Assembly: GCA_027492205.1 (NCBI GenBank)
Contig: JAOZFN010000014.1
Coordinates: 64,542-128,541 of the forward strand
DNA: 64,000 nucleotides
Origin: Thermoproteota archaeon
GTDB taxonomy: Archaea > Korarchaeota > Korarchaeia > Korarchaeales > Korarchaeaceae
Direction of reading: 5' to 3'
Shown: one piece after another, positions 1 to 64,000 of the stretch
Layout: every line of letters starts with the position of its first letter
How positions within the stretch are numbered: the first letter of the stretch is position 1
Notes under the pieces: model-generated
Told to the model about the DNA's origin: nothing
The model's database searches: none
What the model saw: the letters and a program-made list of their open reading frames with translations, nothing else
Translations under genes and position numbers: made by a program

Positions 1-784
1 TGAACCTCTCGCCCTCGGCGTTGAGCAGGATCCCCCCCTCCCCCCTGGCCGCCTCGCTGATGAGGATGTTCGTCCCGTAGAGCGTCGTCGGGTGGAACTG
101 GATGAACTCCATGTCCTCGAGGGGCGCGCCAACCCAGTAGGCCAGGGCCATGCCGAAGCCGGTGCTGTGGTGGCTGTTGGTGGTCCTGGCGTAGATCCTG
201 CCAGCCCCGCCGGTGGCCATGATCACGGCCTTGGCCTCGTAGGCCTCCAGCTCCCCGGTCTGGACGTTCATGGCCACGAGGCCCCTCACGCCCTCCTCGT
301 CCCGGGCGAGGCGGAGCACCGCCCTCTCGTTGTAGAAGGTTACCCCCAGCCTGAGGGCCTGCTGGAACACGGTGTGCATGACCGCGTGGCCCGTCTTGTC
401 GGCCGCGTAGCAGGTCCTCGGGAACCCCGCCCCGCCGAAGGGCCTCTGAGCTATCCGACCGTCCTCGAACCTGCTGAAGGGGACGCCCCACCTGTCGAGC
501 TCCAGCACCCTCTCTATCGCGTCCTGACAGTACTCCAGCACCGCGTCCTGGTCGGCCAGGTAGTCCGCGCCCTTGATCGTGTCGAAGGCGTGCCTCTCGA
601 CGCTGTCGCTGGGGTCGGCGTTGCCGAGGGCCGCGTTTATCCCCCCCTGGGCCGCCACCGAGTGGGACCTCATCGGGTAGAGCAGGCTCACGACGGCCAC
701 GTCCGCCCCGCGGAGCTTGGCCTCGACCGCGGCCCTGAGGCCCGCGAGCCCACCTCCGACGACGATCACGTCGTGCCTCTCCAA
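1..784 (-). CDS. sdhA: Succinate dehydrogenase/fumarate reductase flavoprotein subunit (partial, runs off window start)
   Basis: Hand translation from TTG at 784 gives MERHDVIVVGGGLAGLRAA...RSHSVAAQGGINAALGN, with the FAD-binding GxGxxG and covalent-His SHSxxAQGG motifs; downstream R-F-GGAGFPRTCYAADKTGH and MEFIQFHPT. Absent from the ORF track because its stop is outside the window. Confidence 0.95.
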   Translation of the reverse strand, partial: MERHDVIVVGGGLAGLRAAVEAKLRGADVAVVSLLYPMRSHSVAAQGGINAALGNADPSDSVERHAFDTIKGADYLADQDAVLEYCQDAIERVLELDRWGVPFSRFEDGRIAQRPFGGAGFPRTCYAADKTGHAVMHTVFQQALRLGVTFYNERAVLRLARDEEGVRGLVAMNVQTGELEAYEAKAVIMATGGAGRIYARTTNSHHSTGFGMALAYWVGAPLEDMEFIQFHPTTLYGTNILISEAARGEGGILLNAEGERF

Positions 785-805
785 GGGCGATCCCCCTCAG
801 CCGGC

Positions 806-1195
806 TCAGAGGCCCACTGCATAGGCCCAGTAAACCATGAAGATCACGGTGGCCACCAGCACGGCTATGAACAGCTTGTCCTCCCTCTCCGCGGCCCACC
901 CGAAGGCCTCGATCAGGATCACCCTGATCCCGTTGAAGGCGTGGTAGGCTCCCGTGAACAGGATCAGGTCGTCGGTAAGGAGCGTCCCGCCAGGGAACGC
1001 GTAGCCGAAGTGGTTGGCCAGCACGTGCACGACGGCGCCGAAGACCATGAGGGCTCCGGTCACCCTCTGGAGGAGCCAGGCCCACATGCCCAGGCCCCTC
1101 CTCCTAACGTGGGCGACCCAGTGGACCACGTTCCTGAAGTCCGCTCCGGGGTTCCTAACCTCCCGCGGCGCCGGGGCTGACTCCTCGTCGGGCAT
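806..1195 (-). CDS. sdhC: Succinate dehydrogenase cytochrome b/membrane anchor subunit
   Basis: WAWLLQRVTG, HVLANH and YHAFNGIRVIL motifs; three TM helices; directly upstream of sdhA. Confidence 0.85.
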   Translation of the reverse strand: MPDEESAPAPREVRNPGADFRNVVHWVAHVRRRGLGMWAWLLQRVTGALMVFGAVVHVLANHFGYAFPGGTLLTDDLILFTGAYHAFNGIRVILIEAFGWAAEREDKLFIAVLVATVIFMVYWAYAVGL

Positions 1196-1327
1196 GTTGG
1201 CTCGGGGGGCCGGGGCCCATTTCTGTTAAAAGATTGTCTTTACCCGAAAGGGGAAGCGCCTGAAGCCCGGGATCTCCCCCATCGCCCCCCCCGATCCGTC
1301 GTTCTGGGATGGTGGGTGCTGGCGGAC

Positions 1328-1885
1328 TCAGTGGATGAGCTTGAGCCTCTTCGCGGTCTCGACAACCAACCTGCCCACCTGATCCTCCCCCTCCAGGGGG
1401 AACACCGGGACCTCTCCCCCCGAGCTGGATCTGAGCGGGCCCCGGACCTCAGCGGCGCAGACGGCGGCGACCACCGGGTCCGCCAGCCCACGGAGGATCG
1501 CCTGCGCCTCCCTCGGACCGTGAGCCACCACCACCTTCAGCACGTCTTCCCTGCGCCCGGCCAGTCGGTCGAAGCCGCTCAGGACGACCGCGTCGGGCGG
1601 CACCCTCTGGCCGGCCTCGAGAAGACGGAGCAGGTCCTCGAGCGACTTTGGCGCCGTTACCACCGTCACGCGACTCCTCCTCCTGCCCACGAGGGCAACG
1701 AGGCTGGCCCCGGAGTTCTCCAACAGGCCTGCCTCCGTATCAGGCCTCTCCCTCACAGCGGACTCTGAGGCGGCCCTGGAGGCGGCGCCGACTCTGTACC
1801 CCCTGGAGCTGAGCGCCCTCACCAGCGCGCCCGCGACGCTGGCGCGCTCGGGCCCCCTTGGACCTGACACGAGGACCACGAGCAA
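1328..1885 (-). CDS. MobB-like molybdopterin-guanine dinucleotide biosynthesis protein with degenerate P-loop
   Basis: VVLVSGPRGPERAS at the N-terminus, GYRVGA and DAVVLSGF resemble MobB; no canonical GKT. Confidence 0.55.
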   Translation of the reverse strand: MLVVLVSGPRGPERASVAGALVRALSSRGYRVGAASRAASESAVRERPDTEAGLLENSGASLVALVGRRRSRVTVVTAPKSLEDLLRLLEAGQRVPPDAVVLSGFDRLAGRREDVLKVVVAHGPREAQAILRGLADPVVAAVCAAEVRGPLRSSSGGEVPVFPLEGEDQVGRLVVETAKRLKLIH

Positions 1886-1903
1886 GCAAAAATCCCCCCA
1901 CGG

Positions 1904-2218
1904 TCAGGACTCGGCGAAGAGCCTCCGCTGAATGGCCATCTTGATTCTCAAGAACCAGTTCTGAGCCTCCTCCCTCGCCTGGGCGGAGGCGTCCCGAGAG
2001 GCCAGCATCGAGCTTAGGGCGCCGACCGTCTCCCTGAGGCCGAACCTCTCCAAGGGCTCCGAGAGTGTGTCTGCGGCCTCAATCGCCTCCTCGAACCTCC
2101 CCGAGGCGAGGAGATCCACGAGTCTGAGGAGCTGGGCCAGGTACCTCCGGTCGGCGTAGCTGCAGGCGACCGCCAGCCTCCTGAGATAGAACTGGAGGTT
2201 GTCTCCCCCGCCGCTCAA
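1904..2218 (-). CDS. Hypothetical helical protein
   Basis: Coding-like codon usage; co-oriented with neighbours. Confidence 0.6.
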   Translation of the reverse strand: MSGGGDNLQFYLRRLAVACSYADRRYLAQLLRLVDLLASGRFEEAIEAADTLSEPLERFGLRETVGALSSMLASRDASAQAREEAQNWFLRIKMAIQRRLFAES

Positions 2219-2252
2219 CGTCGGGAACCACCCCGGTGGTTCAGATTAACCT

Positions 2253-2687
2253 TCACCGATCCGCGTGGGGCTCGAACTCGCCCTCCTCGCATACCCTCCC
2301 GGTGAAGAACAGCTCCGCTATTTCCCCCGCCGACCTCGCGAAGACCTCCGGACCATCGTCGTCGGGGAGGCCGACCGACAGAACCGTGATCGAGCACCCG
2401 GTGGGCTCCTCCAGGTGTATGGAGAGGACCAGCTCCCCGTCAACCTCCTCCCACTCGTCTCCGTCCATAAGGGACTTCCTGTAGTACCTCGCCCTCCACC
2501 TCCCGAACTCGATCGTGACGGCGGAGGCACCCACGAACCTGGCCAGGCCCTCCACGGCGCCCAGCAGGTAGGCCCTCAGCTCCTCGACGTCCATCGAGAG
2601 GAGCGACCATGGATCGCTCCTCGCCCTGCTGACGAGGTCCTCCCACTTTCGCTCGATCGCCTCAACGTCCACCTCCGCGTCGGCCAA
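2253..2687 (-). CDS. Hypothetical acidic protein
   Basis: GGGGGAGGG RBS before TTG; coding-like composition. Confidence 0.6.
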   Translation of the reverse strand: MADAEVDVEAIERKWEDLVSRARSDPWSLLSMDVEELRAYLLGAVEGLARFVGASAVTIEFGRWRARYYRKSLMDGDEWEEVDGELVLSIHLEEPTGCSITVLSVGLPDDDGPEVFARSAGEIAELFFTGRVCEEGEFEPHADR

Positions 2688-2718
2688 TTTCCCTCCCCCC
2701 TCAGGGATCGCGCGGGTA

Positions 2719-3261
2719 CTAAAAGTCTGCCGCCCGCTGCGAATCGAGAGCGTGCCTAATGTCTCGGGCCGCCCTCCTCAAGGCCTCGACGACCTTCTCC
2801 CTGACGCCCCGATTTGACAGGTGGACCTCGGCCTCCGCTATCGCCGCCTTCACCTCTCTCATGGCCTCGACGACGTCCTCCGGGATCTCCGACTCGAGCA
2901 GGACGCTGGCGGCCTCCACAAACCTCTCGTAGTCCCTCCTGAGGCTGACCCTCGCCTCCTCCAGCCTCGAGGCGAGCTCCCTCCCGCTCGGGGTGAGGTA
3001 GTAAACCTTCCTCCGGCCCTCCTCCCTCCTGGCCACGATGCCCCGTGACTCGAGGTCTCGGAGGAGCGGGTAGACCGTCCCGGGAGACGGTCTCCAGTAC
3101 CCGGTCTTCCTCTCAATCTCTTTGATGATGTCGTACCCGGTGAGTTCCCCCTTCTCCCTCAGCATCCTGAGTATCACGATGCGGAGGAGGCCCATCCCAG
3201 CCATCGTCCGTCGGCGTCCCTCGTCCTCCAGCCCGCTCCCTTCGCAGCAGCCCCCCGACAC
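2719..3261 (-). CDS. PadR-family transcriptional regulator
   Basis: LTGYDIIKEI...WRPSPGTVYPLLRDLE...RRKVYYLTPSG is the PadR wHTH signature; start is GTG 3261 or ATG 3204. Confidence 0.9.
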   Translation of the reverse strand: MSGGCCEGSGLEDEGRRRTMAGMGLLRIVILRMLREKGELTGYDIIKEIERKTGYWRPSPGTVYPLLRDLESRGIVARREEGRRKVYYLTPSGRELASRLEEARVSLRRDYERFVEAASVLLESEIPEDVVEAMREVKAAIAEAEVHLSNRGVREKVVEALRRAARDIRHALDSQRAADF

Positions 3262-3354
3262 CTGTCGTGTTTCGAAGGACTCAGTTTTAACGTCTCCGAG
3301 CGCCGTCCCGGTGGGCGGCAGGCACTTATAGCCCACGGGCTAGACGGACCCGCG

Positions 3355-3849
3355 ATGAAGCCCCGCTACGACCTCCTCATCCTAGACTTGGATCTGACCG
3401 TTTGGGATCACGAGGACGCATCTTCGCTCGTGCCTCCCTACCAGAGGGTGTCCGAGGGCGCCGCGGCGGACTCTCGCGGAACGACGATCCGCCTTCGGCC
3501 CGGGGTAAGGGAACTCCTCTCGCGTTGCGCCGAGTGGGGGATACGCGTAACGGTAGCCAGCTGGAACAGGCCCGATGTGGTCTTTCCCCTCCTGAGGACC
3601 CTGGATCTCGACCGGTTTCTCTGGAACCCGGTGATAGAGTTCCACCCGGACAAGGTGGCCATGGTGGCCAAGATCCTGCGGGCCCTCGGGCCCGAGTGGG
3701 ATGGGCGGGGGCTGTTCGTGGACGATAGGGAGGAGAACGTTCGGGCGGTCGCCGAGGCCTTCGAGAGGGTGGACGCCGTCCGGTTCGGCGTGGACGTCAA
3801 GTCCTTCCGAGACCTGGCCGAACTCCTCGTGGGCGGCAGGGAGGTGTGA
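3355..3849 (+). CDS. Magnesium-dependent phosphatase-1 (HAD subfamily IIIC)
   Basis: DLDLTVWDH, ASWN, HPDK and FVDDR HAD motifs. Confidence 0.85.
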   Translation: MKPRYDLLILDLDLTVWDHEDASSLVPPYQRVSEGAAADSRGTTIRLRPGVRELLSRCAEWGIRVTVASWNRPDVVFPLLRTLDLDRFLWNPVIEFHPDKVAMVAKILRALGPEWDGRGLFVDDREENVRAVAEAFERVDAVRFGVDVKSFRDLAELLVGGREV

Positions 3850-3853
3850 GGGG

Positions 3854-4771
3854 GTGGAGTACGCGGAGCTGGGTCGGACGGGCATCAGGGTTTCAAGGAT
3901 CGGGCTGGGGACCTGGCAGATAGGGGCCTCCTACTGGGGCTGGGGGAGGGAGTACACCCGGGAGGAGGCTCTGAGGGTGATAAGGACCGCCATCGAGCTC
4001 GGGGTCAACTTCATCGACACCGCCGAGATCTACGGCGGGGGCACGTCGGAGAGGATCGTGGGTGTGGCCATAAGGGACGTGAGGGACGAGGTGGTCGTGG
4101 CCACCAAGGTCTCCCCCCTGCACCTGACCTACCGCGGGGTCAGGAGGGCCCTGGAGGGCAGCCTCAGGAGGCTAGGCCTAAGGTACGTGGACCTCTACCA
4201 GGTGCACTGGCCCAACCCCCTGATCCCGCTGGGCCAGACCATGAGGGCTATGGAGGACCTGCTTGAGGAGGGGAAGATCAGGGCCATAGGCGTCAGCAAC
4301 TTCTCGCTAAAGAGACTTGAGGCGGCCAGGGGGCACCTGAGCAGGCACGACGTGGCGTCTGACCAGGTGGAGTACAACCTGCTTAAGAGGGACGTGGAGA
4401 GAGACCTCCTTCCGTACTGCGAGGGGGAGAGGATTACTCTCATCGCCTACAGCCCCCTGGCCCAGGGGCTCCTCACGGGAAAGTACGGCCCGGGCAGGAT
4501 GCCGAGGGGGCTTCAGCGGAGGGTCATGATGGCGCTGAAGTACGGAGGCGTCAGGAGGCTGACCAGGGTCCTGGAGGTCCTCGGAGAGATCGCGAAGAGG
4601 CGGGGGGTGACCGTACCCCAGGTCTCCCTCAACTGGGTGCTCAGGAGCCGCGCGGTGGTCGCCATACCGGGGGCCAAGAGGGGGGAGCACGTCAGGCAGA
4701 ACGTCGGCGCGGTCGGCTGGTCGCTGACCCAGGAGGAGCTGGAGGCCATCGAGGCGGCCCTGTCCCCGTGA
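3854..4771 (+). CDS. Aldo/keto reductase
   Basis: IGLGTWQ, DTAEIYGGG, DLYQVHWP, IGVSNF and AYSPLAQGLLTGKY; start re-called to GTG 3854. Confidence 0.95.
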   Translation: MEYAELGRTGIRVSRIGLGTWQIGASYWGWGREYTREEALRVIRTAIELGVNFIDTAEIYGGGTSERIVGVAIRDVRDEVVVATKVSPLHLTYRGVRRALEGSLRRLGLRYVDLYQVHWPNPLIPLGQTMRAMEDLLEEGKIRAIGVSNFSLKRLEAARGHLSRHDVASDQVEYNLLKRDVERDLLPYCEGERITLIAYSPLAQGLLTGKYGPGRMPRGLQRRVMMALKYGGVRRLTRVLEVLGEIAKRRGVTVPQVSLNWVLRSRAVVAIPGAKRGEHVRQNVGAVGWSLTQEELEAIEAALSP

Positions 4772-4780
4772 ACCCGGGCC

Positions 4781-6592
4781 TCAGGGCTTTCGGAGGACCA
4801 CCAGGCTCTCGGTGGGGATCGCCCCCCTCTCGCTGGACTTGGCGAGGTGCACGTCGAACCTGACCTCCGGCTCGAGTCCCGCCTGACTCGCCAGCTCGAT
4901 CATCCAGTCGGCCACCGGAAGCCTCCTCCCCTCCCCCCTCACCCTCATGACCTGCTCGGCACCGATCACCCACGTGACCCTGCCGCCCGGCCTCAGGACC
5001 TCGCCAATCTCCTTGAACACCCTCAGGACCCCCAAGAAGTACCTGAGGAGCGCCGCCGACATCTTGGGCCTGCCCGGCCTGAGCCAGAGGAGGAAGTCCC
5101 TCACGTCCTCTGGCAGGGAGTCCAGTGCCGACTCGCTCCACTCCCTCGACCTGGATCCCCTCACCGAGCCCAGCGTCTCCCTGTCGACTGCGAGGTGGTC
5201 CGAGGTCAGGCCTAGGACGTAGAGCGAGTAGAGCTGGTTCCCCACGTAGTCTATGGCGGCCAGGTAGGGGGGGCTGGTCACCACGCCGTCGAACGGCCCC
5301 CTCAGCTCGCCGGGCACCCGCCTGAGCACCTCCCTGAGCCTCGTGGAGTCCCCACGGATCACCTCGGCCTTCGCGGGCTCTATGGGCCTCACGTTCTCCC
5401 TGTAAAGCTGGAGGAACCTCAGGGCAAACCACATCCTCTTCAGGTGATCCAGGTAGGTGGAGATCACCTTCTCCGGCGCCTGCTTCGTGAGCATGCTCCT
5501 CATCCAGTAGGCCAGGGGCACCTTGAGGAAGTCGGACAGGTCGGGATCTCCCACACTCTGAGAGATCTCCAAGACCCTGACGACGACCGCGAGGGAACCC
5601 CTCCTCACCCTGGAGGCCAGCCTCTCCGGCAGCCTGGAGAGCATCTCCTCCAGAGATCGTCCGTCGGCCGCCGGGCGGGAGCGCAGCTCCTCCTCGACCC
5701 GCGATATCAGCTTGGAGACCTCCGACGGATCGGCACCCAGCGCCCTAACCTTCACCCGGCTCACCATAGCCAGCAGGGGGTTCACCTCGACGCCCACGGA
5801 CCTGATCCCCATCAGAGAGGCCTCGACGTTCAGCGTCCCGCAGCCCGTGAATGGGTCCAGGACCAGGTCCCCCTCGCGGAGGCCCATGAGGTTCATGGCG
5901 GCCCTGATCATCCTCGGGAAGAACTTGCCGCGGATCCCGAAGAACCAGTGGGTCAGGTAGAGCTGGGGGGCCCTGCGGTCGTCCATGAAGTCCTCTATAG
6001 TCTTGAAGAGCCTGGCGGACTCCGCCGAGTAGGCCCTCTTCACCCCCACCCGGAGGTGCCTCAGGCCGGCGCGGAACATCCTCTCGACGTCTGAATCATC
6101 CCTGGCCAGCCTGCAGACGAAGTCCGAGAACTCGTAGGCCGCCTGGTCCGGGACCACCCTGAGGCACCTCCCGCCCTCCAGCCTGTAGAGCGTGGTCAGC
6201 GGGTCGAGGCTCACCTCGCTCTCCCCTGCCCCTGGGCGGAGCCCCATGTCCTCGGCGGGGGAGTCGTCGTCCCGCCCCCAGGCCAGGTAGACCTCCCTGA
6301 AGTAAGAGAGCCTCCTAATCGCTCCAAGTAGCTCCGGGCTCGGCTCCAGCCCTCGTGTCAGGAAACCCTCGAGCCCCCCGGGGTAGGGGTGCCAGCAGAT
6401 CCTGTCGTGGATTCGGAGCCTCCGATCCATCAGGAACCTGAGTTCGTCAACCAGCACGTCGGCGGCGTTCCTCACCTCCTCCACGCCGGCGCCTATCGAG
6501 GACTCGACCTCCTCCCTCGCCAGAGGAAGCTCAGAGTCGTTCTGGATGTCGTGCTTGAGCTTGAAATATCCGACGAGCCCGCCCTCGCCCAC
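4781..6592 (-). CDS. SAM-dependent amino-methyltransferase (N4-C/N6-A DNA MTase-like) with long N-terminal extension
   Basis: HWFFGIRGKFFPRMIR, VLDPFTGCGT (motif I) and VTSPPY (motif IV); no restriction endonuclease adjacent. Confidence 0.75.
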   Translation of the reverse strand: MGEGGLVGYFKLKHDIQNDSELPLAREEVESSIGAGVEEVRNAADVLVDELRFLMDRRLRIHDRICWHPYPGGLEGFLTRGLEPSPELLGAIRRLSYFREVYLAWGRDDDSPAEDMGLRPGAGESEVSLDPLTTLYRLEGGRCLRVVPDQAAYEFSDFVCRLARDDSDVERMFRAGLRHLRVGVKRAYSAESARLFKTIEDFMDDRRAPQLYLTHWFFGIRGKFFPRMIRAAMNLMGLREGDLVLDPFTGCGTLNVEASLMGIRSVGVEVNPLLAMVSRVKVRALGADPSEVSKLISRVEEELRSRPAADGRSLEEMLSRLPERLASRVRRGSLAVVVRVLEISQSVGDPDLSDFLKVPLAYWMRSMLTKQAPEKVISTYLDHLKRMWFALRFLQLYRENVRPIEPAKAEVIRGDSTRLREVLRRVPGELRGPFDGVVTSPPYLAAIDYVGNQLYSLYVLGLTSDHLAVDRETLGSVRGSRSREWSESALDSLPEDVRDFLLWLRPGRPKMSAALLRYFLGVLRVFKEIGEVLRPGGRVTWVIGAEQVMRVRGEGRRLPVADWMIELASQAGLEPEVRFDVHLAKSSERGAIPTESLVVLRKP

Positions 6593-6691
6593 GCGGATCG
6601 ACCGCCCACCGCCGGACGTGGCGCCGAAGCCCCTGGACCGGTGGAGACCTTCTGCGCGAGGGTATAATAAATTCGACGAACCACCCGCCCG

Positions 6692-7408
6692 GTGGGGTTG
6701 CGGGTGGAGCTCAGGAGTCCCCGCGCGCTCACCGCGCTCACTCTCGCAGTAGCGGGCGCTTTCTCAGCAGCAGTCTCCCTCGCGTGGCCTCCAAAGCCCT
6801 ACGAGGTGGCTCTGGGAGGGATTTTCGTCGGCTGGATACTCCTGATGGTCTTCAAGGCGGCCAAGGTGGTCTCCGCGAGGCTCAACAAGTACATCGCCAG
6901 GAAGTTCATCCACTTCACCACCGGCGGCCTCGTGGCCGCGCTGTCGCCATTCGTCTTCGAGACGCCCACAGTCCCGATAATTGGGGCCGTCGGAATGGCC
7001 CTCATGACCCTCATCCCCAGGATATGGGGCAGGGAGCTGGACTGGTACCAGGTAAAGAACAACTTCGGCGACACCTGGTTCTGCGTGAGCTTCGCGGCCC
7101 TTTACACCTCTCTCTGGTACGAGGACAAGTGGCTCGCCGTGGTGCCAGCTCTGTTCATGGCCTACGGAGACGGGGTGACGGGCGTGGTGAGGAGCGTAGT
7201 CTACAGGGACTGGGTGAAGGGCGGCTGGGGGAGCCTCGCCATGCTCCTGGTCTCGCTCCCCATCGGGGCCGCCGTGAAGGGGGTGGCCGGCGTGGCGTCC
7301 GCCCTGGCGGCCACCGTGGTTGAGAAGCTCCCCTACATAGACGACAACATAACCGTGCCCGCCGTATCGGCCGCGGTGCTCTACGCCCTCCACGCGCTGG
7401 GGGCTTGA
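6692..7408 (+). CDS. Dolichol/phytol kinase family (CTP-dependent polyprenol kinase)
   Basis: ARKFIH, MAYGDGVTGVV, KGGWGSLAM and DDNITVP motifs; multi-TM. Confidence 0.85.
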   Translation: MGLRVELRSPRALTALTLAVAGAFSAAVSLAWPPKPYEVALGGIFVGWILLMVFKAAKVVSARLNKYIARKFIHFTTGGLVAALSPFVFETPTVPIIGAVGMALMTLIPRIWGRELDWYQVKNNFGDTWFCVSFAALYTSLWYEDKWLAVVPALFMAYGDGVTGVVRSVVYRDWVKGGWGSLAMLLVSLPIGAAVKGVAGVASALAATVVEKLPYIDDNITVPAVSAAVLYALHALGA

Positions 7409-7419
7409 ACCTTTGGAGG

Positions 7420-8010
7420 CCGCTCCAAACCTCGCCGTCGCGGATCGACCGAGCCCTTGCCGTAGCTGATGAGGGCCACCGCCGCCATTATTGTCATCAC
7501 GATGAGGATGGCCTCCGTGGCCGTTCTGGATATCCCGGGCCTGCCGGCCGGAGTCCACACGGCCATCACCTCTGATAGTGTAGGAGTATACGGCGAACGT
7601 GCCCTGGGGCCCGTAGAGCTTCAGCATGTGGTGCTCCTTCGCTGTGGCGTAGGTTGATGTGTAGCGTCCCGCATACTTGGTGCACTGGTTGTCCGACCAC
7701 CTGAGGGTGGCCACCTCGCCTACCCCCAGGACGTCGTCCCCAACGACGTCGACGTAGTCCGCCTCCCCGCAGTAGTGATCGTCCACGATTGGTATCCAGA
7801 CCCCACGCAGACCGGCGTTCCGCAGCTCCATGGGCCCATTGTTCTTCACGCCCACCTCCATGCACGTCCCGGAGGTGCGGCTGGACTGGGCAAAGTAGGC
7901 CCCGTAGATCTCCAGAGTAGACGGGCCGAGATGGAGGTCGTCCTAAAGAGGACGCTCGAGGCGTACGAGCCTATTGGGCCGAAGACCCCGCTTTTACCCA
8001 AGTCCGACAC
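7420..8010 (-). pseudogene. Degraded type IV pilin-like genes
   Basis: Fragment GISRTATEAILIVMTIMAAVALISY resembles a class III signal peptide; upstream frame TLEIYGAYF...MEVGVKNNG resembles a pilin beta domain; the frames are broken. Confidence 0.4.
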
Positions 8011-8019
8011 GAATGCCCC

Positions 8020-8079
8020 CGGGCGATGATGACGCGATGGGGCGCGGAGGCGTGAAGATGCAGTGCCGACCTGAGCCCG
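8020..8079 (+). ncRNA. Box C/D sRNA (2'-O-methylation guide)
   Basis: ATGATGA box C 8026-8032, 12-nt guide, CGGA D' 8045-8048, TGAAGA C' 8053-8058, 12-nt guide, CTGA box D 8071-8074, closed by a CGGGC/GCCCG stem; intergenic. Confidence 0.8.
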
Positions 8080-8103
8080 CTCCCCCCTCATCTCCAAAGG
8101 GGC

Positions 8104-8898
8104 TCAGGAGAAATCCAGGTGTGAGCCTAGCCACAGCAGCGCCGCTCCGACGGCGGGGGCAAGCAGGGCGGGGGTCACCGCAGCGCCCTGGGCCACGGAC
8201 ATCAGGGGCACGAACGACGCCATGTAGGCGACCCTCCACATCGGGCTTGTCCGCGGCGGGAGGGCGCCACCGAAGATCTTGGTGAAGAGGCAGAGGGCCA
8301 CGGCCGAGACGGTGAACCAGCCCAAGAAGTTGGAAAGGGGGATCCCGAACCACGAACCCCCCTCCTCCCAGGACCAGGCGCCCAGGGCCACCATGACGGG
8401 GTCGACGGCCAGGTCCAGCGCAACCATCATCGCCGAGGCAAGAGCTACCCTCGCCCAGGCCCGACGCGTCAGGGAGGAGGCGGCCGAGTAGCAGACGAAG
8501 AGGTAGACACCCCAGGCGATCACCACCGGAACCGGGACCCCGAGGATCTCCGGGCCGAACTCGGAGTAAGAATACCTCCCGAACGGAATCCCGTAGCGCA
8601 CTCCGACGACCTCGAACGCGAGCCCAACCGCCGAGCCGACTGGTGGCAGGGCCAGCCCCGGCCTCCAGTACCGCGCCCCAGTGAGAATCAGCGCCAATGC
8701 GAAGCAGGCCGTGAGGATCAGGTCCGACTCCGCCCTCCTGCCCGTCAGCGCTATCGCGGCGTTGAGGATGAATCCAAGCGAGACCACGACGGCCGGGGCC
8801 CAGTCAGATTCCTCCGAGACCCTCACAGGCTGAGGCGCCTCCGGACGCAAAAAAAGGTGCGCCGGCGCCTTCGGCCAGCTCTCCCAAAGGTCCTGCAC
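8104..8898 (-). CDS. cruF: CruF/DUF422 carotenoid hydratase-like membrane protein
   Basis: GIPFGRYSY, GVPVPVVIAW, LDLAVDPV and WFGIPLSNFLGW motifs; start uncertain. Confidence 0.75.
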   Translation of the reverse strand: MQDLWESWPKAPAHLFLRPEAPQPVRVSEESDWAPAVVVSLGFILNAAIALTGRRAESDLILTACFALALILTGARYWRPGLALPPVGSAVGLAFEVVGVRYGIPFGRYSYSEFGPEILGVPVPVVIAWGVYLFVCYSAASSLTRRAWARVALASAMMVALDLAVDPVMVALGAWSWEEGGSWFGIPLSNFLGWFTVSAVALCLFTKIFGGALPPRTSPMWRVAYMASFVPLMSVAQGAAVTPALLAPAVGAALLWLGSHLDFS

Positions 8899-9057
8899 GG
8901 ACGGCCCCCGACCGGAGCCACTCGGCCCGATAACCTCGGCCTCAGCCGGTCACCGGGGGCAGACGCGGAGCCGCTTCTAGGTTCTGACATCTGTAAAATT
9001 GTTAATGTTACGGAAATCCTTATTTGGTAACAATGGTTTGGGTGGGACCGACCTGGG

Positions 9058-9252
9058 ATGGGTCATCGGTGGCTGGCGCTTATGGCCCTGCTGGTCGCGT
9101 CCCTGGGCGCCCTAGGCGCCCTGGCCGCCTACCAGTTTAGGGAGGCGCGAACTGGAGGAGGCCAGGGAGAGAGATTGGTCCTGGCCTGGGGAGACTGGGG
9201 TCAACCAAACCGACCCTCGTGTACCTGGCTCCTGTGGTCGTGGCCGCCGTAG
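9058..9252 (+). pseudogene. Truncated secreted protein, possibly the N-terminus of an ABC solute-binding protein
   Basis: Signal anchor followed by LVLAWGDWGQP and then an abrupt end; preceded by an AT-rich promoter. Confidence 0.35.
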
Positions 9253-9593
9253 CCGCCACGGCCCTGGGTCTCAGGAGGGCGGAGAGGCTCACCGGCGATG
9301 CCTGGTATGACCTCGACTCGGGTACCCTGTTCGTGAGGTTGAAGAACAGCCTGAAGAGCGCGGTGAGAGTCAGGAAGATAGCGGCCCTCACTCTCGACGG
9401 CAGGGAGATCCTGGCGAGTTCTGAGCCCCGATCTAGGGAGTACAAGTCCCCCAGAGTTCCAGCCCGCGGGTCGGCCACCTTCGAGCTGAGGGACAAGGGT
9501 GGAGGGGTAATAGACGCGATGGCCGAGGGAGGCGTGAAGATCTCGATTCAGACTGACCGTGGAGAGATCAGGCTCTCCCTAAGAGCCGGCTGA
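9219..9593 (+). CDS. Hypothetical membrane-anchored small beta-rich protein
   Basis: Hydrophobic N-terminus and coding-like composition. Confidence 0.45.
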   Translation: MYLAPVVVAAVAATALGLRRAERLTGDAWYDLDSGTLFVRLKNSLKSAVRVRKIAALTLDGREILASSEPRSREYKSPRVPARGSATFELRDKGGGVIDAMAEGGVKISIQTDRGEIRLSLRAG

Positions 9594-9813
9594 GCAGCTA
9601 GTCCAACGCTCCAGACCGCGGGTAGGCGCGCGCCATACGTGCTCTATCAACAAGCGGACCGCCCTTGAGAGAGGCTGGGTCTCTCTTCGCGATCCCGCCG
9701 AGGGAGAGGGGGAGAGTTTGCAGGGAGATAGGCTGATACGATCTTAGATTGTCCCGAGGAGTCAGACCAAGACAAACGTTTATCTTACTCCAACCCACCC
9801 CCTGCCTTCCGAG

Positions 9814-10392
9814 ATGGACTTCTCTCGCGAGGCTGAGAGGGCCAGGAGCTACCTGGACTTGGGCCCCCAGGACATCAGGGTGATAAGGCAGATAAGGCCA
9901 CTGATAGTGTCTCACGAGGACGAGATCATTCAGGGAGTCTTGAATTCCCTGCTATCAGATCAGGAGGCCGTCTCGGTGGTCAAGGAGTCTGGGCTGTCTG
10001 CAGAAAGGGCCATAGCGCTCTTCAAGTCTGTGATTCGCCTGACGCTCTCCGGGGATTTCGGGGGCGAGCACGCAAAGCGCGTGTTCGTGGTCGGCGCGGC
10101 GCACCTCAGAGTCGGAGTGGGCCACAGGCTGATGACGCTGAACGCGGGCGCTTTCGCGCGGGAGGTCGCGAGGGTACTTGGCGAGGCCGGGATGTGCGAG
10201 GCCATAGTCCCGGCTCTGAAGGCCATCTTTTGGACCCTGTCAATTATAACCGAAAGCTACCTAGAGGCCGAGCGCAGGAGCCTTAGGGAGGCCTCAGGTC
10301 TCAGGCCAGAGCTGGTGGAGAGGCTTAAGCGGGCTAAGGCCCGCGAGATTTACGATGAGTTCAGGGCTGTAGGCAGGACGGAGCTGGTTTGA
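9814..10392 (+). CDS. Protoglobin / single-domain sensor-type globin
   Basis: YLDLGPQDIRVIRQIRP N-terminus, LSGDFGGEH and proximal-His motif VGAAHLRVGV typical of protoglobin/GCS globin domains. Confidence 0.75.
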   Translation: MDFSREAERARSYLDLGPQDIRVIRQIRPLIVSHEDEIIQGVLNSLLSDQEAVSVVKESGLSAERAIALFKSVIRLTLSGDFGGEHAKRVFVVGAAHLRVGVGHRLMTLNAGAFAREVARVLGEAGMCEAIVPALKAIFWTLSIITESYLEAERRSLREASGLRPELVERLKRAKAREIYDEFRAVGRTELV

Positions 10393-10439
10393 AGTGCCCG
10401 TGGGGTTATAATGGGCGCCCGGGTGATTCACCGAGCCGT

Positions 10440-11381
10440 ATGGAGTACGTTAGGGACCTCGTCTGGAGGCCGGGAATGACCGTGAGGGAGCTGGTGGAGG
10501 GGTTCGCCGCCACGGGCTTTCAGAGCACGGAGCTCTACAAGGCCGCCCAGATAGTCGTGAGGATGAAGAGGGAGGGGGCGAAGGTCATCCTCACCTTCAC
10601 GTCCAACATGGGGACCTCGGGGCTGAGGGGCCTCTTCGCCCAGCTGATCGGGGTGGGCCTGGTTGATGTGGTGATAACAACCGTCGGCGCGATAGAGGAG
10701 GACGTGATGAAGGCCCTGGGCGAGAGGTTCTACATTCACCGGTTCCAGGCCGACGACGTGGAGCTCCACGAGAGGGGCATGAACAGGGTCGGCAACCTGC
10801 TGATCAGCAACGACAGCTACGCCAGGTTTGAGGCGTTCGCCACCCGGCTCCTCGAGGAGATCTACCGGGAGAAGAGGAGGCTCACCGTGTCGGAGCTCCT
10901 CCGGGAGATAGGCCTGAGGCTGGAGGACGAGAACTCCTTCCTCTACCAGGCGGCCAGGAGGGACGTACCGGTGTTCTGCCCCGCCATAACCGACGGCTCC
11001 TTCGGGTTTCACCTCTTCATGGCGAGGGAGAGGCACCCGGACTTCGACGTGGACGTGGTGGGGGACTTCGGTAGGATGATCCTGTACCTGAGCCAGGAGG
11101 ACAGGAAGGGCGTCATAGCCCTGGGCGGGGGAGTGTCGAAGCACCACGCGATCCTCATGACCCTCCTGAGCGGCGGCGCCGACTACGCGGTCTACATCAC
11201 CACCTCAACCCAGTTCTCGGGGAGCATGAGCGGCGCCACGACGTCGGAGGCCAAGAGCTGGGGAAAGATCAAGGACGACTCCGACTCCGTCACCGTGATA
11301 GGCGACGCGACCATCCTCTTCCCGCTGGTCGCCGCCTACTCCCTCGAGGTCCTGAGGGAGGAGGGGCTGATAGAGGCGTAG
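10440..11381 (+). CDS. dys: Deoxyhypusine synthase family protein
   Basis: GFQST, FTSNMGTSGLR, NRVGN, FCPAITDGS, GGGVSKHH and SGA..SEAKSWGK (active-site Lys); start re-called to ATG 10440. Confidence 0.92.
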   Translation: MEYVRDLVWRPGMTVRELVEGFAATGFQSTELYKAAQIVVRMKREGAKVILTFTSNMGTSGLRGLFAQLIGVGLVDVVITTVGAIEEDVMKALGERFYIHRFQADDVELHERGMNRVGNLLISNDSYARFEAFATRLLEEIYREKRRLTVSELLREIGLRLEDENSFLYQAARRDVPVFCPAITDGSFGFHLFMARERHPDFDVDVVGDFGRMILYLSQEDRKGVIALGGGVSKHHAILMTLLSGGADYAVYITTSTQFSGSMSGATTSEAKSWGKIKDDSDSVTVIGDATILFPLVAAYSLEVLREEGLIEA

Positions 11382-11410
11382 TCCGGTGAGGGAGGGAGAG
11401 GGTCGGGAGA

Positions 11411-12466
11411 ATGGCCAGGTTCATCCTGAGCAGGAGGGTGGCGCTGAGGCAGTACGAGACCGTGAAGAGGTACGTGGACGTCGTGGCCTACAGCTACAAG
11501 ACCAACCCGGCGGTCTGGGAGGTCCTCAGGGAGACCGACGCGATGGTGGGCCTGAGTTCGATGGGCTCGGCGAGGAGGGTTCGGGAGCTGAGCAGGGCGA
11601 TCTACTACCTGCAGGGGGAGTCCGAGGAGGAGGTCAGGTGGCTCCTCGACTCGGGCGTGGGGTGGCTCCTGGTGGACAACGAGCCCGAGCTCCGGGCGCT
11701 CCTCGGCGAACTGAGCAGGCTCGACCGCTCGGTCAACCTGCTCGTCAGGATGAAGATGAGGGAGCACACAGTCTACACGGGGAAGCACTTCGTCTACGGT
11801 ATCGACTGGAGGAGGGTGAGCGATCTGATACCAGAGCTGCGCGAGAACCCGCACGTCGAGTCTCTTGGGGTCCACTTCCACAGGAAGACCCAGAACGTGG
11901 GGGAGTGGAGCCTCGTCGAGGACCTCTCCGACGCGCTTGACGACCGCGCCATGGGAGAGCTGGACGCTGTGAACATAGGCGGCGGGATACCGGTGAGGTA
12001 CGCCAACTCCAGGCCGAACGTGGAGCTAGTCCTCGCCAAGGTGGGGGAGCTCAGGGACTTCCTCAGCGCCAGGGGGGTGAGGCTGATGGCCGAGCCGGGG
12101 AGGTTCATAGCTGCCCCCGCGGTGGCGCTGGAGGCCACGGTCCTGAACGTCTACTCCGGCACGGCCGTGCTGGACTGCTCCATCTTCAACGCCTACATGG
12201 ACACCTACCTCCTCAACACCAGGCTGCCCGTGCTGGGCGAGAGGGGGGACCGCTCGGGCCACAGGTACCTCCTCAAGGGGAGGTCGCCGGACTCCCTCGA
12301 CATCTTCCGCTACTCCGTCTACCTCGACAGGGAGCTGAGGCCGGGTGACAAGGTGGTCTTCCTGAACGCCGGGGCGTACAACTTCCACACCGACTTCAAC
12401 GACATGCCGAGGCTCGAGACCGATGTCGTGGAGGACTTCCCCTTCCCCGTTCCGGGGTGGCTGTGA
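11411..12466 (+). CDS. Fold-type III PLP-dependent decarboxylase (Orn/DAP/Arg family)
   Basis: YSYKTN (PLP Lys), HFH, NIGGG, EPGRF and NAGAY motifs. Confidence 0.88.
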   Translation: MARFILSRRVALRQYETVKRYVDVVAYSYKTNPAVWEVLRETDAMVGLSSMGSARRVRELSRAIYYLQGESEEEVRWLLDSGVGWLLVDNEPELRALLGELSRLDRSVNLLVRMKMREHTVYTGKHFVYGIDWRRVSDLIPELRENPHVESLGVHFHRKTQNVGEWSLVEDLSDALDDRAMGELDAVNIGGGIPVRYANSRPNVELVLAKVGELRDFLSARGVRLMAEPGRFIAAPAVALEATVLNVYSGTAVLDCSIFNAYMDTYLLNTRLPVLGERGDRSGHRYLLKGRSPDSLDIFRYSVYLDRELRPGDKVVFLNAGAYNFHTDFNDMPRLETDVVEDFPFPVPGWL

Positions 12467-13208
12467 GGCCTCTTCAGGACAGGCCCCCGAGGTCCACCGG
12501 CCCCAACCCCTCCACGTCGAGCACGGGCCTGCCCCCAGGTAGGACGACCAGCAGGGCCGTCGAGTATCCGTCTGGGGTCACGTCGAGTTCCATCGCTGGG
12601 TAGAGCCCCAGCCTGACGACGGGAGAGATTCCCACGGGAGGGGCGAGCCTAACGAGCCAGGCGCCCGGGTCGCAGTCGGTTATCCTCTTCGCCCTCACCC
12701 TCCACCGCCCGACCTCGCCTTCTCGCCAGCCCATCTCACCCTCCAGCGCGTCAAGGAGGTCCACGCCTATCGGGGGCTCCCCGACCGGCCCGAGAGTATC
12801 CCTGGGACCTACCTGGAGGACCTCTCCCTCCAGCTCCAGCTCGACGGCGAGTCCAGGCGCCCCACACGCGATCACGGCCGGCGGGCCGACCCAGCCCTCG
12901 CCGTGGTCGAGCAACTCGGCCGAGGTCGAGGTCCACGACTCCAGTGTCGCGCCGCCCGGCTCAGACACCCTCAGCCCGAGGTATCCCCCGGCGACGCCCC
13001 CCCTCACCGAGGCCCTGATCAGGAGGACGTCGACCTCTCCCAGCAGCACGGGAAGGATCAGGAGCCTCGATCTCTCACCGCCGGCCTCGATCCAGCACGC
13101 CGCGCGGGCGAGGTCGTTCAGTGCCGCGTCCGTGAGGTTGTACAGCTGAAGGGTCATCGGGGGCCCGGCCTCGGTGAATGAAATAACGGTCCCCGCCCCC
13201 GGGTCGAG

Positions 13209-14096
13209 GTGCCCGTCGTCGCCAGGTTCGCCGGGGTCGAGCTGTGGGTGCCCTTGGGAGTCAGTTTCAGCGTATTCAACAGTCCCTACCCTGCCCACGC
13301 CGGGTGCGGCGCCCTGGACGTCTACTTCGACGGAGAGGCCCTGATGCCGGTCGAGGAGGGTATCGTGAGGGAGGTGAGAAGATTCCGCGGCCCCAAGCCC
13401 CGCTCCCACGGTCCCGGGTGCCGGAGGGAGGAGCCGGTGATCCTGATCGACCTGCCGGGTGGGCTGATTCTCAAGGTCATGCACGTCGAGCCCTCCGTGT
13501 CACCCGGCGAGAGGCTGACCAGGCTCGATCACATAGGGAGGGTGGTGCGGTCCTGCTACCTATGTCCCTGGTCCGACCCCCATGCCCACTTCGAGCTCAA
13601 GCTGGGCAGGCCATACAGGGCGTCGGGCTGGGCGCCCCTCGACCTTTCCCCCGCCCTGACCTGGCTAGAGGACCCACCCGAGCCCTCGGAGGAGTTCACC
13701 GTAGACGAGGTCAGGGACGAGTACGTATGGCTCCTCCCGAAGAGGCCCGGATCGGCCGGGCTCGTCGCGCTGGTCGGCGGGGCCCCTGCCCACGTCGACG
13801 GCGGCCTCCCACACTACGGGCACGGGGCGGCCTTGGTCAAACACTCTTCCCCGGGCCTGACTGGCGAGGGCGTGGCCTGGACGGACGGGACGCTTATGGG
13901 AGAGCCCACAGCCAGCCTGGGGTTCGGGGTGACCTTTCGGCCCACGGCCAGACCCGTGGCAGACGGCCTGGCGTGCATCGGCGTTGGGTCTTACCTGGTC
14001 GAGCCCAGGCTCAAGTTGATCGTGAGGAGGGAGAAACACCCGTGGTCGGAGGGCGACGTTCTAAGGCTCGGGTTTACGCCGCTCGACTCACGGTGA
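13209..14096 (+). CDS. Conserved archaeal protein with M23-peptidase-like metal motifs
   Basis: NSPYPAH..ALD, MHVEP and HAHFE; beta-rich. Confidence 0.6.
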   Translation: MPVVARFAGVELWVPLGVSFSVFNSPYPAHAGCGALDVYFDGEALMPVEEGIVREVRRFRGPKPRSHGPGCRREEPVILIDLPGGLILKVMHVEPSVSPGERLTRLDHIGRVVRSCYLCPWSDPHAHFELKLGRPYRASGWAPLDLSPALTWLEDPPEPSEEFTVDEVRDEYVWLLPKRPGSAGLVALVGGAPAHVDGGLPHYGHGAALVKHSSPGLTGEGVAWTDGTLMGEPTASLGFGVTFRPTARPVADGLACIGVGSYLVEPRLKLIVRREKHPWSEGDVLRLGFTPLDSR

Positions 14097-14164
14097 GATC
14101 GCCGCGATTCGCCGGGAGATCGTCTGCCGGAGAACCGTTAAATGATCTCGCGGGCCGTAATGAC

Positions 14165-15016
14165 GTGCCTCACCTGGGAGATCACCTGAGCCGACTCTAC
14201 AGCATCTGGCCCTGGCCTGCGGATCCCTGGAGTGAGGAGGGAAGGAGGAGGTACGAGGAGTCCATCAAGAAGTTCCATTCTCTCTTGGAGCACGATTGGC
14301 TCTCCCGCCAGGTCAGCGACAAGAAGACCGTGAGGATCTTAGACATCTGCGGGGGGACCGGGATAGGCGGGGTGGCCCTGGGCAAGGTCCTCTCGTCCAG
14401 AGGGCTCGGAGTGGAGCTCACGGTCGTGGACCTCCGGAGGGAGGCTCTAGAGGTCGCGGAGAGATTCGGGACCGAGGAGCTGGGTTCGGTCAGGGTAGAA
14501 ATCGCCGACGCGACCAAGCTCTGGGAGCTCGGAGTGCAGGCCGATCTGGCGTTGATCTACGGGTTCTCCACACCGCACTTCAACCCCTGGGACATGGTGA
14601 GGCTCCTGAGCTCCATCGCCGACTCCCTCTCCGACGACGGAGTTCTGATCATCGAGGAGGCGGACAGGACCTACACGATCTTCTACCTCAGAGGCTACAA
14701 GGAGTGGCTGGCCGAGGACGTCGGTGAGGACAGACTCTTCGTCACGGTCCACGCTGGCTACGACTTCAGGAAGGGGGTCTTCAGGAGGGCCGCGGTGGAA
14801 CTCCTGAAGGGCGTGGGACCCATATCCCACGAGGTGAGGCTCTGGGACCTCGCCGGCGTGATGGCCCTCGCCTGGGCCTTCTTCCAGGACGTGGACTTCG
14901 TGCCGGAGGAGAGGCCATGGAGCGGGTTCGTTCTCGCCAGGGCCCCGAGGAGGAAACTGGGCGCCGCCGACTTCGTCCAAACGCCAAAGGCCCTTTCGGA
15001 GGAGAAGGAGGGTTAG
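14165..15016 (+). CDS. Class I SAM-dependent methyltransferase
   Basis: ILDICGGTGIGG motif I and ADA motif; start re-called to in-frame GTG 14165. Confidence 0.85.
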   Translation: MPHLGDHLSRLYSIWPWPADPWSEEGRRRYEESIKKFHSLLEHDWLSRQVSDKKTVRILDICGGTGIGGVALGKVLSSRGLGVELTVVDLRREALEVAERFGTEELGSVRVEIADATKLWELGVQADLALIYGFSTPHFNPWDMVRLLSSIADSLSDDGVLIIEEADRTYTIFYLRGYKEWLAEDVGEDRLFVTVHAGYDFRKGVFRRAAVELLKGVGPISHEVRLWDLAGVMALAWAFFQDVDFVPEERPWSGFVLARAPRRKLGAADFVQTPKALSEEKEG

Positions 15017-15020
15017 GCGG

Positions 15021-15662
15021 TTGGGAGAGGATTCCCTGAGCGAGTACGGGGCGCTGGTGGGCAGGATCTGCTGCGGGCCGCTCAGAAGCGTGTGCTACCT
15101 GGTTGTAGACCTCCGTGAGGGGGAGGCGGCGCTCGTGGACGCCGGCTGCCCGGCTGGGGAGGTGCTCGGGGCCTTAGGGGAGCTGGGAGTTGAGCTGAGG
15201 CTCGTGCTCCTCACCCACACACACTTCGACCACGTGGCGAGCGTCGGGGAGATCTGCGGATCGACGGGGGCCAGGGCCGTCGCCCACCCCGCAGATGTGG
15301 AGATGCTCCCGAGGTACTGGGACTGGGGCGGAAAAGGGAACGCCCTCGACGTGGAGCCGGCTGTCGAGGATGGATCCGAGTTTTCCGTGGGGAGGCTGAG
15401 GGTCAGGGCCCTGCACACCCCAGGTCACACGCCGGGCAGCGTCTGCTACTTCTTAGAGGCGGAGGGCCTGCTGTTCACCGGCGACACGGTCTTCGCCGGG
15501 GCCGTGGGGAGGACGGACTTTGCGGGGGGCGACAAAACCAGGATGAAGGAGAGCCTGAGAAGGCTGCTGACCCTCCCCGACGAGACTGTGATCTTACCGG
15601 GGCACGGGCCCGAGACCACCCTCGGAGGAGAGCGGCGGTATCTGGAGTCCCTCCTGAGGTGA
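15021..15662 (+). CDS. MBL-fold metallo-hydrolase (glyoxalase II-like)
   Basis: THTHFDH, HTPGHTPG, FTGDT and PGHG motifs. Confidence 0.92.
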   Translation: MGEDSLSEYGALVGRICCGPLRSVCYLVVDLREGEAALVDAGCPAGEVLGALGELGVELRLVLLTHTHFDHVASVGEICGSTGARAVAHPADVEMLPRYWDWGGKGNALDVEPAVEDGSEFSVGRLRVRALHTPGHTPGSVCYFLEAEGLLFTGDTVFAGAVGRTDFAGGDKTRMKESLRRLLTLPDETVILPGHGPETTLGGERRYLESLLR

Positions 15663-15729
15663 ACGGGCTGGAGAGCGACCGCTTTTTATGGGCCATCGGT
15701 CCGGCCACTCCGCCGGTCGGGGGTTCACC

Positions 15730-16971
15730 TTGCTCGAGGGTGTGAAGGACTCGATAAGGGGAAACGTTAGGGTGCTGATCGTCGTCTCCGCGCTCTCTGG
15801 AGCCTACGTAGCGATGATTGACGTCGTGACGCAGCCGATGCTCCTGGAGCTCGGGGCATCCGTCTACACGATAGGGCTCCTGTTCACCCTCGGGGGATAC
15901 AGCGGCCTGATCCCCACGCTAGTCCAGCCGATAGGAGGCGTGCTCTCAGACTCACTCGGCAGGAGGCCCTTCGTCCTTCTGATGCGTCTCGCTACGGCGG
16001 CCGCGATGGCCTGCTACCTGGCCGCAGCCCTAACCGGATCTCTTGGTCTCGCGCTGCTGGCGGTCTCTCTTCGGGCTCTCCGCGATCGGCTGGCCCGCCT
16101 GGGACGCCGCGGTCGCCGAGTCCTCCCCCGCCCACGGGAGGGGGGTAGCGTACAGCGCCGTCCTGCTAGCCGGAGTCGCGCCGAGCCTCCTGACGAGGCC
16201 CATCGGCGGTGTGCTGGCTGACAGAATTGGGTATTGGTCAGTCTACCTCGTCGGCCTCGCGGGAGAGGCTGCGTGCCTCGCAGTCCTCCTTTCGGCGTTC
16301 AGGGAGAGTGCCTCGACGGGAGATAGACAGGTGAGCTTGAGGGGGCTCCTCAGAAGGGTGTTCACGCCTTCCAAGGATCTCTGGAGGTTCTACATACTCA
16401 CCGGGCTGGACTCGCTCCTATGGGGCGTGAGCATGGGCGTCCTGCCGGCCATCGTCGTCTCGCAGTTCGGGGTTAGCAACATCGAGCTCGGCGTCCTGAC
16501 GACGGTCCTGAGCGCGACGATGATCGCCTCTCAGATCCCCGCGGGAGTCCTGATCGATCGGATCGGCCCCGTGAAGGTTCTCGCGCTGTCTCAGGCCCTG
16601 GGGTACCGCTGGCCGTGATCCTGCTCAGGGCAGAAGGGTTCGCCCACCTGATCCCGGCCTACGCGACTCTTGGCCTCGCCGCCTCCACTTGGGTCCCCAC
16701 CACGAGGGCCTACCTCTCACTAGTTGTCGAATCGGACAACGTGGCTGGCTCGATGGGCAGGCTGAGTGCGTTTGGCGGCCTATTCGGCTTCGCCGCCCCA
16801 GCTCTGGGAGGAGCGCTCTACGAGCTCTACGGCCTGAAGGGTCCGGTGACAGTGACTCTGGCCGGCAGCCTAGCCCTGGCCGCGGGATTCGCCCTCCTCT
16901 TGGAAGAGGCGAAACGTCCAGCTGGGCAGGTTAATATCCCAGGATCAGAAGGCGAGCAGCGCTGGAGATGA
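15730..16971 (+). pseudogene. MFS transporter split by two frameshifts
   Basis: Three consecutive ORFs carry GVLSDSLGRRP, GVLADRIG and GVLIDRIGP; frame changes near 16065 and 16605. Confidence 0.8.
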
Positions 16972-17438
16972 AGAGACCCAAGAATTTCTCGTGGGTGACG
17001 GAGCACCTCGCCGGCTCAGCCCTGCCGGTTAGCAGGGAGGAGATAGAGTACATGAAGAAGGTAGGTGTCAGGGCCATAATCTCCCTCGACACGGACCTGC
17101 CTAGGGGAGTGGTCGAGGCCATCAGGGAGTTCGGCATCAAGCACTACTTGGAGGAGGTGGAGGACCTAAGGGCCCCCACGCTCGAGCAGATGGAGCGAAT
17201 CGTCAAGATAATTGACGAACACGTGTCTAGGGGAGAAAAGGTGGTCGTCCACTGTTACGCCGGCTGTGGGCGGACTGGGACGATCTTGGCGGCCTACTTG
17301 GTGTACACGGGGGCCGACCCGCGGGAGGCTATTGACTACGTCAGGTCTCTCAGGCCTTGCTCCATCGAGACTTACCCACAGGAGATGGCGATAGAGTACT
17401 TCGCCCGTTACTTGAGGTCTCAGAGGAGGGAAGAGTGA
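16968..17438 (+). CDS. Dual-specificity protein phosphatase (PTP/CDC14-like)
   Basis: NFSWV, VEDLRAP and VHCYAGCGRTG (CX5R). Confidence 0.93.
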   Translation: MKRPKNFSWVTEHLAGSALPVSREEIEYMKKVGVRAIISLDTDLPRGVVEAIREFGIKHYLEEVEDLRAPTLEQMERIVKIIDEHVSRGEKVVVHCYAGCGRTGTILAAYLVYTGADPREAIDYVRSLRPCSIETYPQEMAIEYFARYLRSQRREE

Positions 17439-17519
17439 GCGGGCTCCCCAGAGGAGTGTCCAAAGTACGCATACCCATCTTCGGGATCTGTCCCTCATTC
17501 CAGCAGATCCGCACGCTAG

Positions 17520-17996
17520 ATGTCGACTAGTGCAGATATTTCCGACTGGGAAGTTGCCCCGCCCTCCGTTACTATGTCGAGCCGCGGCAGATCCCCGGAA
17601 GGGCCTCTGAGAGTCTACATCAAGAAGGTCGGTCCGGGGGGTGTCACCAGCCGGATCCTGATCTCCACCTCCCGGTGCCCAAGCTGCCGAGCCCCCCTAG
17701 TTGTAGACTGGGCGTCGAGATCCGCGATTTGCGAGTCCTGCGGATGGTCGGCGGAACTGGCGGATTCCCACGTATTTGAGAGGGCGGCCGAACTCACGAG
17801 GAAGTCCGGTGATCTCCTCAGGGAGGCCGCAACGCTCCTCATCCGCCTTCCAGCCCTATTTGGGAGGCTGGACGCGGCGTCCGCGCTGGCGCGTAGCTTA
17901 TTCTCCCAGCTGCGGAGCCTCGCCGAACTTGCGGAAGAGGACGAGGTAGAGAGACTTGAGCGGGCAGAGCCGGGATGCGGAGAGGCAGAACGCTAA
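17520..17996 (+). CDS. Hypothetical Zn-ribbon protein
   Basis: CPSC...CESC knuckles. Confidence 0.5.
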   Translation: MSTSADISDWEVAPPSVTMSSRGRSPEGPLRVYIKKVGPGGVTSRILISTSRCPSCRAPLVVDWASRSAICESCGWSAELADSHVFERAAELTRKSGDLLREAATLLIRLPALFGRLDAASALARSLFSQLRSLAELAEEDEVERLERAEPGCGEAER

Positions 17997-18024
17997 AGAC
18001 ATCATATGTGGCGGTTGGAAAGAC

Positions 18025-18408
18025 ATGGGCAGTCTCCAGGTAGAGGCCCTGAGGGCGGCGATTGAGGAGCTGGCCCACCTATACCGGATCAGGCTGGCCG
18101 TGCTGTTCGGCTCCCTGGCCAGGGGAGAGGCCAACAATCTGAGCGATGTGGATCTCGCCGTCCTCTGTGACTGCGACGTCTTGGAGCTGGCCGAGGAGCT
18201 GGAGAGAAGGGGGGTGAAAGTGGACATCGTGGACTTGGAAACAGCGCCCCCCGTCTTGGCCTACCTGGTGGCCAGGGATGGCGTGCTCCTCTACGGCGAC
18301 GAGTGGGACTTCCACGAGTTCATGTCGAGGGCTGTCAGGATGTACTTGGACTTCAAGAGAATCTTGGAGCCTCACACGGCCAGGGCCAGGCTATACGTGG
18401 GGGTCTGA
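18025..18408 (+). CDS. Minimal nucleotidyltransferase (MntA-like antitoxin)
   Basis: FGSLARGEANNLSDVD (GSX10DXD) and VDIV. Confidence 0.88.
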   Translation: MGSLQVEALRAAIEELAHLYRIRLAVLFGSLARGEANNLSDVDLAVLCDCDVLELAEELERRGVKVDIVDLETAPPVLAYLVARDGVLLYGDEWDFHEFMSRAVRMYLDFKRILEPHTARARLYVGV

Positions 18409-18409
18409 A

Positions 18410-18832
18410 TTGGGGGAGAGGGTAAACGCGCGAATAAGGGTGCTAGAGTCAGCCCTCAGGAGACTCGAGGAGGTCTCGACAATGAGCCTCGAGGACTTCC
18501 TGAGGGACAGGTTCGCGCCGGCAGCCACCGAGAGGAGCTTCCAAGTGGCCATCGAGGTGGTGATAGACTTGGCCAACATGCTTGCATCCAAGGTCGGGAG
18601 GAGGTCGCCCGATACCTACGCGGATGTGTTCAGGGTCCTCGGCGAGGCGGGAAGCTTAAGTCCCAGGTTGGTGGAAGAGGGGATAGGAATGGCCAGGTTC
18701 AGAAATCTGCTAGTGCACGCGTATGCCGCGATGGATCCCGCCAGAGTTCACGCGATGGCGCGGGAGAAGGTGAGCGTCCTCCGCGAGCTGTCCTCAACCC
18801 TGGCCAGACAGCTCGAGGAGCTTGGGGCGTAG
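18410..18832 (+). CDS. HEPN/DUF86 RNase toxin (HepT-like)
   Basis: ERSFQVAIE and RNLLVHAY (RX4HXY); follows the MNT gene. Confidence 0.88.
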   Translation: MGERVNARIRVLESALRRLEEVSTMSLEDFLRDRFAPAATERSFQVAIEVVIDLANMLASKVGRRSPDTYADVFRVLGEAGSLSPRLVEEGIGMARFRNLLVHAYAAMDPARVHAMAREKVSVLRELSSTLARQLEELGA

Positions 18833-18907
18833 CCGAAAGCGGGTGAGCCCTCAATAGGGGACGGCTCCCACCCACCGACCTCTCGGGTGGCTCTGGTCAC
18901 GACGCCC

Positions 18908-19746
18908 TCACCGAAGCGCGCCCACGAAGTTCTCGATGAGGGAATTCAGCAGGTCCGGCTTCTCGTAGAGTATCAGATGTCCCGCCCCATCCACCACGAC
19001 CAGCTCGGAGTTCGGGATCAGCTCGGCTATCCTCCTGCTCTGATCCACAGGGGTAACCCTGTCGTCCCTCGCCACAACCACCAGCGTCGGGCACTTCACC
19101 TCGCCCAGCCAAGGTTCCGCGTTGTAGCCCCTCAGCATCTCCGAGTACCTGTGCACGTGGGCCGGGAGGCCCGAGATGTAGTCGGCGTTGTCCTCCATGA
19201 ACTCCTCAAACGCCTTGGGCGGGCTCTTGGGGCTGAAGAATAGCCTCCTGTAGAAGCCGATCGTGAACCTGTTGGGCCTGAAGAGCAGGGGCTGCCAGAG
19301 GATAGCCGGCAGGCGCCTAACTATCCACTCCACGGCGCCGCCCGAGTGCCTCACCGCGCTCCCAACCAGGATCAGCCCCTTCAGGTCCCTCCCCCGGGCG
19401 AACGCCTGGGCGACCATGCCGCCGAAGCTGTGGCCCACGAGGACGGCATCCTCGGGCCCGATCCCCAACCGGCCCATGACCTCCCCGAGGTCCAGCAGGT
19501 AGTCCTCGAAGGTGACCCTCTCGGGCTTGTCCGACTCTCCGTACCCCCTCATGTCGTACGCGACGATCCTCCAGCGCCTCTCCAGCCGCTCGATCTGGTA
19601 CCTCCAGTTCGTGAGCTGCCCTGGCACGCCGCGCAGCAGGATCAGCGTGATTGGGTCGTCGTAAGAGAGCCTCTCCGCCGAGTCGTACAGCCCAGCCTGA
19701 TCCCCCTGACGCTCAGGAACCTCTCATGGGTCGGCCTCCAGGGCAC
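18908..19746 (-). pseudogene. Alpha/beta hydrolase with 5' frameshift
   Basis: DMRGYGES, GHSFGG and GAGH motifs; the N-terminus HERFLSVRGIRL lies in another frame near 19690, and the HG oxyanion motif reads RG. Confidence 0.7.
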
Positions 19747-19819
19747 GCGCCTGCAGGATAGGAAACGTGATAAGGGCAACGGTGGCTCCTTTTTAAAGCC
19801 GGCGGGGGCGCTTGCTTCG

Positions 19820-20470
19820 ATGCACTCAATGGTCGTCGACCTTCGCTCCCCGAGGGAGTGGAGGAGGAAGATTCAGCTGTTCACGTCGAGCCTGGAGTCC
19901 GCCCTCGGCGGCAGGCTCATCATGGTCGTCGCCCTGCCCTCCCCCGCGGACACCCTGTACGACTCAAACGTCCTGGTCGTCCTCGACGAGCTGAGGCCCG
20001 GCGACCTGGAGGCCGTGGCGTCCCTGACCCCGGAGGGGGTCAGCCCTCTCGTCGTTCCGGAGGACGACAGGCAGGCGGTGGAGGCGTTCAGCTCATACGA
20101 GGCCCCGCCCGACGACTGGGGAGAGGAGCTGGACAGCTTCCTCTCCCGCCTGGTCGAGAGGTTCGGCGGCAGGCTCATCATGGTCGTCGCCCTGCCCTCC
20201 CCCGCGGACACCCTGTACGACTCAAACGTCCTGGTCGTCCTCGACGAGCTGAGGCCCGGCGACCTGGAGGCCGTGGCGTCCCTGACCCCGGAGGGGGTCA
20301 GCCCTCTCGTCGTTCCGGAGGACGACAGGCAGGCGGTGGAGGCGTTCAGCTTGGCCGGGGGACGGAGGCTGTGGGGGCGCTCAGATGGCGGCCGGGCGGC
20401 GGAGACTGATCGGAGGCCGCTCCTCGGAGGGGGTACCCCTGGGTCTCAGGGAGAAGTCCAAGAGGCTTGA
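19820..20470 (+). CDS. Tandem-duplicated degenerate MNT-like protein
   Basis: Two copies of GGRLIMVVALPSPADTLYDSNVLVVLD...VSPLVV; upstream of a HEPN gene. Confidence 0.6.
   Translation: MHSMVVDLRSPREWRRKIQLFTSSLESALGGRLIMVVALPSPADTLYDSNVLVVLDELRPGDLEAVASLTPEGVSPLVVPEDDRQAVEAFSSYEAPPDDWGEELDSFLSRLVERFGGRLIMVVALPSPADTLYDSNVLVVLDELRPGDLEAVASLTPEGVSPLVVPEDDRQAVEAFSLAGGRRLWGRSDGGRAAETDRRPLLGGGTPGSQGEVQEA
19905..20351. repeat. 189-bp direct repeat (19905-20093 and 20163-20351)
   Basis: The two copies read identical by eye; period 258 bp, in frame. Confidence 0.92.
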
Positions 20471-20789
20471 GGAAGAGGCGCTCGAGGACCTCAGGGTCGG
20501 GTGTTACAACAAGGCGGTCTCGGCCGCCTACTTCGCGGTCAGGTTGGCCGCTGAGTCTAAGCTCAGGGGGCTCAGGACGAGGAGGGACGACAAGGTAGCG
20601 AACGCGCTGGCGAGGGTCCTCTCCAGGACGCTCGGAGAAGAGGGTGCCGAGCTGGTGAGGAGGGAGTACCTGTCTCTCTTTGAGGCTAGGAAGCTCGCGG
20701 ACCACAGGCCGTATCTGTTCTCCAGGGAAGAGGCCGAGGACGTGGTCTCCAGGGCGAGAAAGCTCCTTCGGGTAATCGAGGAGATCTAG
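20385..20789 (+). CDS. HEPN domain protein
   Basis: YNKAVSAAYFA and RKLADH motifs; start uncertain. Confidence 0.8.
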   Translation: MAAGRRRLIGGRSSEGVPLGLREKSKRLEEEALEDLRVGCYNKAVSAAYFAVRLAAESKLRGLRTRRDDKVANALARVLSRTLGEEGAELVRREYLSLFEARKLADHRPYLFSREEAEDVVSRARKLLRVIEEI

Positions 20790-21422
20790 AGGCCACCCCT
20801 AGCCGCCTCCTCGGCCATCCCGGAGAGCCGGAGGAGGTTCTCCCTGAACTCCGATATCTGCTCGGGCGTTATGAGGCTCCTCGCGTCAGGGTCGCCGAGC
20901 ATCGCGGCGAGCCACCCAGCCCCGTTGGCCGCCTCCAAAACCCCTCCTCCCCGAGGCCGAGGTCCCTCAGGGCGAGGTAGGCGGATGTGAGGGGGAGCCT
21001 CAGCCTCCCCAGCTAGTCCGCGGCGGCCGTGAGGTTCCGGTCGAGGAACTCGGCCGCCCTCCGGGCCGACTCGGAGACCCTCGCGAGGAGGTCCGAGAGG
21101 TTTACTCTAGAGGGCTCTCCGGGCAGCAGCTCAACGACGGCGTCGGTCCCCCCTGGCTAGGACTCGGAGGTTTCCAAGGTCCACGCTCTCCCCCTCCGGA
21201 AGCCTAACGACCAGGAACCTGACGTTCTCCCCGATCGCGGCCCCAGTTTCCGGGGGCTACACCTCGTCCCACATGCCCGCGTCGATCCTTGTCGGGGCGA
21301 ACACCGCGACCGCGCAGCCCATCTCCCGCTGTCGAAGTGGACCACCTCCCCCTCCCTCACGCCCGCTGCAACGAGAGAGGCCGCGATCTCGCCGGCGTCC
21401 GTCCACGTGAAACCGCTCCCGG

Positions 21423-23438
21423 TCACGTCCTCGGGGTTCGCGTTCGCGAGGAGACGTACCGGAGCCTCTCGGCCTCCCACCTCAGGTAGAGCTGGGTGAC
21501 CTCGTCGAAGGTCATCCAGACGACCCTGCCGTCGGCCACGAGCGGGTCGACGACCTCCATCAGCCAACGGTCGTACGCCTGGAGAACCCTTCCGACCTCG
21601 TCCTCGCTCGCGCCAGTCTGGTAGAGATGTGAGCTGGCCCACCAGACGTTGACGAACCTCTCGTCCACCGAGGACAGTGCCCTCATCAGCGACTCCGTCG
21701 CGTCTTGGAAGCAGTCGCCGCCGGACCTGCAGTCCACCTCGAAGTCCCCGGAGTTCCAAAACCAACCGGGGATGTAGACCAGCCCGCCCGAGTCGTCGTG
21801 GACCATCCACCTGGGGTCGGAGAGGTCGATCATCTGCGTCGGGGGCAGGATCCAGGGATGGAGCCACGTCGGCGCCCTGCCCGTCTGCTGGTGGTAGGGC
21901 TTCTCCACGGCCGTCATGGACGAGAACCACAGCCCTCCCCTCACCGCGCCGAGGAGGCAGACGTTGTCCATCTCGAACCCTCCCCCGAGGTTCGTCGGCT
22001 CCGAGCCGAGGGCCAGGGCCACCGCCTCCTTGACCTCCCGGGTGTAGGCGAGCTTCTGTGCGTCGGTCGTCAGCCCCAGCTCCCTCATGTGGTGCCCCAT
22101 GTGGCTCTGAACGCCGACCCCGTGTCCCCTCGAGACCAGGTCCCTGAGCACGAGCCTGTTGAACAGCACGTCGGCGCGCGCGAAGTTCTTCTCGGTCTGC
22201 ACGGAGAGCTTCGCTCCGTGTGCCTCGAACGTCGAGGCAAGCCTGTCGAGCACCTCCGCGTACCACTCGAAGGTCGACCTGTCCTGATCGTAGTAGGTGC
22301 CCCTGCCGGGGCCCTCCTCGATGTGGAGTTGGAAGGCGACCACGAGGACGGGCCGGGGGCAGTCGAACGGGCTGTTCTCCCACGTTTCGCCCGTGCCGCA
22401 CACCCCGTCCCCGCCGTTCGCCGGGATGTCAACCCCCAAGATATTCATCAGCGTCTTCTTGAACTCCTGAGGGGCTTCTGAGGCGAAGAACTCTCTCGCC
22501 TCTTCGAAGTACTCCTCCAGGGGCATGGAGTGACCCCTGTCGTGCCAGAAGATCTTCCTCTCGGCCGCCCGTATTGCCGCGTTGTAGGCCTTGACGCATG
22601 CCTCTGGCGTCAGGAGGTTGTCCCTCAGACCGCAGTGGAAGTGTACCCTGCCCTCGTAGTTGGGGAGGAGGTAGAGCGGATCTATCTCCCTGAGCACCGA
22701 GTCGTCGTCCAGCCAAGAGTGCCACTGGCCCACCCGGCCGTAGGTGAACACGTACCTCAGGTCGGCCGACGCGAGGAGGAGTTCGGCCTTGTCTATCCTC
22801 GCGCCGCCGCCCAGGGCCACGGCCGAGACTATGCTCCCGAGGCTCCTGGAGACGAGGTAGACCTCCGAGGCCCCCTGAGCCCTCAGGTACTCGGCAGCGA
22901 TGACAATCTCGCTGGCTCCCTGCCTTATGAGGTCTGGCAGGACCTCCCCTCCTAGGAAGGGACCCCTCTCCCCGTGATACGGGAGGTCGAATGCGAAGAC
23001 TGCGTATCCCAGGCCCTCAAAGGCCTCCATGTCCCGTTCCCAGGTTTCCTTGCTTCCACCCAGCCCGTGCACGAAGATGATGGCCTTTCCGTTCCACCGA
23101 GGGGGTACCCTGTATACGTGCGGTATGGCCGAGACCGCAGACTCCAGGTCTCCCGCTACCCCAGGTCCCTCCGTGGGACTGGGCGAGGTCTTCGGGTGCT
23201 TCCCCCCACCGGGCCCCCTGGTCGGGGCCTGGGCCTCCGGCTGTCCGGTCGTCTGGACTGGGGAGGGAGCAGGAGAGGGCTCTGGCGTTCGCTCTCCCCC
23301 GCGACCCAACCTGACCGGGACCAGGTGGACCGCGAGGGCCGCGCCGAGCGCGGCGAGGAGCAGGGCGGCCGACAGCAGGAGAGCGCCTCGACTCATCGCG
23401 AACCCCGGATCCGAACATTTACCAACTTTCAGGACCAT
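21423..23438 (-). CDS. Secreted alpha/beta-hydrolase + polysaccharide-deacetylase-like fusion
   Basis: Signal anchor, Pro/Thr linker, FVHGLGG, DLPYHGER, SRSLG nucleophile and GH; Cys motif GDGVCGTGETWENSPFDC; then QLHIEE and GHGVGVQSH (NodB-like). Confidence 0.7.
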   Translation of the reverse strand: MVLKVGKCSDPGFAMSRGALLLSAALLLAALGAALAVHLVPVRLGRGGERTPEPSPAPSPVQTTGQPEAQAPTRGPGGGKHPKTSPSPTEGPGVAGDLESAVSAIPHVYRVPPRWNGKAIIFVHGLGGSKETWERDMEAFEGLGYAVFAFDLPYHGERGPFLGGEVLPDLIRQGASEIVIAAEYLRAQGASEVYLVSRSLGSIVSAVALGGGARIDKAELLLASADLRYVFTYGRVGQWHSWLDDDSVLREIDPLYLLPNYEGRVHFHCGLRDNLLTPEACVKAYNAAIRAAERKIFWHDRGHSMPLEEYFEEAREFFASEAPQEFKKTLMNILGVDIPANGGDGVCGTGETWENSPFDCPRPVLVVAFQLHIEEGPGRGTYYDQDRSTFEWYAEVLDRLASTFEAHGAKLSVQTEKNFARADVLFNRLVLRDLVSRGHGVGVQSHMGHHMRELGLTTDAQKLAYTREVKEAVALALGSEPTNLGGGFEMDNVCLLGAVRGGLWFSSMTAVEKPYHQQTGRAPTWLHPWILPPTQMIDLSDPRWMVHDDSGGLVYIPGWFWNSGDFEVDCRSGGDCFQDATESLMRALSSVDERFVNVWWASSHLYQTGASEDEVGRVLQAYDRWLMEVVDPLVADGRVVWMTFDEVTQLYLRWEAERLRYVSSRTRTPRT

Positions 23439-23487
23439 GGGTATAGACCCGTTGAGCCCAAGTCCGGGGAAGGCGGGGGGAGGGAGT

Positions 23488-24288
23488 TCACCAGAACCCT
23501 ATCGCCCTCACCCCGTTCCTCCTTATCCACCGGATGGCCCACTTGGTGGCCCAGGCCGCGACGACCGCCATGGCCAGCGCCTCAACTCCAGCGACCGCCA
23601 GCGCCGCGTACTCCAGCCCCTCCCCCGCTCCAGCGGCCAGCTTCACCAGGTGCGCCGGGGCGACGTAGGGTATGCAGAGGAAGACGGGTCTCAGGGCCTC
23701 AGGTAGAGCCTGCACCGGGACCATCAGGAGTCCTACGACGACGAAGTTCAGTATCTCTAGGAGGTTGTTGGGCACGCTGGTTCTCACGGCAATTGAGGCC
23801 ACGGTGAACCCGTAGGAGAGACTCTGAACGGCCAGCAGCCCCATGCCCGCCAGGAGGAGCCAGAGGCTCTCCGTGTGCAGGAGGTTAACGTGGAAGGCCC
23901 CTCCGACCAGCGCCGCCATGAAGAGGAGCGACGCCACGACCACCGAGAGGCCAGTCACCACCCTGCCGAGGAGCGTCCTGAAGGGGGAGAACCCCCTGAC
24001 CAGGTGCTCCTCCACCATCCCTATCGAGATGAAGAAGTTCATCCAACCCCCCACCAGCGACGAGAAGTTTGACACGAAGCTCCAGGCCACTATCGTCCAG
24101 AAGGCGCCCTTGACCGCGACCCCCAGCCTCTCGCTGGGGACGAAGAGCAGGGCGCCGAGGACGAACATGAAGATCCACGCCGCCTCCGAGAGGATCATGT
24201 TCAGAAAGGAGTACCTGTACCTCCACAGCCTCAGGGTGTGGAGCCAGAGCACGGCCTTCACCTTGACTAGGTCCTCTCGAACCGGCAA
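23488..24288 (-). CDS. ABC-2 type transporter permease
   Basis: Six TM segments; in operon with an ABC ATPase. Confidence 0.75.
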   Translation of the reverse strand: MPVREDLVKVKAVLWLHTLRLWRYRYSFLNMILSEAAWIFMFVLGALLFVPSERLGVAVKGAFWTIVAWSFVSNFSSLVGGWMNFFISIGMVEEHLVRGFSPFRTLLGRVVTGLSVVVASLLFMAALVGGAFHVNLLHTESLWLLLAGMGLLAVQSLSYGFTVASIAVRTSVPNNLLEILNFVVVGLLMVPVQALPEALRPVFLCIPYVAPAHLVKLAAGAGEGLEYAALAVAGVEALAMAVVAAWATKWAIRWIRRNGVRAIGFW

Positions 24289-24289
24289 C

Positions 24290-25102
24290 TCAGATCGCCC
24301 CCTCCCTCATGGCCCTCCTCTCGCCCGCCTCGATCACCAGGCCGGAGGCGGAGTTGTACAGCGCGGTCATGGCCACCAGGGCCCCGATGAGCAGGGTGAC
24401 CCGCCTCAGCTCCGGCGACCCGATGAGCGCGGCCACCCGCGCCAGCTCGATCGTGTAGGTTGAGGGCAGGATCGCGGAGATCAGCTGGGCCCACCTGGGC
24501 AGCAGGTACGCCGGGTAGAATGCGCCTGAGAACAGCAGGATCAGGGGATTCAGGAAGCTGAGTACGTTGCTCTCCTCCTTTATCGAGAGGAGGAACGAGG
24601 CGAAGAGCGCCGCAAATCCCAACAGGGGGAGCATCCCCACGGTCGCCGCCAGCGCCATGACCCCCAGCTTCAGCGTCCCGACGGAGAGGCCCTCGACCGC
24701 CAGCACGAGGGGGGCGAACTCGGCCAGCTGTATCGCCGCGGTCATCAGGTATCTGGGCACGTACGTGAACACGAGAGTGACTGACGTCCTGTTCGGAGAC
24801 AGGAGGACGTAGGGGAGCGTGCCAATCCACCTGTGGTGGAGCACGCTCCCCCCGACACCCCACATGACGTCTAGGGAGACCATCATCGCCAGCGTGGAGG
24901 CGACGAAGTAGGTTAGGGGGTTCACGGGCAGGCCCACGTTCTGCCTGAAGGCCTGCGCGCTGCCGAACATGGCCCCCATGCCCAGGATGAGCCCCAGGGT
25001 CAGGTATGGCCAGATCAGCATGGAGACGAAGGCGGACCTGTTGTTCTTGAAGAAGTACAGGTCGAGCACGATCCCGGACTTCAGGAGCGTCTTGACCCCC
25101 AC
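24290..25102 (-). CDS. ABC-2 type transporter permease
   Basis: GTLPYVLLSP and FSGAFYP..LPRW ABC-2 signature; start re-called to GTG 25102. Confidence 0.85.
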   Translation of the reverse strand: MGVKTLLKSGIVLDLYFFKNNRSAFVSMLIWPYLTLGLILGMGAMFGSAQAFRQNVGLPVNPLTYFVASTLAMMVSLDVMWGVGGSVLHHRWIGTLPYVLLSPNRTSVTLVFTYVPRYLMTAAIQLAEFAPLVLAVEGLSVGTLKLGVMALAATVGMLPLLGFAALFASFLLSIKEESNVLSFLNPLILLFSGAFYPAYLLPRWAQLISAILPSTYTIELARVAALIGSPELRRVTLLIGALVAMTALYNSASGLVIEAGERRAMREGAI

Positions 25103-25119
25103 GGTACCCCCCCCAAGAC

Positions 25120-26136
25120 TCAGAAGCCCGTCCGACCGGTCAGCTGGACGAAGACATCCTCGAGCGTCGGCTCGCTCACCTCGACCCTCCTTATCCCGCA
25201 CCTCATCGAGTGGAGAAGGCTCAGCACCCTGGAGGTGGTCTCTTCCACCCGCTCCGGGGGCTGGACGATCTTCAGCCTCACAGTCCCATTCTCCGGGAAC
25301 GCGTCAGCGGGCGAGTCCACCTCCCCCCTCACCCTGGCCAGGAGCCCGTCGACCCTAACGTGCGCCGGCGGGGTGACCACGATCTCCAGTGAGACGCGGT
25401 CGGACACCCTCCTCTTGAGCGCCTCCACGGCGTCAAGGGCGATGATCCTGCCCTGGTTGATTATCGCTACGCGATCGCACACTATCTCGGCCTCGAACAT
25501 GTTGTGGGTCGTCACCAGCACGGTCTTCCCCTCGTCGTGGGCTATCCTGACGAGGAGCTCCCTGAGGGTCCTCGCCGAGGGAGGATCAAGTCCGAGGGTC
25601 GGCTCGTCCAGTATGAGGACGTCCGGGTCGGTCAGCAGGGCCCTGGCTATGCTCAGCCTGGCCTTCATGCCCAGCGAGTACTCCTCGTAGAGCTTGTCCT
25701 CCACGCCAAGGTCGGTCAGCCCGACCAGCCCCAGCACCTCCTCCACCCTCTCCCTGAGCCTGCGCCCGTCCATGCCGTAGAGCATGCCGAAGTAGGTGAG
25801 GTTCTCCCTGCCCGTGAGCTTCCAGAAGAAGCCCTTCTCGACGGTGAGGGAGACGCCGATCCTCCTCCTCACATCTGGCGCCTGCTCCACCACGTCGTAC
25901 CCGAGGACGCTCGCCCTCCCGCCGTCGGGCAGGAGGAGGGTGCAGAGGATCTTCACGGTGGTGGTCTTCCCGGCGCCGTTGGGGCCCAGGAGGCCGAACA
26001 CCTCCCCACGGCGCACTTCGAAGGAGACCCCCTTGAGCGCCTCGACGACCCTCCTCTCTCGCCTGAACATCCCCCTCCGCAGGTAGGTCGTGTACCTCTT
26101 CTCCAGGTCGCGCACGCTTATCGCGGCCTCAGACAT
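25120..26136 (-). CDS. ABC transporter ATP-binding protein (DrrA-like)
   Basis: GPNGAGKTT, YSLGM, LDEPT and EPTLEDVF. Confidence 0.93.
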   Translation of the reverse strand: MSEAAISVRDLEKRYTTYLRRGMFRRERRVVEALKGVSFEVRRGEVFGLLGPNGAGKTTTVKILCTLLLPDGGRASVLGYDVVEQAPDVRRRIGVSLTVEKGFFWKLTGRENLTYFGMLYGMDGRRLRERVEEVLGLVGLTDLGVEDKLYEEYSLGMKARLSIARALLTDPDVLILDEPTLGLDPPSARTLRELLVRIAHDEGKTVLVTTHNMFEAEIVCDRVAIINQGRIIALDAVEALKRRVSDRVSLEIVVTPPAHVRVDGLLARVRGEVDSPADAFPENGTVRLKIVQPPERVEETTSRVLSLLHSMRCGIRRVEVSEPTLEDVFVQLTGRTGF

Positions 26137-26351
26137 CCAATTCACCCCTCTGGGGCTCCCGGGCCCTGAACCCCCGGCGCGCAGATATATCGGTTCTGAG
26201 CACATGTGAGCGCGGCTCCACTCGAGACGCCGCGTTAACCCCGCGATCTCTCCACGCCGGTCACTTGCCCCCTACCAACCCAGAACCTCTCATCCCCAGC
26301 TCAGTCCTCACTTATGGGAGTCCGTACCTCTCTCCGGGTCCGCAGCCTCAA

Positions 26352-27269
26352 CTATTCGAACTCCACCACAAACCCAAGCCTCTTGAGCGCCCTGATCGCC
26401 CTACGGAGGTCTCCCTCTTTAACGAGGATGTGGTCGGTGGAGTAGGAGGAGAAGGCCAGCAGGCTCACGCCCTCGTGCGCCAGGGCGTTTGACACGGCGG
26501 CCATGAACCCGACCAGGGTGAAGGGCAGCTCCATGGAGAAGGTCAGCAGCCTGAAGCCGCACTCGACATCTCCTTCAGGTCGATCCGGGAGCAGATCCCT
26601 CCTCGCCACCACGGTCAGCTCCCTGCCGTCGCGCAGGACTGCGAAGGCCCCCTCCACCGGTTCCTCAAGCCTGGCCACGCAGTACTCCCCCGACCTGACG
26701 AGGACCCGCCCCCGCTCGATCAGCTCCCTGAGTCGACCGGTGGCCCTCCTCAGCCTGGCCCCCAGCAGCCTCCCGAGGACCGCCACGTCGGAGTTGGCAC
26801 CGCCCTCCCACCTCGTCAGCTCAATCGTGTTGAGGAAGTCGTAGCCGGCCGATACGAAGAAGTCGAGGGCCTCGTCGTTGGCCGGAATGACGCTGAGGAA
26901 GATGGAGTCTGCGCCCCACCTGTTTCGGGCCTCTCTCTCGGCCTCCCTCAGGAGGAGCCTCCCGAGGCCACTCCCCCTGCGGTCGGGCCTCACGTAGATC
27001 TCCCTCAGGAAGACGGCTCCCTCGTGCTCCTGAAGCCTGGCGAATCCCTCGGCCCTCCCGGACTCCTCGAGGATCAGGACCACAGAGGTCTCGTCTGAGA
27101 GGGCCCTCCTCGCCGTGCTCCTTCCCCACTCCAGGCTCTTGGGCGGAGAGCCCAGGAGCCGAGCGTGGTGGGTGTAGAAGTCGGCCAGCATCTCAGCCAG
27201 CGCCGTCTCGTCCCCCGCCCCGGCCCGCCTCACGGAGATTCCTGGTGGATTGCCCTCCCCGCGCGACAA
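26352..27269 (-). CDS. GNAT acetyltransferase fused to ACT (ACT_7/CASTOR-like) domain
   Basis: IYVRPDRRGSGLGRLLL acetyl-CoA motif; C-terminal LPFTLVGFMAAVSNALA...SSYSTDHILVK. Confidence 0.8.
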   Translation of the reverse strand: MSRGEGNPPGISVRRAGAGDETALAEMLADFYTHHARLLGSPPKSLEWGRSTARRALSDETSVVLILEESGRAEGFARLQEHEGAVFLREIYVRPDRRGSGLGRLLLREAEREARNRWGADSIFLSVIPANDEALDFFVSAGYDFLNTIELTRWEGGANSDVAVLGRLLGARLRRATGRLRELIERGRVLVRSGEYCVARLEEPVEGAFAVLRDGRELTVVARRDLLPDRPEGDVECGFRLLTFSMELPFTLVGFMAAVSNALAHEGVSLLAFSSYSTDHILVKEGDLRRAIRALKRLGFVVEFE

Positions 27270-27466
27270 GCCCCCTCACCCCAAGAGACATCGTCGCCCT
27301 CCTCCCCCCCAGCCGACCGTGAGGATATAAGAGCCCCCACTCTACAGCGCCTCCCGCCGAGAGGGGGATCTTCGGTGCGGGGACGCCTCGGGAGACGCCT
27401 CACCGACAGAGGACAACCTCGCCGCGGGCGGGCTCCCGCGCGGCTCTCCAAAAAGCTCGGCGCGGC

Positions 27467-27787
27467 CTAGGCGACTCTGACGCCCTTCCTCCTGGCCTCT
27501 TCTATCAGAGCCCTGTAAGTCTCGTTGTCGGCCACTATCAGGTCAAGCGGAACCCCCAGGTCTAAGAGGGCATCCACCTCGTCTCTGAGTAGCTCAAACA
27601 GGTCAACCTTCCCGAACTCCTTTGGAACCACTATCAGGTCCAGGTCGCTCTCGCCCCTGACCGCCGACCCATCGACGACCGATCCGAAGATGTACGCCTC
27701 CCTAACCCTGCCCCTGAGCTTCCTCCTCAGCGAGTCGATCACTCCCTCAAGGTCCCGGAGGGAGACCAGCCTCACATCCTCTGGCAC
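27467..27787 (-). CDS. Minimal nucleotidyltransferase
   Basis: IFGSVVDGSAVRGESDLD and LDLIV. Confidence 0.85.
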   Translation of the reverse strand: MPEDVRLVSLRDLEGVIDSLRRKLRGRVREAYIFGSVVDGSAVRGESDLDLIVVPKEFGKVDLFELLRDEVDALLDLGVPLDLIVADNETYRALIEEARRKGVRVA

Positions 27788-27788
27788 G

Positions 27789-28151
27789 CTACTCCCCCAC
27801 CTTGGCCAGGAGTTCCCTGTAGACCTCATCGATTCTATCTAGGTCCTCCTCCGAGATCGAGGGGACCACCCCGTAGTCTCCCCTCTCCCTCAGGGATTGT
27901 ATCCTCGCGATGGCCCTCACCAACCTCTCCTGCAGGCCCAGCCGCTCTCGCGACGCCCACATCCTAGAGATCAGGCTAGCGTGCGTCTTCGGGATCGGCT
28001 CGCCGTGCTTTAAGAGCAGGGCTCTTGACAGGTGCAGGATCGCATAATACCCTCGGGAGGCGGCGTCCTCCAAGAGCCCCTCGCGCCCGAGTATTGAAAA
28101 GGCCCTGTGAGCCTTCCGGGCCCTCTCAACGTGAAGTTCGTAGTCCTCCAA
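27789..28151 (-). CDS. HEPN domain protein
   Basis: AASRGYYA, PKTH and LRERGDY. Confidence 0.85.
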   Translation of the reverse strand: MEDYELHVERARKAHRAFSILGREGLLEDAASRGYYAILHLSRALLLKHGEPIPKTHASLISRMWASRERLGLQERLVRAIARIQSLRERGDYGVVPSISEEDLDRIDEVYRELLAKVGE

Positions 28152-28224
28152 ACCACTCCAACCTCCTCTTGCTGAGGTAAATAAACGCTCAGCTTGACCA
28201 GCTCGACTCTCCGCGCGGCGAGCC

Positions 28225-31053
28225 TCAGCTCCGACCGGAACCTCGTCTCACCGTCTGCAGTCGCTCCGTCTCGATCACCCGCGTTTGAGTTTCCGGTGAG
28301 GCTTGGAGGCGCGCCTGCAGGCTGGTCCCGCGATCGGCACCCCCACGGGCCCCCACCGGGTGGACCCTCCCGACCCCCACGCCGGCTCTCCCTCCCGGCT
28401 CGTAGACCGGGCCCCACGGGTGCGTCCTCCAGGGGTCCCAGAGCCAGGCCAGCAGGAGGGACGCCATGAAGCCGCTCGTCGAGAGGATGGCGTGCTGCTT
28501 GCCTGTGGCGAACTGACCGACGGGGTTCCCCTCGTACCAGAAGTACCTGGACCCGTAGAGGAACTGCTGCAGGGCGACCTGCAGGTAGGTCTGGTTGCCC
28601 GAGTACTCCCAGGCGTAGACGAAGGCGTCGCTTATCACAAGCATCCAGGCGTTGGCCCCGCCTCCGGGCGACCAGTCGCTGACCCTGCCGTCGCCCCACC
28701 ACCTGTAGACGAAGTGGGGCCCGGAGAAGGCGTCGTCTCCCACGCGGTGGTAGGCGTACCTGAGCATCCACCTCGCGTACCCCAGCAGGGAGCTCTTGGC
28801 GGCCTGGTCCGTCCTCCCTCTGGTCCACCTGATCAGGTCCAGGTACTCCCCCAGCGCCACCATGAGCATGGCCTGCTGCCAGGGGGCCACGGACCTGCCG
28901 GCCATCCCCTCCGAGGGCCCGGAGGCGTACCACCTGCGGTCGAAGTGGGACTCCTCGACCACCCTCCCCGCCGCCTGGAGGAACCTCTCATCCCACGTGG
29001 CCTGGTAAGCCGCCAAAAGGATCATTAGGGCGTTGGCCGGGGCCCTGGCCTCGTCGCCCGTGGTCCCGCTGTATCCCGGCTCACCGGGGCCGTTCGTCAC
29101 CCTCCAGTAGGCGTTCTCCGACAGCTCCATCGCGGCCTCCCAGGCGGGGCGGTAGCCTGTCAGGTAGTAGTACAGGAAGAGGCCCCTCGCGAACTGAAAC
29201 TCGAGGCTTGGAGAGGACCCCCTGTGGGGGTTCTCCAGCCCGGGCTCCCCGTGGGGGGTGTGCCAGAACATGCCTCCCCAGCTCCACCTGATCCAGTAGG
29301 AGGAGGGCTGGGATGGGTCGCCCCAGTGGACGTGGAGCACGTCCATGTCTGCGGTGTGCCTGGCCGCCTGCTCTCCCAGCAGCCACCACCTCCGCGAGTT
29401 CACGTCGTCCCCTCCCAGCAGCCTGAGGCTCTGGACCAGCATCCCGTACTCGAAGTCGTACTGCAGGTTGCTCTGGCCGGTCCCGCCGTCCTCGTCCACC
29501 ACCCTCACGTCCCCGAAGTGCATCCACCCGTAGAAGTCCACCCTCTCCCTGGCGTCGAAGAGGTTGTCCGCGTACGGGCCGGCAGTCCCGTTCACGGCCG
29601 CCAGGTTGTTCAGCTCGTAGCACGTCAGCCAGGGGTTCAGGGGCTGGTAGGGGGGCCACCTCTCGTACAGCCCGTACTCCAGGTAGAGCTCCGCCGGGGC
29701 CCTGGCCTGCATGGGGTCCATCAGGCCCACGACCTCCCGGGCGCGCCCCTCGGTGAACCGGCCGGGGTGGAAGTTCAGGACGAGCTCGTGGGTCTTCCTC
29801 TCCCCGGCCCTGTGCTCGAAGGGCGCAGAGAACTGAGTCGGCATGAGGCCCACCCGGACCTGCCCGGAGGGGAGGAGCTCGATCGAACTCGGGTAGCTCT
29901 CCCAGAAGTACCTCTTGCCGACCGTCAGGCCGAAGCCCTCGTATGACAGGTCGGCCCAGCCCTCCGACCTGTTCCCGCGGTGCAGATCCCTCTCCCCCAC
30001 CCTCACCACGTACCCCCTGAAGCTGACCCCGGGCCACCTGTCCCAGTCCGGCCCGCCGCTCGAGTCCTGGTAGAGCAGCGCGGCGCCGGTCAGGTCGCCC
30101 CGCAGGATCCGTCCATCCGCGGGGACGGCGTAGGATGGGTCAGGCCCGCGGGTGAGGTTCAGCCTCAGCTCCACACCCTCGAACCTAACGGAGTTCGGGG
30201 ACCCCAGCCTGAGGCAGTTAGGCTGCCCCGAGCCGTCGTTAAGACAGGGGAGCACGTTCTCCTCCGCGTAGTAGACTCTGAGGTAGCTCTTCCAGGCGAA
30301 GGCGTGGATCCTGAGCGTGTAGTTCAGGAGGGTGCCGCCCGCCGGGCTGACGTGCGATCCCCTGACCAGGATCGAGACCCTCAGCGGCCCGGCCTCCTCC
30401 ACCTCAACCACCCTTCCCCCGAGGCCGGCCAGGTACTCCCCTCCGTCCTCCCCGACCACGACCACGTCTCCCCCTTCGGCCACTTCAGCCTCGGGGAAGC
30501 CGTCCCCGTCGAGGTCGAGGCGGAAGGGTCCGAGCAGGGGGGAGCCGCTCCTCCCCACCTCGAAGCTCAGCGGGCCGGTGCGGACGATCAGGGCGTCGCC
30601 CAGGTCCTCGACCTCCAGGGGGGTGTCCACCCCCCGTGGTTGGGCGCCGGCCTCGAGATAGTAGGTGGACTCTCCTCCAGCCTCGACGTCGGCCTGGAGA
30701 TCCACGAGGACCCACCTCAGGCTCCCGTCGGCCCACCTGGCCAGCACGCTGAACTGGGCCGGAACCTCGAGCGCCGATCCTTCCAGCAGCCGCAACTCAT
30801 CCACGTCCCAGGCCACCCCGGGCGGGAGGGGGACGCCCGACGACACGGGCTCCCCGCGCCTGTCCCATGGGAGCCAGTTCCTCACGGTCAGGGGGATCGC
30901 GTGGACGGGGCCCAAAACCTGCTTGGACGTCGGGCCGACGCACGCGGCCCCGGCGCGTAGGGGCGGCGATCCCCCCGGTGAGGCCTGGGGGACCAGGAGA
31001 AGGATCAGGGCGCCGGCGGAGAGGAGGCGGGACCTCACCTCACCATCCCACAC
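28225..31053 (-). CDS. Large secreted protein, PL26/YetA exo-rhamnogalacturonan-lyase-like
   Basis: Signal peptide; EPVSSGVPLPPG...VPAQFSVLARWADGSLRWVLVD N-terminal barrel; EEAGPLR; YGWMHFGD and NLQYD preceding a helical barrel. Confidence 0.7.
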   Translation of the reverse strand: MWDGEVRSRLLSAGALILLLVPQASPGGSPPLRAGAACVGPTSKQVLGPVHAIPLTVRNWLPWDRRGEPVSSGVPLPPGVAWDVDELRLLEGSALEVPAQFSVLARWADGSLRWVLVDLQADVEAGGESTYYLEAGAQPRGVDTPLEVEDLGDALIVRTGPLSFEVGRSGSPLLGPFRLDLDGDGFPEAEVAEGGDVVVVGEDGGEYLAGLGGRVVEVEEAGPLRVSILVRGSHVSPAGGTLLNYTLRIHAFAWKSYLRVYYAEENVLPCLNDGSGQPNCLRLGSPNSVRFEGVELRLNLTRGPDPSYAVPADGRILRGDLTGAALLYQDSSGGPDWDRWPGVSFRGYVVRVGERDLHRGNRSEGWADLSYEGFGLTVGKRYFWESYPSSIELLPSGQVRVGLMPTQFSAPFEHRAGERKTHELVLNFHPGRFTEGRAREVVGLMDPMQARAPAELYLEYGLYERWPPYQPLNPWLTCYELNNLAAVNGTAGPYADNLFDARERVDFYGWMHFGDVRVVDEDGGTGQSNLQYDFEYGMLVQSLRLLGGDDVNSRRWWLLGEQAARHTADMDVLHVHWGDPSQPSSYWIRWSWGGMFWHTPHGEPGLENPHRGSSPSLEFQFARGLFLYYYLTGYRPAWEAAMELSENAYWRVTNGPGEPGYSGTTGDEARAPANALMILLAAYQATWDERFLQAAGRVVEESHFDRRWYASGPSEGMAGRSVAPWQQAMLMVALGEYLDLIRWTRGRTDQAAKSSLLGYARWMLRYAYHRVGDDAFSGPHFVYRWWGDGRVSDWSPGGGANAWMLVISDAFVYAWEYSGNQTYLQVALQQFLYGSRYFWYEGNPVGQFATGKQHAILSTSGFMASLLLAWLWDPWRTHPWGPVYEPGGRAGVGVGRVHPVGARGGADRGTSLQARLQASPETQTRVIETERLQTVRRGSGRS

Positions 31054-31166
31054 GCGCCGGGGGTCAGGACCTTGATAGCGTTTAGGACCGGGGGTATAGA
31101 CCAGAAGTCGGGGGGCGCCGACGGGGCCTCGAATCGGGTTTTAAGTGTCCGCGCGGCGCGGCCCCC

Positions 31167-32471
31167 GTGGGCGGAAGGAGAGTCCTAGCCCTGCTGGCCG
31201 CGGCGCTGGCAGTCACCTCAGCCGCGGCGCTGGCGTGGCTCAGGGTCGCGGGCCCTCGACGGGAGAGGGACGGCTTCTTCGGGATCACCGGGGTCGTCCG
31301 AGATCTCTCGCATCTCCGGGAGCTCGGGGTCGACGTGCACAGCTTCGGCTTCTTCGTGGGAGCGGACCCGGGATACGTCGGCTCCCCTCAGGAGAGGAGG
31401 AACACCAGGGTGATGAGGTGGGTGGTGGGGAACGGCTCCGAGCCGCTCGCGGCCTTCTGGGTCCCGGAGGTCAGGGACCCGGACGCCACGTTCCGGGCGG
31501 TCGAGGGGATAGTCAGGTACTACACGGAGGGGGAGGGGGCGGCCCGCGTCGGCAGGCGGGTGACGCTGTGGATGGTGGGGAACGAGGAGAACGGGGGGTG
31601 GGGGACGTCCTGCGGGCCCGAGGAGTTCGCCCGGAGGTTCGAGGTCTACGCCTCCGCCATAAAGGAGGCCTGCCCAGACTGCACCGTGGTGATGGGGGGC
31701 CTACTGGACGAGTCCTCGCTGGGCCCGTACCTGAGGGCATTCCTGGACACCGGCGCCGGCCGGCTGGTCGACGCCTTCAACTTCCACTACTACGGGCTCG
31801 CCGCCCCATCGGAGCGGCTCCCCGGGGCCCAGACGTACCTCTCTGGCGTGCGGATATACAGGGGGGTCAAGGAGATCCTGTCCGAGTACGGGCTGGGCGA
31901 CAGGCCGGTCTGGGTGCAGGAGACCTCGACCTTCTCCGGGTGCGTAGGGGAGGTATGCCAGACCGAGGTGGAGCAGGCCGCGGACCTGGTCAAGAGGTTC
32001 GTGACCCTCAGGGCCGCGGGGGCGGAGAGGGTCTTCTGGTGCTACGTCGAGGAGCCGAGCTACGAGGGCACCGGCCGGGGTTTCTTCGACCAGTCTGGGC
32101 TGATCTACGACGGCAGGGGCCCGTGGGACAGGGGGGCGGGGGTGAAGAAGAGGGGGTTCTACGCGTACAGGACCACCTCCAGGCTCCTCGGGTCAGCGAG
32201 GCTCGAGTTCTCCATAAATGACTCTCTGACCTATCTCTTCAGGTTTTCCACCCCAAAGGGGCCCGTCTCGGTTGTCTGGCAAGACTGGTGGGTCGTAAGG
32301 GGTCCCGGCCAGGGCGCCCCCCTCGTCCTGGAGGGTGAGGGGACCCTCGAGGCCCTCGACCTGTCTGGCGAGGAGATCGCGCTCGGCTCCGGGAGCCTCG
32401 AACTCTTCCTGGGTAAGGAACCGGTCTTCGTTCTAGGGGAGGTGAGCGGGTTCAGGTACTCCGGCGGGTAG
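31167..32471 (+). CDS. Secreted clan GH-A glycoside hydrolase (GH39/GH5-like)
   Basis: Signal anchor; WMVGNEEN (acid/base), DAFNFHYY and PVWVQETS (nucleophile). Confidence 0.78.
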   Translation: MGGRRVLALLAAALAVTSAAALAWLRVAGPRRERDGFFGITGVVRDLSHLRELGVDVHSFGFFVGADPGYVGSPQERRNTRVMRWVVGNGSEPLAAFWVPEVRDPDATFRAVEGIVRYYTEGEGAARVGRRVTLWMVGNEENGGWGTSCGPEEFARRFEVYASAIKEACPDCTVVMGGLLDESSLGPYLRAFLDTGAGRLVDAFNFHYYGLAAPSERLPGAQTYLSGVRIYRGVKEILSEYGLGDRPVWVQETSTFSGCVGEVCQTEVEQAADLVKRFVTLRAAGAERVFWCYVEEPSYEGTGRGFFDQSGLIYDGRGPWDRGAGVKKRGFYAYRTTSRLLGSARLEFSINDSLTYLFRFSTPKGPVSVVWQDWWVVRGPGQGAPLVLEGEGTLEALDLSGEEIALGSGSLELFLGKEPVFVLGEVSGFRYSGG

Positions 32472-32538
32472 GTCGGCCCCGCGATCCTGCGCGGCGCGCC
32501 CACAGCTATATATAGTTGATGGGAATTCATTCCACAGT

Positions 32539-32769
32539 ATGGGAGCCAATGTGGTTGAGATGGACGACAGGGGCAGGATCACCCTCCCGGCCAGGCTCAG
32601 GAGGGAGCTGGGGGCCAGGAGGTTCCTCGTCCTGAGGAGCGGGAGGGAGGTCAGGCTGATCCCCCTGAGGGACCCGCTGGACCTCAAGGGATCGGTCAAG
32701 ATACCCTGGAGCGCGGAGGAGCTCGAGGAGGCGGGTGAGGAGTCTGCCGCGCAGAGGGCTGAGTGGTAA
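32539..32769 (+). CDS. vapB: AbrB/MazE-type antitoxin
   Basis: MDDRGRITLPARLRRELG. Confidence 0.85.
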   Translation: MGANVVEMDDRGRITLPARLRRELGARRFLVLRSGREVRLIPLRDPLDLKGSVKIPWSAEELEEAGEESAAQRAEW

Positions 32770-32770
32770 G

Positions 32771-33202
32771 GTGCTCTTGGACGCCGACGTGTTCATCTCC
32801 TTCCTGAGGGGAGACGAGCTCGCAGACGCCGCAGAGGTGGTGGTTCGGTCTCTCTCGTCGGGTGAGGCCACGGGGCTCGTCTCCTCGATCATGTACGACG
32901 AGCTTATCAGCGCGCTCAGGTCGAAGGGAGCCTCCCTCGACCTCATTGAGGAGGTCCTGGCGGGGGTGGCGGCCATCCCCCACACTCCGCTCCCCGTCAC
33001 CCCGGAGGTGGCCCTGCTGGCCCTGCGGCTGTACCGGGAGCACGGCGGCCCCAGGAGGCTGCACTACTTCGACTCCTTCCACGTGGCCACGGCCTCCCTC
33101 GAGGGAGTTCCGATTGTCACGAGCGATAGGTACATCCTGAGGCACGCGGACTCGCTCGGAGTCGAGGTCGTAAACCTCAGAGACCTCCCGCCCGAGAGAT
33201 GA
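32771..33202 (+). CDS. vapC: PIN-domain toxin
   Basis: LLDADV, YFDSFHVA and VTSD. Confidence 0.88.
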   Translation: MLLDADVFISFLRGDELADAAEVVVRSLSSGEATGLVSSIMYDELISALRSKGASLDLIEEVLAGVAAIPHTPLPVTPEVALLALRLYREHGGPRRLHYFDSFHVATASLEGVPIVTSDRYILRHADSLGVEVVNLRDLPPER

Positions 33203-33206
33203 GGGG

Positions 33207-33510
33207 ATGTGCCAGCGATCCCTCGGTAAACCTATCATTACTACCAAGAGTTCTCACCACAGGGTGGCGAAGGAGGCGATAATGAGGAAGCTGGCTGAGT
33301 TCGGGCTCGAGAGGCTTGAGAGGAGGGCCGAGGGGCCGAGGGACGTTCTGGAGAAGCTGGACGTCCAGAGGGTCGTCGCGCACATGAGGGAAGAAAGGGA
33401 GTCGAGGTGAGGATGATGGTTGACGCCAGCTCGATAACCCGGGCTGTGAGGGAGGGCGGAATGCGGAGGCTCGCGGGGGGCAACGATCCCCCTGGCCAGG
33501 TTTGAGGCGC
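33207..33510 (+). pseudogene. Degraded antitoxin plus truncated PIN toxin
   Basis: Antitoxin C-terminus VVAHMREERESR overlaps GTG 33407, which reads MRMMVDASSITRAVREG...LARFE; the PIN similarity ends near 33505. Confidence 0.6.
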
Positions 33511-33968
33511 GACGGATTCCCTCCAACGGTCGCCGACATTGGCCGCGGCCTCTCTCAGCCGCCTGGACGGCTGCTCGACCGGGGTGACCCTCTCCAGCCA
33601 ACCGCCCTCCGCCTCCTTAGCGTACTGGTAGTACTCAACCGAGCTGGAGTAGAAAACGTCCCCCACCCGCAGACCGTCCCTCCCAACAACACCCCCCGTG
33701 CCGACCACGACGATGAAGCGGGGCCTCCAGATGGAGATTACCGCCCTGGTTAGGCTGGCAGAGAGCAGGTTCCCCCTGTCGGTGCACCTGACGCATGCCA
33801 TCCGGCACCCCTTCAGGGAGCCGCGGTAGTACTCAAGGCCGCGCTCTCCGTAGTCGACTCGATGAGGGCTTCCAGGTTTAGGGACTCCCTGACGGCCCTG
33901 CACTCCTCATCCATGGCGGTGATCACCACGTAGTCCACGATTGAGCCGCGCGAGGGGGAGTCGTCCAT
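33505..33968 (-). pseudogene. MTA/SAH nucleosidase (PNP_UDP_1) domain, frameshifted and truncated
   Basis: DYVVITAMDEECRAV in one frame, then GNLLSA...WRPRFIVVVGTGG...LRVGDV..SSSVEYY in another; C-terminal half missing. Confidence 0.7.
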
Positions 33969-34866
33969 CCCGGGGCGGCTTTTCCAGCCTTCATAAAAAT
34001 GGTCGCTCTGCTGCACGGGACCGCGGGGGGGATCAGCGATTGGTCCGGGCTGGACCCCGTCGTCTTGAGGGTGTGGCGAAGCTTCGAAGGTGCGGCGAAG
34101 GCGCCGCGACCCTCGAAGGACACGCCAGACAAGGTCTTGGGTGGTTGGAAGGGGCACTCTAGGGCGTGCGTCGTCGCGGGCTTGCGGCGGCCGAAGAGGG
34201 AGCCCACGGTGGAGTGCAATCCCTCCCACGCGCTCCCGGGGAGGGCCCACCCGAGGGCGCTTGAAATAAGGTCGAGGGGAGCGAGGGGACCAGCGACCGT
34301 TTAATACCTCTCCCACGTCTCAGCCGCCTGAGCGTCCGCATGTCGCGCGAGAGCACCAGTGCGACTGGTTTAGGGAGGAGATGGACGATCTCTGGCCGGG
34401 GTTCTACCGCGGGCTGGCCAGGGGATGAATAGAGGATGTGGACTTGACCTGCGCCTGGAGAGAGTGCCGCACGGCGAGCGCGGAGGGGCCCACGCGTCGT
34501 TGTTCCTGGCCAGAGGGGTGAAGCGGTGAGACCCCCTAGCTGTACCGCGAGCTCAATCCTGCGCACCTTCTGGGCATCGGAGGGATCTGGGAGGGCCGTC
34601 GTTCCCGTGCTTTTGGACGTGGGACTGGGAGCGGGTATCGAAGTTCAGGCGAGGAGCGGTCCATTCCGGGTGGAGAGTTGAGGGTCTTGGCAGAGCTTCT
34701 CAGAGATCTGGCTTCTCTAGGGGAGTAGCGATCCCAGCTGGGGGCGACCAATGATTTCAGTCCTTCGCTCGATCGCTTGACCCACCAGCCGGAGAGTTCT
34801 CCATATTTCTAAAAAGTGGGTAGAAACATATTTCATGCTATCATTGAGATAGTAGGTGAGCTTTGC

Positions 34867-35103
34867 GTGGGGACCATAGTCAGGATGGATCGGCAGGGCA
34901 GGGTGCTGATCCCCGCGAAGGTGAGGAGGCGGGTCGGATCGAGGCTGTTCGTGTTGGAGGAGACTGGGGGCGTGATAGTGCTCAGGCCCATTAAGGCGGT
35001 GAGGCCGTCAGACCTGTTTGACGCCATTGAGATTGACGTTGATCGGTTCACCGACTCACACGAGCTGAGGAGGGCCGTCCATGAGCGAGGTAACGTTCAT
35101 TGA
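34867..35103 (+). CDS. vapB: AbrB/MazE-type antitoxin
   Basis: MDRQGRVLIPAKVRR. Confidence 0.85.
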   Translation: MGTIVRMDRQGRVLIPAKVRRRVGSRLFVLEETGGVIVLRPIKAVRPSDLFDAIEIDVDRFTDSHELRRAVHERGNVH

Positions 35104-35506
35104 CTCAAGCGTCTTTCTCCACGCGTACCTAAGACCCAGGAGGGAGATGAGACCAGAAGAGGTCAAGGTCAAGGAGGAGGCGAAGGGGATACTCCTCAGG
35201 GTTGAGGCCGGCGAGCGGGTCGCCACCACCGTCGTGCACCTTAGCGAGATAGCCAACATAGTCGAGTCAAGGGTCGGCCTCGCCGAGAGCGTGGGCCTGA
35301 TGGCCTGGCTTCTGTCAGCGGGGAACGTCGAGGTCCTCCCCGTGAGCCGGAGCGACTACGCGGCGGCCGTGTCCGTGGCCAAGCGGCGTGGTGTTAGCGT
35401 TAACGACGCCCTTGCATACGTGAAGATGCTTGAGCTGGGTATCAGGAGGGCGTACAGCTTTGATCGCCACTTCAGGAGGTTCGAGGACATTGAAGTTCAA
35501 CCCTGA
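35081..35506 (+). CDS. vapC: PIN-domain toxin
   Basis: FIDSSVF, SVNDAL and YSFDRHF. Confidence 0.9.
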   Translation: MSEVTFIDSSVFLHAYLRPRREMRPEEVKVKEEAKGILLRVEAGERVATTVVHLSEIANIVESRVGLAESVGLMAWLLSAGNVEVLPVSRSDYAAAVSVAKRRGVSVNDALAYVKMLELGIRRAYSFDRHFRRFEDIEVQP

Positions 35507-35658
35507 GGCCCCCCGCTGATCGGCCTCGCCGCGTCAGACCCTCCCCTCTGCCGCCGGCGCCTCCCAGCACACTCAGCCCGCTTGAAATGGGGTTGAGGGG
35601 CGAGGGGACCAGCGACCGTTTAATACCTCTCCCACGTCTCAGCTGCCTGAGCGTCCGC

Positions 35659-36039
35659 ATGTCGGAGTGGATCTCGAGGGGGAGGGTCTTCCTCTCTGAG
35701 GCGCGAGAGAACTTGGGTGAGGGGCACTACTGGCTTGCCTGCTTCAACGCTCACCAGGCCGCCGAGTTTCACCTGAAGGGCCTCCTCGTCTCTCTCACCG
35801 GGATCTACCCCTTCTCGCACGACCTAGTCGAGCTGCTGCGCGCCGCCGAGTCGCTTGACCTCTCGGCGCCTCCCGAGGTCTTGGAGGCCGCGGACGCCCT
35901 CACGCCCCACTACACCATGGCCAGGTACCCCGGCCGGACCCCTGGGCGGTACGACAGGGAGAGGGCAGAGAGGTGCATCTCTTATGCCGAGAGGATCGTC
36001 GAGTGGGTTGAGAAGGCTCTTGAGGAGCGAGGCCGATAG
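35659..36039 (+). CDS. HEPN domain protein
   Basis: ACFNAHQAAEFHLK, SHDL and YTMARYP. Confidence 0.88.
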   Translation: MSEWISRGRVFLSEARENLGEGHYWLACFNAHQAAEFHLKGLLVSLTGIYPFSHDLVELLRAAESLDLSAPPEVLEAADALTPHYTMARYPGRTPGRYDRERAERCISYAERIVEWVEKALEERGR

Positions 36040-36391
36040 GCTCAGGCGCCAGCCACTCCTCTTCAGGGAGTTCGTCGAGAGGCTCAGGCGCCGGCGTCCA
36101 CGATCGACGATTCTCCTGTTTGGCTCTAGGGCGAGGGGGGAGGCGCGGGCGGCGAGTGACTACGATGTGGCGATAATTCTGCCGGACCCGGATCCCCTGG
36201 AGGAGGCGATCTGGGCTAGGAAGGCGAGGCCGAGGGGTCTGAGGGCCGACATAGTCGTGCTGGATGTCCGCCAGCTGGAGGACCCGGTGTACGCGCGGAT
36301 GCTGGACGGGGCCGTAGTTCTACACGACGGGCTCAACCTGTTCGGGAAGGGCCGCCGCGCATCTAGGGGGGGACTCTGCTCTGGCTCCTAG
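36008..36391 (+). CDS. Minimal nucleotidyltransferase
   Basis: LFGSRARGEARAASDYD; overlaps the HEPN gene. Confidence 0.85.
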   Translation: MRRLLRSEADRLRRQPLLFREFVERLRRRRPRSTILLFGSRARGEARAASDYDVAIILPDPDPLEEAIWARKARPRGLRADIVVLDVRQLEDPVYARMLDGAVVLHDGLNLFGKGRRASRGGLCSGS

Positions 36392-37090
36392 GCGTTAATG
36401 ATAAGTCCCTTTCTAACTCGGACTTGAGAGAGGCGCGGGAGGCAGATGGGGGGCCGAAGATCGAGGTCCAAGAATGGCCGACCCTTAGTGTTCATTTTCC
36501 TGCCTCGGAGCCTAAGTTAGCAGGCTGAGTGAGAGCTATTCGACGGCTACCGAGTCACTAGCTCAGGAACTCGGCAAGCTCGCTAGGTCTGGATCTTCCA
36601 AGCCCATTCACGCCTCTTCCGTCGCTGGCAGAGCGAGTGCGATGTACGACCTGAGGGATGGTGTCTAAGGCAGGAAGTAAGCCTACATTACGTGCAGGAG
36701 CCCAAAACTCCCACTGCCAGTCAAAGAGATCTTTAGGTCCGCGAGCGATGGAGGCGTGAAGAACAGGCGCATTTCAATGGAGACGAGCAGAAGCGTTGTA
36801 GGCGAGCTTAAGGACGCCGTGAAGTTCTACACGTGGGCAGGTAGAAGATTGCAGCGGTTCCCGTGAGAGACTTCATGAGGGCTTCATTGGAAGGGGAAAA
36901 ACACGCTCCTGGTGGTCAGCGTTTGGGTGGAGGTCAGAACGGTGAGGAAGGTGCAGGCAATGCTGTTCGACACGCTAACAGAGTGAGAATTCGATCCCTC
37001 CTCCCACGACTCTTCGTCGGCGCTGGTTTCAAGCTGGTTCCACGCCATCTCACCCGTGTTCGATATTTCTGATCGCCCGATCTCACTCGC

Positions 37091-38437
37091 GTGCGTGTGG
37101 GTCGTTGGGTTGTCGCGATTGCCGTCTGCATAATCGTCGCCTCAGCCGGGATAGCTTATGGCGTGTGGGTCCACAGAGGGGAGCGAACTGAGGGGCCCGA
37201 TGTAAACCTCTCTCGAGTCAGGGTGGCAATACTATACGAGCGGGTGACAGACGGGGGCCTCATCAACAGGAGTCTAGACGACGTGGTGCGAATAGTCGAG
37301 GAGACGAAAGCGGACATGATATTCAGGGGTTTCTGGAGGTGGAGCTCCTTCCCCGATGACTGCTCTCAGCTGCCGAAGAGGCTCCAGGCGCGGTGCGAGT
37401 TGGCCGGATACAGCTACGAGCACCTCGAGGAGGCGGTCGCCGCCATAAAGGAGGCCAAGCCAGACCTGATATTCTGCGGCGCGGTTCCAGCCCAGAAGGT
37501 GTGGAGTAAGCACGAGAGGAACCCGGAGACTGGCGAGATCCTAGAGTATCCGGATACTTGGGAAATGGCTTTAGACCCTGGTAAGTGGGGCATCAGCGTC
37601 TCGAAGGAGAGGTTTCAGTGTGAGCTCGGGAAGACCCACCTCTGGGTCGACCAAGAGCTGAACTGCGCGGAGTACGACCCTGAGGAGGCTGATGGATACT
37701 TCCCGGACATAACGAACGAGAAGTTTCAGGAGCTTCTCCTTAGCTGGGCCGAGGAGCAGATCGACCGGGGAGCGGACGCCATCTGGATAGACATGCTTCT
37801 CACGCAGGCCAGGATTATGGAGCGCCTTACCGGAGACCAGAATCACCCAGCCGTGTTGGACGCCCTAAGAGCGGCGCAGAAGATTGTGGACGGGATACAC
37901 TCCTACGGGAGATCCAAGGGGAAGTACGTATACGTCGGGAGCTGGTGGTCTGCCGCTAAATTCTCCAACTACAGGCCAGACCTCGACTTCGTGACAGTAT
38001 CTCCCACGGTCGAGGAGGTGCTCAGCATGGAGTTCAACGAGACTAGGTGGAGCGAGATCGTTGGGCTGGTGAGGGAGCGCATGGGCGATGTACCGATATT
38101 CGCGTTTATCGACTGGGCGAGCACCACATACACCCCACTCGGGGCCTTCAGTCAGAAACTGACCCCCGAGCAGCAGAGAGAGTTCCTCAGGAGGGCAGAC
38201 GCCTTCTTCCGGTTTAGGGGGATAGTATTCGTGTACCCAGTCCACGGGGGCTACATGGGAGTCGACGCCGCCGTGCTCTCGTACGGCAGTTACGGCTTCT
38301 ACGACAGCCTGGCGCCGGAGTTCCAGACCTACGAGACCATAGTGGGACTCGCCCAATCTTGCGGCGAGGGATTGATGGTCGCTTGGTGTCGAGGAGGGGC
38401 CATCCACGGCCTCAGGCGTCACCCTCCCCAGGTCTAA
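37091..38437 (+). CDS. Membrane-anchored secreted protein, putative TIM-barrel glycoside hydrolase
   Basis: N-terminal TM; YFPDITNEKFQ and GADAIWIDM resemble GH TIM-barrel strands; aromatic-rich. Confidence 0.55.
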   Translation: MRVGRWVVAIAVCIIVASAGIAYGVWVHRGERTEGPDVNLSRVRVAILYERVTDGGLINRSLDDVVRIVEETKADMIFRGFWRWSSFPDDCSQLPKRLQARCELAGYSYEHLEEAVAAIKEAKPDLIFCGAVPAQKVWSKHERNPETGEILEYPDTWEMALDPGKWGISVSKERFQCELGKTHLWVDQELNCAEYDPEEADGYFPDITNEKFQELLLSWAEEQIDRGADAIWIDMLLTQARIMERLTGDQNHPAVLDALRAAQKIVDGIHSYGRSKGKYVYVGSWWSAAKFSNYRPDLDFVTVSPTVEEVLSMEFNETRWSEIVGLVRERMGDVPIFAFIDWASTTYTPLGAFSQKLTPEQQREFLRRADAFFRFRGIVFVYPVHGGYMGVDAAVLSYGSYGFYDSLAPEFQTYETIVGLAQSCGEGLMVAWCRGGAIHGLRRHPPQV

Positions 38438-38481
38438 GGCGGGACCTGAACCGTCAACTCTCACGCGGGCGAGGATGCACT

Positions 38482-38694
38482 ATGGGCGGCTTCAGGCTCG
38501 AAGCCAAGAGAAGGGTCCTGAGGGGCATAGAAGAGTTCAGGGAGTACAGGGAGAGGCTCACAGAGCCGTTCACGGTTCTCAAGCGGGACCCGGTTCCGTT
38601 CAGGGAGTTCGATGTGGCGAAGCTGGGGGGGTACATAGACACCTACAGACGTCTCAATCCCTATGCGCGCGATAGCCTCGAGAGCGTGCTCTGA
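38482..38694 (+). CDS. Small hypothetical protein
   Basis: ATG 38482; coding-like codon usage. Confidence 0.35.
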   Translation: MGGFRLEAKRRVLRGIEEFREYRERLTEPFTVLKRDPVPFREFDVAKLGGYIDTYRRLNPYARDSLESVL

Positions 38695-39093
38695 CAGCTT
38701 AACTCGAAGTCGCCCCTGTCGATCGCTGGCTGGAGGATCCACACCGTGTCGAGGTAGGCGAAGGATTCGCCCGCGAATTAAGCTCTACGCGCCGCTGCGA
38801 CGCCGGCGATAGCGGCCCCTGCGATCGCGAGGCCCCCCTACCGCAGCATCGAAAAAAGCCATCCCTGAAGCTACGGCGACGCAGACGGCAGCCCAGGCAA
38901 CGTAAGCGCTGAGGGACTTCGGCTGCGCCGAGAGGAGGGACGCCCCCTCAGCGGCACGAGACGCGATAGGTCAGGCGGGGGTATAAATCTCCTGGAGGGC
39001 TACATAGCGTGGAGTCGCCCCGCCGTGCAACGCACGCAACGCGACGGTAACCTATTTTAAGAGTATTACCTCGAGTGATACTTGGTATAACCT

Positions 39094-39348
39094 ATGGTAA
39101 GACTCAAGGTGAAGGTCGGGCCGAAGGGCCAGATAATCATTCCGAAGGTGCTGAGGAAGAAGTACGGGATAAGGGAGTATGACCAGGTCTTATTGGAGCT
39201 TAGAGAAGACGAGATAGCCATCAGAGGTCCCAGGAGCATTGAGGAGACCCTGAGGTGGATCAGAGAGAGGAGGGGGAAGGTGGGGGGGAGCGAGGCCAGG
39301 CTGGGTGACCTGGCCGACGTGGACCTGGAGGGGGAGTTCGAGGATTGA
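39094..39348 (+). CDS. vapB: AbrB/MazE-type antitoxin
   Basis: KVGPKGQIIIPKVLRKKYGI. Confidence 0.9.
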   Translation: MVRLKVKVGPKGQIIIPKVLRKKYGIREYDQVLLELREDEIAIRGPRSIEETLRWIRERRGKVGGSEARLGDLADVDLEGEFED

Positions 39349-39746
39349 GGGTGCTGGTCGACGCCAGCCTCATCGTGTACCTCAACGTGAGGATGCCTGA
39401 CGACGAGGCCAAGCTCGTCGAAGATTTCTGGGAGGATCTGCTCAGGGACCACGAGCTCTTCACAAATCTGCTGGCGCTGGACGAGGCCATATACGTATCT
39501 GAGAGGAAGTACGGCGTCCCTTTTAGTGAGACCCTCGAGCTCATCGACAGAGCGGTGCTTCCCCACGTTGAGGTGCTTCCGCTGAGCCTGGAGAGCTACC
39601 TGGAAGCCAAGAAGTACATGGTCAGGCACGGCCTGAAGCCCTCCGACTCGATCCACGCGGCGACCGTGGAGGTGTTTGGGCTACAGGCGATAGCCAGCGA
39701 GGACAGGGATTTCGACAAGATCGACATCAAGAGGCTCTGGTTATGA
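39345..39746 (+). CDS. vapC: PIN-domain toxin
   Basis: LVDAS, LDE, PSDSIH and SEDRDFD. Confidence 0.9.
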   Translation: MRVLVDASLIVYLNVRMPDDEAKLVEDFWEDLLRDHELFTNLLALDEAIYVSERKYGVPFSETLELIDRAVLPHVEVLPLSLESYLEAKKYMVRHGLKPSDSIHAATVEVFGLQAIASEDRDFDKIDIKRLWL

Positions 39747-39769
39747 ATTTTAGCCTTGAAAGGAGGTCA

Positions 39770-39912
39770 GGGTAATACGGAGGGCGTCTAGAGAAGACCT
39801 CGTTGACCTAGACCATGAGCGGCCTGCCCCCCTTCTGGATGTCCAGCCTATCCATCACCCCTCTTGGTTACGACGATCCCGCCCCTATCGTCCACCACTA
39901 CCTCGATCACGT
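39770..39912 (-). pseudogene. Inverted AbrB antitoxin remnant
   Basis: The minus strand reads VIEVVVDDRGGIVVTK and then loses frame. Confidence 0.45.
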
Positions 39913-40142
39913 CCAAGAGGCTGGCAGAGGTCAGGGAGGCCGTCGGAATAGAGGAGGGCGATGAGGTCATCGTCGAGATCGGCGACGGGATAACCCTCAG
40001 GCCAGTCAGGAGGTTCGACAGAGAGAAGCTGAAGGAGGCGCTCAGGAGGCACCTAGACAGGCTGAGCGGGATAGAGGGCCTCAGGGAGCCCAGGCCGGGA
40101 GAGCTCGCGTCCGCCTACCTGGAGGAGGAGTTCGAGAGTTGA
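39864..40142 (+). CDS. vapB: AbrB-type antitoxin, N-terminus probably replaced
   Basis: EVREAVGIEEGDEVIVE...YLEEEFES, paralogous to 39094..39348. Confidence 0.6.
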   Translation: MVTTIPPLSSTTTSITSKRLAEVREAVGIEEGDEVIVEIGDGITLRPVRRFDREKLKEALRRHLDRLSGIEGLREPRPGELASAYLEEEFES

Positions 40143-40546
40143 GGGTCTTCATTGACGCGCCGCTGCTGATCTACCTGAACGCCGCTAGGTCCCCCGAGTT
40201 GAGGAGGACCTACGAGGACTTCTACATCGACCTACTATCTGGTAACAGGGCTTTCTCAGATGCGCTGGTTCTAGACGAAGTTATCTACGTCTCTCAGAGG
40301 AAATACAACGTGCCGTATGAATTGACGCTCGAGTTCATCGACTCCATAGTTCTGCCGTACGTGAAGTTGCTGCCAATCGGGGCAGACGAGTTCGGGAAGG
40401 CATCGGAGGTCTTGAGGGCGCACAGGATCAATCCGTCTGACGCGCTCCACCTCGGGGCGATGATGTTGAGTGGAATCGAGAATATCGTTTCGGAGGATAA
40501 AGAATTTGACAAAATTAGTGGAATAAGGAGAATGTGGTTGGGCTAA
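40139..40546 (+). CDS. vapC: PIN-domain toxin
   Basis: FIDAP, LDEVIY, PSDALH and SEDKEFD; paralog of 39345..39746. Confidence 0.9.
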   Translation: MRVFIDAPLLIYLNAARSPELRRTYEDFYIDLLSGNRAFSDALVLDEVIYVSQRKYNVPYELTLEFIDSIVLPYVKLLPIGADEFGKASEVLRAHRINPSDALHLGAMMLSGIENIVSEDKEFDKISGIRRMWLG

Positions 40547-40968
40547 GTGATTTTTACACTTATCAGTTCGTCTCCAGAGCCGGTGGAGGTTGTGCGCAAG
40601 ACCCACCCAGTCAGGAGCTTCAGGGGGGCTACGAGTTAGATTAGAGCCGATAAAACTTGGTACAGTCTAGGGGATCACCTCAGGTTTGACGGGACCGGAA
40701 GATCTACTCTCCGCGCGGCTGACTCGAGAAATAACCCTCGCAGAGAACTTCCGCTGCGCGCGGGCAAGGTCGTACAGCACCCGACCAGAGAGGTATCAGC
40801 CCGGAGGGTCATATACTGCCCGGGGAATCGCCGAGGCGACGAGAAGGGCGCGAGATCAGATCGTCCCGCTGGAATCGCCCTCTGGAGGACCCTGGAGCCG
40901 GAGTAGCAGATCGCAACCCTTATGGGCCAGCCGCTCCCCCCTCACGCGCGGAGGGGGGAGGGCGCGCC

Positions 40969-41556
40969 TTGGGCCGCCTCGTGCCCTGGAGGCTCGTGGC
41001 GGACTGGAGGTGCCTCGCCTGCGGGGCGTGCTGCACCCGCTTCAGGATCCCCCTGAGGCCTGACGAGGCCGTCTCTATAGCGAGGTCGATCGGGGAGTGG
41101 GCCGTGGAGGTCAGGGCTGGGAGGCCCTACCTGGCGAGGGTCGGGGGGAGGTGCGCCTTCCTCTCGGAGGAAGGGAGGTGCCTCCTCCATCCACTCGGGC
41201 TTAAGCCCAGGGCGTGCAAGGTCTGGCCCTTCAGCGTGAGCAGGGAGCCCGTGCACGGCCTACGGGATCTGGCGAGGTTCGAGCACCTGGGGCGCACCTG
41301 GTACGTCTACGCTGACCCCAGGTGCCCGGGACTGAGGCTGGGAGAGCCCGAGGACAGGCTGAGAGAGGAGGTTATCCCGGAGGTCGTGGAGATCTGGGCC
41401 GGAGTCAGAGCGAGGCAGGAGGCTAGCACCTCCGCGCTCCCTGCCGAGGTAGGGGCGACAGAGAGCCCATCAACCCCTGTGTTCGCTCGGGCTGTTATCA
41501 ACCTCATAGCGGGTCGGGCTCACATCCAGGGACACCCTTCCTCGATCCTGGGGTGA
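40969..41556 (+). CDS. YkgJ-family cysteine cluster protein
   Basis: CLACGACC, CAFL...C and KPRACKVWPF. Confidence 0.85.
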   Translation: MGRLVPWRLVADWRCLACGACCTRFRIPLRPDEAVSIARSIGEWAVEVRAGRPYLARVGGRCAFLSEEGRCLLHPLGLKPRACKVWPFSVSREPVHGLRDLARFEHLGRTWYVYADPRCPGLRLGEPEDRLREEVIPEVVEIWAGVRARQEASTSALPAEVGATESPSTPVFARAVINLIAGRAHIQGHPSSILG

Positions 41557-41599
41557 CCGAAAAGGTCGCCGCGCGCTCCTGCGGCCGTCAGGAGAGGGG

Positions 41600-41934
41600 G
41601 ATCCTCCGTTGTTCTCTTCGGCTCATGGGTCAGGGGGGAGGCGTCTGCGACCAGCGACTTCGACGTGCCGCTCATCGCAAAGGAACCCGGCGTCAGGGAC
41701 GGGCTGGCCGGGGACCTCAGGGCACCTAAGATGCTGGCCGACGTGCACTGGTTCACCCCAGGAGAGGCGGAGAGACTTCTCCCCTACTCCTACTATACTT
41801 CTGGACGCCCTCAGGAGGGAATTGTTCTCCCAGACGAGGCTGGGATTGTCAGACTCACCGAGCGGGCGAAGGGGCTCGGCAAGAGGGGCGATGGCAGGGT
41901 CCCCCGGGGGTGGAAGCTCGGGGAGCCTAAGTAG
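41600..41934 (+). pseudogene. Truncated nucleotidyltransferase (MNT)
   Basis: VVLFGSWVRGEASATSDFD with no upstream start; frameshift near 41795 before ILLDALR. Confidence 0.6.
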
Positions 41935-41949
41935 TGAGCCTTACGCCTC

Positions 41950-42537
41950 TCAGGGTGTCACCACCTCCCCCAGCTCCACCAGCACCGCCCCCGCCTTGAG
42001 CATATCCTCCAGGGCCCGCTCGCTATCCCCCGGCTCGACGTCCACCCCCCTTACCGCGTCGGTCAGGACGAAGACCTCGAAGCCCAGTCGGAGCCCGTCC
42101 AGCACGGTGGCCCTCACGCAGTAGTCGGTGGCAACCCCGCCCACGAACAGCCTCCTCACCCCGAGGGCCCTCAGCCCCTCGGCCATGTCGGTGCCCTCGA
42201 AGCCGGAGTACGCCTCCCTGTCCGGCTCGGTCGCCTTGGAAACGATGATGGTCCCCTCCGGGAGCCTGAGGTCGGGGTGGAACTCCGCGCCCTCCGTGCC
42301 CCGAACGCAGTGGGGCGGCCAAGGTCCCTTGGGCCTGAAGCTTACGTGGTTCGGCGGGTGCCAGTCCCTCGTAGCCACCACGGGCCTCCCCAGCCTGTCG
42401 AACAGCTCGATGTAGGAGTTGAGCACCGGCACGACCTCGTCCCCGTTCGGCACGGGGAGCGCGCCGCCGGGCATGAAGTCCCTCTGCACGTCCACCATAA
42501 CGAGCGCGGACCTCCTCGTGATGGCCACCCTGGCCAT
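41950..42537 (-). CDS. pncA: Nicotinamidase/pyrazinamidase
   Basis: VDVQRDFMPGGAL, DWHP, WPPHCV, YSGF and ATDYCV. Confidence 0.93.
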   Translation of the reverse strand: MARVAITRRSALVMVDVQRDFMPGGALPVPNGDEVVPVLNSYIELFDRLGRPVVATRDWHPPNHVSFRPKGPWPPHCVRGTEGAEFHPDLRLPEGTIIVSKATEPDREAYSGFEGTDMAEGLRALGVRRLFVGGVATDYCVRATVLDGLRLGFEVFVLTDAVRGVDVEPGDSERALEDMLKAGAVLVELGEVVTP

Positions 42538-42665
42538 TCTCGACCCTGCGCCCAGGGCGGTTCGACAAGTAATAACGGGTACAGCCCCGGCCCCGGCCAA
42601 TGGCCGGCCGCCCAAGCTCGCGCGCTTTAAGGCCGACCGGCTGGGCACTAACTCAGGTGGGTTGA

Positions 42666-43142
42666 GTGGAGCGGGAGGAGTTCCTGAGGTTCGTCGGGAG
42701 GCAGAAGGCCCTGGAGAGGGAGATCGTCTCCCAGGCGAACGGGTCCGTCGAGCGGGTGAAGAACCCCCTTGTGAGGGAACTCATAAGGGGAATAGCCCTC
42801 GACTCGATGAAGCACGAGAACATTCTCTCGGCCATCGAGGCCAGGATGGCGGGCTCAACGCCCTTCCTCACGGAGGAGGAGCGCGACGCCATCAGGGGGG
42901 CCATTGAGAGGCACATCGAGATGGAGAGGGAGGCTATAGAGAGGTACTCCGAGGTTCTCAAGGGGCTGGAGGACGAGAGGCTCAGGCTCCTTATCGAGTA
43001 CATCCTCGAGGACGAGCGCCGCCACCACGCCCTCCTCCTGAGGATCCAGAAGCTGGTGGTGGAGCCGGAGACCCTCACGGACCAGGACCTGGCCTACCTA
43101 ATGTGGTTCGACGCCCTCTTCCACGGGACGCCGGGCGGCTGA
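42666..43142 (+). CDS. Ferritin-like/rubrerythrin-type diiron protein
   Basis: DSMKHE and DERRHH four-helix-bundle motifs. Confidence 0.8.
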   Translation: MEREEFLRFVGRQKALEREIVSQANGSVERVKNPLVRELIRGIALDSMKHENILSAIEARMAGSTPFLTEEERDAIRGAIERHIEMEREAIERYSEVLKGLEDERLRLLIEYILEDERRHHALLLRIQKLVVEPETLTDQDLAYLMWFDALFHGTPGG

Positions 43143-43380
43143 GCCTATAGCGCCGGGTGGAGGTCGTCCACAGCTCCGAGCGGTTCATCACGGGCCTCAA
43201 GCCCCCTTGAGCATCCGACTTGGGCGGAGGGCGCAGGACGATTTGCGGCCGGTATGCCTCATGGGACGGGGCCCGAGCGGATGTTGGCACCCTGTCAGCC
43301 TCGAACCCCCTCCGCCGCCGGCCAATCAGTTGGAAGCCGTGCGGCCTTTAATTCTTCAGCCCCGCGAGATTGACCGTGAG

Positions 43381-43842
43381 TTGGCCGTGAGGAGGAGGCT
43401 CCTGATAAGGGGCTCCAGAGTGCAAGACATAGGATATCGAATGTTCCTGCTCAACCTGGCGACCGAGCGCGGGCTGACCGGCTTTCGGGCCAGGAACGTG
43501 GACGGAAACGCCGTCGAGGTCATCTACGAGGGGGAAGAGGAGGCGGTGCTCGGCTTCGAGGACGACGTTCGGAGACTCGCCCCCGAGGGAGCCGAGGTCG
43601 AGGGTCTCGAGTTCTGGGACTACGAGGGCCCCGTCCCAGACATTGAGAGGTTCAGGTCCCACTTCGCCACCCTGCAGCTGGGCAAGATCATAGAGGTGGG
43701 GCTGGCGATGATACGCCGGCAGGACGAGACCATAGCCGAGATAAGGGCACTGAGTGATGCCGTAACCGGACTCCTGGACGAGAGGCTCAGAAAGCTCGAG
43801 GAGGACGTGAGGGAGATAAAGGCAAGGCTAGGCCTGATCTGA
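43381..43842 (+). CDS. acyP: Acylphosphatase with C-terminal coiled coil
   Basis: RVQDIGYR and RNVDG..VEV; tail LRKLEEDVREIKARLGL. Confidence 0.8.
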   Translation: MAVRRRLLIRGSRVQDIGYRMFLLNLATERGLTGFRARNVDGNAVEVIYEGEEEAVLGFEDDVRRLAPEGAEVEGLEFWDYEGPVPDIERFRSHFATLQLGKIIEVGLAMIRRQDETIAEIRALSDAVTGLLDERLRKLEEDVREIKARLGLI

Positions 43843-44272
43843 AGCAGATCGCGGGTTGCAATGTCCGCCGGTGGCCTTGTCGCGCATTTCCACGCGGAAC
43901 TCAAAGCCTCCCGCAGCAGAGTCGAATCCCACTATATACAGGCGAGACCCGGATGCGCAAGCCGCGAAGGCGCTGTCCGGGCCCGGTCCCATGTCCTCAC
44001 CTGACGATCCGGTTGATCCCCGGCTGAACAAACCTGGCGCCGCCTGGCCCAGGGTTATAGGTATGGAGAAGTAGGATAGGAGTAGTGAGATTAGGGCCAG
44101 TGAGATCGAGCCCTTCTGGGGACCCTGATCGGCACGATCGGGCGCTCCCCCCGTGACGGATTTATCGTCGACTCCCTCGACCCCTTAGAGATGCCCGGGG
44201 GTGGGCCATGATGGGGCTGGGACGGTCGCGGCCGGTCCACGGCGTCGGCCGAGAGGTGGAGGGGAGGTACGA

Positions 44273-45244
44273 ATGAGCGAGAGCGTCGGGCGCCCCCTCT
44301 CCGAGTTCCCCGTGGCGTTCCGGCCGGTGGCGCCCTTCTCGTTCAGCCCCCACCTGGAGAGGTTCACCGCACCCGGTTTGCCAACCCCGTACCTGTATGA
44401 CCCTGGCGAGCGCAGGCTCTCGCTTCTCGTTCTGGCCGAGGGTAGGCTCCTCCCGGTCAGCCTAACCTTGGAGGGAGAGCCCTGGAGTCCCCTGATTCGA
44501 GGGCGGATCTGGGCCCCCACCAAGCGGGAGGCGGAGGCGGGCCGGCGCGCCCTTGAGGAAGTGGTCAGGGCGAGGTTCGACTACGAGAGGTTCGCCAAGG
44601 AGGTCTGTGGGCTGGACGAGGGGCTATGCGAACTCGTGCGGAGGTACCCAGGTCTCCGGCCGGGGAGGTGCCTCAGCCTCTACGCCGCCCTCGTGGACAG
44701 CGTCGTCAAGCAGAGGATCGCCCTCCGCGCCGCCCTGAGGGTGTACTCGAGGCTCGTCCAGCGCTACGGCGCGAGGGTGGAGGCGGGCGGCGAGACCTTC
44801 TACTGGCATCCCCTGCCCGAGAGGCTGGCCGACGAGGATCCGGCCAGGCTGAGGGAGCTGGGCCTTACCCGGGTCAAGGCCAGGGCCCTGGTGGAGGTCG
44901 CCAGGGCCGAGGCGGAGGGGAGGCTGCCAGGCCTCGAGGAGGCCCTGAGGGACCCCGATTCGACGGTCGAGAGCCTGACCAACCTATACGGCGTCGGAGA
45001 GTGGACCGCCCGGCTGGCCCTGGCAATGGTCGCCCCTGACTTCCCCCTGGGCCCACTCAGCGATCTCGCAGTGGCGAGGGGACTGGCCCTAGTCGTTGGG
45101 GCTGACAGGGGTCGTGAGCTGGGACGGAGGGTGGTTGAGGGGCTGCCGGGGCTGGGGGGCCTGGTGCTGTACCTGGCGGCCTTCGACTACGAGGGGAGGA
45201 GGGGCGGACGCGGCTCGCCCCCGCGGGCGTCCCGTGGAACCTAG
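44273..45244 (+). CDS. alkA: DNA-3-methyladenine glycosylase (AlkA, HhH-GPD)
   Basis: KQRIA, LGLTRVKA, LYGVGEWTA (HhH) and PLSDL. Confidence 0.85.
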   Translation: MSESVGRPLSEFPVAFRPVAPFSFSPHLERFTAPGLPTPYLYDPGERRLSLLVLAEGRLLPVSLTLEGEPWSPLIRGRIWAPTKREAEAGRRALEEVVRARFDYERFAKEVCGLDEGLCELVRRYPGLRPGRCLSLYAALVDSVVKQRIALRAALRVYSRLVQRYGARVEAGGETFYWHPLPERLADEDPARLRELGLTRVKARALVEVARAEAEGRLPGLEEALRDPDSTVESLTNLYGVGEWTARLALAMVAPDFPLGPLSDLAVARGLALVVGADRGRELGRRVVEGLPGLGGLVLYLAAFDYEGRRGGRGSPPRASRGT

Positions 45245-45306
45245 TCAGGTCAGCGACCCTGATGCCACGCGCGGCCCCGCACCCCAGCTGGGCTGGGGCT
45301 GCCTGG

Positions 45307-45312
45307 AAAAAA
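45307..45312 (-). terminator. T-tract terminator after the carbamoyltransferase gene
   Basis: CCCCCACTTTTTT on the minus strand about 30 nt past the stop. Confidence 0.55.
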
Positions 45313-45338
45313 GTGGGGGCTGGGACCCCCCTCACAGA

Positions 45339-46376
45339 TCACACGCCGGGATCTCCGCTCATTGTGAGCGCCATGACCGCCATCTTCGCGTAGAGGTTGT
45401 CCTCCGCCTGCTCGTAGATGACGGAGTTGGGTCCGTCCATGACCTCGTCGGTCGCCTCCTCGCCCCTGAACACCGGCAGCACGTGGGTCACGATGGCCCC
45501 GGGCTCCATCAGGTCGTCCACCAGCTCCTGGGTCAGCATCCAGTCCCTGTACTTCCTGTGGATGTCAAGCTCCCTCTCCAGGCCGAACTGAGACAGCCCA
45601 ACCTGCCCGAGCTGCCAGGTGTGCCAGCTCCTCGGAAAGACCGCGTGGGCTCCCTTCAGGGCCTCCTTGTAGTCGTTCACTATCTCGAAGCTCCCCCCGC
45701 TCTCTTTGGCGTTCTCCCTCACCCAGCCCATGATCTTGGGGTCGAGCTCGAACCCGGGCGGGTGCGCCAGCACCACGTCCATCCCGAACCTGCTGGCTAT
45801 GAGCAGGTCGGCGTGTATGCTGCACGGGCCCCTGATCTTGGAGGCGTAGGCCCACATGACCACGAACTTCTTCCCCTGGAGCTTCTTGAGCTTCTCCCGC
45901 ATTACCATGATGTCGCCGAGGGCCTGGGTCGGGTGGAACATGTCGTCGGCCATGTTTATGACGGGCTTCTTCGCCACTCGGGCGAACTCCCTTATCACCG
46001 GGTTTCCCGTGCCGTACTTGAAGTCGATCACCTTGTCCAGGAGCCTAACGCCGATGCCGTGGGCGTAGATGTCGTACATCTTGGCGACGTCCTTCACGGC
46101 CTCCCCTGCACCGAGCCTGGTGGTGCTCACGTCCACGTAGACCCCGTGCCCGCCCAGGAGGGTGGCGCCCGCCTCGAACGCCCCCCTGGTTCTGGTGGAG
46201 GGCGCGAAGAAGACCATGAAGAAGTTCTTGTTCTTCAGGACGGGCGGAAACTCCCTGCCCGCCCTACCGATCTGCTTGTACCTCGCGGCGACCCTCAGGG
46301 CCTCCTCGATCTCGTCCATCGTCCACTCCTGAGTCGTGATAAGGTCCTTCATGTAGAGGTCGACCATGGGTTTCAC
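45339..46376 (-). CDS. Carbamoyltransferase of the OTC family, YgeW/AOTC-like clade
   Basis: PSTRTR and HPTQAL; WAY, PRSW and HVLP instead of the OTC SMG and HCLP motifs. Confidence 0.85.
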   Translation of the reverse strand: MKPMVDLYMKDLITTQEWTMDEIEEALRVAARYKQIGRAGREFPPVLKNKNFFMVFFAPSTRTRGAFEAGATLLGGHGVYVDVSTTRLGAGEAVKDVAKMYDIYAHGIGVRLLDKVIDFKYGTGNPVIREFARVAKKPVINMADDMFHPTQALGDIMVMREKLKKLQGKKFVVMWAYASKIRGPCSIHADLLIASRFGMDVVLAHPPGFELDPKIMGWVRENAKESGGSFEIVNDYKEALKGAHAVFPRSWHTWQLGQVGLSQFGLERELDIHRKYRDWMLTQELVDDLMEPGAIVTHVLPVFRGEEATDEVMDGPNSVIYEQAEDNLYAKMAVMALTMSGDPGV

Positions 46377-46518
46377 CCCGCCGAGACCCTGCGACGGCTC
46401 AGTATTAAGCCGCCCGGGTGCCGCGTTGCCGTGGGTCTCCTCCGTGAGATCGGGCTTCTGGTCCGCAATAAGAAAGTGAGATGGGGGTTGGGCTCACCGG
46501 AGCACCTCGGCACCGGCT

Positions 46519-47823
46519 TCACAGCCCGAGGACCTGCGCGTATCCCTGGAGGTCCAGGAGACCGTGGCCGGAGTAGTTGAAGAGTATTACGTCCTCCCTG
46601 CCCTCTCTCTTCGCCCTCAGGGCCTCCTCCACCGCGGCCTTGACCGCGTGGGCCGTCTCCGGCGCGGGTATCAGTCCCTCGGTCATCGCGAAGATCCTAG
46701 CGGCCTCAAAGACCTCCTCCTGCGGATACGCCACGGCCTCGATCACCCCCTTCCTCTTCAGGAGCGAGACCGTGGGGGCGGCCCCGTGGTACCTCAGCCC
46801 GCCGGCGTGTATCGGCGGAGGGACGAAGTCGTGGCCGAGGGTGTACATCATTATGAGAGGGGTCGTGCCCGCGGCGTCTCCGAAGTCGTACCTGTACTCC
46901 CCCTCCGTGAGCGAGGGGGAGGCCGTGGGCTCAGCGGCTATGACCCTGTAGCTCGCCCTGCCCTCCAAGATCTCCCTGATGAACGGGAACGTCAGGCCGG
47001 CGAAGTTGCTCCCCCCTCCGACGCAGCCTATCAGCACGTCAACATCCTCTCCGGCGAGCTCCATCTGCCTCCTGGCCTCCTCGCCTATCACCGTCTGGTG
47101 CAGGAGCACGTGGTGGAGGACGCTTCCAAGCGAGTACTTCGCCCGGTCGTCGGACATAGCGGCCTCTATGGCCTCGCTTATCGCTATCCCCAGCGAGCCG
47201 GGGTGCTCCGGGTCCTCCTCCAGGAACCGCCTGCCCGCCTGGGTCCTGTCGCTCGGTGATGGAACCACCTCTGCCCCGTAGAGCTTCATGACGTACTTCC
47301 TGTAGGGCTTCTGGTTGTAGGAGACCCTGACCATGAACACCAGGGCCCTTATCCCGTTCAGCGCCGTCGCCAGCGACAGGGCGGAGCCCCACTGCCCCGC
47401 GCCGGTCTCGGTGGTGAGGTACTCTAGCCCCTCCCTCGCCGCGTAGAACGCCTGGGCTAGGGCCGTGTTCAGCTTGTGGCTCCCCGTGGGGCTGAGGTCC
47501 TCCCTCTTGTAGTAGATCCTGGCCGGGGTCCTGAGGTACCGCTCCAGCCTCCTTGCCCTGTAGATCGGCGTTGGCCTCCCTATCCTCACGTAGAGCTCCC
47601 TGAGCTCCCCCGGTATGTCGATGAACCTCTCCCTGGAGAACTCCTGCCTCACGCACTCTCTTGGGAAGAGGGGCTCGAAGGCCTCCGGACCTAGCGGCTC
47701 CCTGGTCGCAGGGTGGACGTAGGGCGGCAGGTCCGGGAGATCCGCCGTTACGTTGTACCACCTCTTTGGGAGCTCCTCCTGGGGAAGATCTATCCTGTCG
47801 GACGGGGTTCCACCCGAGCTCAT
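46519..47823 (-). CDS. trpB2: Tryptophan synthase beta chain type 2 (TrpB2)
   Basis: [52 protein letters not shown] and SGHGLLD. Confidence 0.95.
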
Positions 47824-48281
47824 GTCCCATCACGCTCCCTCGGCAGAGATAGGAGGTCGCGGAGAGGCACGTCCACCTCCGGCAGGTCGATCGGTAAGAC
47901 GTGCCTGGTGGTCTTCGGTGGGAGCAGCCTCCCAGACGCCGCGGTGACCCTAACGAGTCCCTTTGAGACCGGTACGTCGAGCCTCCTGGGCCTCACTTCC
48001 ACTTCCGGCGAGGAGTAGTTCACCAGCGCCGCCGGGACGGCCCTCGCGCCGAGTGACCGGAGCGCGGCCAGCCTGTGGTGGCCGTCCAGCAGGGCCCCCG
48101 TCTGTCGATCCACGAGCACGGGGACCCTGAGGACTCCGTCCTCCAAGATCTCGCGACCGAGGCGGCGCCTTCTGGCGGGAATGGTCATCTCATGGGGTCT
48201 CAGTGTGGACACCGGGACCAGAGAGACGTCGACGGACAGGTCCCCGGACGTGAGAGACCTGATTAGAGGGGTTGCCCTCAA
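47820..48281 (-). CDS. ParB/Srx-fold protein, SerK/SbnI-like free serine kinase candidate
   Basis: LRPHE, LLDGHHR and LPPKTTRH motifs; its stop overlaps the trpB2 start (ATGA). Confidence 0.75.
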
Positions 48282-48554
48282 CTCCGGGCGGGCGGGCCTA
48301 CTCGCGCGACCAAACTAGATCCCCCACATTCCATCCCTCCCTTGGGGGTTGGCCGGGGCGGCGGCCGCGAGCTAATAAGGGTTGCCCTGGGTCGGACGTT
48401 CACGTCGGTTATAAACGGTCTATGGACCGTTTTCGGGGCAAAGAAGGGTCCGCTGCCGAGGCCTCGGAGCCGGAGGGCCGCGATCGTCGAAGGAAACCTT
48501 AAGTTTATCCGCCCGCCGTCGAACCCTTACCCAATACAGGCTGTGGTGATACCC

Positions 48555-49157
48555 ATGCCCAGGACCGTGTGGGATAGGGAGCCGGGCGAGATCCGCAGGC
48601 CCGGCACGATTCACATAGCCATCATGGCCCTGTTGATAGGAGTGGGCGCGGTGGCCGGCACCTTCGGTAGCCTATCGGTGCCGCTGGGATACGGCGTCAC
48701 CGGCTTCTGGCCTGGCGTCGCCGTTCAGGCCGTCGGCGGCATCTGGTTCGGCATGTGGGGAGTGATAGCGGGCTTCCTGTTCCCGTTCATCTCCAACTCC
48801 CTCGCCGGCGCCCCGCTGTACGTGAGCTTCGCCTACCTGCCATCCAACCTGATCCAGGGCCTGCTCCCTGCCTGGGCCTTCAGGTACTTCAAGGCCGACC
48901 CGAGCCTGAAGAGCGGGCGCGACTGGATCCTCTTCCTCGTCTTCGGCGTCATCGTCAACAACATCCTAGGCGCGGCCTGGGCCGTGACCGCCCTGCAGTG
49001 GTTCGGCCTCATCACCGTCGAGTCCGTCCCGCTGTTCTTCTCCGGGTGGACCATCGGAAACGGAGTGCCTGCCCTGATATTCGGCGCCATCCTGCTGAAG
49101 GCGCTCTCGCCGCTGGTTGTGAAGCACAGGTCCTTCGTCAAGGGCTGGTGGGCCTGA
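48555..49157 (+). CDS. ECF transporter substrate-specific (S) component
   Basis: Hydrophobic about 200-aa protein with GIWFGMWG; first gene of the ecfT-ecfA-ecfA' operon. Confidence 0.65.
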   Translation: MPRTVWDREPGEIRRPGTIHIAIMALLIGVGAVAGTFGSLSVPLGYGVTGFWPGVAVQAVGGIWFGMWGVIAGFLFPFISNSLAGAPLYVSFAYLPSNLIQGLLPAWAFRYFKADPSLKSGRDWILFLVFGVIVNNILGAAWAVTALQWFGLITVESVPLFFSGWTIGNGVPALIFGAILLKALSPLVVKHRSFVKGWWA

Positions 49158-49174
49158 GGGCCCCACCCTCCAAC

Positions 49175-49180
49175 TTTTTT
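49175..49180 (+). terminator. T-tract after the S-component gene
   Basis: CCCCACCCTCCAACTTTTTT. Confidence 0.45.
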
Positions 49181-49223
49181 GGACCCGACGGCGATTGGGA
49201 GTCAGTGGAGAGAGTGAGATGAG

Positions 49224-50075
49224 ATGCCCACCAAGATGAGGAGGTCCCTGCTGGGGTATCTCCCGGTAGACTCGCCCATCTTCAGCCTGCACCCGATGAC
49301 CAGGCTCCTCTTCCTGCTGATAGTCAGCGCCTACCCCATGATAGTGAGGCTGCCGGAGCTGAACGTCGCCGGCTCGATATTCATGCTCGCGCTGTTCAAG
49401 GTCTCGAAGGTGGACCTCAGGGTGATCAAGAACTACAAGATGGCCTTCGTCAACCTGTTCTTCGTCATAGCCATCGCCTACACGTTCTTCGGGGGCTACA
49501 ACCCGGACTACAGGGTGCTGATCAAGCTTGGGCCGGTGAAGGTGTGCTGGGAGAACCTGAGGTGGGCCACGGTGGTGTACATCCAGCTGATCTTCGCCAT
49601 CCTGATCATGATCTTCTTCCTCAGCACCATGAGGGAGAGGGACATAGTGGTGGGGCTCAGGGCCCTCAGGGTGCCCTTCGTGCTGGCCTACATGGCCGGC
49701 CTGGCCCTCAGGTCGATTGGCCTCTCGATAATAGACTTCAACACGATAAGGGAGGCCGAGAAGGCACGGGCTCTCGACCTGCAGGCCCTCCCCTTCTCCG
49801 AGAAGGTGAAGAAGTTCGGCATGTACATAGTGCCGCTGGTCGCGCTCGCCATAAGGAGGTCGGACGAGGTGTCCAACGCCCTCGACTCCAGGGGGTTCAG
49901 GTTCACGGGGCTGAGGTCTGGCAGGAGGACCGACTACATCCTGTCCAAGTACAGGATGACCAGGCTCGACTACGCGGTCTTGGCCGGAATGGGTGTGTTC
50001 CTCGCTGGAATCGTACTGATCAGCGTCTACACCGACTGGCTCGCGCTGGAGAACTCCCTCCTCTACCGGATATGA
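49224..50075 (+). CDS. ecfT: ECF transporter transmembrane component T
   Basis: LHPMTRL, AEKARA and ALDSRGF (XRX motifs). Confidence 0.9.
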   Translation: MPTKMRRSLLGYLPVDSPIFSLHPMTRLLFLLIVSAYPMIVRLPELNVAGSIFMLALFKVSKVDLRVIKNYKMAFVNLFFVIAIAYTFFGGYNPDYRVLIKLGPVKVCWENLRWATVVYIQLIFAILIMIFFLSTMRERDIVVGLRALRVPFVLAYMAGLALRSIGLSIIDFNTIREAEKARALDLQALPFSEKVKKFGMYIVPLVALAIRRSDEVSNALDSRGFRFTGLRSGRRTDYILSKYRMTRLDYAVLAGMGVFLAGIVLISVYTDWLALENSLLYRI

Positions 50076-50076
50076 G

Positions 50077-50946
50077 GTGATGGGGTTGGCGGAGCCGGTC
50101 ATCAGGGTCGAGGGGCTGAAGTGGAAGTACGAGGGCTCTAGGGACTGGGTCCTGAGGGGCGTGGACCTGGAGATCCACCAGGGGGAGTTCGTCGGAATAG
50201 TGGGCCCAAACGACTCCGGCAAGACGACCCTGGCCATGAGCCTGAACGGCCTCGTGCCCAACAACTACCCCGGCGTGATGGAGGGCCGGGTCGTCGTGGA
50301 CGGGATGGACACCAGGGAGCACTCCGTCGCCGAGATAGCCGAGAGCGTGGGCTTCGTGTTCCCGGACCCGGAGAGCCAGTTCCTCTCGATGACGGTCGAG
50401 GAGGAGGTCGTCTTCGCCCTCGAGAACCGGGGGTTCCCGAGGGAGGAGATAGAGGAGAGGATGTGGTGGGCCTTAGAACTCACGAACATCCCGGAGGACT
50501 ACCTGGAGAAGCCCCCCTACGAGCTCAGCGGCGGGGAGAAGCAGAGGGTGGCCATAGCGAGCGTGCTGGCCATGAGGCCAAAGATAATCGTGCTGGACGA
50601 GCCGACCTCCATGCTGGACCCGATAGGCAAGACCGAGGTGATAGAGGTCCTGACGGAGATGAAGAGGAGGTACAACGCCACCGTGATCGTCATAGAGCAC
50701 CGGCTTGAGGACATCGCCCCCCTGGCGGACAAGATGGTCCTGGTCTACCGCGGGACGATACCGAAGGTCGCCCCGCCGAGGGAGTTCTTCCAGGACGTCG
50801 ACTTCCTGCTGGAGCACGACGTTTTCCCGCCGGACGTGATGGTGCTGGTCAACGAGCTGAGGAGGCGCGGGCTGTACGACGGCCCGGTGCCCATGACCGT
50901 GGACGAGGCCGAGGGCGTAGTGAGGGAGATCCTGGGGAGGAGGTGA
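50077..50946 (+). CDS. ecfA: ECF transporter ATPase
   Basis: GPNDSGKTT, FPDPESQ, LSGGEKQR and LDEPTSMLDP. Confidence 0.92.
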   Translation: MMGLAEPVIRVEGLKWKYEGSRDWVLRGVDLEIHQGEFVGIVGPNDSGKTTLAMSLNGLVPNNYPGVMEGRVVVDGMDTREHSVAEIAESVGFVFPDPESQFLSMTVEEEVVFALENRGFPREEIEERMWWALELTNIPEDYLEKPPYELSGGEKQRVAIASVLAMRPKIIVLDEPTSMLDPIGKTEVIEVLTEMKRRYNATVIVIEHRLEDIAPLADKMVLVYRGTIPKVAPPREFFQDVDFLLEHDVFPPDVMVLVNELRRRGLYDGPVPMTVDEAEGVVREILGRR

Positions 50947-51788
50947 CGGGCGTGGGAGAGGCCGTAAGGGTGGATCACATCAGCTACGTGTACCCCGACG
51001 GGACCGTGGGGCTGAAGGAGGCCACGCTCACGATACAGGAGGGCGAGTTCCTTGCGTTCATAGGCCAGAATGGCTCCGGGAAGACCACGCTGAGCAAGAA
51101 CATCTCCGGCCTGCTCAAGCCCACCACCGGGGACGTCTGGGTTTTCGGGAGGAACACCAGGGAGGCTCCAATGTCCGAGCTGGCGACCCTCGTGGGGTAC
51201 ATCTTCCAGAACCCGGACCACCAGCTGTTCAACCAGACCGTGTACGACGAGATAGCCTACGGCCCGAGGAACCTGAAGCTCCCGGAGGAGGAGGTCGAGG
51301 AGCGCGTGACGGAGGCCATGAGGATCGTCGGATTGGACGAGTCTTACAGGGAGGAGCACCCGTTCTTCCTGAGCAAGGGGCTCAGGCAGAGGGTCGCGAT
51401 AGCCAGCATACTCGCCATGAGGCCGAGGGTCATCATAGTGGACGAGCCCACCACGGGGCAGGACTTCAAGCAGTCAATCGACATCATGGACTTCCTGACG
51501 ATGCTGAACAGGGAGCACGGGCACACGATCATCATAATCACCCACGACATGCCCATCGTGGCCAAGTACGCGGAGAGGACCGTCGCCATGGCCGACGGCA
51601 GGATTCTGCTGGACGGCCCCACGAGGGAGGTCTTCGCCCAGGCCGAGGTGCTGGCCCGGGCCAACATCAAGCCGCCGCAGATAACGAGGCTGGCTCAGAG
51701 GCTCGGAGATCTGGGGATACCTCCCAACGTCCTATCCATCGAGGAGATGGCGGATCTGATTGAGTCGGCCGTGAAGGGGGGGAGTTGA
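50943..51788 (+). CDS. ecfA: ECF transporter ATPase (second)
   Basis: GQNGSGKTT, FQNPDHQLF, LSKG and DEPTTGQD. Confidence 0.92.
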   Translation: MTGVGEAVRVDHISYVYPDGTVGLKEATLTIQEGEFLAFIGQNGSGKTTLSKNISGLLKPTTGDVWVFGRNTREAPMSELATLVGYIFQNPDHQLFNQTVYDEIAYGPRNLKLPEEEVEERVTEAMRIVGLDESYREEHPFFLSKGLRQRVAIASILAMRPRVIIVDEPTTGQDFKQSIDIMDFLTMLNREHGHTIIIITHDMPIVAKYAERTVAMADGRILLDGPTREVFAQAEVLARANIKPPQITRLAQRLGDLGIPPNVLSIEEMADLIESAVKGGS

Positions 51789-51802
51789 CCCCCACCTCAA
51801 CG

Positions 51803-51808
51803 TTTTTT
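51803..51808 (+). terminator. T-tract terminator after the ECF operon
   Basis: CCCCACCTCAACGTTTTTT after the stop. Confidence 0.55.
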
Positions 51809-51921
51809 GCCCCCACGCCGGTTGAGGGGCAGCCGGTCGGCAGCCTCCTTGTTGCGTGCTGCAACGGCCGAACCAGGATACGTTAAAATTGGGTGGTCGC
51901 ACCTCCGCCTCGGTGGAGCGC

Positions 51922-52209
51922 ATGTACGAGATGAGGAGGTACGCGAGGGCCTTCGTCCTGCTGTCCACGGACCTCGGCAAGGAGAAGGATGTGATCAAGA
52001 GGGTCATGGAGCTCCCGGAGGTCGAGGAGGCCCACATAGTGCCAGGGGACTACGACGTGCTCGCCGTGCTCAGGGTGAGGCGCGACATAGTGGCCCCCTC
52101 CGAGGAGGAGGTCATGGACGTCGTGCTGGACAAGATCGCAAAGATCCCGGGGGTGAGGGACACCCACACGATCATCCCCACACACTCCTTCACGAAGAGG
52201 CGAGAGTAG
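51922..52209 (+). CDS. Stand-alone Lrp/AsnC ligand-binding (RAM) domain
   Basis: AFVLL, VPGDYDVLA and KIPGVRDTHT. Confidence 0.85.
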   Translation: MYEMRRYARAFVLLSTDLGKEKDVIKRVMELPEVEEAHIVPGDYDVLAVLRVRRDIVAPSEEEVMDVVLDKIAKIPGVRDTHTIIPTHSFTKRRE

Positions 52210-52225
52210 GGGGCGGAAGTACCAA

Positions 52226-53140
52226 GTGGGGACGGCCGTGGAGTTAGAGGGAGTAAGCAAGCGGTTTGGCCGGGTTGAGGCGCTCCGCGAGGCGTCCTTT
52301 GACGTCCGGGAGGGGTCGGTGACAGGGCTGCTTGGGCCCAACGGCGCCGGGAAGACCACCACGCTGAAGATCCTGGTGGGCCTCCTGAGGCCCGACGCCG
52401 GAGAGGTCCGGGTCCTCGGCATGGACCCCTGGACCGAGGGTCACAGGGTCAGGCGGAGGGTTGGAATCCTCCACGAGCGGCCGATGTACCCCGCAGACGT
52501 GGACGTGTGGAGGCTCCTCAGGTACGCCGCGAGGGTGAGGGGGCTCCACCCGACCGACGCCCACAGGGCCGCCAGGCTGGCCGGGCTCATGGGTCACCTC
52601 GACAGGAGGGTGTCTGCGCTTAGCAGAGGCTACCTCCAGAGGTTGGGGGTTGCCCTGGCCATAATGGGGGACCCGGAACTCCTGCTGCTGGACGAGCCCA
52701 CGGCCAACCTCGACCCGGCGGCCAGGATGGAGATACTCGGCCTGATAGGCACGCTCAAGACCGAGCTGGGCGTCACCATGCTGATCTCGTCTCACATCAT
52801 TCCGGAGCTGGAGCTGGTGTGCGACTCCGCCGCCTTCATATCCGAGGGGAGGGTGATAGACTACGGTCCCCTGGAGGACCTGGCTAGGAGGCACGGGACG
52901 GAGGCCCGCGTGACGCTCAGGGCCTCGCGACCCAGGGAGGTCGCCTCCAGACTCATCTCCCTCGAGTCCGTGGAGGCCGTCGAGGTGAGGGGGGAGATGG
53001 TCACGGTCAGGGTGGCTCCCGGCTCGCTGAGTCTCGTTCAGGCTGAGATCTCGACGATCCCGGGGGTCGAGGTGCTGTCGTCGGGTAGGGCAGGCCTGAT
53101 GGACCTCTACAGGAAGGTGGTCCTGAGTGAGGCTTCTTGA
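52226..53140 (+). CDS. ABC transporter ATP-binding protein
   Basis: GPNGAGKTT, LSRG, LDEPT and SSH. Confidence 0.92.
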   Translation: MGTAVELEGVSKRFGRVEALREASFDVREGSVTGLLGPNGAGKTTTLKILVGLLRPDAGEVRVLGMDPWTEGHRVRRRVGILHERPMYPADVDVWRLLRYAARVRGLHPTDAHRAARLAGLMGHLDRRVSALSRGYLQRLGVALAIMGDPELLLLDEPTANLDPAARMEILGLIGTLKTELGVTMLISSHIIPELELVCDSAAFISEGRVIDYGPLEDLARRHGTEARVTLRASRPREVASRLISLESVEAVEVRGEMVTVRVAPGSLSLVQAEISTIPGVEVLSSGRAGLMDLYRKVVLSEAS

Positions 53141-53879
53141 GGTCCTCGAGGAGTATCTCTCCGTGTCACTGGGGCGTAACGCGTACGCCTTCCCTCTAGG
53201 GGCGCTCGCGGCCTCAATCGCCGCAGGGCTGTTTGGTCTCGGAGCTGCTGTCTCTCAGGTGGCCCTCTCCCCCGGCCAAATCCCCCCGAACGCCGTAAGC
53301 GCGGGCCTCGCACTCTCCCACCTGGTGTTCGGCTTCGTGGTCATGGCCCTGGCCGGAACGCTGGCCGGGGAGCTCAAGTCCGAGGCGACGTTCCACCTCA
53401 GCCTCCCGATGAGGAAGGAGGAGTACGCGGTTGCCTGGCTGGCCGCGGCCGTGTGGGTCCCCGTGGCCCTCGAGATAGTCGCACCGCTCGTTCCCATCGC
53501 GGTGCTCGACCCGAGGCTCGTGACGGGCGTGGTCGTGGAGCCGCTGATTTACAGGGCCGTCGAGGACGCCTTCGTCTTCGGCACCATCCTCTGGGTCTCC
53601 CTGCTCAGGCGAAAGGGCCTCGTCACGGTCTACGGCCTGGGCGTCATCCTGCTCCTCCCGATGATGGTGGGGCTCTCTCTAGGCGCTGTGGGTGCCTTCT
53701 CCGGGCGGCGGACGTGGGTGACCCGGGTCGTCGGGAGCGCCCTGCCAGCGACCTCGTCCATGATAGGCGTCGGCCCCTCCGGGGCATGGTGGGTTCCCGC
53801 CCTTGTGTCTGGGCTGCTGGCGGCGGGGACCCAGGCGGGGTTCGTTCTCTGGATCGGCAGGAGGCTGGAGGTGACGTGA
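53127..53879 (+). CDS. ABC transporter permease (putative)
   Basis: Multi-TM with LSLPMRK; follows the ATPase. Confidence 0.65.
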   Translation: MRLLEVLEEYLSVSLGRNAYAFPLGALAASIAAGLFGLGAAVSQVALSPGQIPPNAVSAGLALSHLVFGFVVMALAGTLAGELKSEATFHLSLPMRKEEYAVAWLAAAVWVPVALEIVAPLVPIAVLDPRLVTGVVVEPLIYRAVEDAFVFGTILWVSLLRRKGLVTVYGLGVILLLPMMVGLSLGAVGAFSGRRTWVTRVVGSALPATSSMIGVGPSGAWWVPALVSGLLAAGTQAGFVLWIGRRLEVT

Positions 53880-54622
53880 TGACCGCGCTCAGGGCAGCCG
53901 GCATACTGGCGCTGTGCCTGTCGGTCGGGAGCCTGCTGGCCTTGGCGGCGGCCAGCAGGACGGGCGGGAACTCCGTCGGCCCGGTGAGCTCTAGGGTCAG
54001 GTGCTACGCAGGGGGAGACCAAGTGATCGTCGTGGCGTCAAGCGAGGAGATAGAGGTAAGGGAGGCCGAGGGGATACGGCTGTTCGTGGGGGCGACGGTC
54101 CCTCAGGCGTTCGTGGCCTACCCACAGCCGCGGAACGTCACCGTGGCCTACCCGCCAGCGGGGCCGGGCGCCCCACCCCTCCCTGCGCCGCCCACCCAGC
54201 GGCCCCAGTTCTCGGGGGGAGAGTTGATGGTCCTCAGGGCCGACGAGGGGAGGGCGATCGGGCTCCCGCTGGCCGTGCTCTCCGGGGACCCCGTAGAGCT
54301 GGCTCAAAGGGTTGAAGAGCTCGCCTCTGGGAGATCTCAGCTGGAGAGCCCGAGGTGGGCCTCGGGCAGCTACCTGACGGGGAGCGTGGGGATCCCAGAG
54401 GCGGGGAGGTGGTACGCGGTGGTGGTCGCCGTGGCCCGGGCCGACTCGCCGATCCCGGCCGACTCGACGGTTGACTGCGACGTGTTCATGGACCTGGAGG
54501 CGAGGGTTTACCCCGGCCCGAGTCAGGCGCTCAGGTCCGCCTACCTGGCCGCAGCGGGGGCTCTGCTGATCCTCCTGGATCGGGTCAGGTCCAGGAGGGA
54601 GGGGTGGTCCCCTCCGAGTTGA
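53876..54622 (+). CDS. Hypothetical exported protein with N- and C-terminal TM
   Basis: GTGA overlap with the permease stop; hydrophobic termini. Confidence 0.55.
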   Translation: MMTALRAAGILALCLSVGSLLALAAASRTGGNSVGPVSSRVRCYAGGDQVIVVASSEEIEVREAEGIRLFVGATVPQAFVAYPQPRNVTVAYPPAGPGAPPLPAPPTQRPQFSGGELMVLRADEGRAIGLPLAVLSGDPVELAQRVEELASGRSQLESPRWASGSYLTGSVGIPEAGRWYAVVVAVARADSPIPADSTVDCDVFMDLEARVYPGPSQALRSAYLAAAGALLILLDRVRSRREGWSPPS

Positions 54623-54643
54623 GGTCCCCGGCGGCCCGGGCCC

Positions 54644-55648
54644 TCACAGCCTGGTCCCCTCCTCGCGCTGCGCCAGAGCCCAGTAGGCTCCGTAGAGGGC
54701 AATCCCGGCGACTATCATGGGCCACCCGAGGTCCAGCTGCGTCCTCACGGGCACCTTCACGGAGGCGCTGAACCGTGCGGTGGTGACGGTCTCGGAGACC
54801 CGCGACGACAGGTTCGAGAGCGTGTCCAGCAGGTCCTGCACGGTGGTCACCGTGTGGTGGGTCCCGCCGGTCTCCCTAGCTATCAGCCTGGTCTCCTCCT
54901 CCCCCTCTGAGCCCGCCCTCCCGATGAAGACCGTGTGGATTGGAACTTCCAGCTCCCGGAAGGAGCTGAGCAGGTGCCTGTACTCCGACCTGTCGGCCGG
55001 GAGGCCGTCGGTTAGCATGACCACGGCGCAGGTTGCGTTGAAGGCCCTGTACCCCCTCACCCAGGCCAGCGCCGACATCAGGGGGTAGGAGTACATGGTC
55101 CCGCCGGTCGCTCTGAGGCCCTCGATGGCGGCCTCCAGCTCGGACCTGTTCCCCGTCGGGGGGACCGAGGACTCGACCCTCTCGGAGAAGGCGATGATCC
55201 CCACGTCGACGCCCCCGGGGATCCCGTCGACGAACCTGAGCGCGGCCTCCTTCGCGGCCCCTATCTTGACGCCCCCGGGGATCTGCTCTCCCATGCTGCC
55301 CGAGACGTCGATCGCCAGGATCACGGCGGGCCTGGCCACCTGATGTGCCGCCTGGACCTCTCCCGAGGCTTGAACCGTGACCTCCCTCTCCACGGTCGCG
55401 GTCGGGGAGAGGAGGCCGACCGCCAGGGTTGCCAGGGCGGCGGCGAGGACGGCACCCCTCAGCCTGCCCCTCCGCGCCGAGGTGGGCTGAAGCAGCCTCG
55501 CCAGCGGGTATGAAACCCTGACGGGGGGTGAGCCGGCGAGCCTCCTCCTTAGGGCGAGCCCTGCCAACGGCGCGGCCAGGGCGAGGGCCGCGACGAGGTT
55601 GTGCACGCCGATCGTCAGGCTCAGCTCCAGCTCACGCACCCCCCGCAA
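54644..55648 (-). CDS. Membrane-anchored vWA domain protein (BatA/B-like)
   Basis: DVSGSM MIDAS, GGT and LTDG. Confidence 0.85.
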   Translation of the reverse strand: MRGVRELELSLTIGVHNLVAALALAAPLAGLALRRRLAGSPPVRVSYPLARLLQPTSARRGRLRGAVLAAALATLAVGLLSPTATVEREVTVQASGEVQAAHQVARPAVILAIDVSGSMGEQIPGGVKIGAAKEAALRFVDGIPGGVDVGIIAFSERVESSVPPTGNRSELEAAIEGLRATGGTMYSYPLMSALAWVRGYRAFNATCAVVMLTDGLPADRSEYRHLLSSFRELEVPIHTVFIGRAGSEGEEETRLIARETGGTHHTVTTVQDLLDTLSNLSSRVSETVTTARFSASVKVPVRTQLDLGWPMIVAGIALYGAYWALAQREEGTRL

Positions 55649-56579
55649 TCGCCAGCAGCAGGAGGACGGCGGAGGCCGCGGACAGGAGGTCCCTAGGGGT
55701 CCTCGGGTCCGAGACCTCGACCTCCACGTAGGCCCTGCCGGCGGCCCTCAGCGCCTCGTACTTTGTCCTCCTGGCCACCTCCGCGGCGAGCGACCTCAGC
55801 GCGGACTCGTCGAACTCGTCGACCCACCTGAACTCCCCTCCCGCCGACTCCGCGATGTCCGCAGACAGGGCCGGATCGGCGCTCGCTCCCCGGCCGACCT
55901 GCACGACGAGGAGGGGAATTCCAGCCTCGCGGAGACTCTCTGCGGCCGCGATCGGATCGGTGCCCCCGTTGTTCCCCCCGTCTGAGATCAAGACGACTGC
56001 CGACGGCCTCCTAGACGACGAGGCCACGGCGAGGGCCGTCACGAGGGCGTCCCCCACCGAGGTGTAGTTCCTGTCGGCGCTGAGCCCCTCCAAGACCCGG
56101 GCGGCCCCGCCGGGCGGACCGGAGTAGAGGACCTCCGCGCCGCCCGCGAACGCGACCAGGGTCACCAGGTCGCCGGGCGAGAGGGACTGGAGTATGCCCC
56201 TCACGACCTCCTCGGCAGCCTCAATCCTCGCCTCCCCGCCCGGCCCCAGGGGGTACCCCATGCTCCTGGACACGTCGACGAGGAGCACCAGCTGGGCCTC
56301 TGCCCTCGCCAGAAGGGGACTGTCCGGGGTGATCGGCACCCTCTCGACCGCCGTCGCGTAGGGCCCGGCCGCCAGGAGGGCGAGCGTAAGCGCGAGGGCC
56401 GCCCTCGCGGCGAGGGACGCTGTGAGGAGGCGCCGCCCCACGGGCCTGCCTGCGGAGCCCATGGAGGACTCGATCGATCTCGCCAGGCCGAACGCCCTCC
56501 TGGCTAGGGCGAGGAGGAGGATCATGGTCGGCGGGGCGACCGCCAGGGCCCAGGGCCTCTCGAGTCCCAGGCTAGTCAT
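55632..56579 (-). CDS. Membrane-anchored vWA domain protein (BatA-like)
   Basis: ERPWAL N-terminus, DVSRSM MIDAS and ISDGGNNGG. Confidence 0.85.
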   Translation of the reverse strand: MTSLGLERPWALAVAPPTMILLLALARRAFGLARSIESSMGSAGRPVGRRLLTASLAARAALALTLALLAAGPYATAVERVPITPDSPLLARAEAQLVLLVDVSRSMGYPLGPGGEARIEAAEEVVRGILQSLSPGDLVTLVAFAGGAEVLYSGPPGGAARVLEGLSADRNYTSVGDALVTALAVASSSRRPSAVVLISDGGNNGGTDPIAAAESLREAGIPLLVVQVGRGASADPALSADIAESAGGEFRWVDEFDESALRSLAAEVARRTKYEALRAAGRAYVEVEVSDPRTPRDLLSAASAVLLLLAIAGGA

Positions 56580-57525
56580 TCGGCCTCTCCCCCCACCCAG
56601 CCCCCGCACCCCGGCCGGGACCCCGGGGCTCGCCACCCTGGGCCGCCTCGCTGAGCGCCTCGACGAGGGCCCTGAGCTGCGCCAGCTGTCCGCCGAACCT
56701 GCCCGCGTCGCCCGGGCTGAGGGAGGACACGCCTGTCAAGAACTCCCGTACGCCGGGGGACGACAGGATCTCCAGGGCCTCCTCCGGAGACAGCCCCCCG
56801 TCCCTGGCCGCCGCGGCCGCGGCGAGGGCCCTCCGGGCCGCCTCGGGGTTCCCCCCGACCAGGGAGAAGAGGGCCAGGATCACGTCCAGCTCCCTGGCCA
56901 GCGCCTCCAGCCTCCCCCTGGACTCGTTCAGGATCTCGACGTGCGACGGTGAGAGGAGGGCGGAGTCGTCCACCGACGAGAGGTTCAGCAGGGCCTCTCC
57001 CACCATCTCCCTGGCGCGCCTCACGCCCGCCGCAACCTCCGACCACTCGGCCAGGGCGGCCTGGACGTCCCCCGACGTCAGGTTGCCCACGGCCCTCCAG
57101 ACGCCGGGTCGAACCGCGTCCAAGATAGAGGCGGCCCGGGCGGACGAGTCCGCCGCCACGGCGGCGTGGCGGTAGGCCCTGACCGCGGCCAGCACCCTCG
57201 AGGAGAGCCCGGTGCCCCCCGACTCCTCGGCCGCCCTCCCCGCCCTGGCCAGCATCTCGAGGGACCTGGCCGCGGCCCCCCTCGCGAGGGCCACGGCGGA
57301 GGGATCCACCTCCACCCAGAGCGAGTCGTAGGCCAGGGCGGAGGAGTTCTCCAGCGCTCCTGCGGCCAGCTCACCGCCCGGAACGACAAGCGTCATGTCC
57401 GCCGGGTCCACGGCGCCTGAGGAGGCTATGAGGGGCCAGAAGAAGGCCAGGGCGATCAGCGTCAGGGCTAGGGCGACTGGGATCTCGGGCCTGACCCTGC
57501 CGAGGATCGGCGGCGAGGGGCTCAC
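56572..57525 (-). CDS. Hypothetical Ala-rich helical exported protein
   Basis: N-terminal TM; overlaps the vWA start; start re-called to GTG 57525. Confidence 0.55.
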   Translation of the reverse strand: MSPSPPILGRVRPEIPVALALTLIALAFFWPLIASSGAVDPADMTLVVPGGELAAGALENSSALAYDSLWVEVDPSAVALARGAAARSLEMLARAGRAAEESGGTGLSSRVLAAVRAYRHAAVAADSSARAASILDAVRPGVWRAVGNLTSGDVQAALAEWSEVAAGVRRAREMVGEALLNLSSVDDSALLSPSHVEILNESRGRLEALARELDVILALFSLVGGNPEAARRALAAAAAARDGGLSPEEALEILSSPGVREFLTGVSSLSPGDAGRFGGQLAQLRALVEALSEAAQGGEPRGPGRGAGAGWGERPND

Positions 57526-57787
57526 CGGGACCTCCGGGCGGCCGGCCGTATTTAGGTTAACCAGCCCGGGGCCATCAGGCGCGAGCCGCCCGGGCCGCGC
57601 TTCCAGCCCGGGGCTGACTGCCACCCACGTGGACCGAGTGCGCAGCGACGTGGGCCCACCCGGTCTTGTGCAGTCGCCCGATGGCCCATCCCTTCCCCCC
57701 GCGGCCCGAGCCCAGGCTGGGCTGGGGGCCACCCTCGTTCATCACAATGACTGTACTTATATTGCCAACACACCCACCCTCAGCACG

Positions 57788-58096
57788 ATGCCCGAGAGGG
57801 TCGTGGTGCAGGTCAGGCTTCCGGCGAGGCTCGTGAGGGAACTCGACAGGCTGACGGAGGAGGGGTACTACGGGAGCAGGACCGAGGCCATTGCCGACGC
57901 GATAAGGCACCTCCTCGAGAGGTACAGGCGCGGCGGCGGGCTCGCCAGGGTCGTTCGACTCTACCTGCTGGGGAGGAGGCCGAGGCCCCCCAAGCTCGAG
58001 GTGGACGTCGACGAGGCGGTGAGGAACATCAGGGAGTCGCTGGGGACCGATGACCCGGACAGGGTGATGGACATCCTGAGGGGGCGGGTGGCGTAG
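57788..58096 (+). CDS. Ribbon-helix-helix (CopG) antitoxin
   Basis: VQVRLP..LDRL..EGYYGSRTEAIADAIR. Confidence 0.85.
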   Translation: MPERVVVQVRLPARLVRELDRLTEEGYYGSRTEAIADAIRHLLERYRRGGGLARVVRLYLLGRRPRPPKLEVDVDEAVRNIRESLGTDDPDRVMDILRGRVA

Positions 58097-58097
58097 C

Positions 58098-58532
58098 TTG
58101 ATCGTCGTGGACACGGACGTGCTGGCGATCCACCACATCTTCAGGAGAGACGGGAGGTTTGAGGTTAACGAGAGGGCCTACGAGGAGTTGAGGAGGAGAG
58201 AGGGCGCCACGACGATCCACAACCTCATGGAGCTGTGCGGCCTCTTCGCGGTGGCCGGGATGGGGAACCGGATCGCGGCCCTCATAAACAGGTACCTCGG
58301 GGGAGCGGAGCTGAGGGTCGAGTTTCCGAGGTACCCGGAGGACTGGGGGGAGTTCGTGGAGGTCCTGGTGGGATACCTGGAGAGGGGCCTCAGCTATGGG
58401 GACGCCTTGGTGGCCGCGGCCGCGGAGGACCTGGGCGCCGAGATCCTCGTCACCTGGAACAAGAGGCACTTCTCCGGGAGGATATCGGCGGACGTGATGA
58501 CTCCTGAGGAGTTCCTCGCGGCGGGGCCGTAG
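58098..58532 (+). CDS. vapC: PIN-domain toxin
   Basis: VVDTDVL, SYGDAL and VTWNKRHF. Confidence 0.85.
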   Translation: MIVVDTDVLAIHHIFRRDGRFEVNERAYEELRRREGATTIHNLMELCGLFAVAGMGNRIAALINRYLGGAELRVEFPRYPEDWGEFVEVLVGYLERGLSYGDALVAAAAEDLGAEILVTWNKRHFSGRISADVMTPEEFLAAGP

Positions 58533-58605
58533 TCGCGCCACGGTCTTCCGGGGCCAGACGCAGCCCCGCCCTGCCGGGAGGTCTAGAGGGGTTCGGGAGA
58601 CGTGG

Positions 58606-59778
58606 TCATTTGTAGACGTGCGCGCCTCCCTTGGGCATCATCTCCGTAGATCCGCCCCTCTCGGGGGAACCCCGGGCGCCCCGCATCCGAAGGTTGAGGG
58701 CCGCGGCCTCGTCCCTGTCGACGATCAGCCCGCAGCCCTCGCACCGCATGAGCCTGCCCCGATAGGCCAGCAATCGGCCTGAGCACACGGGGCAGGTCCT
58801 GGAGGAGTAGGCGGGGTTCACGAATTGCACGGGGAGGCCCAGCCACCTGGCCTTGTAGGCCAGCATGAACTGAAGCGTGCGAGCGTCCCACTTGCTGAGC
58901 CTCCGCCTGATCTCCCTCCTGCTGGCCCTCCCTCTCCTGGCAGTCCTCTCCTTTATGCCGCTCAGGTCCTCCAAGACGATCCCGTAGTTCAGCGAGGCCA
59001 GCTCCCTGACTATCCTGGTGGTCAGCTTGTGGAGGAAGTCCCTGACCCTGTTCCTCTCTCTTTTACTGTACTTCTCCATCAGCCTCCTGGACCTCCTCGG
59101 GTGGGTCCTCCTGAGCGCCTGTATCCTCCGGCGCTTCTCCTCGTAGACCCTGTGGATGTGGTAAAGTTCCCTTAAGTCGTACCTGATCACTCCGGATCTG
59201 TCCCTCGCCTCCGTCACGTTCGCCTCGTTCACGTCGAAGGCCGACCACCCCCTGACTTCCTTCTTCGGCTCTGCAGAGCGCTTGAACGTGATGTAGAGCC
59301 TGTCGTCCGTCATCAGCAGGCCGCCGATGGAGTCGTAGTCCCTGGGCAGGTGGTCGAACCCCGACAGGTCCACCTCTAGGTAGCGCCTCCTGGCCACTAC
59401 CCTGATGATCAGCTTGTTCTCCTTGACCCTGAACAGCGTGCTCTTGATGTAGACCATCCTCCTCGTTATCTCCGGTGGTCTCTTCGCCTTGCCCCTGTTG
59501 TGCAGCTTTATCCAACCCTTCACCAGGCCCATGACCGAGTTGATGGCGGAGTCGACGTAGTGGCTAGCGTAAGGCCAGTCCTTGAGCAGCTCTTTCCTGA
59601 TCTCGCGCCTCTCCCCGGCCCTCAGGCGGAGCCTGGCCTTTCCGCTAGGGCCGTAGGAGACGTGCGCCATCACAGCCTCCAGCGCCTTCCTCTTGACCTC
59701 TAGGTAGGCGTCTATGAGGTCTTTGGGAGCCTTTATGGGCACAGCGCAGCTCTTGATCGCCTCACTCCTCTGAGACAA
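58606..59778 (-). CDS. tnpB: TnpB RNA-guided endonuclease
   Basis: RuvC residues AFDVN, VLEDL and DRDEAAALNL; Zn finger SSRTCPVC...CEGC. Confidence 0.93.
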   Translation of the reverse strand: MSQRSEAIKSCAVPIKAPKDLIDAYLEVKRKALEAVMAHVSYGPSGKARLRLRAGERREIRKELLKDWPYASHYVDSAINSVMGLVKGWIKLHNRGKAKRPPEITRRMVYIKSTLFRVKENKLIIRVVARRRYLEVDLSGFDHLPRDYDSIGGLLMTDDRLYITFKRSAEPKKEVRGWSAFDVNEANVTEARDRSGVIRYDLRELYHIHRVYEEKRRRIQALRRTHPRRSRRLMEKYSKRERNRVRDFLHKLTTRIVRELASLNYGIVLEDLSGIKERTARRGRASRREIRRRLSKWDARTLQFMLAYKARWLGLPVQFVNPAYSSRTCPVCSGRLLAYRGRLMRCEGCGLIVDRDEAAALNLRMRGARGSPERGGSTEMMPKGGAHVYK

Positions 59779-60373
59779 GCTCCCTCACCCCCTGAACGAG
59801 CCTCCTGTACCTGTGGCTCCTCCTGCCGTAGAGCCTGCCAGCGAAGTGGGCTACTATCGCTATGAGATCCTCCACGAGCTCCTCCCTGGGAGCCCTCTCC
59901 CTCTCGTTGATCACCTCTATCTCAGCGCCGAACGCTTGGAAGAGCCTCCTCAGCGTCGAGAAGCCGAACCTGGTCAGCCTGTCCGGGTAAGTGACTATCA
60001 CCCTGCTGACTCTGCGCTCAGCGACCATGTCCAGCAGCCTCAAGTAGCCTCTACGCCGCTCGTTCAGCCCAGAGCCAACGTCAGTTATCACCTCGGCCAG
60101 CTCGTAGCCCCTCCGACTTGCGTGCTCCCCTATGGCCTGAACCTGCCTCTCCAGGTCATCCCTCTGAGACCTAGAGGACACCCTGGCGTAGCCCACCACA
60201 ACCCGTTCCTCGCTCAAACCGAGTACCCTCCTTATCTCCGACTCTGGAACCCTCCTCCTGCCACCCGGAGTGCGGATGCACCTGATCTTGCCTGATTTAT
60301 CCCACCGCTGGATCGTTCTGACTGAGACGCCCAGGATCTTGGCCGCCTCTCTCATTGTGTAGTGTCGTTCCAT
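59762..60373 (-). CDS. tnpA: IS607 TnpA serine recombinase with MerR-like HTH
   Basis: EAAKILGVSVRTIQRW, YARVSS, DVGSG, DRLTRFGF and ELVEDL. Confidence 0.95.
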   Translation of the reverse strand: MERHYTMREAAKILGVSVRTIQRWDKSGKIRCIRTPGGRRRVPESEIRRVLGLSEERVVVGYARVSSRSQRDDLERQVQAIGEHASRRGYELAEVITDVGSGLNERRRGYLRLLDMVAERRVSRVIVTYPDRLTRFGFSTLRRLFQAFGAEIEVINERERAPREELVEDLIAIVAHFAGRLYGRRSHRYRRLVQGVRELVSEE

Positions 60374-60573
60374 GTCAACCTATGAGTATATTTGACTATT
60401 GAGTATTTAACAGTTTCGTACGGCCGTGCCATCGTCGTGTCCAATCCCCCACATGGCTTCTCGTCGTGGTTTTCAGCGAAGTGATTTCCAGGGATCAGAG
60501 GGCGCCCTCGCGGGGGTTGACCCGTCGCCCGGTCGACCGGGCGGGCGGGGACGGGTAGTCCCCGCACACGTGC

Positions 60574-61494
60574 TCAGCGATCCCAGGCCGCCTCAACCCT
60601 GCCAGCCCCCTCCCTGGCGGAACGGTAGAGCCAGGCCAGGTCGGTGGCCGCGGATCTGCACCCACCCAGTCCGACGAACTCGACGTGCGGGACGGCCCAC
60701 CTCCTCAGGGTCGCGAACACCTCGGCCCTGTGGCGTGACAGCCTCTCCGAGAGGAGCCGCCAGCCATCGACGCCCTCCACGAGGACCGAGCCGTTCTCCG
60801 GGTCCACCAGCTCGGCGATCCCCCCGGGGGGCAGGGAGACCTCCGAGGGGTGCGACGAGATCGCGACGCCCAGGCCCCAGCCGACGGCGGAGAGGGCCGA
60901 CGCCAGGCCCTCGAACTCCCCCGGGTCGTGGGCCAGGTCGGTGATGAGCACGAGCGAGGCGCGCCTGCGGGAGAGCGAGGCAGCCGCCCGGGCGACCTGG
61001 CGGAGGTCGGCCGCGCCACCCGGCTCTGGCGTCTCGCAGAGCTCCCGAACAGCCGCCAGGGCGAGCTCCGACGGCGGCAGCCTCAGGGCGGTGAGCCGGT
61101 CGCCGAGGATCAGAAGGGTCGTGACGTCTCCCAGCCAGCCAGCCAGCGAGGCCAAGAGCGGGAGGGCGTAGAGCGCGGCGTGGAGCTTCTCGCCGAAGTC
61201 CATTGAGGGGGACGCGTCGAGGGCCAGCACAACCTCGAGCTGGCGCTCGGCCCGCCTCTCTCGAACGAGGAGTCTCATCCCGCCGTCCGATCCAATGGAC
61301 CGGCTCGAGAGCCTCCAGTCAATCAGCCTGAAGTCGTCACCTGGCTGGTAATCCCTGTAGTCGTCCCACTCGAGGCCGATCCCCCTGGCCCTTACCGGGG
61401 TGACGCCCACGGCGAGCGAGTCGGCGTGGACCCTGGCCATCTCGACGATGGCTACGGCCTCCCGGCAGACCCTCCTGGCCCCTCCCCCCGGCAC
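60574..61494 (-). CDS. DUF58 protein (MoxR-associated)
   Basis: GLEWDDYRDYQPGDDFRLIDWRLSSR, DASPSM and ITDL. Confidence 0.9.
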   Translation of the reverse strand: MPGGGARRVCREAVAIVEMARVHADSLAVGVTPVRARGIGLEWDDYRDYQPGDDFRLIDWRLSSRSIGSDGGMRLLVRERRAERQLEVVLALDASPSMDFGEKLHAALYALPLLASLAGWLGDVTTLLILGDRLTALRLPPSELALAAVRELCETPEPGGAADLRQVARAAASLSRRRASLVLITDLAHDPGEFEGLASALSAVGWGLGVAISSHPSEVSLPPGGIAELVDPENGSVLVEGVDGWRLLSERLSRHRAEVFATLRRWAVPHVEFVGLGGCRSAATDLAWLYRSAREGAGRVEAAWDR

Positions 61495-61578
61495 CTCCCC
61501 TCCCCACCGGGACCAAAAGTTAAGCGGCTCGCGCGGCGAGGGGTCACCCTTTTTTCGTCGCGATGGGAGGCTCCCCCC

Positions 61579-62277
61579 GTGAGATTCTACTCCGGCCGCG
61601 AGCTGTCCGGCGCGCCCGTGGTCGACAGCGAGGGGCTGGTCTACGGGCGGGCCTCTGGGCTTGAGGTCTCTGAGAGCGGGCTGCTCCTCAGGGTGACGGA
61701 GGTAGTCAGGGACCCGGAGACGGGGAGGGAGATGACCCACGAGAAGGGCCTCGTCCCCGTCGAGGAGATATCCGCGATAGCCGAGGGCCCCGGTGGACCG
61801 ATAGTGCTCCTCTCCACCCCGCGGGAGGCCTCCTATCGGGGGGCGAGGGTGGGGGAGCCAACCCCCGCGGACCTGGAGAGGGCCGTCGGCAGGGTGGCCG
61901 TCACGCTGGACGGCAGGGTTCTCGGAACCGTCTCGGAGATCGTGGTCGGTCCGGGGATCCCGGGCCTCAGGGTCAGGGCGTCCGCGGGCGAGGTGGCGTG
62001 GCTGAGGTTCCTCAGGGACCTCAGGTCAAGGCGCCCCGGGCTCGCCGCGAGGCTGGAGGCGAGGGTGGACCCGTACAAGAACCCGAGGGTGCCCGCCGAG
62101 AGGCTGGACGACCTGCTCAGGGCGCTCAGGGAGGAGGGCGCCGGCGAGGGGGAGGTGGAGGCGCTGAGGGGGTACGTGGAGGAGGTCGAGTCCGCCTCCG
62201 TGGACATCCCCTGGCCGAGGGTCGAGCGGGTGGGCGACGTGGTCCTGGTGGAGGGGGGCGAGTGGATTGGACCCTGA
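61579..62277 (+). CDS. PRC-barrel domain protein (two barrels)
   Basis: ELSGAPVVDSEGLVYG, AVGRVAVTLDGRVLGTVSEI and IPWPRVERVGDVVLV. Confidence 0.7.
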   Translation: MRFYSGRELSGAPVVDSEGLVYGRASGLEVSESGLLLRVTEVVRDPETGREMTHEKGLVPVEEISAIAEGPGGPIVLLSTPREASYRGARVGEPTPADLERAVGRVAVTLDGRVLGTVSEIVVGPGIPGLRVRASAGEVAWLRFLRDLRSRRPGLAARLEARVDPYKNPRVPAERLDDLLRALREEGAGEGEVEALRGYVEEVESASVDIPWPRVERVGDVVLVEGGEWIGP

Positions 62278-63322
62278 CGTCGCCGACGTGGCGAGCCGGA
62301 TACTGGACAGGCTGGCCAGCGTCCTGATTGGCATGGGGGAGGAGGTCAGGCTCACCTTGGCGGCCCTCCTCGCGAACGGGCACGTCCTTCTGGAGGGAGT
62401 CCCCGGCGTCGCCAAGACCACCGCGGTCAGGGGGCTGGCCAGGCTCCTGGGCCTGGACGGCCTGAGGGTCGAGCTGGACGGCGTTCCCTTCAGGGGCCTC
62501 AGCAGGATCCAGTGCACCCCAGACCTGATGCCCTCGGACGTGACCGGGAGCCTCGTGTTCAACCCGAAGGAGCTGAGGTTCGAGCCCAGGTTTGGGCCGG
62601 TCTTCTCGTACGTCCTGCTGGCAGACGAGATCAACAGGGCCATCCCCAGGACTCAGTCGGCCCTCCTCCAGGCCATGCAGGAGAGGGAGGTCACCATAGG
62701 CGACAGGACCTACCCCCTGGAGGACAGGTCCAGGGGGAAGTTCTTCTTCGTCCTCGCGACTCAGAACCCCGTAGAACAAGAGGGTACCTATCCCCTCCCA
62801 GAAGCCCAGCTGGACAGGTTCCTCATGAGGGTGATCGTCGGATACCCCAGGAACCTGGAGGAGGAGAAGGCCGTGCTGAGGCTCCACTCCAAGAGGCTGA
62901 CGGAGCCCGTTCTCGACTTGGATCCGGTCGTGGAGCCAGGGTGGGTCGTGAGGGCGCAGGATGAGATAGCGAGAGGAGTCGAGGCGTCTGAGGAGACCCT
63001 GGAGTACGTGACCAGGCTGGTCCGCTATACCAGGCCGGAGTCCTTCGAGCCGGTCAGGGGCCTGCTGACCCTCGGGGCCAGCCCTCGGGCCGGTATAGCC
63101 CTGCTCCGGGCGGCAAAGGCTCACGCTGCCCTCAGGGGGTCGGACACGGCGGATCCCGACGACGTCGACGCTGTCTCGTTCGCGGTCCTGAACCACAGGC
63201 TGATTCCAGACCCGAGGAGGCTGGTGGAGCTCAGGCTCTCGGGTGAGGGCTACTCCTCCCGGTACGAACTGGTGAGGGAGGCCATAGGTCTGGCCTCGAG
63301 GGCCGCGAGAGGGGCCCTCTGA
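62267..63322 (+). CDS. moxR: MoxR-family AAA+ ATPase
   Basis: GHVLLEGVPGVAKT, RIQCTPDLMPSD, LADEINRA and ATQNPVEQEGTYPLPEAQLDRF. Confidence 0.95.
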   Translation: MDPDVADVASRILDRLASVLIGMGEEVRLTLAALLANGHVLLEGVPGVAKTTAVRGLARLLGLDGLRVELDGVPFRGLSRIQCTPDLMPSDVTGSLVFNPKELRFEPRFGPVFSYVLLADEINRAIPRTQSALLQAMQEREVTIGDRTYPLEDRSRGKFFFVLATQNPVEQEGTYPLPEAQLDRFLMRVIVGYPRNLEEEKAVLRLHSKRLTEPVLDLDPVVEPGWVVRAQDEIARGVEASEETLEYVTRLVRYTRPESFEPVRGLLTLGASPRAGIALLRAAKAHAALRGSDTADPDDVDAVSFAVLNHRLIPDPRRLVELRLSGEGYSSRYELVREAIGLASRAARGAL

Positions 63323-63751
63323 GGTCTCAACGGCATCTTCGACGGTCACCTCGCCGGTGAGGCCACCGCCTCTAAGTGAGTCGAGCATATGTCTGTCGTG
63401 ACACAGGGGGCGGGATGTCAGTCGCGTGGGAGTCCACCTACCTCGGGACCGGGGGAAGGAGCACGCCGAGTCGGCCCCGCAGATCGTAAAAGAGGCCTCA
63501 GACCGCCTGAGAACGCGGGGCGTACACCGGACGGGCCAAGCGCGGTGACTAATGTGAATTAACAGTGTGGACCCCCGCCTGCCATTGTCAGGCTAGGGAT
63601 GTTGCCGGAGGGGGCGGGGCGGTCTCTGAACCTGGTTACACCCCTGCGTCCATCCACAGCCGTCGAGCCCCTCCTCCGGAGTACGCCTCACCCAACTTTA
63701 TTACTCGCCCAACGAGATCTAACCCAGCGATGGGTTAGCCGGTGATCGATC

Positions 63752-64000
63752 TTGTCTGTAACAGACTCTACACTGAAGGAGAGGATCCTGAACCTCCTCA
63801 AGCGAGATGAGGAGTTCAGGTACGCGATCGCTGGGCTCATAGGCTACGGCGACGTGCTGCGCAGGCTGGAGGAGCACGACCGCAAGTTCAACGAGATGCT
63901 TGAGGAGCTCAGGTCCCACAGGCGCCTGCTGGAGGAGCACTCCAGGAGGTTCGAGAGCATAGAGCGAAGGCTGGAGGAGCACGACCGCAAGTTCAACGAG
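63752..64000 (+). CDS. Archaeal coiled-coil repeat protein (DUF3782-like), partial
   Basis: Hand translation from TTG 63752 after a GGTGAT RBS gives LKERILNLLKRDEEFRYAIAGLIG...RLEEHDRKFNE twice; runs off the window end. Confidence 0.8.
   Translation, partial: MSVTDSTLKERILNLLKRDEEFRYAIAGLIGYGDVLRRLEEHDRKFNEMLEELRSHRRLLEEHSRRFESIERRLEEHDRKFNE

Follow-up and report, generated by a model that had tools for sequence, protein, structure and literature searches.

SerK of Thermococcus kodakarensis (TK0378; structure 5x0b), an ADP-dependent serine kinase of approximately 242 residues, is the closest described relative of the protein analysed here. According to the accessible text of Makino et al. 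(PMC5120207), its O-phosphoserine is passed to a PLP-dependent cysteine synthase and SerK homologues are found only in the Thermococcales and Desulfurococcales. SbnI of Staphylococcus (5uje, 5ujd and 6nr6), which belongs to the pathway for the siderophore staphyloferrin B, is both a free serine kinase and a regulator; it has approximately 254 residues, including an extra domain, and its O-phosphoserine goes to the neighbouring PLP enzyme SbnA. The ParB fold is also found in sulfiredoxin, with chains of approximately 100 to 110 residues. Sulfiredoxin by itself is an ATP-dependent phosphotransferase, which indicates that a core without extra domains is able to catalyse phosphoryl transfer. A separate family, SerBK (DUF1015), has been proposed as a serine kinase and substitute for SerB with an SbnI-like fold (GapMind 2026, PMC13759103); it is encoded beside serA and serC, is proposed to work towards serine, and no sequence similarity between the families is reported in the accessible part of that source.

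The DNA analysed here, referred to as the window, is a stretch of 64 kb in which two overlapping genes are located on the minus strand. The upstream gene (47820–48281) was taken from the ORF listing and encodes a 153-aa SerK-like protein, the mini protein, with a ParB/Srx-fold core and a C-terminal PPKTTRH segment. The downstream gene, trpB2 (46519–47823), was identified from the ORF listing and NCBIfam profiles and encodes a 434-aa TrpB-like PLP enzyme. The plus strand reads tcat at 47820–47823, so the ATG of trpB2 overlaps the TGA stop of the mini gene as ATGA on the minus strand; the identical 4-nt overlap was present in all four Korarchaeia-type loci (L001–L004). The mini ORF starts with TTG, the only ATG, GTG or TTG codon 5′ of the conserved core; a 96% identical relative (L001) starts seven codons downstream, at a position that holds no start codon in the window. 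GC3 was 0.80 for the mini ORF and 0.88 for the trpB2 ORF, with GC2 values of 0.50 and 0.47, respectively, a pattern shared with other genes of the window. Judged by codon-position GC, homologues and profile scores, both ORFs look like real genes. A Pfam scan of 56 + 5 ORFs of the 64-kb window detected no trp-operon family besides trpB2, and neither SerA nor SerC. A preliminary description of this DNA had named a 153-aa ORF with PHE, DGHHR and PPKTTRH motifs, its ATGA overlap with the trpB2 start and the absence of trpA or other trp genes, all of which were borne out; the check for serA and serC that it had proposed was carried out within the window and returned neither. Mobile and toxin-antitoxin genes were present elsewhere in the window.

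The 434-aa protein is a full TrpB2 member by curated cut-offs, as its initial naming had held, with 690 bits against NF009057 (cut-off 366) and 668 bits against TIGR01415 (cut-off 519), both titled 'TrpB-like PLP-dependent enzyme'. Its top PDB matches (6hul_B, 4qys_B and 6hte_B; E 1e-152 to 1e-142) were all TrpB2 enzymes. Lys117 in GSHK (47473–47475, minus strand) aligned with 'tgahk' of TrpB1 chains and is presumed to form the Schiff base with PLP; the lysine of this type is the established PLP lysine of TrpB. Arg344 in GGLRYHG (46792–46794, minus strand) lies in a column that holds Arg in 4qys, 6hul and 6hte and Asp in TrpB1 chains 1x1q and 5ey5 (GLDYPG in TrpB1). Both the Lys117 and Arg344 columns were invariant among 119 TrpB2 sequences. 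The choice between Arg and Asp at this position reportedly decides whether O-phosphoserine or serine is used, a finding said to be that of Busch and colleagues in 2014. The use of O-phospho-L-serine by other TrpB2 enzymes, in preference to serine, is credited to Busch et al. 2014 in the accessible part of PMC11917138.

Profile, PDB sequence and structure searches all placed SerK first for the mini protein, in agreement with the ParB-fold SerK/SbnI kinship suggested earlier. The NCBIfam SerK profile (NF053625) was matched with an E value of 9e-17 and 61 bits (cut-off 380) and the SbnI profile (NF033589) with an E value of 1e-6 and 28 bits (cut-off 350), so that the protein falls below the curated equivalog cut-offs of both. 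The SerK match spanned profile positions 14–98 of 244, and this sub-cut-off score, from the N-terminal third of the profile only, counts against a serine-kinase reading. In the PDB sequence search, SerK 5x0b was the best match (E 3e-12) in two stretches: SerK residues 15–99 and 211–241 could be aligned to the mini protein, and residues of approximately 100–210 had no counterpart. Mini residues 113–143 aligned with SerK 211–241 ('pkttrhvlp') and with residues of approximately 205–244 of a full-length SerK-like protein (P0102), against which hhalign required one gap of approximately 104 residues, in keeping with the earlier suggestion that the central insertion of SerK was missing. Across 80 loci the tblastn matches were each at most 164 codons long, which means that a SerK-type insert would not fit. 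The mini protein is a SerK/SbnI homologue minus one internal domain of approximately 105 residues; the absence of this domain, which is common to SerK and SbnI, also counts against a serine kinase. The sequence match to SbnI, with which the fold and N-terminal motifs are shared, was weaker than that to SerK (E 1e-6 to 1e-4).

The AlphaFold2 model of the mini protein had a pLDDT of 93.6 and a pTM of 0.87. With this model as the query, Foldseek placed SerK 5x0b on top (E 1.8e-9, TMq 0.76) and SbnI 6nr6 second (E 1.6e-7). ParB and sulfiredoxin structures ranked far below; those of ParB covered only the core of approximately 85 to 110 residues, and the sulfiredoxin structures 3cyi and 1xw4 were matched with an E value of 3e-4 and a TMq of 0.39. 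Sulfiredoxin has the same fold as the mini protein, but it acts on a cysteine sulfinic acid in a protein and carries a catalytic Cys in its motif, whereas the DGHHR motif of the mini protein has none.

The PHE motif (P29, H30 and E31; 48189–48197, minus strand) aligned as 'rphem' with 'kpheq' of SerK. This alignment places E31 in the column of SerK Glu30, at which the E30Q (5x0j) and E30A (5x0e) chains differ exactly; the catalytic Glu, singled out in the preliminary description for comparison with SerK and SbnI, is thus retained. DGHHR (residues 66–70; 48072–48086, minus strand), the ParB/Srx-type phosphate-binding box, has the same letters in SerK, and PPKTTRH (residues 121–127; 47901–47921, minus strand) is kept from the SerK C-terminal tail. 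In a family alignment of 121 sequences, D66-G-H-H-R70, Y89 and H127 were invariant (121/121), and H30, E31, D58, K107 and P121 to T125 were conserved in at least 90% of the sequences. Of the features that mark SerK and SbnI, the mini protein therefore shows the ParB/Srx fold, the Glu of PHE, DGHHR and the PKTTRH segment near the C terminus.

No Pfam family was detected in the mini protein at E≤0.01, including any helix-turn-helix or other DNA-binding domain, and there was no match to TIGR00180, the profile of canonical ParB; the helix-turn-helix and C-terminal dimerisation domain of canonical ParB are absent from it. These results bear on the view that the protein is a non-catalytic partner, either a ParB-type transcriptional regulator or a nucleotide-sensing subunit, through which expression of trpB2 or the activity of its product would be controlled. 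Some NCBI sources do call relatives 'transcriptional regulator', SbnI is, in the NCBIfam text, a bifunctional protein that is both transcriptional regulator and O-phospho-L-serine synthase, and ParB-fold proteins are often nucleotide switches, according to the accessible text of PMC12704722. A regulator is nevertheless very unlikely given 153 residues in which Pfam finds no DNA-binding domain, a catalytic Glu and phosphate-binding motifs that are nearly invariant, and covalent fusions to enzymes (described below), which would be unusual for a transcription factor.

Homologues of the mini ORF numbered 161 at E≤1e-3, the best being 96% identical (E 6e-80), and the short-protein family comprised 479 clusters at E≤1e-30. 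The family is distributed over many archaeal and bacterial phyla, in contrast to the two orders given for SerK homologues in the accessible text of Makino et al. The preliminary description had anticipated annotation as 'ParB-like', and relatives from NCBI sources were indeed called either 'ParB N-terminal domain-containing protein' or 'transcriptional regulator', whereas automatic naming had made a few of those from JGI 'L-serine kinase (ADP)'.

Genome neighbourhoods were surveyed by a contig search with a 14-sequence alignment, from which the best 80 of 211 relatives were taken; these 80 loci are consequently enriched for close kin of the window protein. In 12 of these best 80 loci trpB2 was directly adjacent on the same strand, in both gene orders, so that the adjacency, which the preliminary description had expected to be conserved if meaningful, does recur. 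The 12 loci came from Korarchaeia-type Thermoproteota, Patescibacteria, Micrarchaeota, Bacillota and Gammaproteobacteria, and covered at least five phyla. Where trpB2 preceded the mini gene, six of eight loci had a spacing between a 4-nt overlap and a 2-nt gap; in L010 the mini gene had an ambiguous start, so that the spacing could range from an overlap up to a gap of 4 nt, and in L032 the gap was approximately 120 nt. A Trp-repressor-family gene was located 5′ of trpB2 in L048, L051, L059 and L075. L051 and L059 had trpS (TIGR00233; 268 and 313 bits, cut-off 177) directly 3′ of the mini gene, and L075 had shikimate-pathway genes downstream. In some bacteria the pair is part of one string of genes with trpR-like and trpS genes. 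The accessible part of an earlier analysis of trpB2 neighbourhoods (Merkl 2007, PMC1854888) describes no second conserved neighbourhood beyond the trp operons, whereas the kinase-type neighbour reported here constitutes one. In the literature covered, which did not extend to subscription journals, no paper was found that connects a serine kinase with either TrpB2 or tryptophan synthase.

A further idea gives the adjacency no functional meaning: a remnant of a ParB fold, or something left over from a mobile element, would have come to lie upstream of trpB2 by chance. The mobile and toxin-antitoxin genes elsewhere in the window would suit that idea, but it is effectively refuted by the 479 clusters, the compact fold of a high-confidence model, the existence of fusions, and adjacency at 12/80 loci in at least five phyla, compared to a chance expectation of approximately 1/1000 per locus for any one named neighbour (a rough estimate that was not computed). 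In a tree of 86 mini domains (131 columns), 39 of 83 inner branches were open and the backbone was unresolved, so the number of independent gains of trpB2 is not countable; the well-supported branches force only one change in trpB2 association. An ECF transporter was considered as a family-wide partner and rejected, as the recurring 'ABC ATPase' cluster of eight loci was mixed: its members belonged to an ECF module in L001, L002 and the window, but L012, L013 and L017 had an exporter of the ABC-2 type.

Genes for other PLP enzymes were also found near the mini gene. A CysK-like gene resembling O-phosphoserine sulfhydrylase was present in 13 of the best 80 loci, of which 11 had it within one gene, one had a truncated gene and one had it at a distance of 1.7 kb. 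The L014 protein, the only CysK-like neighbour compared with the PDB, had as its best match the 389-aa 1wkv/3vsa 'CysO' (E 1e-75), which we take to be the O-phosphoserine sulfhydrylase of Aeropyrum pernix; ten more loci have CysK-like neighbours of the L014 kind. The Aeropyrum pernix enzyme consumes O-phosphoserine, as cited in the accessible portion of PMC11921379. The window has no such gene, and the partner of SerK is CysK whereas that of the mini protein in the window is TrpB2; the CysK-like neighbours suggest that TrpB2 is not the only user of O-phosphoserine with which the predicted mini kinase is paired. Two of the 80 loci, in Xenorhabdus (L069) and Dyella (L029), had a nearby SbnA-family gene (TIGR03945; 283 and 299 bits), the pathway of SbnI being that of a siderophore and the context of the mini protein in the window that of tryptophan synthesis. 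In 39 of the 80 loci with adequate flanks there was no gene for an O-phosphoserine-using PLP enzyme within 3.5 kb, showing that the tie to a partner enzyme is not universal. Since most members lie away from trpB2, beside sulfhydrylase-like CysK or SbnA or with no PLP enzyme, we infer that the family is a general supplier of O-phosphoserine and is not specific to TrpB2.

Neither serA nor serC was among the recurring neighbour clusters of the surveyed loci. Their absence argues against the protein running in reverse, from O-phosphoserine and a nucleotide to serine, or serving serine metabolism in general, as SerK does, with no dedication to TrpB2. Such a role would be in line with the SbnI-like-fold family proposed to replace phosphoserine phosphatase in the accessible text of PMC13759103, with the part of SerK in serine assimilation described in that of PMC5120207, and with the many family members that stand alone. 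However, the same accessible text of PMC13759103 itself gives the reverse reaction as thermodynamically unfavourable, and genes that overlap or are fused with those of O-phosphoserine consumers fit supply and not removal. We regard the reverse or general role as quite unlikely.

Natural fusions provided further evidence on partners. One protein of 577 aa (P0150) joins a mini domain to TrpB2; it is known from a single 4.2-kb contig, and a frameshift across overlapping genes could produce such an ORF. Another (P0123) joins the mini domain to CysK/M, with 401 bits against TIGR01136 (cut-off 344), and two more (P0250 and P0357) join it to a PALP domain of the CysK type. Mini domains were also fused to hexapeptide/gamma-carbonic-anhydrase-like (P0121 and P0318), NTP_transferase (P0348) and NAD_binding_1 (P0366) domains. 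The fusions to unrelated domains, the 39/80 loci with no PLP partner nearby, and the domain absent relative to SerK, which could hold the determinants of specificity, would be expected if the protein were a SerK-type kinase acting on something other than free serine, either another hydroxy-amino acid or a substrate bound to the PLP partner, with the partners using a different activated intermediate. This proposal is rather unlikely, since O-phosphoserine is the known or family-typical substrate shared by TrpB2, sulfhydrylase-like CysK and the SbnA family, and every motif common to SerK and the mini family is retained.

On the homology, fold, conserved residues, domain deletion, gene overlap, recurring neighbourhoods and fusions described above, the 153-aa protein is probably a minimal free L-serine kinase that makes O-phosphoserine for TrpB2, as the preliminary description had proposed; that the protein is a kinase, that it acts on serine and that its product reaches TrpB2 are predictions from this evidence. 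In the proposed mechanism a nucleotide would give up a phosphate, which the mini protein would place on the hydroxyl group of free serine. Glu31 would be the base, DGHHR and PPKTTRH would hold the phosphates and substrate, and O-phospho-L-serine would be released. The donor may be ADP, ATP or another nucleotide; a SerK-like protein was found to bind CTP instead of ATP, according to the accessible text of PMC12704722, which makes nucleotide choice in this fold not predictable. The overlapping downstream trpB2 is probably translationally coupled to the mini gene, and TrpB2 would then condense O-phosphoserine with indole to give tryptophan. With both steps, the pair would turn serine and indole into tryptophan without trpA or the SerA/SerC route. 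The contexts of the family, namely trpB2, CysK and SbnA neighbours and the fusions, suggest that serine is phosphorylated to supply PLP enzymes that use O-phosphoserine. A complex prediction for TrpB2 and the mini protein from separate alignments (score 0.00, mark 0.32) was uninformative on binding either way.

A wider proposal, for which we judge the chances to be about even, is that mini-SerK proteins of approximately 125 to 165 aa are widespread, unrecognised minimal serine kinases that serve fold-type-II PLP enzymes as a portable module for the activation of serine, and that in Korarchaeia, Patescibacteria and Micrarchaeota the pair is a complete route from serine and indole to tryptophan. 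The PLP partners of the module would be TrpB2, CysK of the O-phosphoserine sulfhydrylase type and SbnA. The kinase-TrpB2 route would operate without trpA and without SerA/SerC in Korarchaeia and in the small-genome Patescibacteria and Micrarchaeota. A bolder extension, at which the fusions hint, is that docking onto the PLP partner replaces the absent SerK domain; if so, O-phosphoserine would pass directly from one to the other.

To our knowledge, the physiological role of TrpB2 and the source of its O-phosphoserine have been unclear since the finding in 2014 that O-phosphoserine is used. A dedicated, predicted kinase whose gene overlaps or is fused to trpB2 would be the missing source, and opens the pathway to a direct test with two proteins. 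The proposal offers a function for a large family whose present label is 'ParB N-terminal domain-containing protein', would broaden the range of free-serine kinases, so far a few genera, to many phyla of archaea and bacteria, and suggests that the ParB/sulfiredoxin core may be enough for small-molecule phosphorylation. For uncultured lineages, predictions of tryptophan and cysteine auxotrophy in metabolic reconstruction would change.

The gene for the 153-aa SerK-like protein (the mini protein; 47820..48281, minus strand, 153 codons, TTG start) lies upstream of trpB2 (46519..47823, minus strand, 434 codons), and the trpB2 ATG overlaps the mini-gene TGA, appearing as tcat on the plus strand at 47820-47823. 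Both ORFs and this overlap were found as claimed in the preliminary description, and the motifs that it had named in the small ORF were located at residues 29-31 (PHE), 66-70 (DGHHR) and 121-127 (PPKTTRH). The codon-position GC pattern of the two ORFs was that of other window genes. In agreement with the earlier reading that the window contains no other trp genes, Pfam scans of 61 of its ORFs revealed no further trp-operon family, and neither SerA nor SerC. A carbamoyltransferase gene of the ornithine/aspartate family (45339-46376, minus strand) follows trpB2 after 142 nt on the same strand; its product fell below every NCBIfam cut-off (best match N-acetylornithine carbamoyltransferase, 220 bits against 288), and its position beside the pair was not conserved in the related loci L002-L004. 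Upstream of the mini gene and divergent from it is an ECF-type transporter module (48342-51788, plus strand), in which genes for CbiQ/EcfT and two ABC ATPases accompany one for a membrane protein whose sole match, a weak one, is MASE1-like; no named family matched the substrate component. Such a module also adjoins the pair in L002 (3674-6235, minus strand), where it is downstream and convergent.

Elsewhere in the window, an IS607-like pair (58606-60373, minus strand) was observed, in which a serine recombinase gene with a MerR-type HTH (59762-60373) overlaps a TnpB/Cas12f-like gene (58606-59778). Toxin-antitoxin-like genes were located at 27467-28151 (minus strand), 35081-36391 and 39094-40142 (both plus strand); the set comprises a HEPN-nucleotidyltransferase gene pair, a pair of MazE-like antitoxin and PIN genes (39094-39743), another nucleotidyltransferase gene, and extra PIN and MazE-like genes at 35081 and 39864, respectively. 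At 9814-12466 (plus strand) genes for deoxyhypusine synthase and a PLP-dependent Orn/Arg-decarboxylase-like protein come immediately after a protoglobin-like gene, and the 942-aa protein encoded at 28225-31053 (minus strand) gave only weak matches to the PcRGLX-like (rhamnogalacturonan-lyase-type) N-terminal domain, its remaining sequence being unassigned.

The mini protein had no Pfam match. It matched the NCBIfam SerK equivalog (E 9e-17) over profile positions 14-98 of 244 only, with 61 bits against a curated cut-off of 380, and SbnI with an E value of 1e-6. Among PDB sequences, SerK 5x0b aligned in two stretches (query 16-96 with SerK 15-99 and 113-143 with 211-241), leaving approximately 110 SerK residues without a counterpart. 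When a profile of 121 mini members was compared with P0102, a full-length SerK-like protein (245 aa, scoring 130 bits against the SerK model), the match had 99.9% probability and a single gap of approximately 104 residues; the earlier claim that the central SerK insertion is absent was thereby upheld. AlphaFold2, run with the family alignment, gave a compact model (mean pLDDT 93.6, pTM 0.87). The top six Foldseek matches in the PDB were all of SerK type (the P. furiosus homologue 1vk1 and five entries for SerK itself; E 2e-9 to 5e-8, TMq 0.70-0.76); three SbnI entries came next, then ParB N-domains and sulfiredoxins at E≥1.6e-4. Since SerK was the best match by both sequence and structure, with one gap, the mini protein corresponds to a SerK core minus the inserted domain. 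E31 occupies the column that distinguishes wild-type SerK from the E30Q and E30A crystal variants. Although the protein falls short of the SerK equivalog in domain content and curated score, it most likely works like SerK.

The mini protein is a member of a family and not a fragment. A word-indexed search recovered 161 relatives, mostly of 120-165 aa, the named ones coming from Korarchaeota, Thermoproteota, Thermoplasmatota, Micrarchaeota, Bipolaricaulota and marine Euryarchaeota; the closest are listed with 'Candidatus Korarchaeota archaeon' and 'Thermoproteota archaeon' as their sources. At E≤1e-3, a profile search of 1.84 billion cluster representatives returned 7155 proteins; 1957 of these passed ≤1e-10 and 479 passed ≤1e-30, and 131 of the best 150 were shorter than 250 aa. 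In the 121 aligned members D66, G67, H68, H69, R70, Y89 and H127 were invariant, and L27, H30, E31, D58, L77, P83, K107, V110 and P121 to T125 were at least 90% conserved. Six top-scoring cluster representatives (P0244-P0249, 333-649 aa) each contain two mini-profile stretches and no Pfam domain; the mini core may have been duplicated in tandem in them, or may form part of a larger architecture.

To survey neighbourhoods, a species-representative genome collection was scanned with a 14-sequence alignment, which gave 211 relatives; up to 6 kb on each side was taken for the best 80, a sample biased to close relatives of the window protein. A trpB2 gene was directly adjacent on the same strand in 12 of these 80 loci, from at least five phyla; the adjacency that the preliminary description had proposed to check is recurrent. 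CysK-like PLP genes were nearby in 13 loci and SbnA-family genes in two; 39 had none of the three within 3.5 kb (flanks of at least 1.5 kb), and in 14 the contig was too short on one side. TrpB2 was the commonest neighbour family when the 590 flanking ORFs were clustered. The mini gene precedes trpB2 in L001-L004 (Thermoproteota MAGs, two labelled Kor2 and Kor3), with an identical 4-nt overlap in all four. The order is reversed in L010, L048, L051, L059 and L075 (Patescibacteria, Magasanikbacteria) and in L030 (Symbiobacterium), L032 (Micrarchaeota) and L073 (a gammaproteobacterial MAG); in six of these eight the genes overlap by up to 4 nt or stand no more than 2 nt apart, in L010, where the mini start is ambiguous, the spacing is anything between an overlap and a 4-nt gap, and in L032 the gap is approximately 120 nt. 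A tree of 86 mini domains, with its base unresolved, gave six changes in trpB2 association, of which supported branches force only one, and so gave no demonstration of a second origin; that both gene orders occur, and in five phyla or more, is no more than suggestive of repeated association.

The CysK-like neighbours are about 390-446 aa long, with N-terminal extensions of 100-155 residues. They are adjacent on the same strand in L008, L014, L021 and L064, adjacent and divergent in L020, L027 and L078, separated by one small OsmC-like gene in L009, L012, L013 and L017, fragmentary at a contig end in L011, and on the opposite strand at a distance of 1.7 kb in L043. The intervening gene (e.g. 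L012 6393-6755) encodes approximately 121-125 aa, has a weak OsmC-like Pfam match (E 7e-4) and occurs in Acidilobaceae- and Sulfolobales-type loci, where the mini gene, the small gene and the O-phosphoserine sulfhydrylase (OPSS)-like cysK overlap or abut. The L014 protein, the one of the 13 searched against the PDB, best matched the 389-aa 1wkv/3vsa/5b36 ('cysteine synthase | Protein CysO', E 1e-75), which we take to be the Aeropyrum pernix OPSS. The O-phosphoserine sulfhydrylase activity of the A. pernix protein is cited in PMC11921379. SbnA-family genes were directly adjacent in L069 (Xenorhabdus; TIGR03945, 299 bits) and 1.3 kb away in L029 (Dyella; 283 bits), both below the cut-off of 350. 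L005, among the 39 loci with none of these three gene types, has a divergent gene for a D-cysteine-desulfhydrase-family enzyme.

Two of these partner types also occur fused to the mini domain. P0123 (433 aa), from a search of longer proteins, carries a mini domain at approximately 8-135 (35% identity) followed by a complete CysK/M (401 bits on TIGR01136, cut-off 344), and P0250 and P0357, from the cluster-representative search, each combine a mini domain with a PALP domain. In P0150 (577 aa, TrpB2 search) residues 29-144 are 47% identical to the window mini protein and the remainder is 74% identical to its TrpB2; it is known from one 4.2-kb contig and may be a frameshift artefact across overlapping genes. 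Other fusions depart from the O-phosphoserine/PLP pattern: P0121 (gamma-carbonic-anhydrase/PaaY-like by NCBIfam) and P0318 with hexapeptide-repeat domains, P0348 with NTP_transferase and P0366 with NAD_binding_1.

The window TrpB2 clearly exceeded the cut-offs of both NF009057 (690 bits against 366) and TIGR01415 (668 against 519), and its nearest solved relatives are the TrpB2 entries 6hul_B, 4qys_B and 6hte_B. Lys117 in GSHK and Arg344 in GGLRYHG were invariant in 119 TrpB2 sequences; in the alignment, Arg344 stands where the TrpB1 motif GLDYPG has Asp. We take this Arg/Asp position to be a specificity switch. It was reportedly described as such by Busch et al. in 2014. The use of O-phospho-L-serine by TrpB2 enzymes is stated, citing Busch et al. 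2014, in PMC11917138. No trp-operon family was detected among 55 flanking ORFs of 11 trpB2 loci, which places the pair outside trp operons. In L048 (TIGR01321 49 bits, cut-off 67), L051, L059 and L075, trpB2 is preceded by a gene of the Trp-repressor family. In L051 and L059 the gene immediately after the mini gene encodes tryptophanyl-tRNA synthetase (TIGR00233 268 and 313 bits, cut-off 177), and L003 has such a gene 2.3 kb upstream on the opposite strand; genes for EPSP synthase, shikimate kinase and dehydroquinase are downstream in L075.

In the available text of Makino et al. 2016 (PMC5120207), SerK homologues are confined to Thermococcales and Desulfurococcales and tied to cysteine synthesis and serine assimilation, and the words tryptophan and TrpB are absent. 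As far as Merkl 2007 (PMC1854888) was accessible, a second conserved trpB2 neighbourhood was not found. The accessible sections of a 2025 ParB-CTPase fold survey (PMC12704722) describe very short single-domain archaeal proteins 'like sulfiredoxin' and one SerK-like protein that binds CTP, and mention neither PLP enzymes nor tryptophan. An unrelated family, DUF1015 'SerBK', is proposed in GapMind 2026 (PMC13759103). Full-text searches outside subscription journals and supplements turned up no publication that connects a serine kinase to TrpB2 or tryptophan synthase. A few JGI records auto-name mini proteins 'L-serine kinase (ADP)', and the functional guess is therefore already in annotation pipelines; as far as was found, it is present in annotation only, and a kinase-TrpB2 route is not described as a pathway.

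Three types of enzyme whose genes neighbour the mini gene, two of them known as fusions with it as well, have O-phosphoserine as their known or family-typical substrate. Combined with the fold and the retention of SerK catalytic residues, this common use makes serine phosphorylation the most economical function for the mini protein. The kinase reading is weakened by the missing SerK domain and by the many family members with no PLP partner nearby. The proposal that a SerK-like mini protein supplies O-phosphoserine to TrpB2 gained support from comparative evidence (motifs, fold and homology, the lost domain, the gene overlap, recurring neighbours and fusions), whereas the activity, its substrate, the donor nucleotide and the metabolic flow are inferred. 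The mini protein has a minimal SerK architecture, and its pairing with TrpB2 is new; its product would feed TrpB2, so that two genes would probably suffice to make tryptophan from serine and indole.
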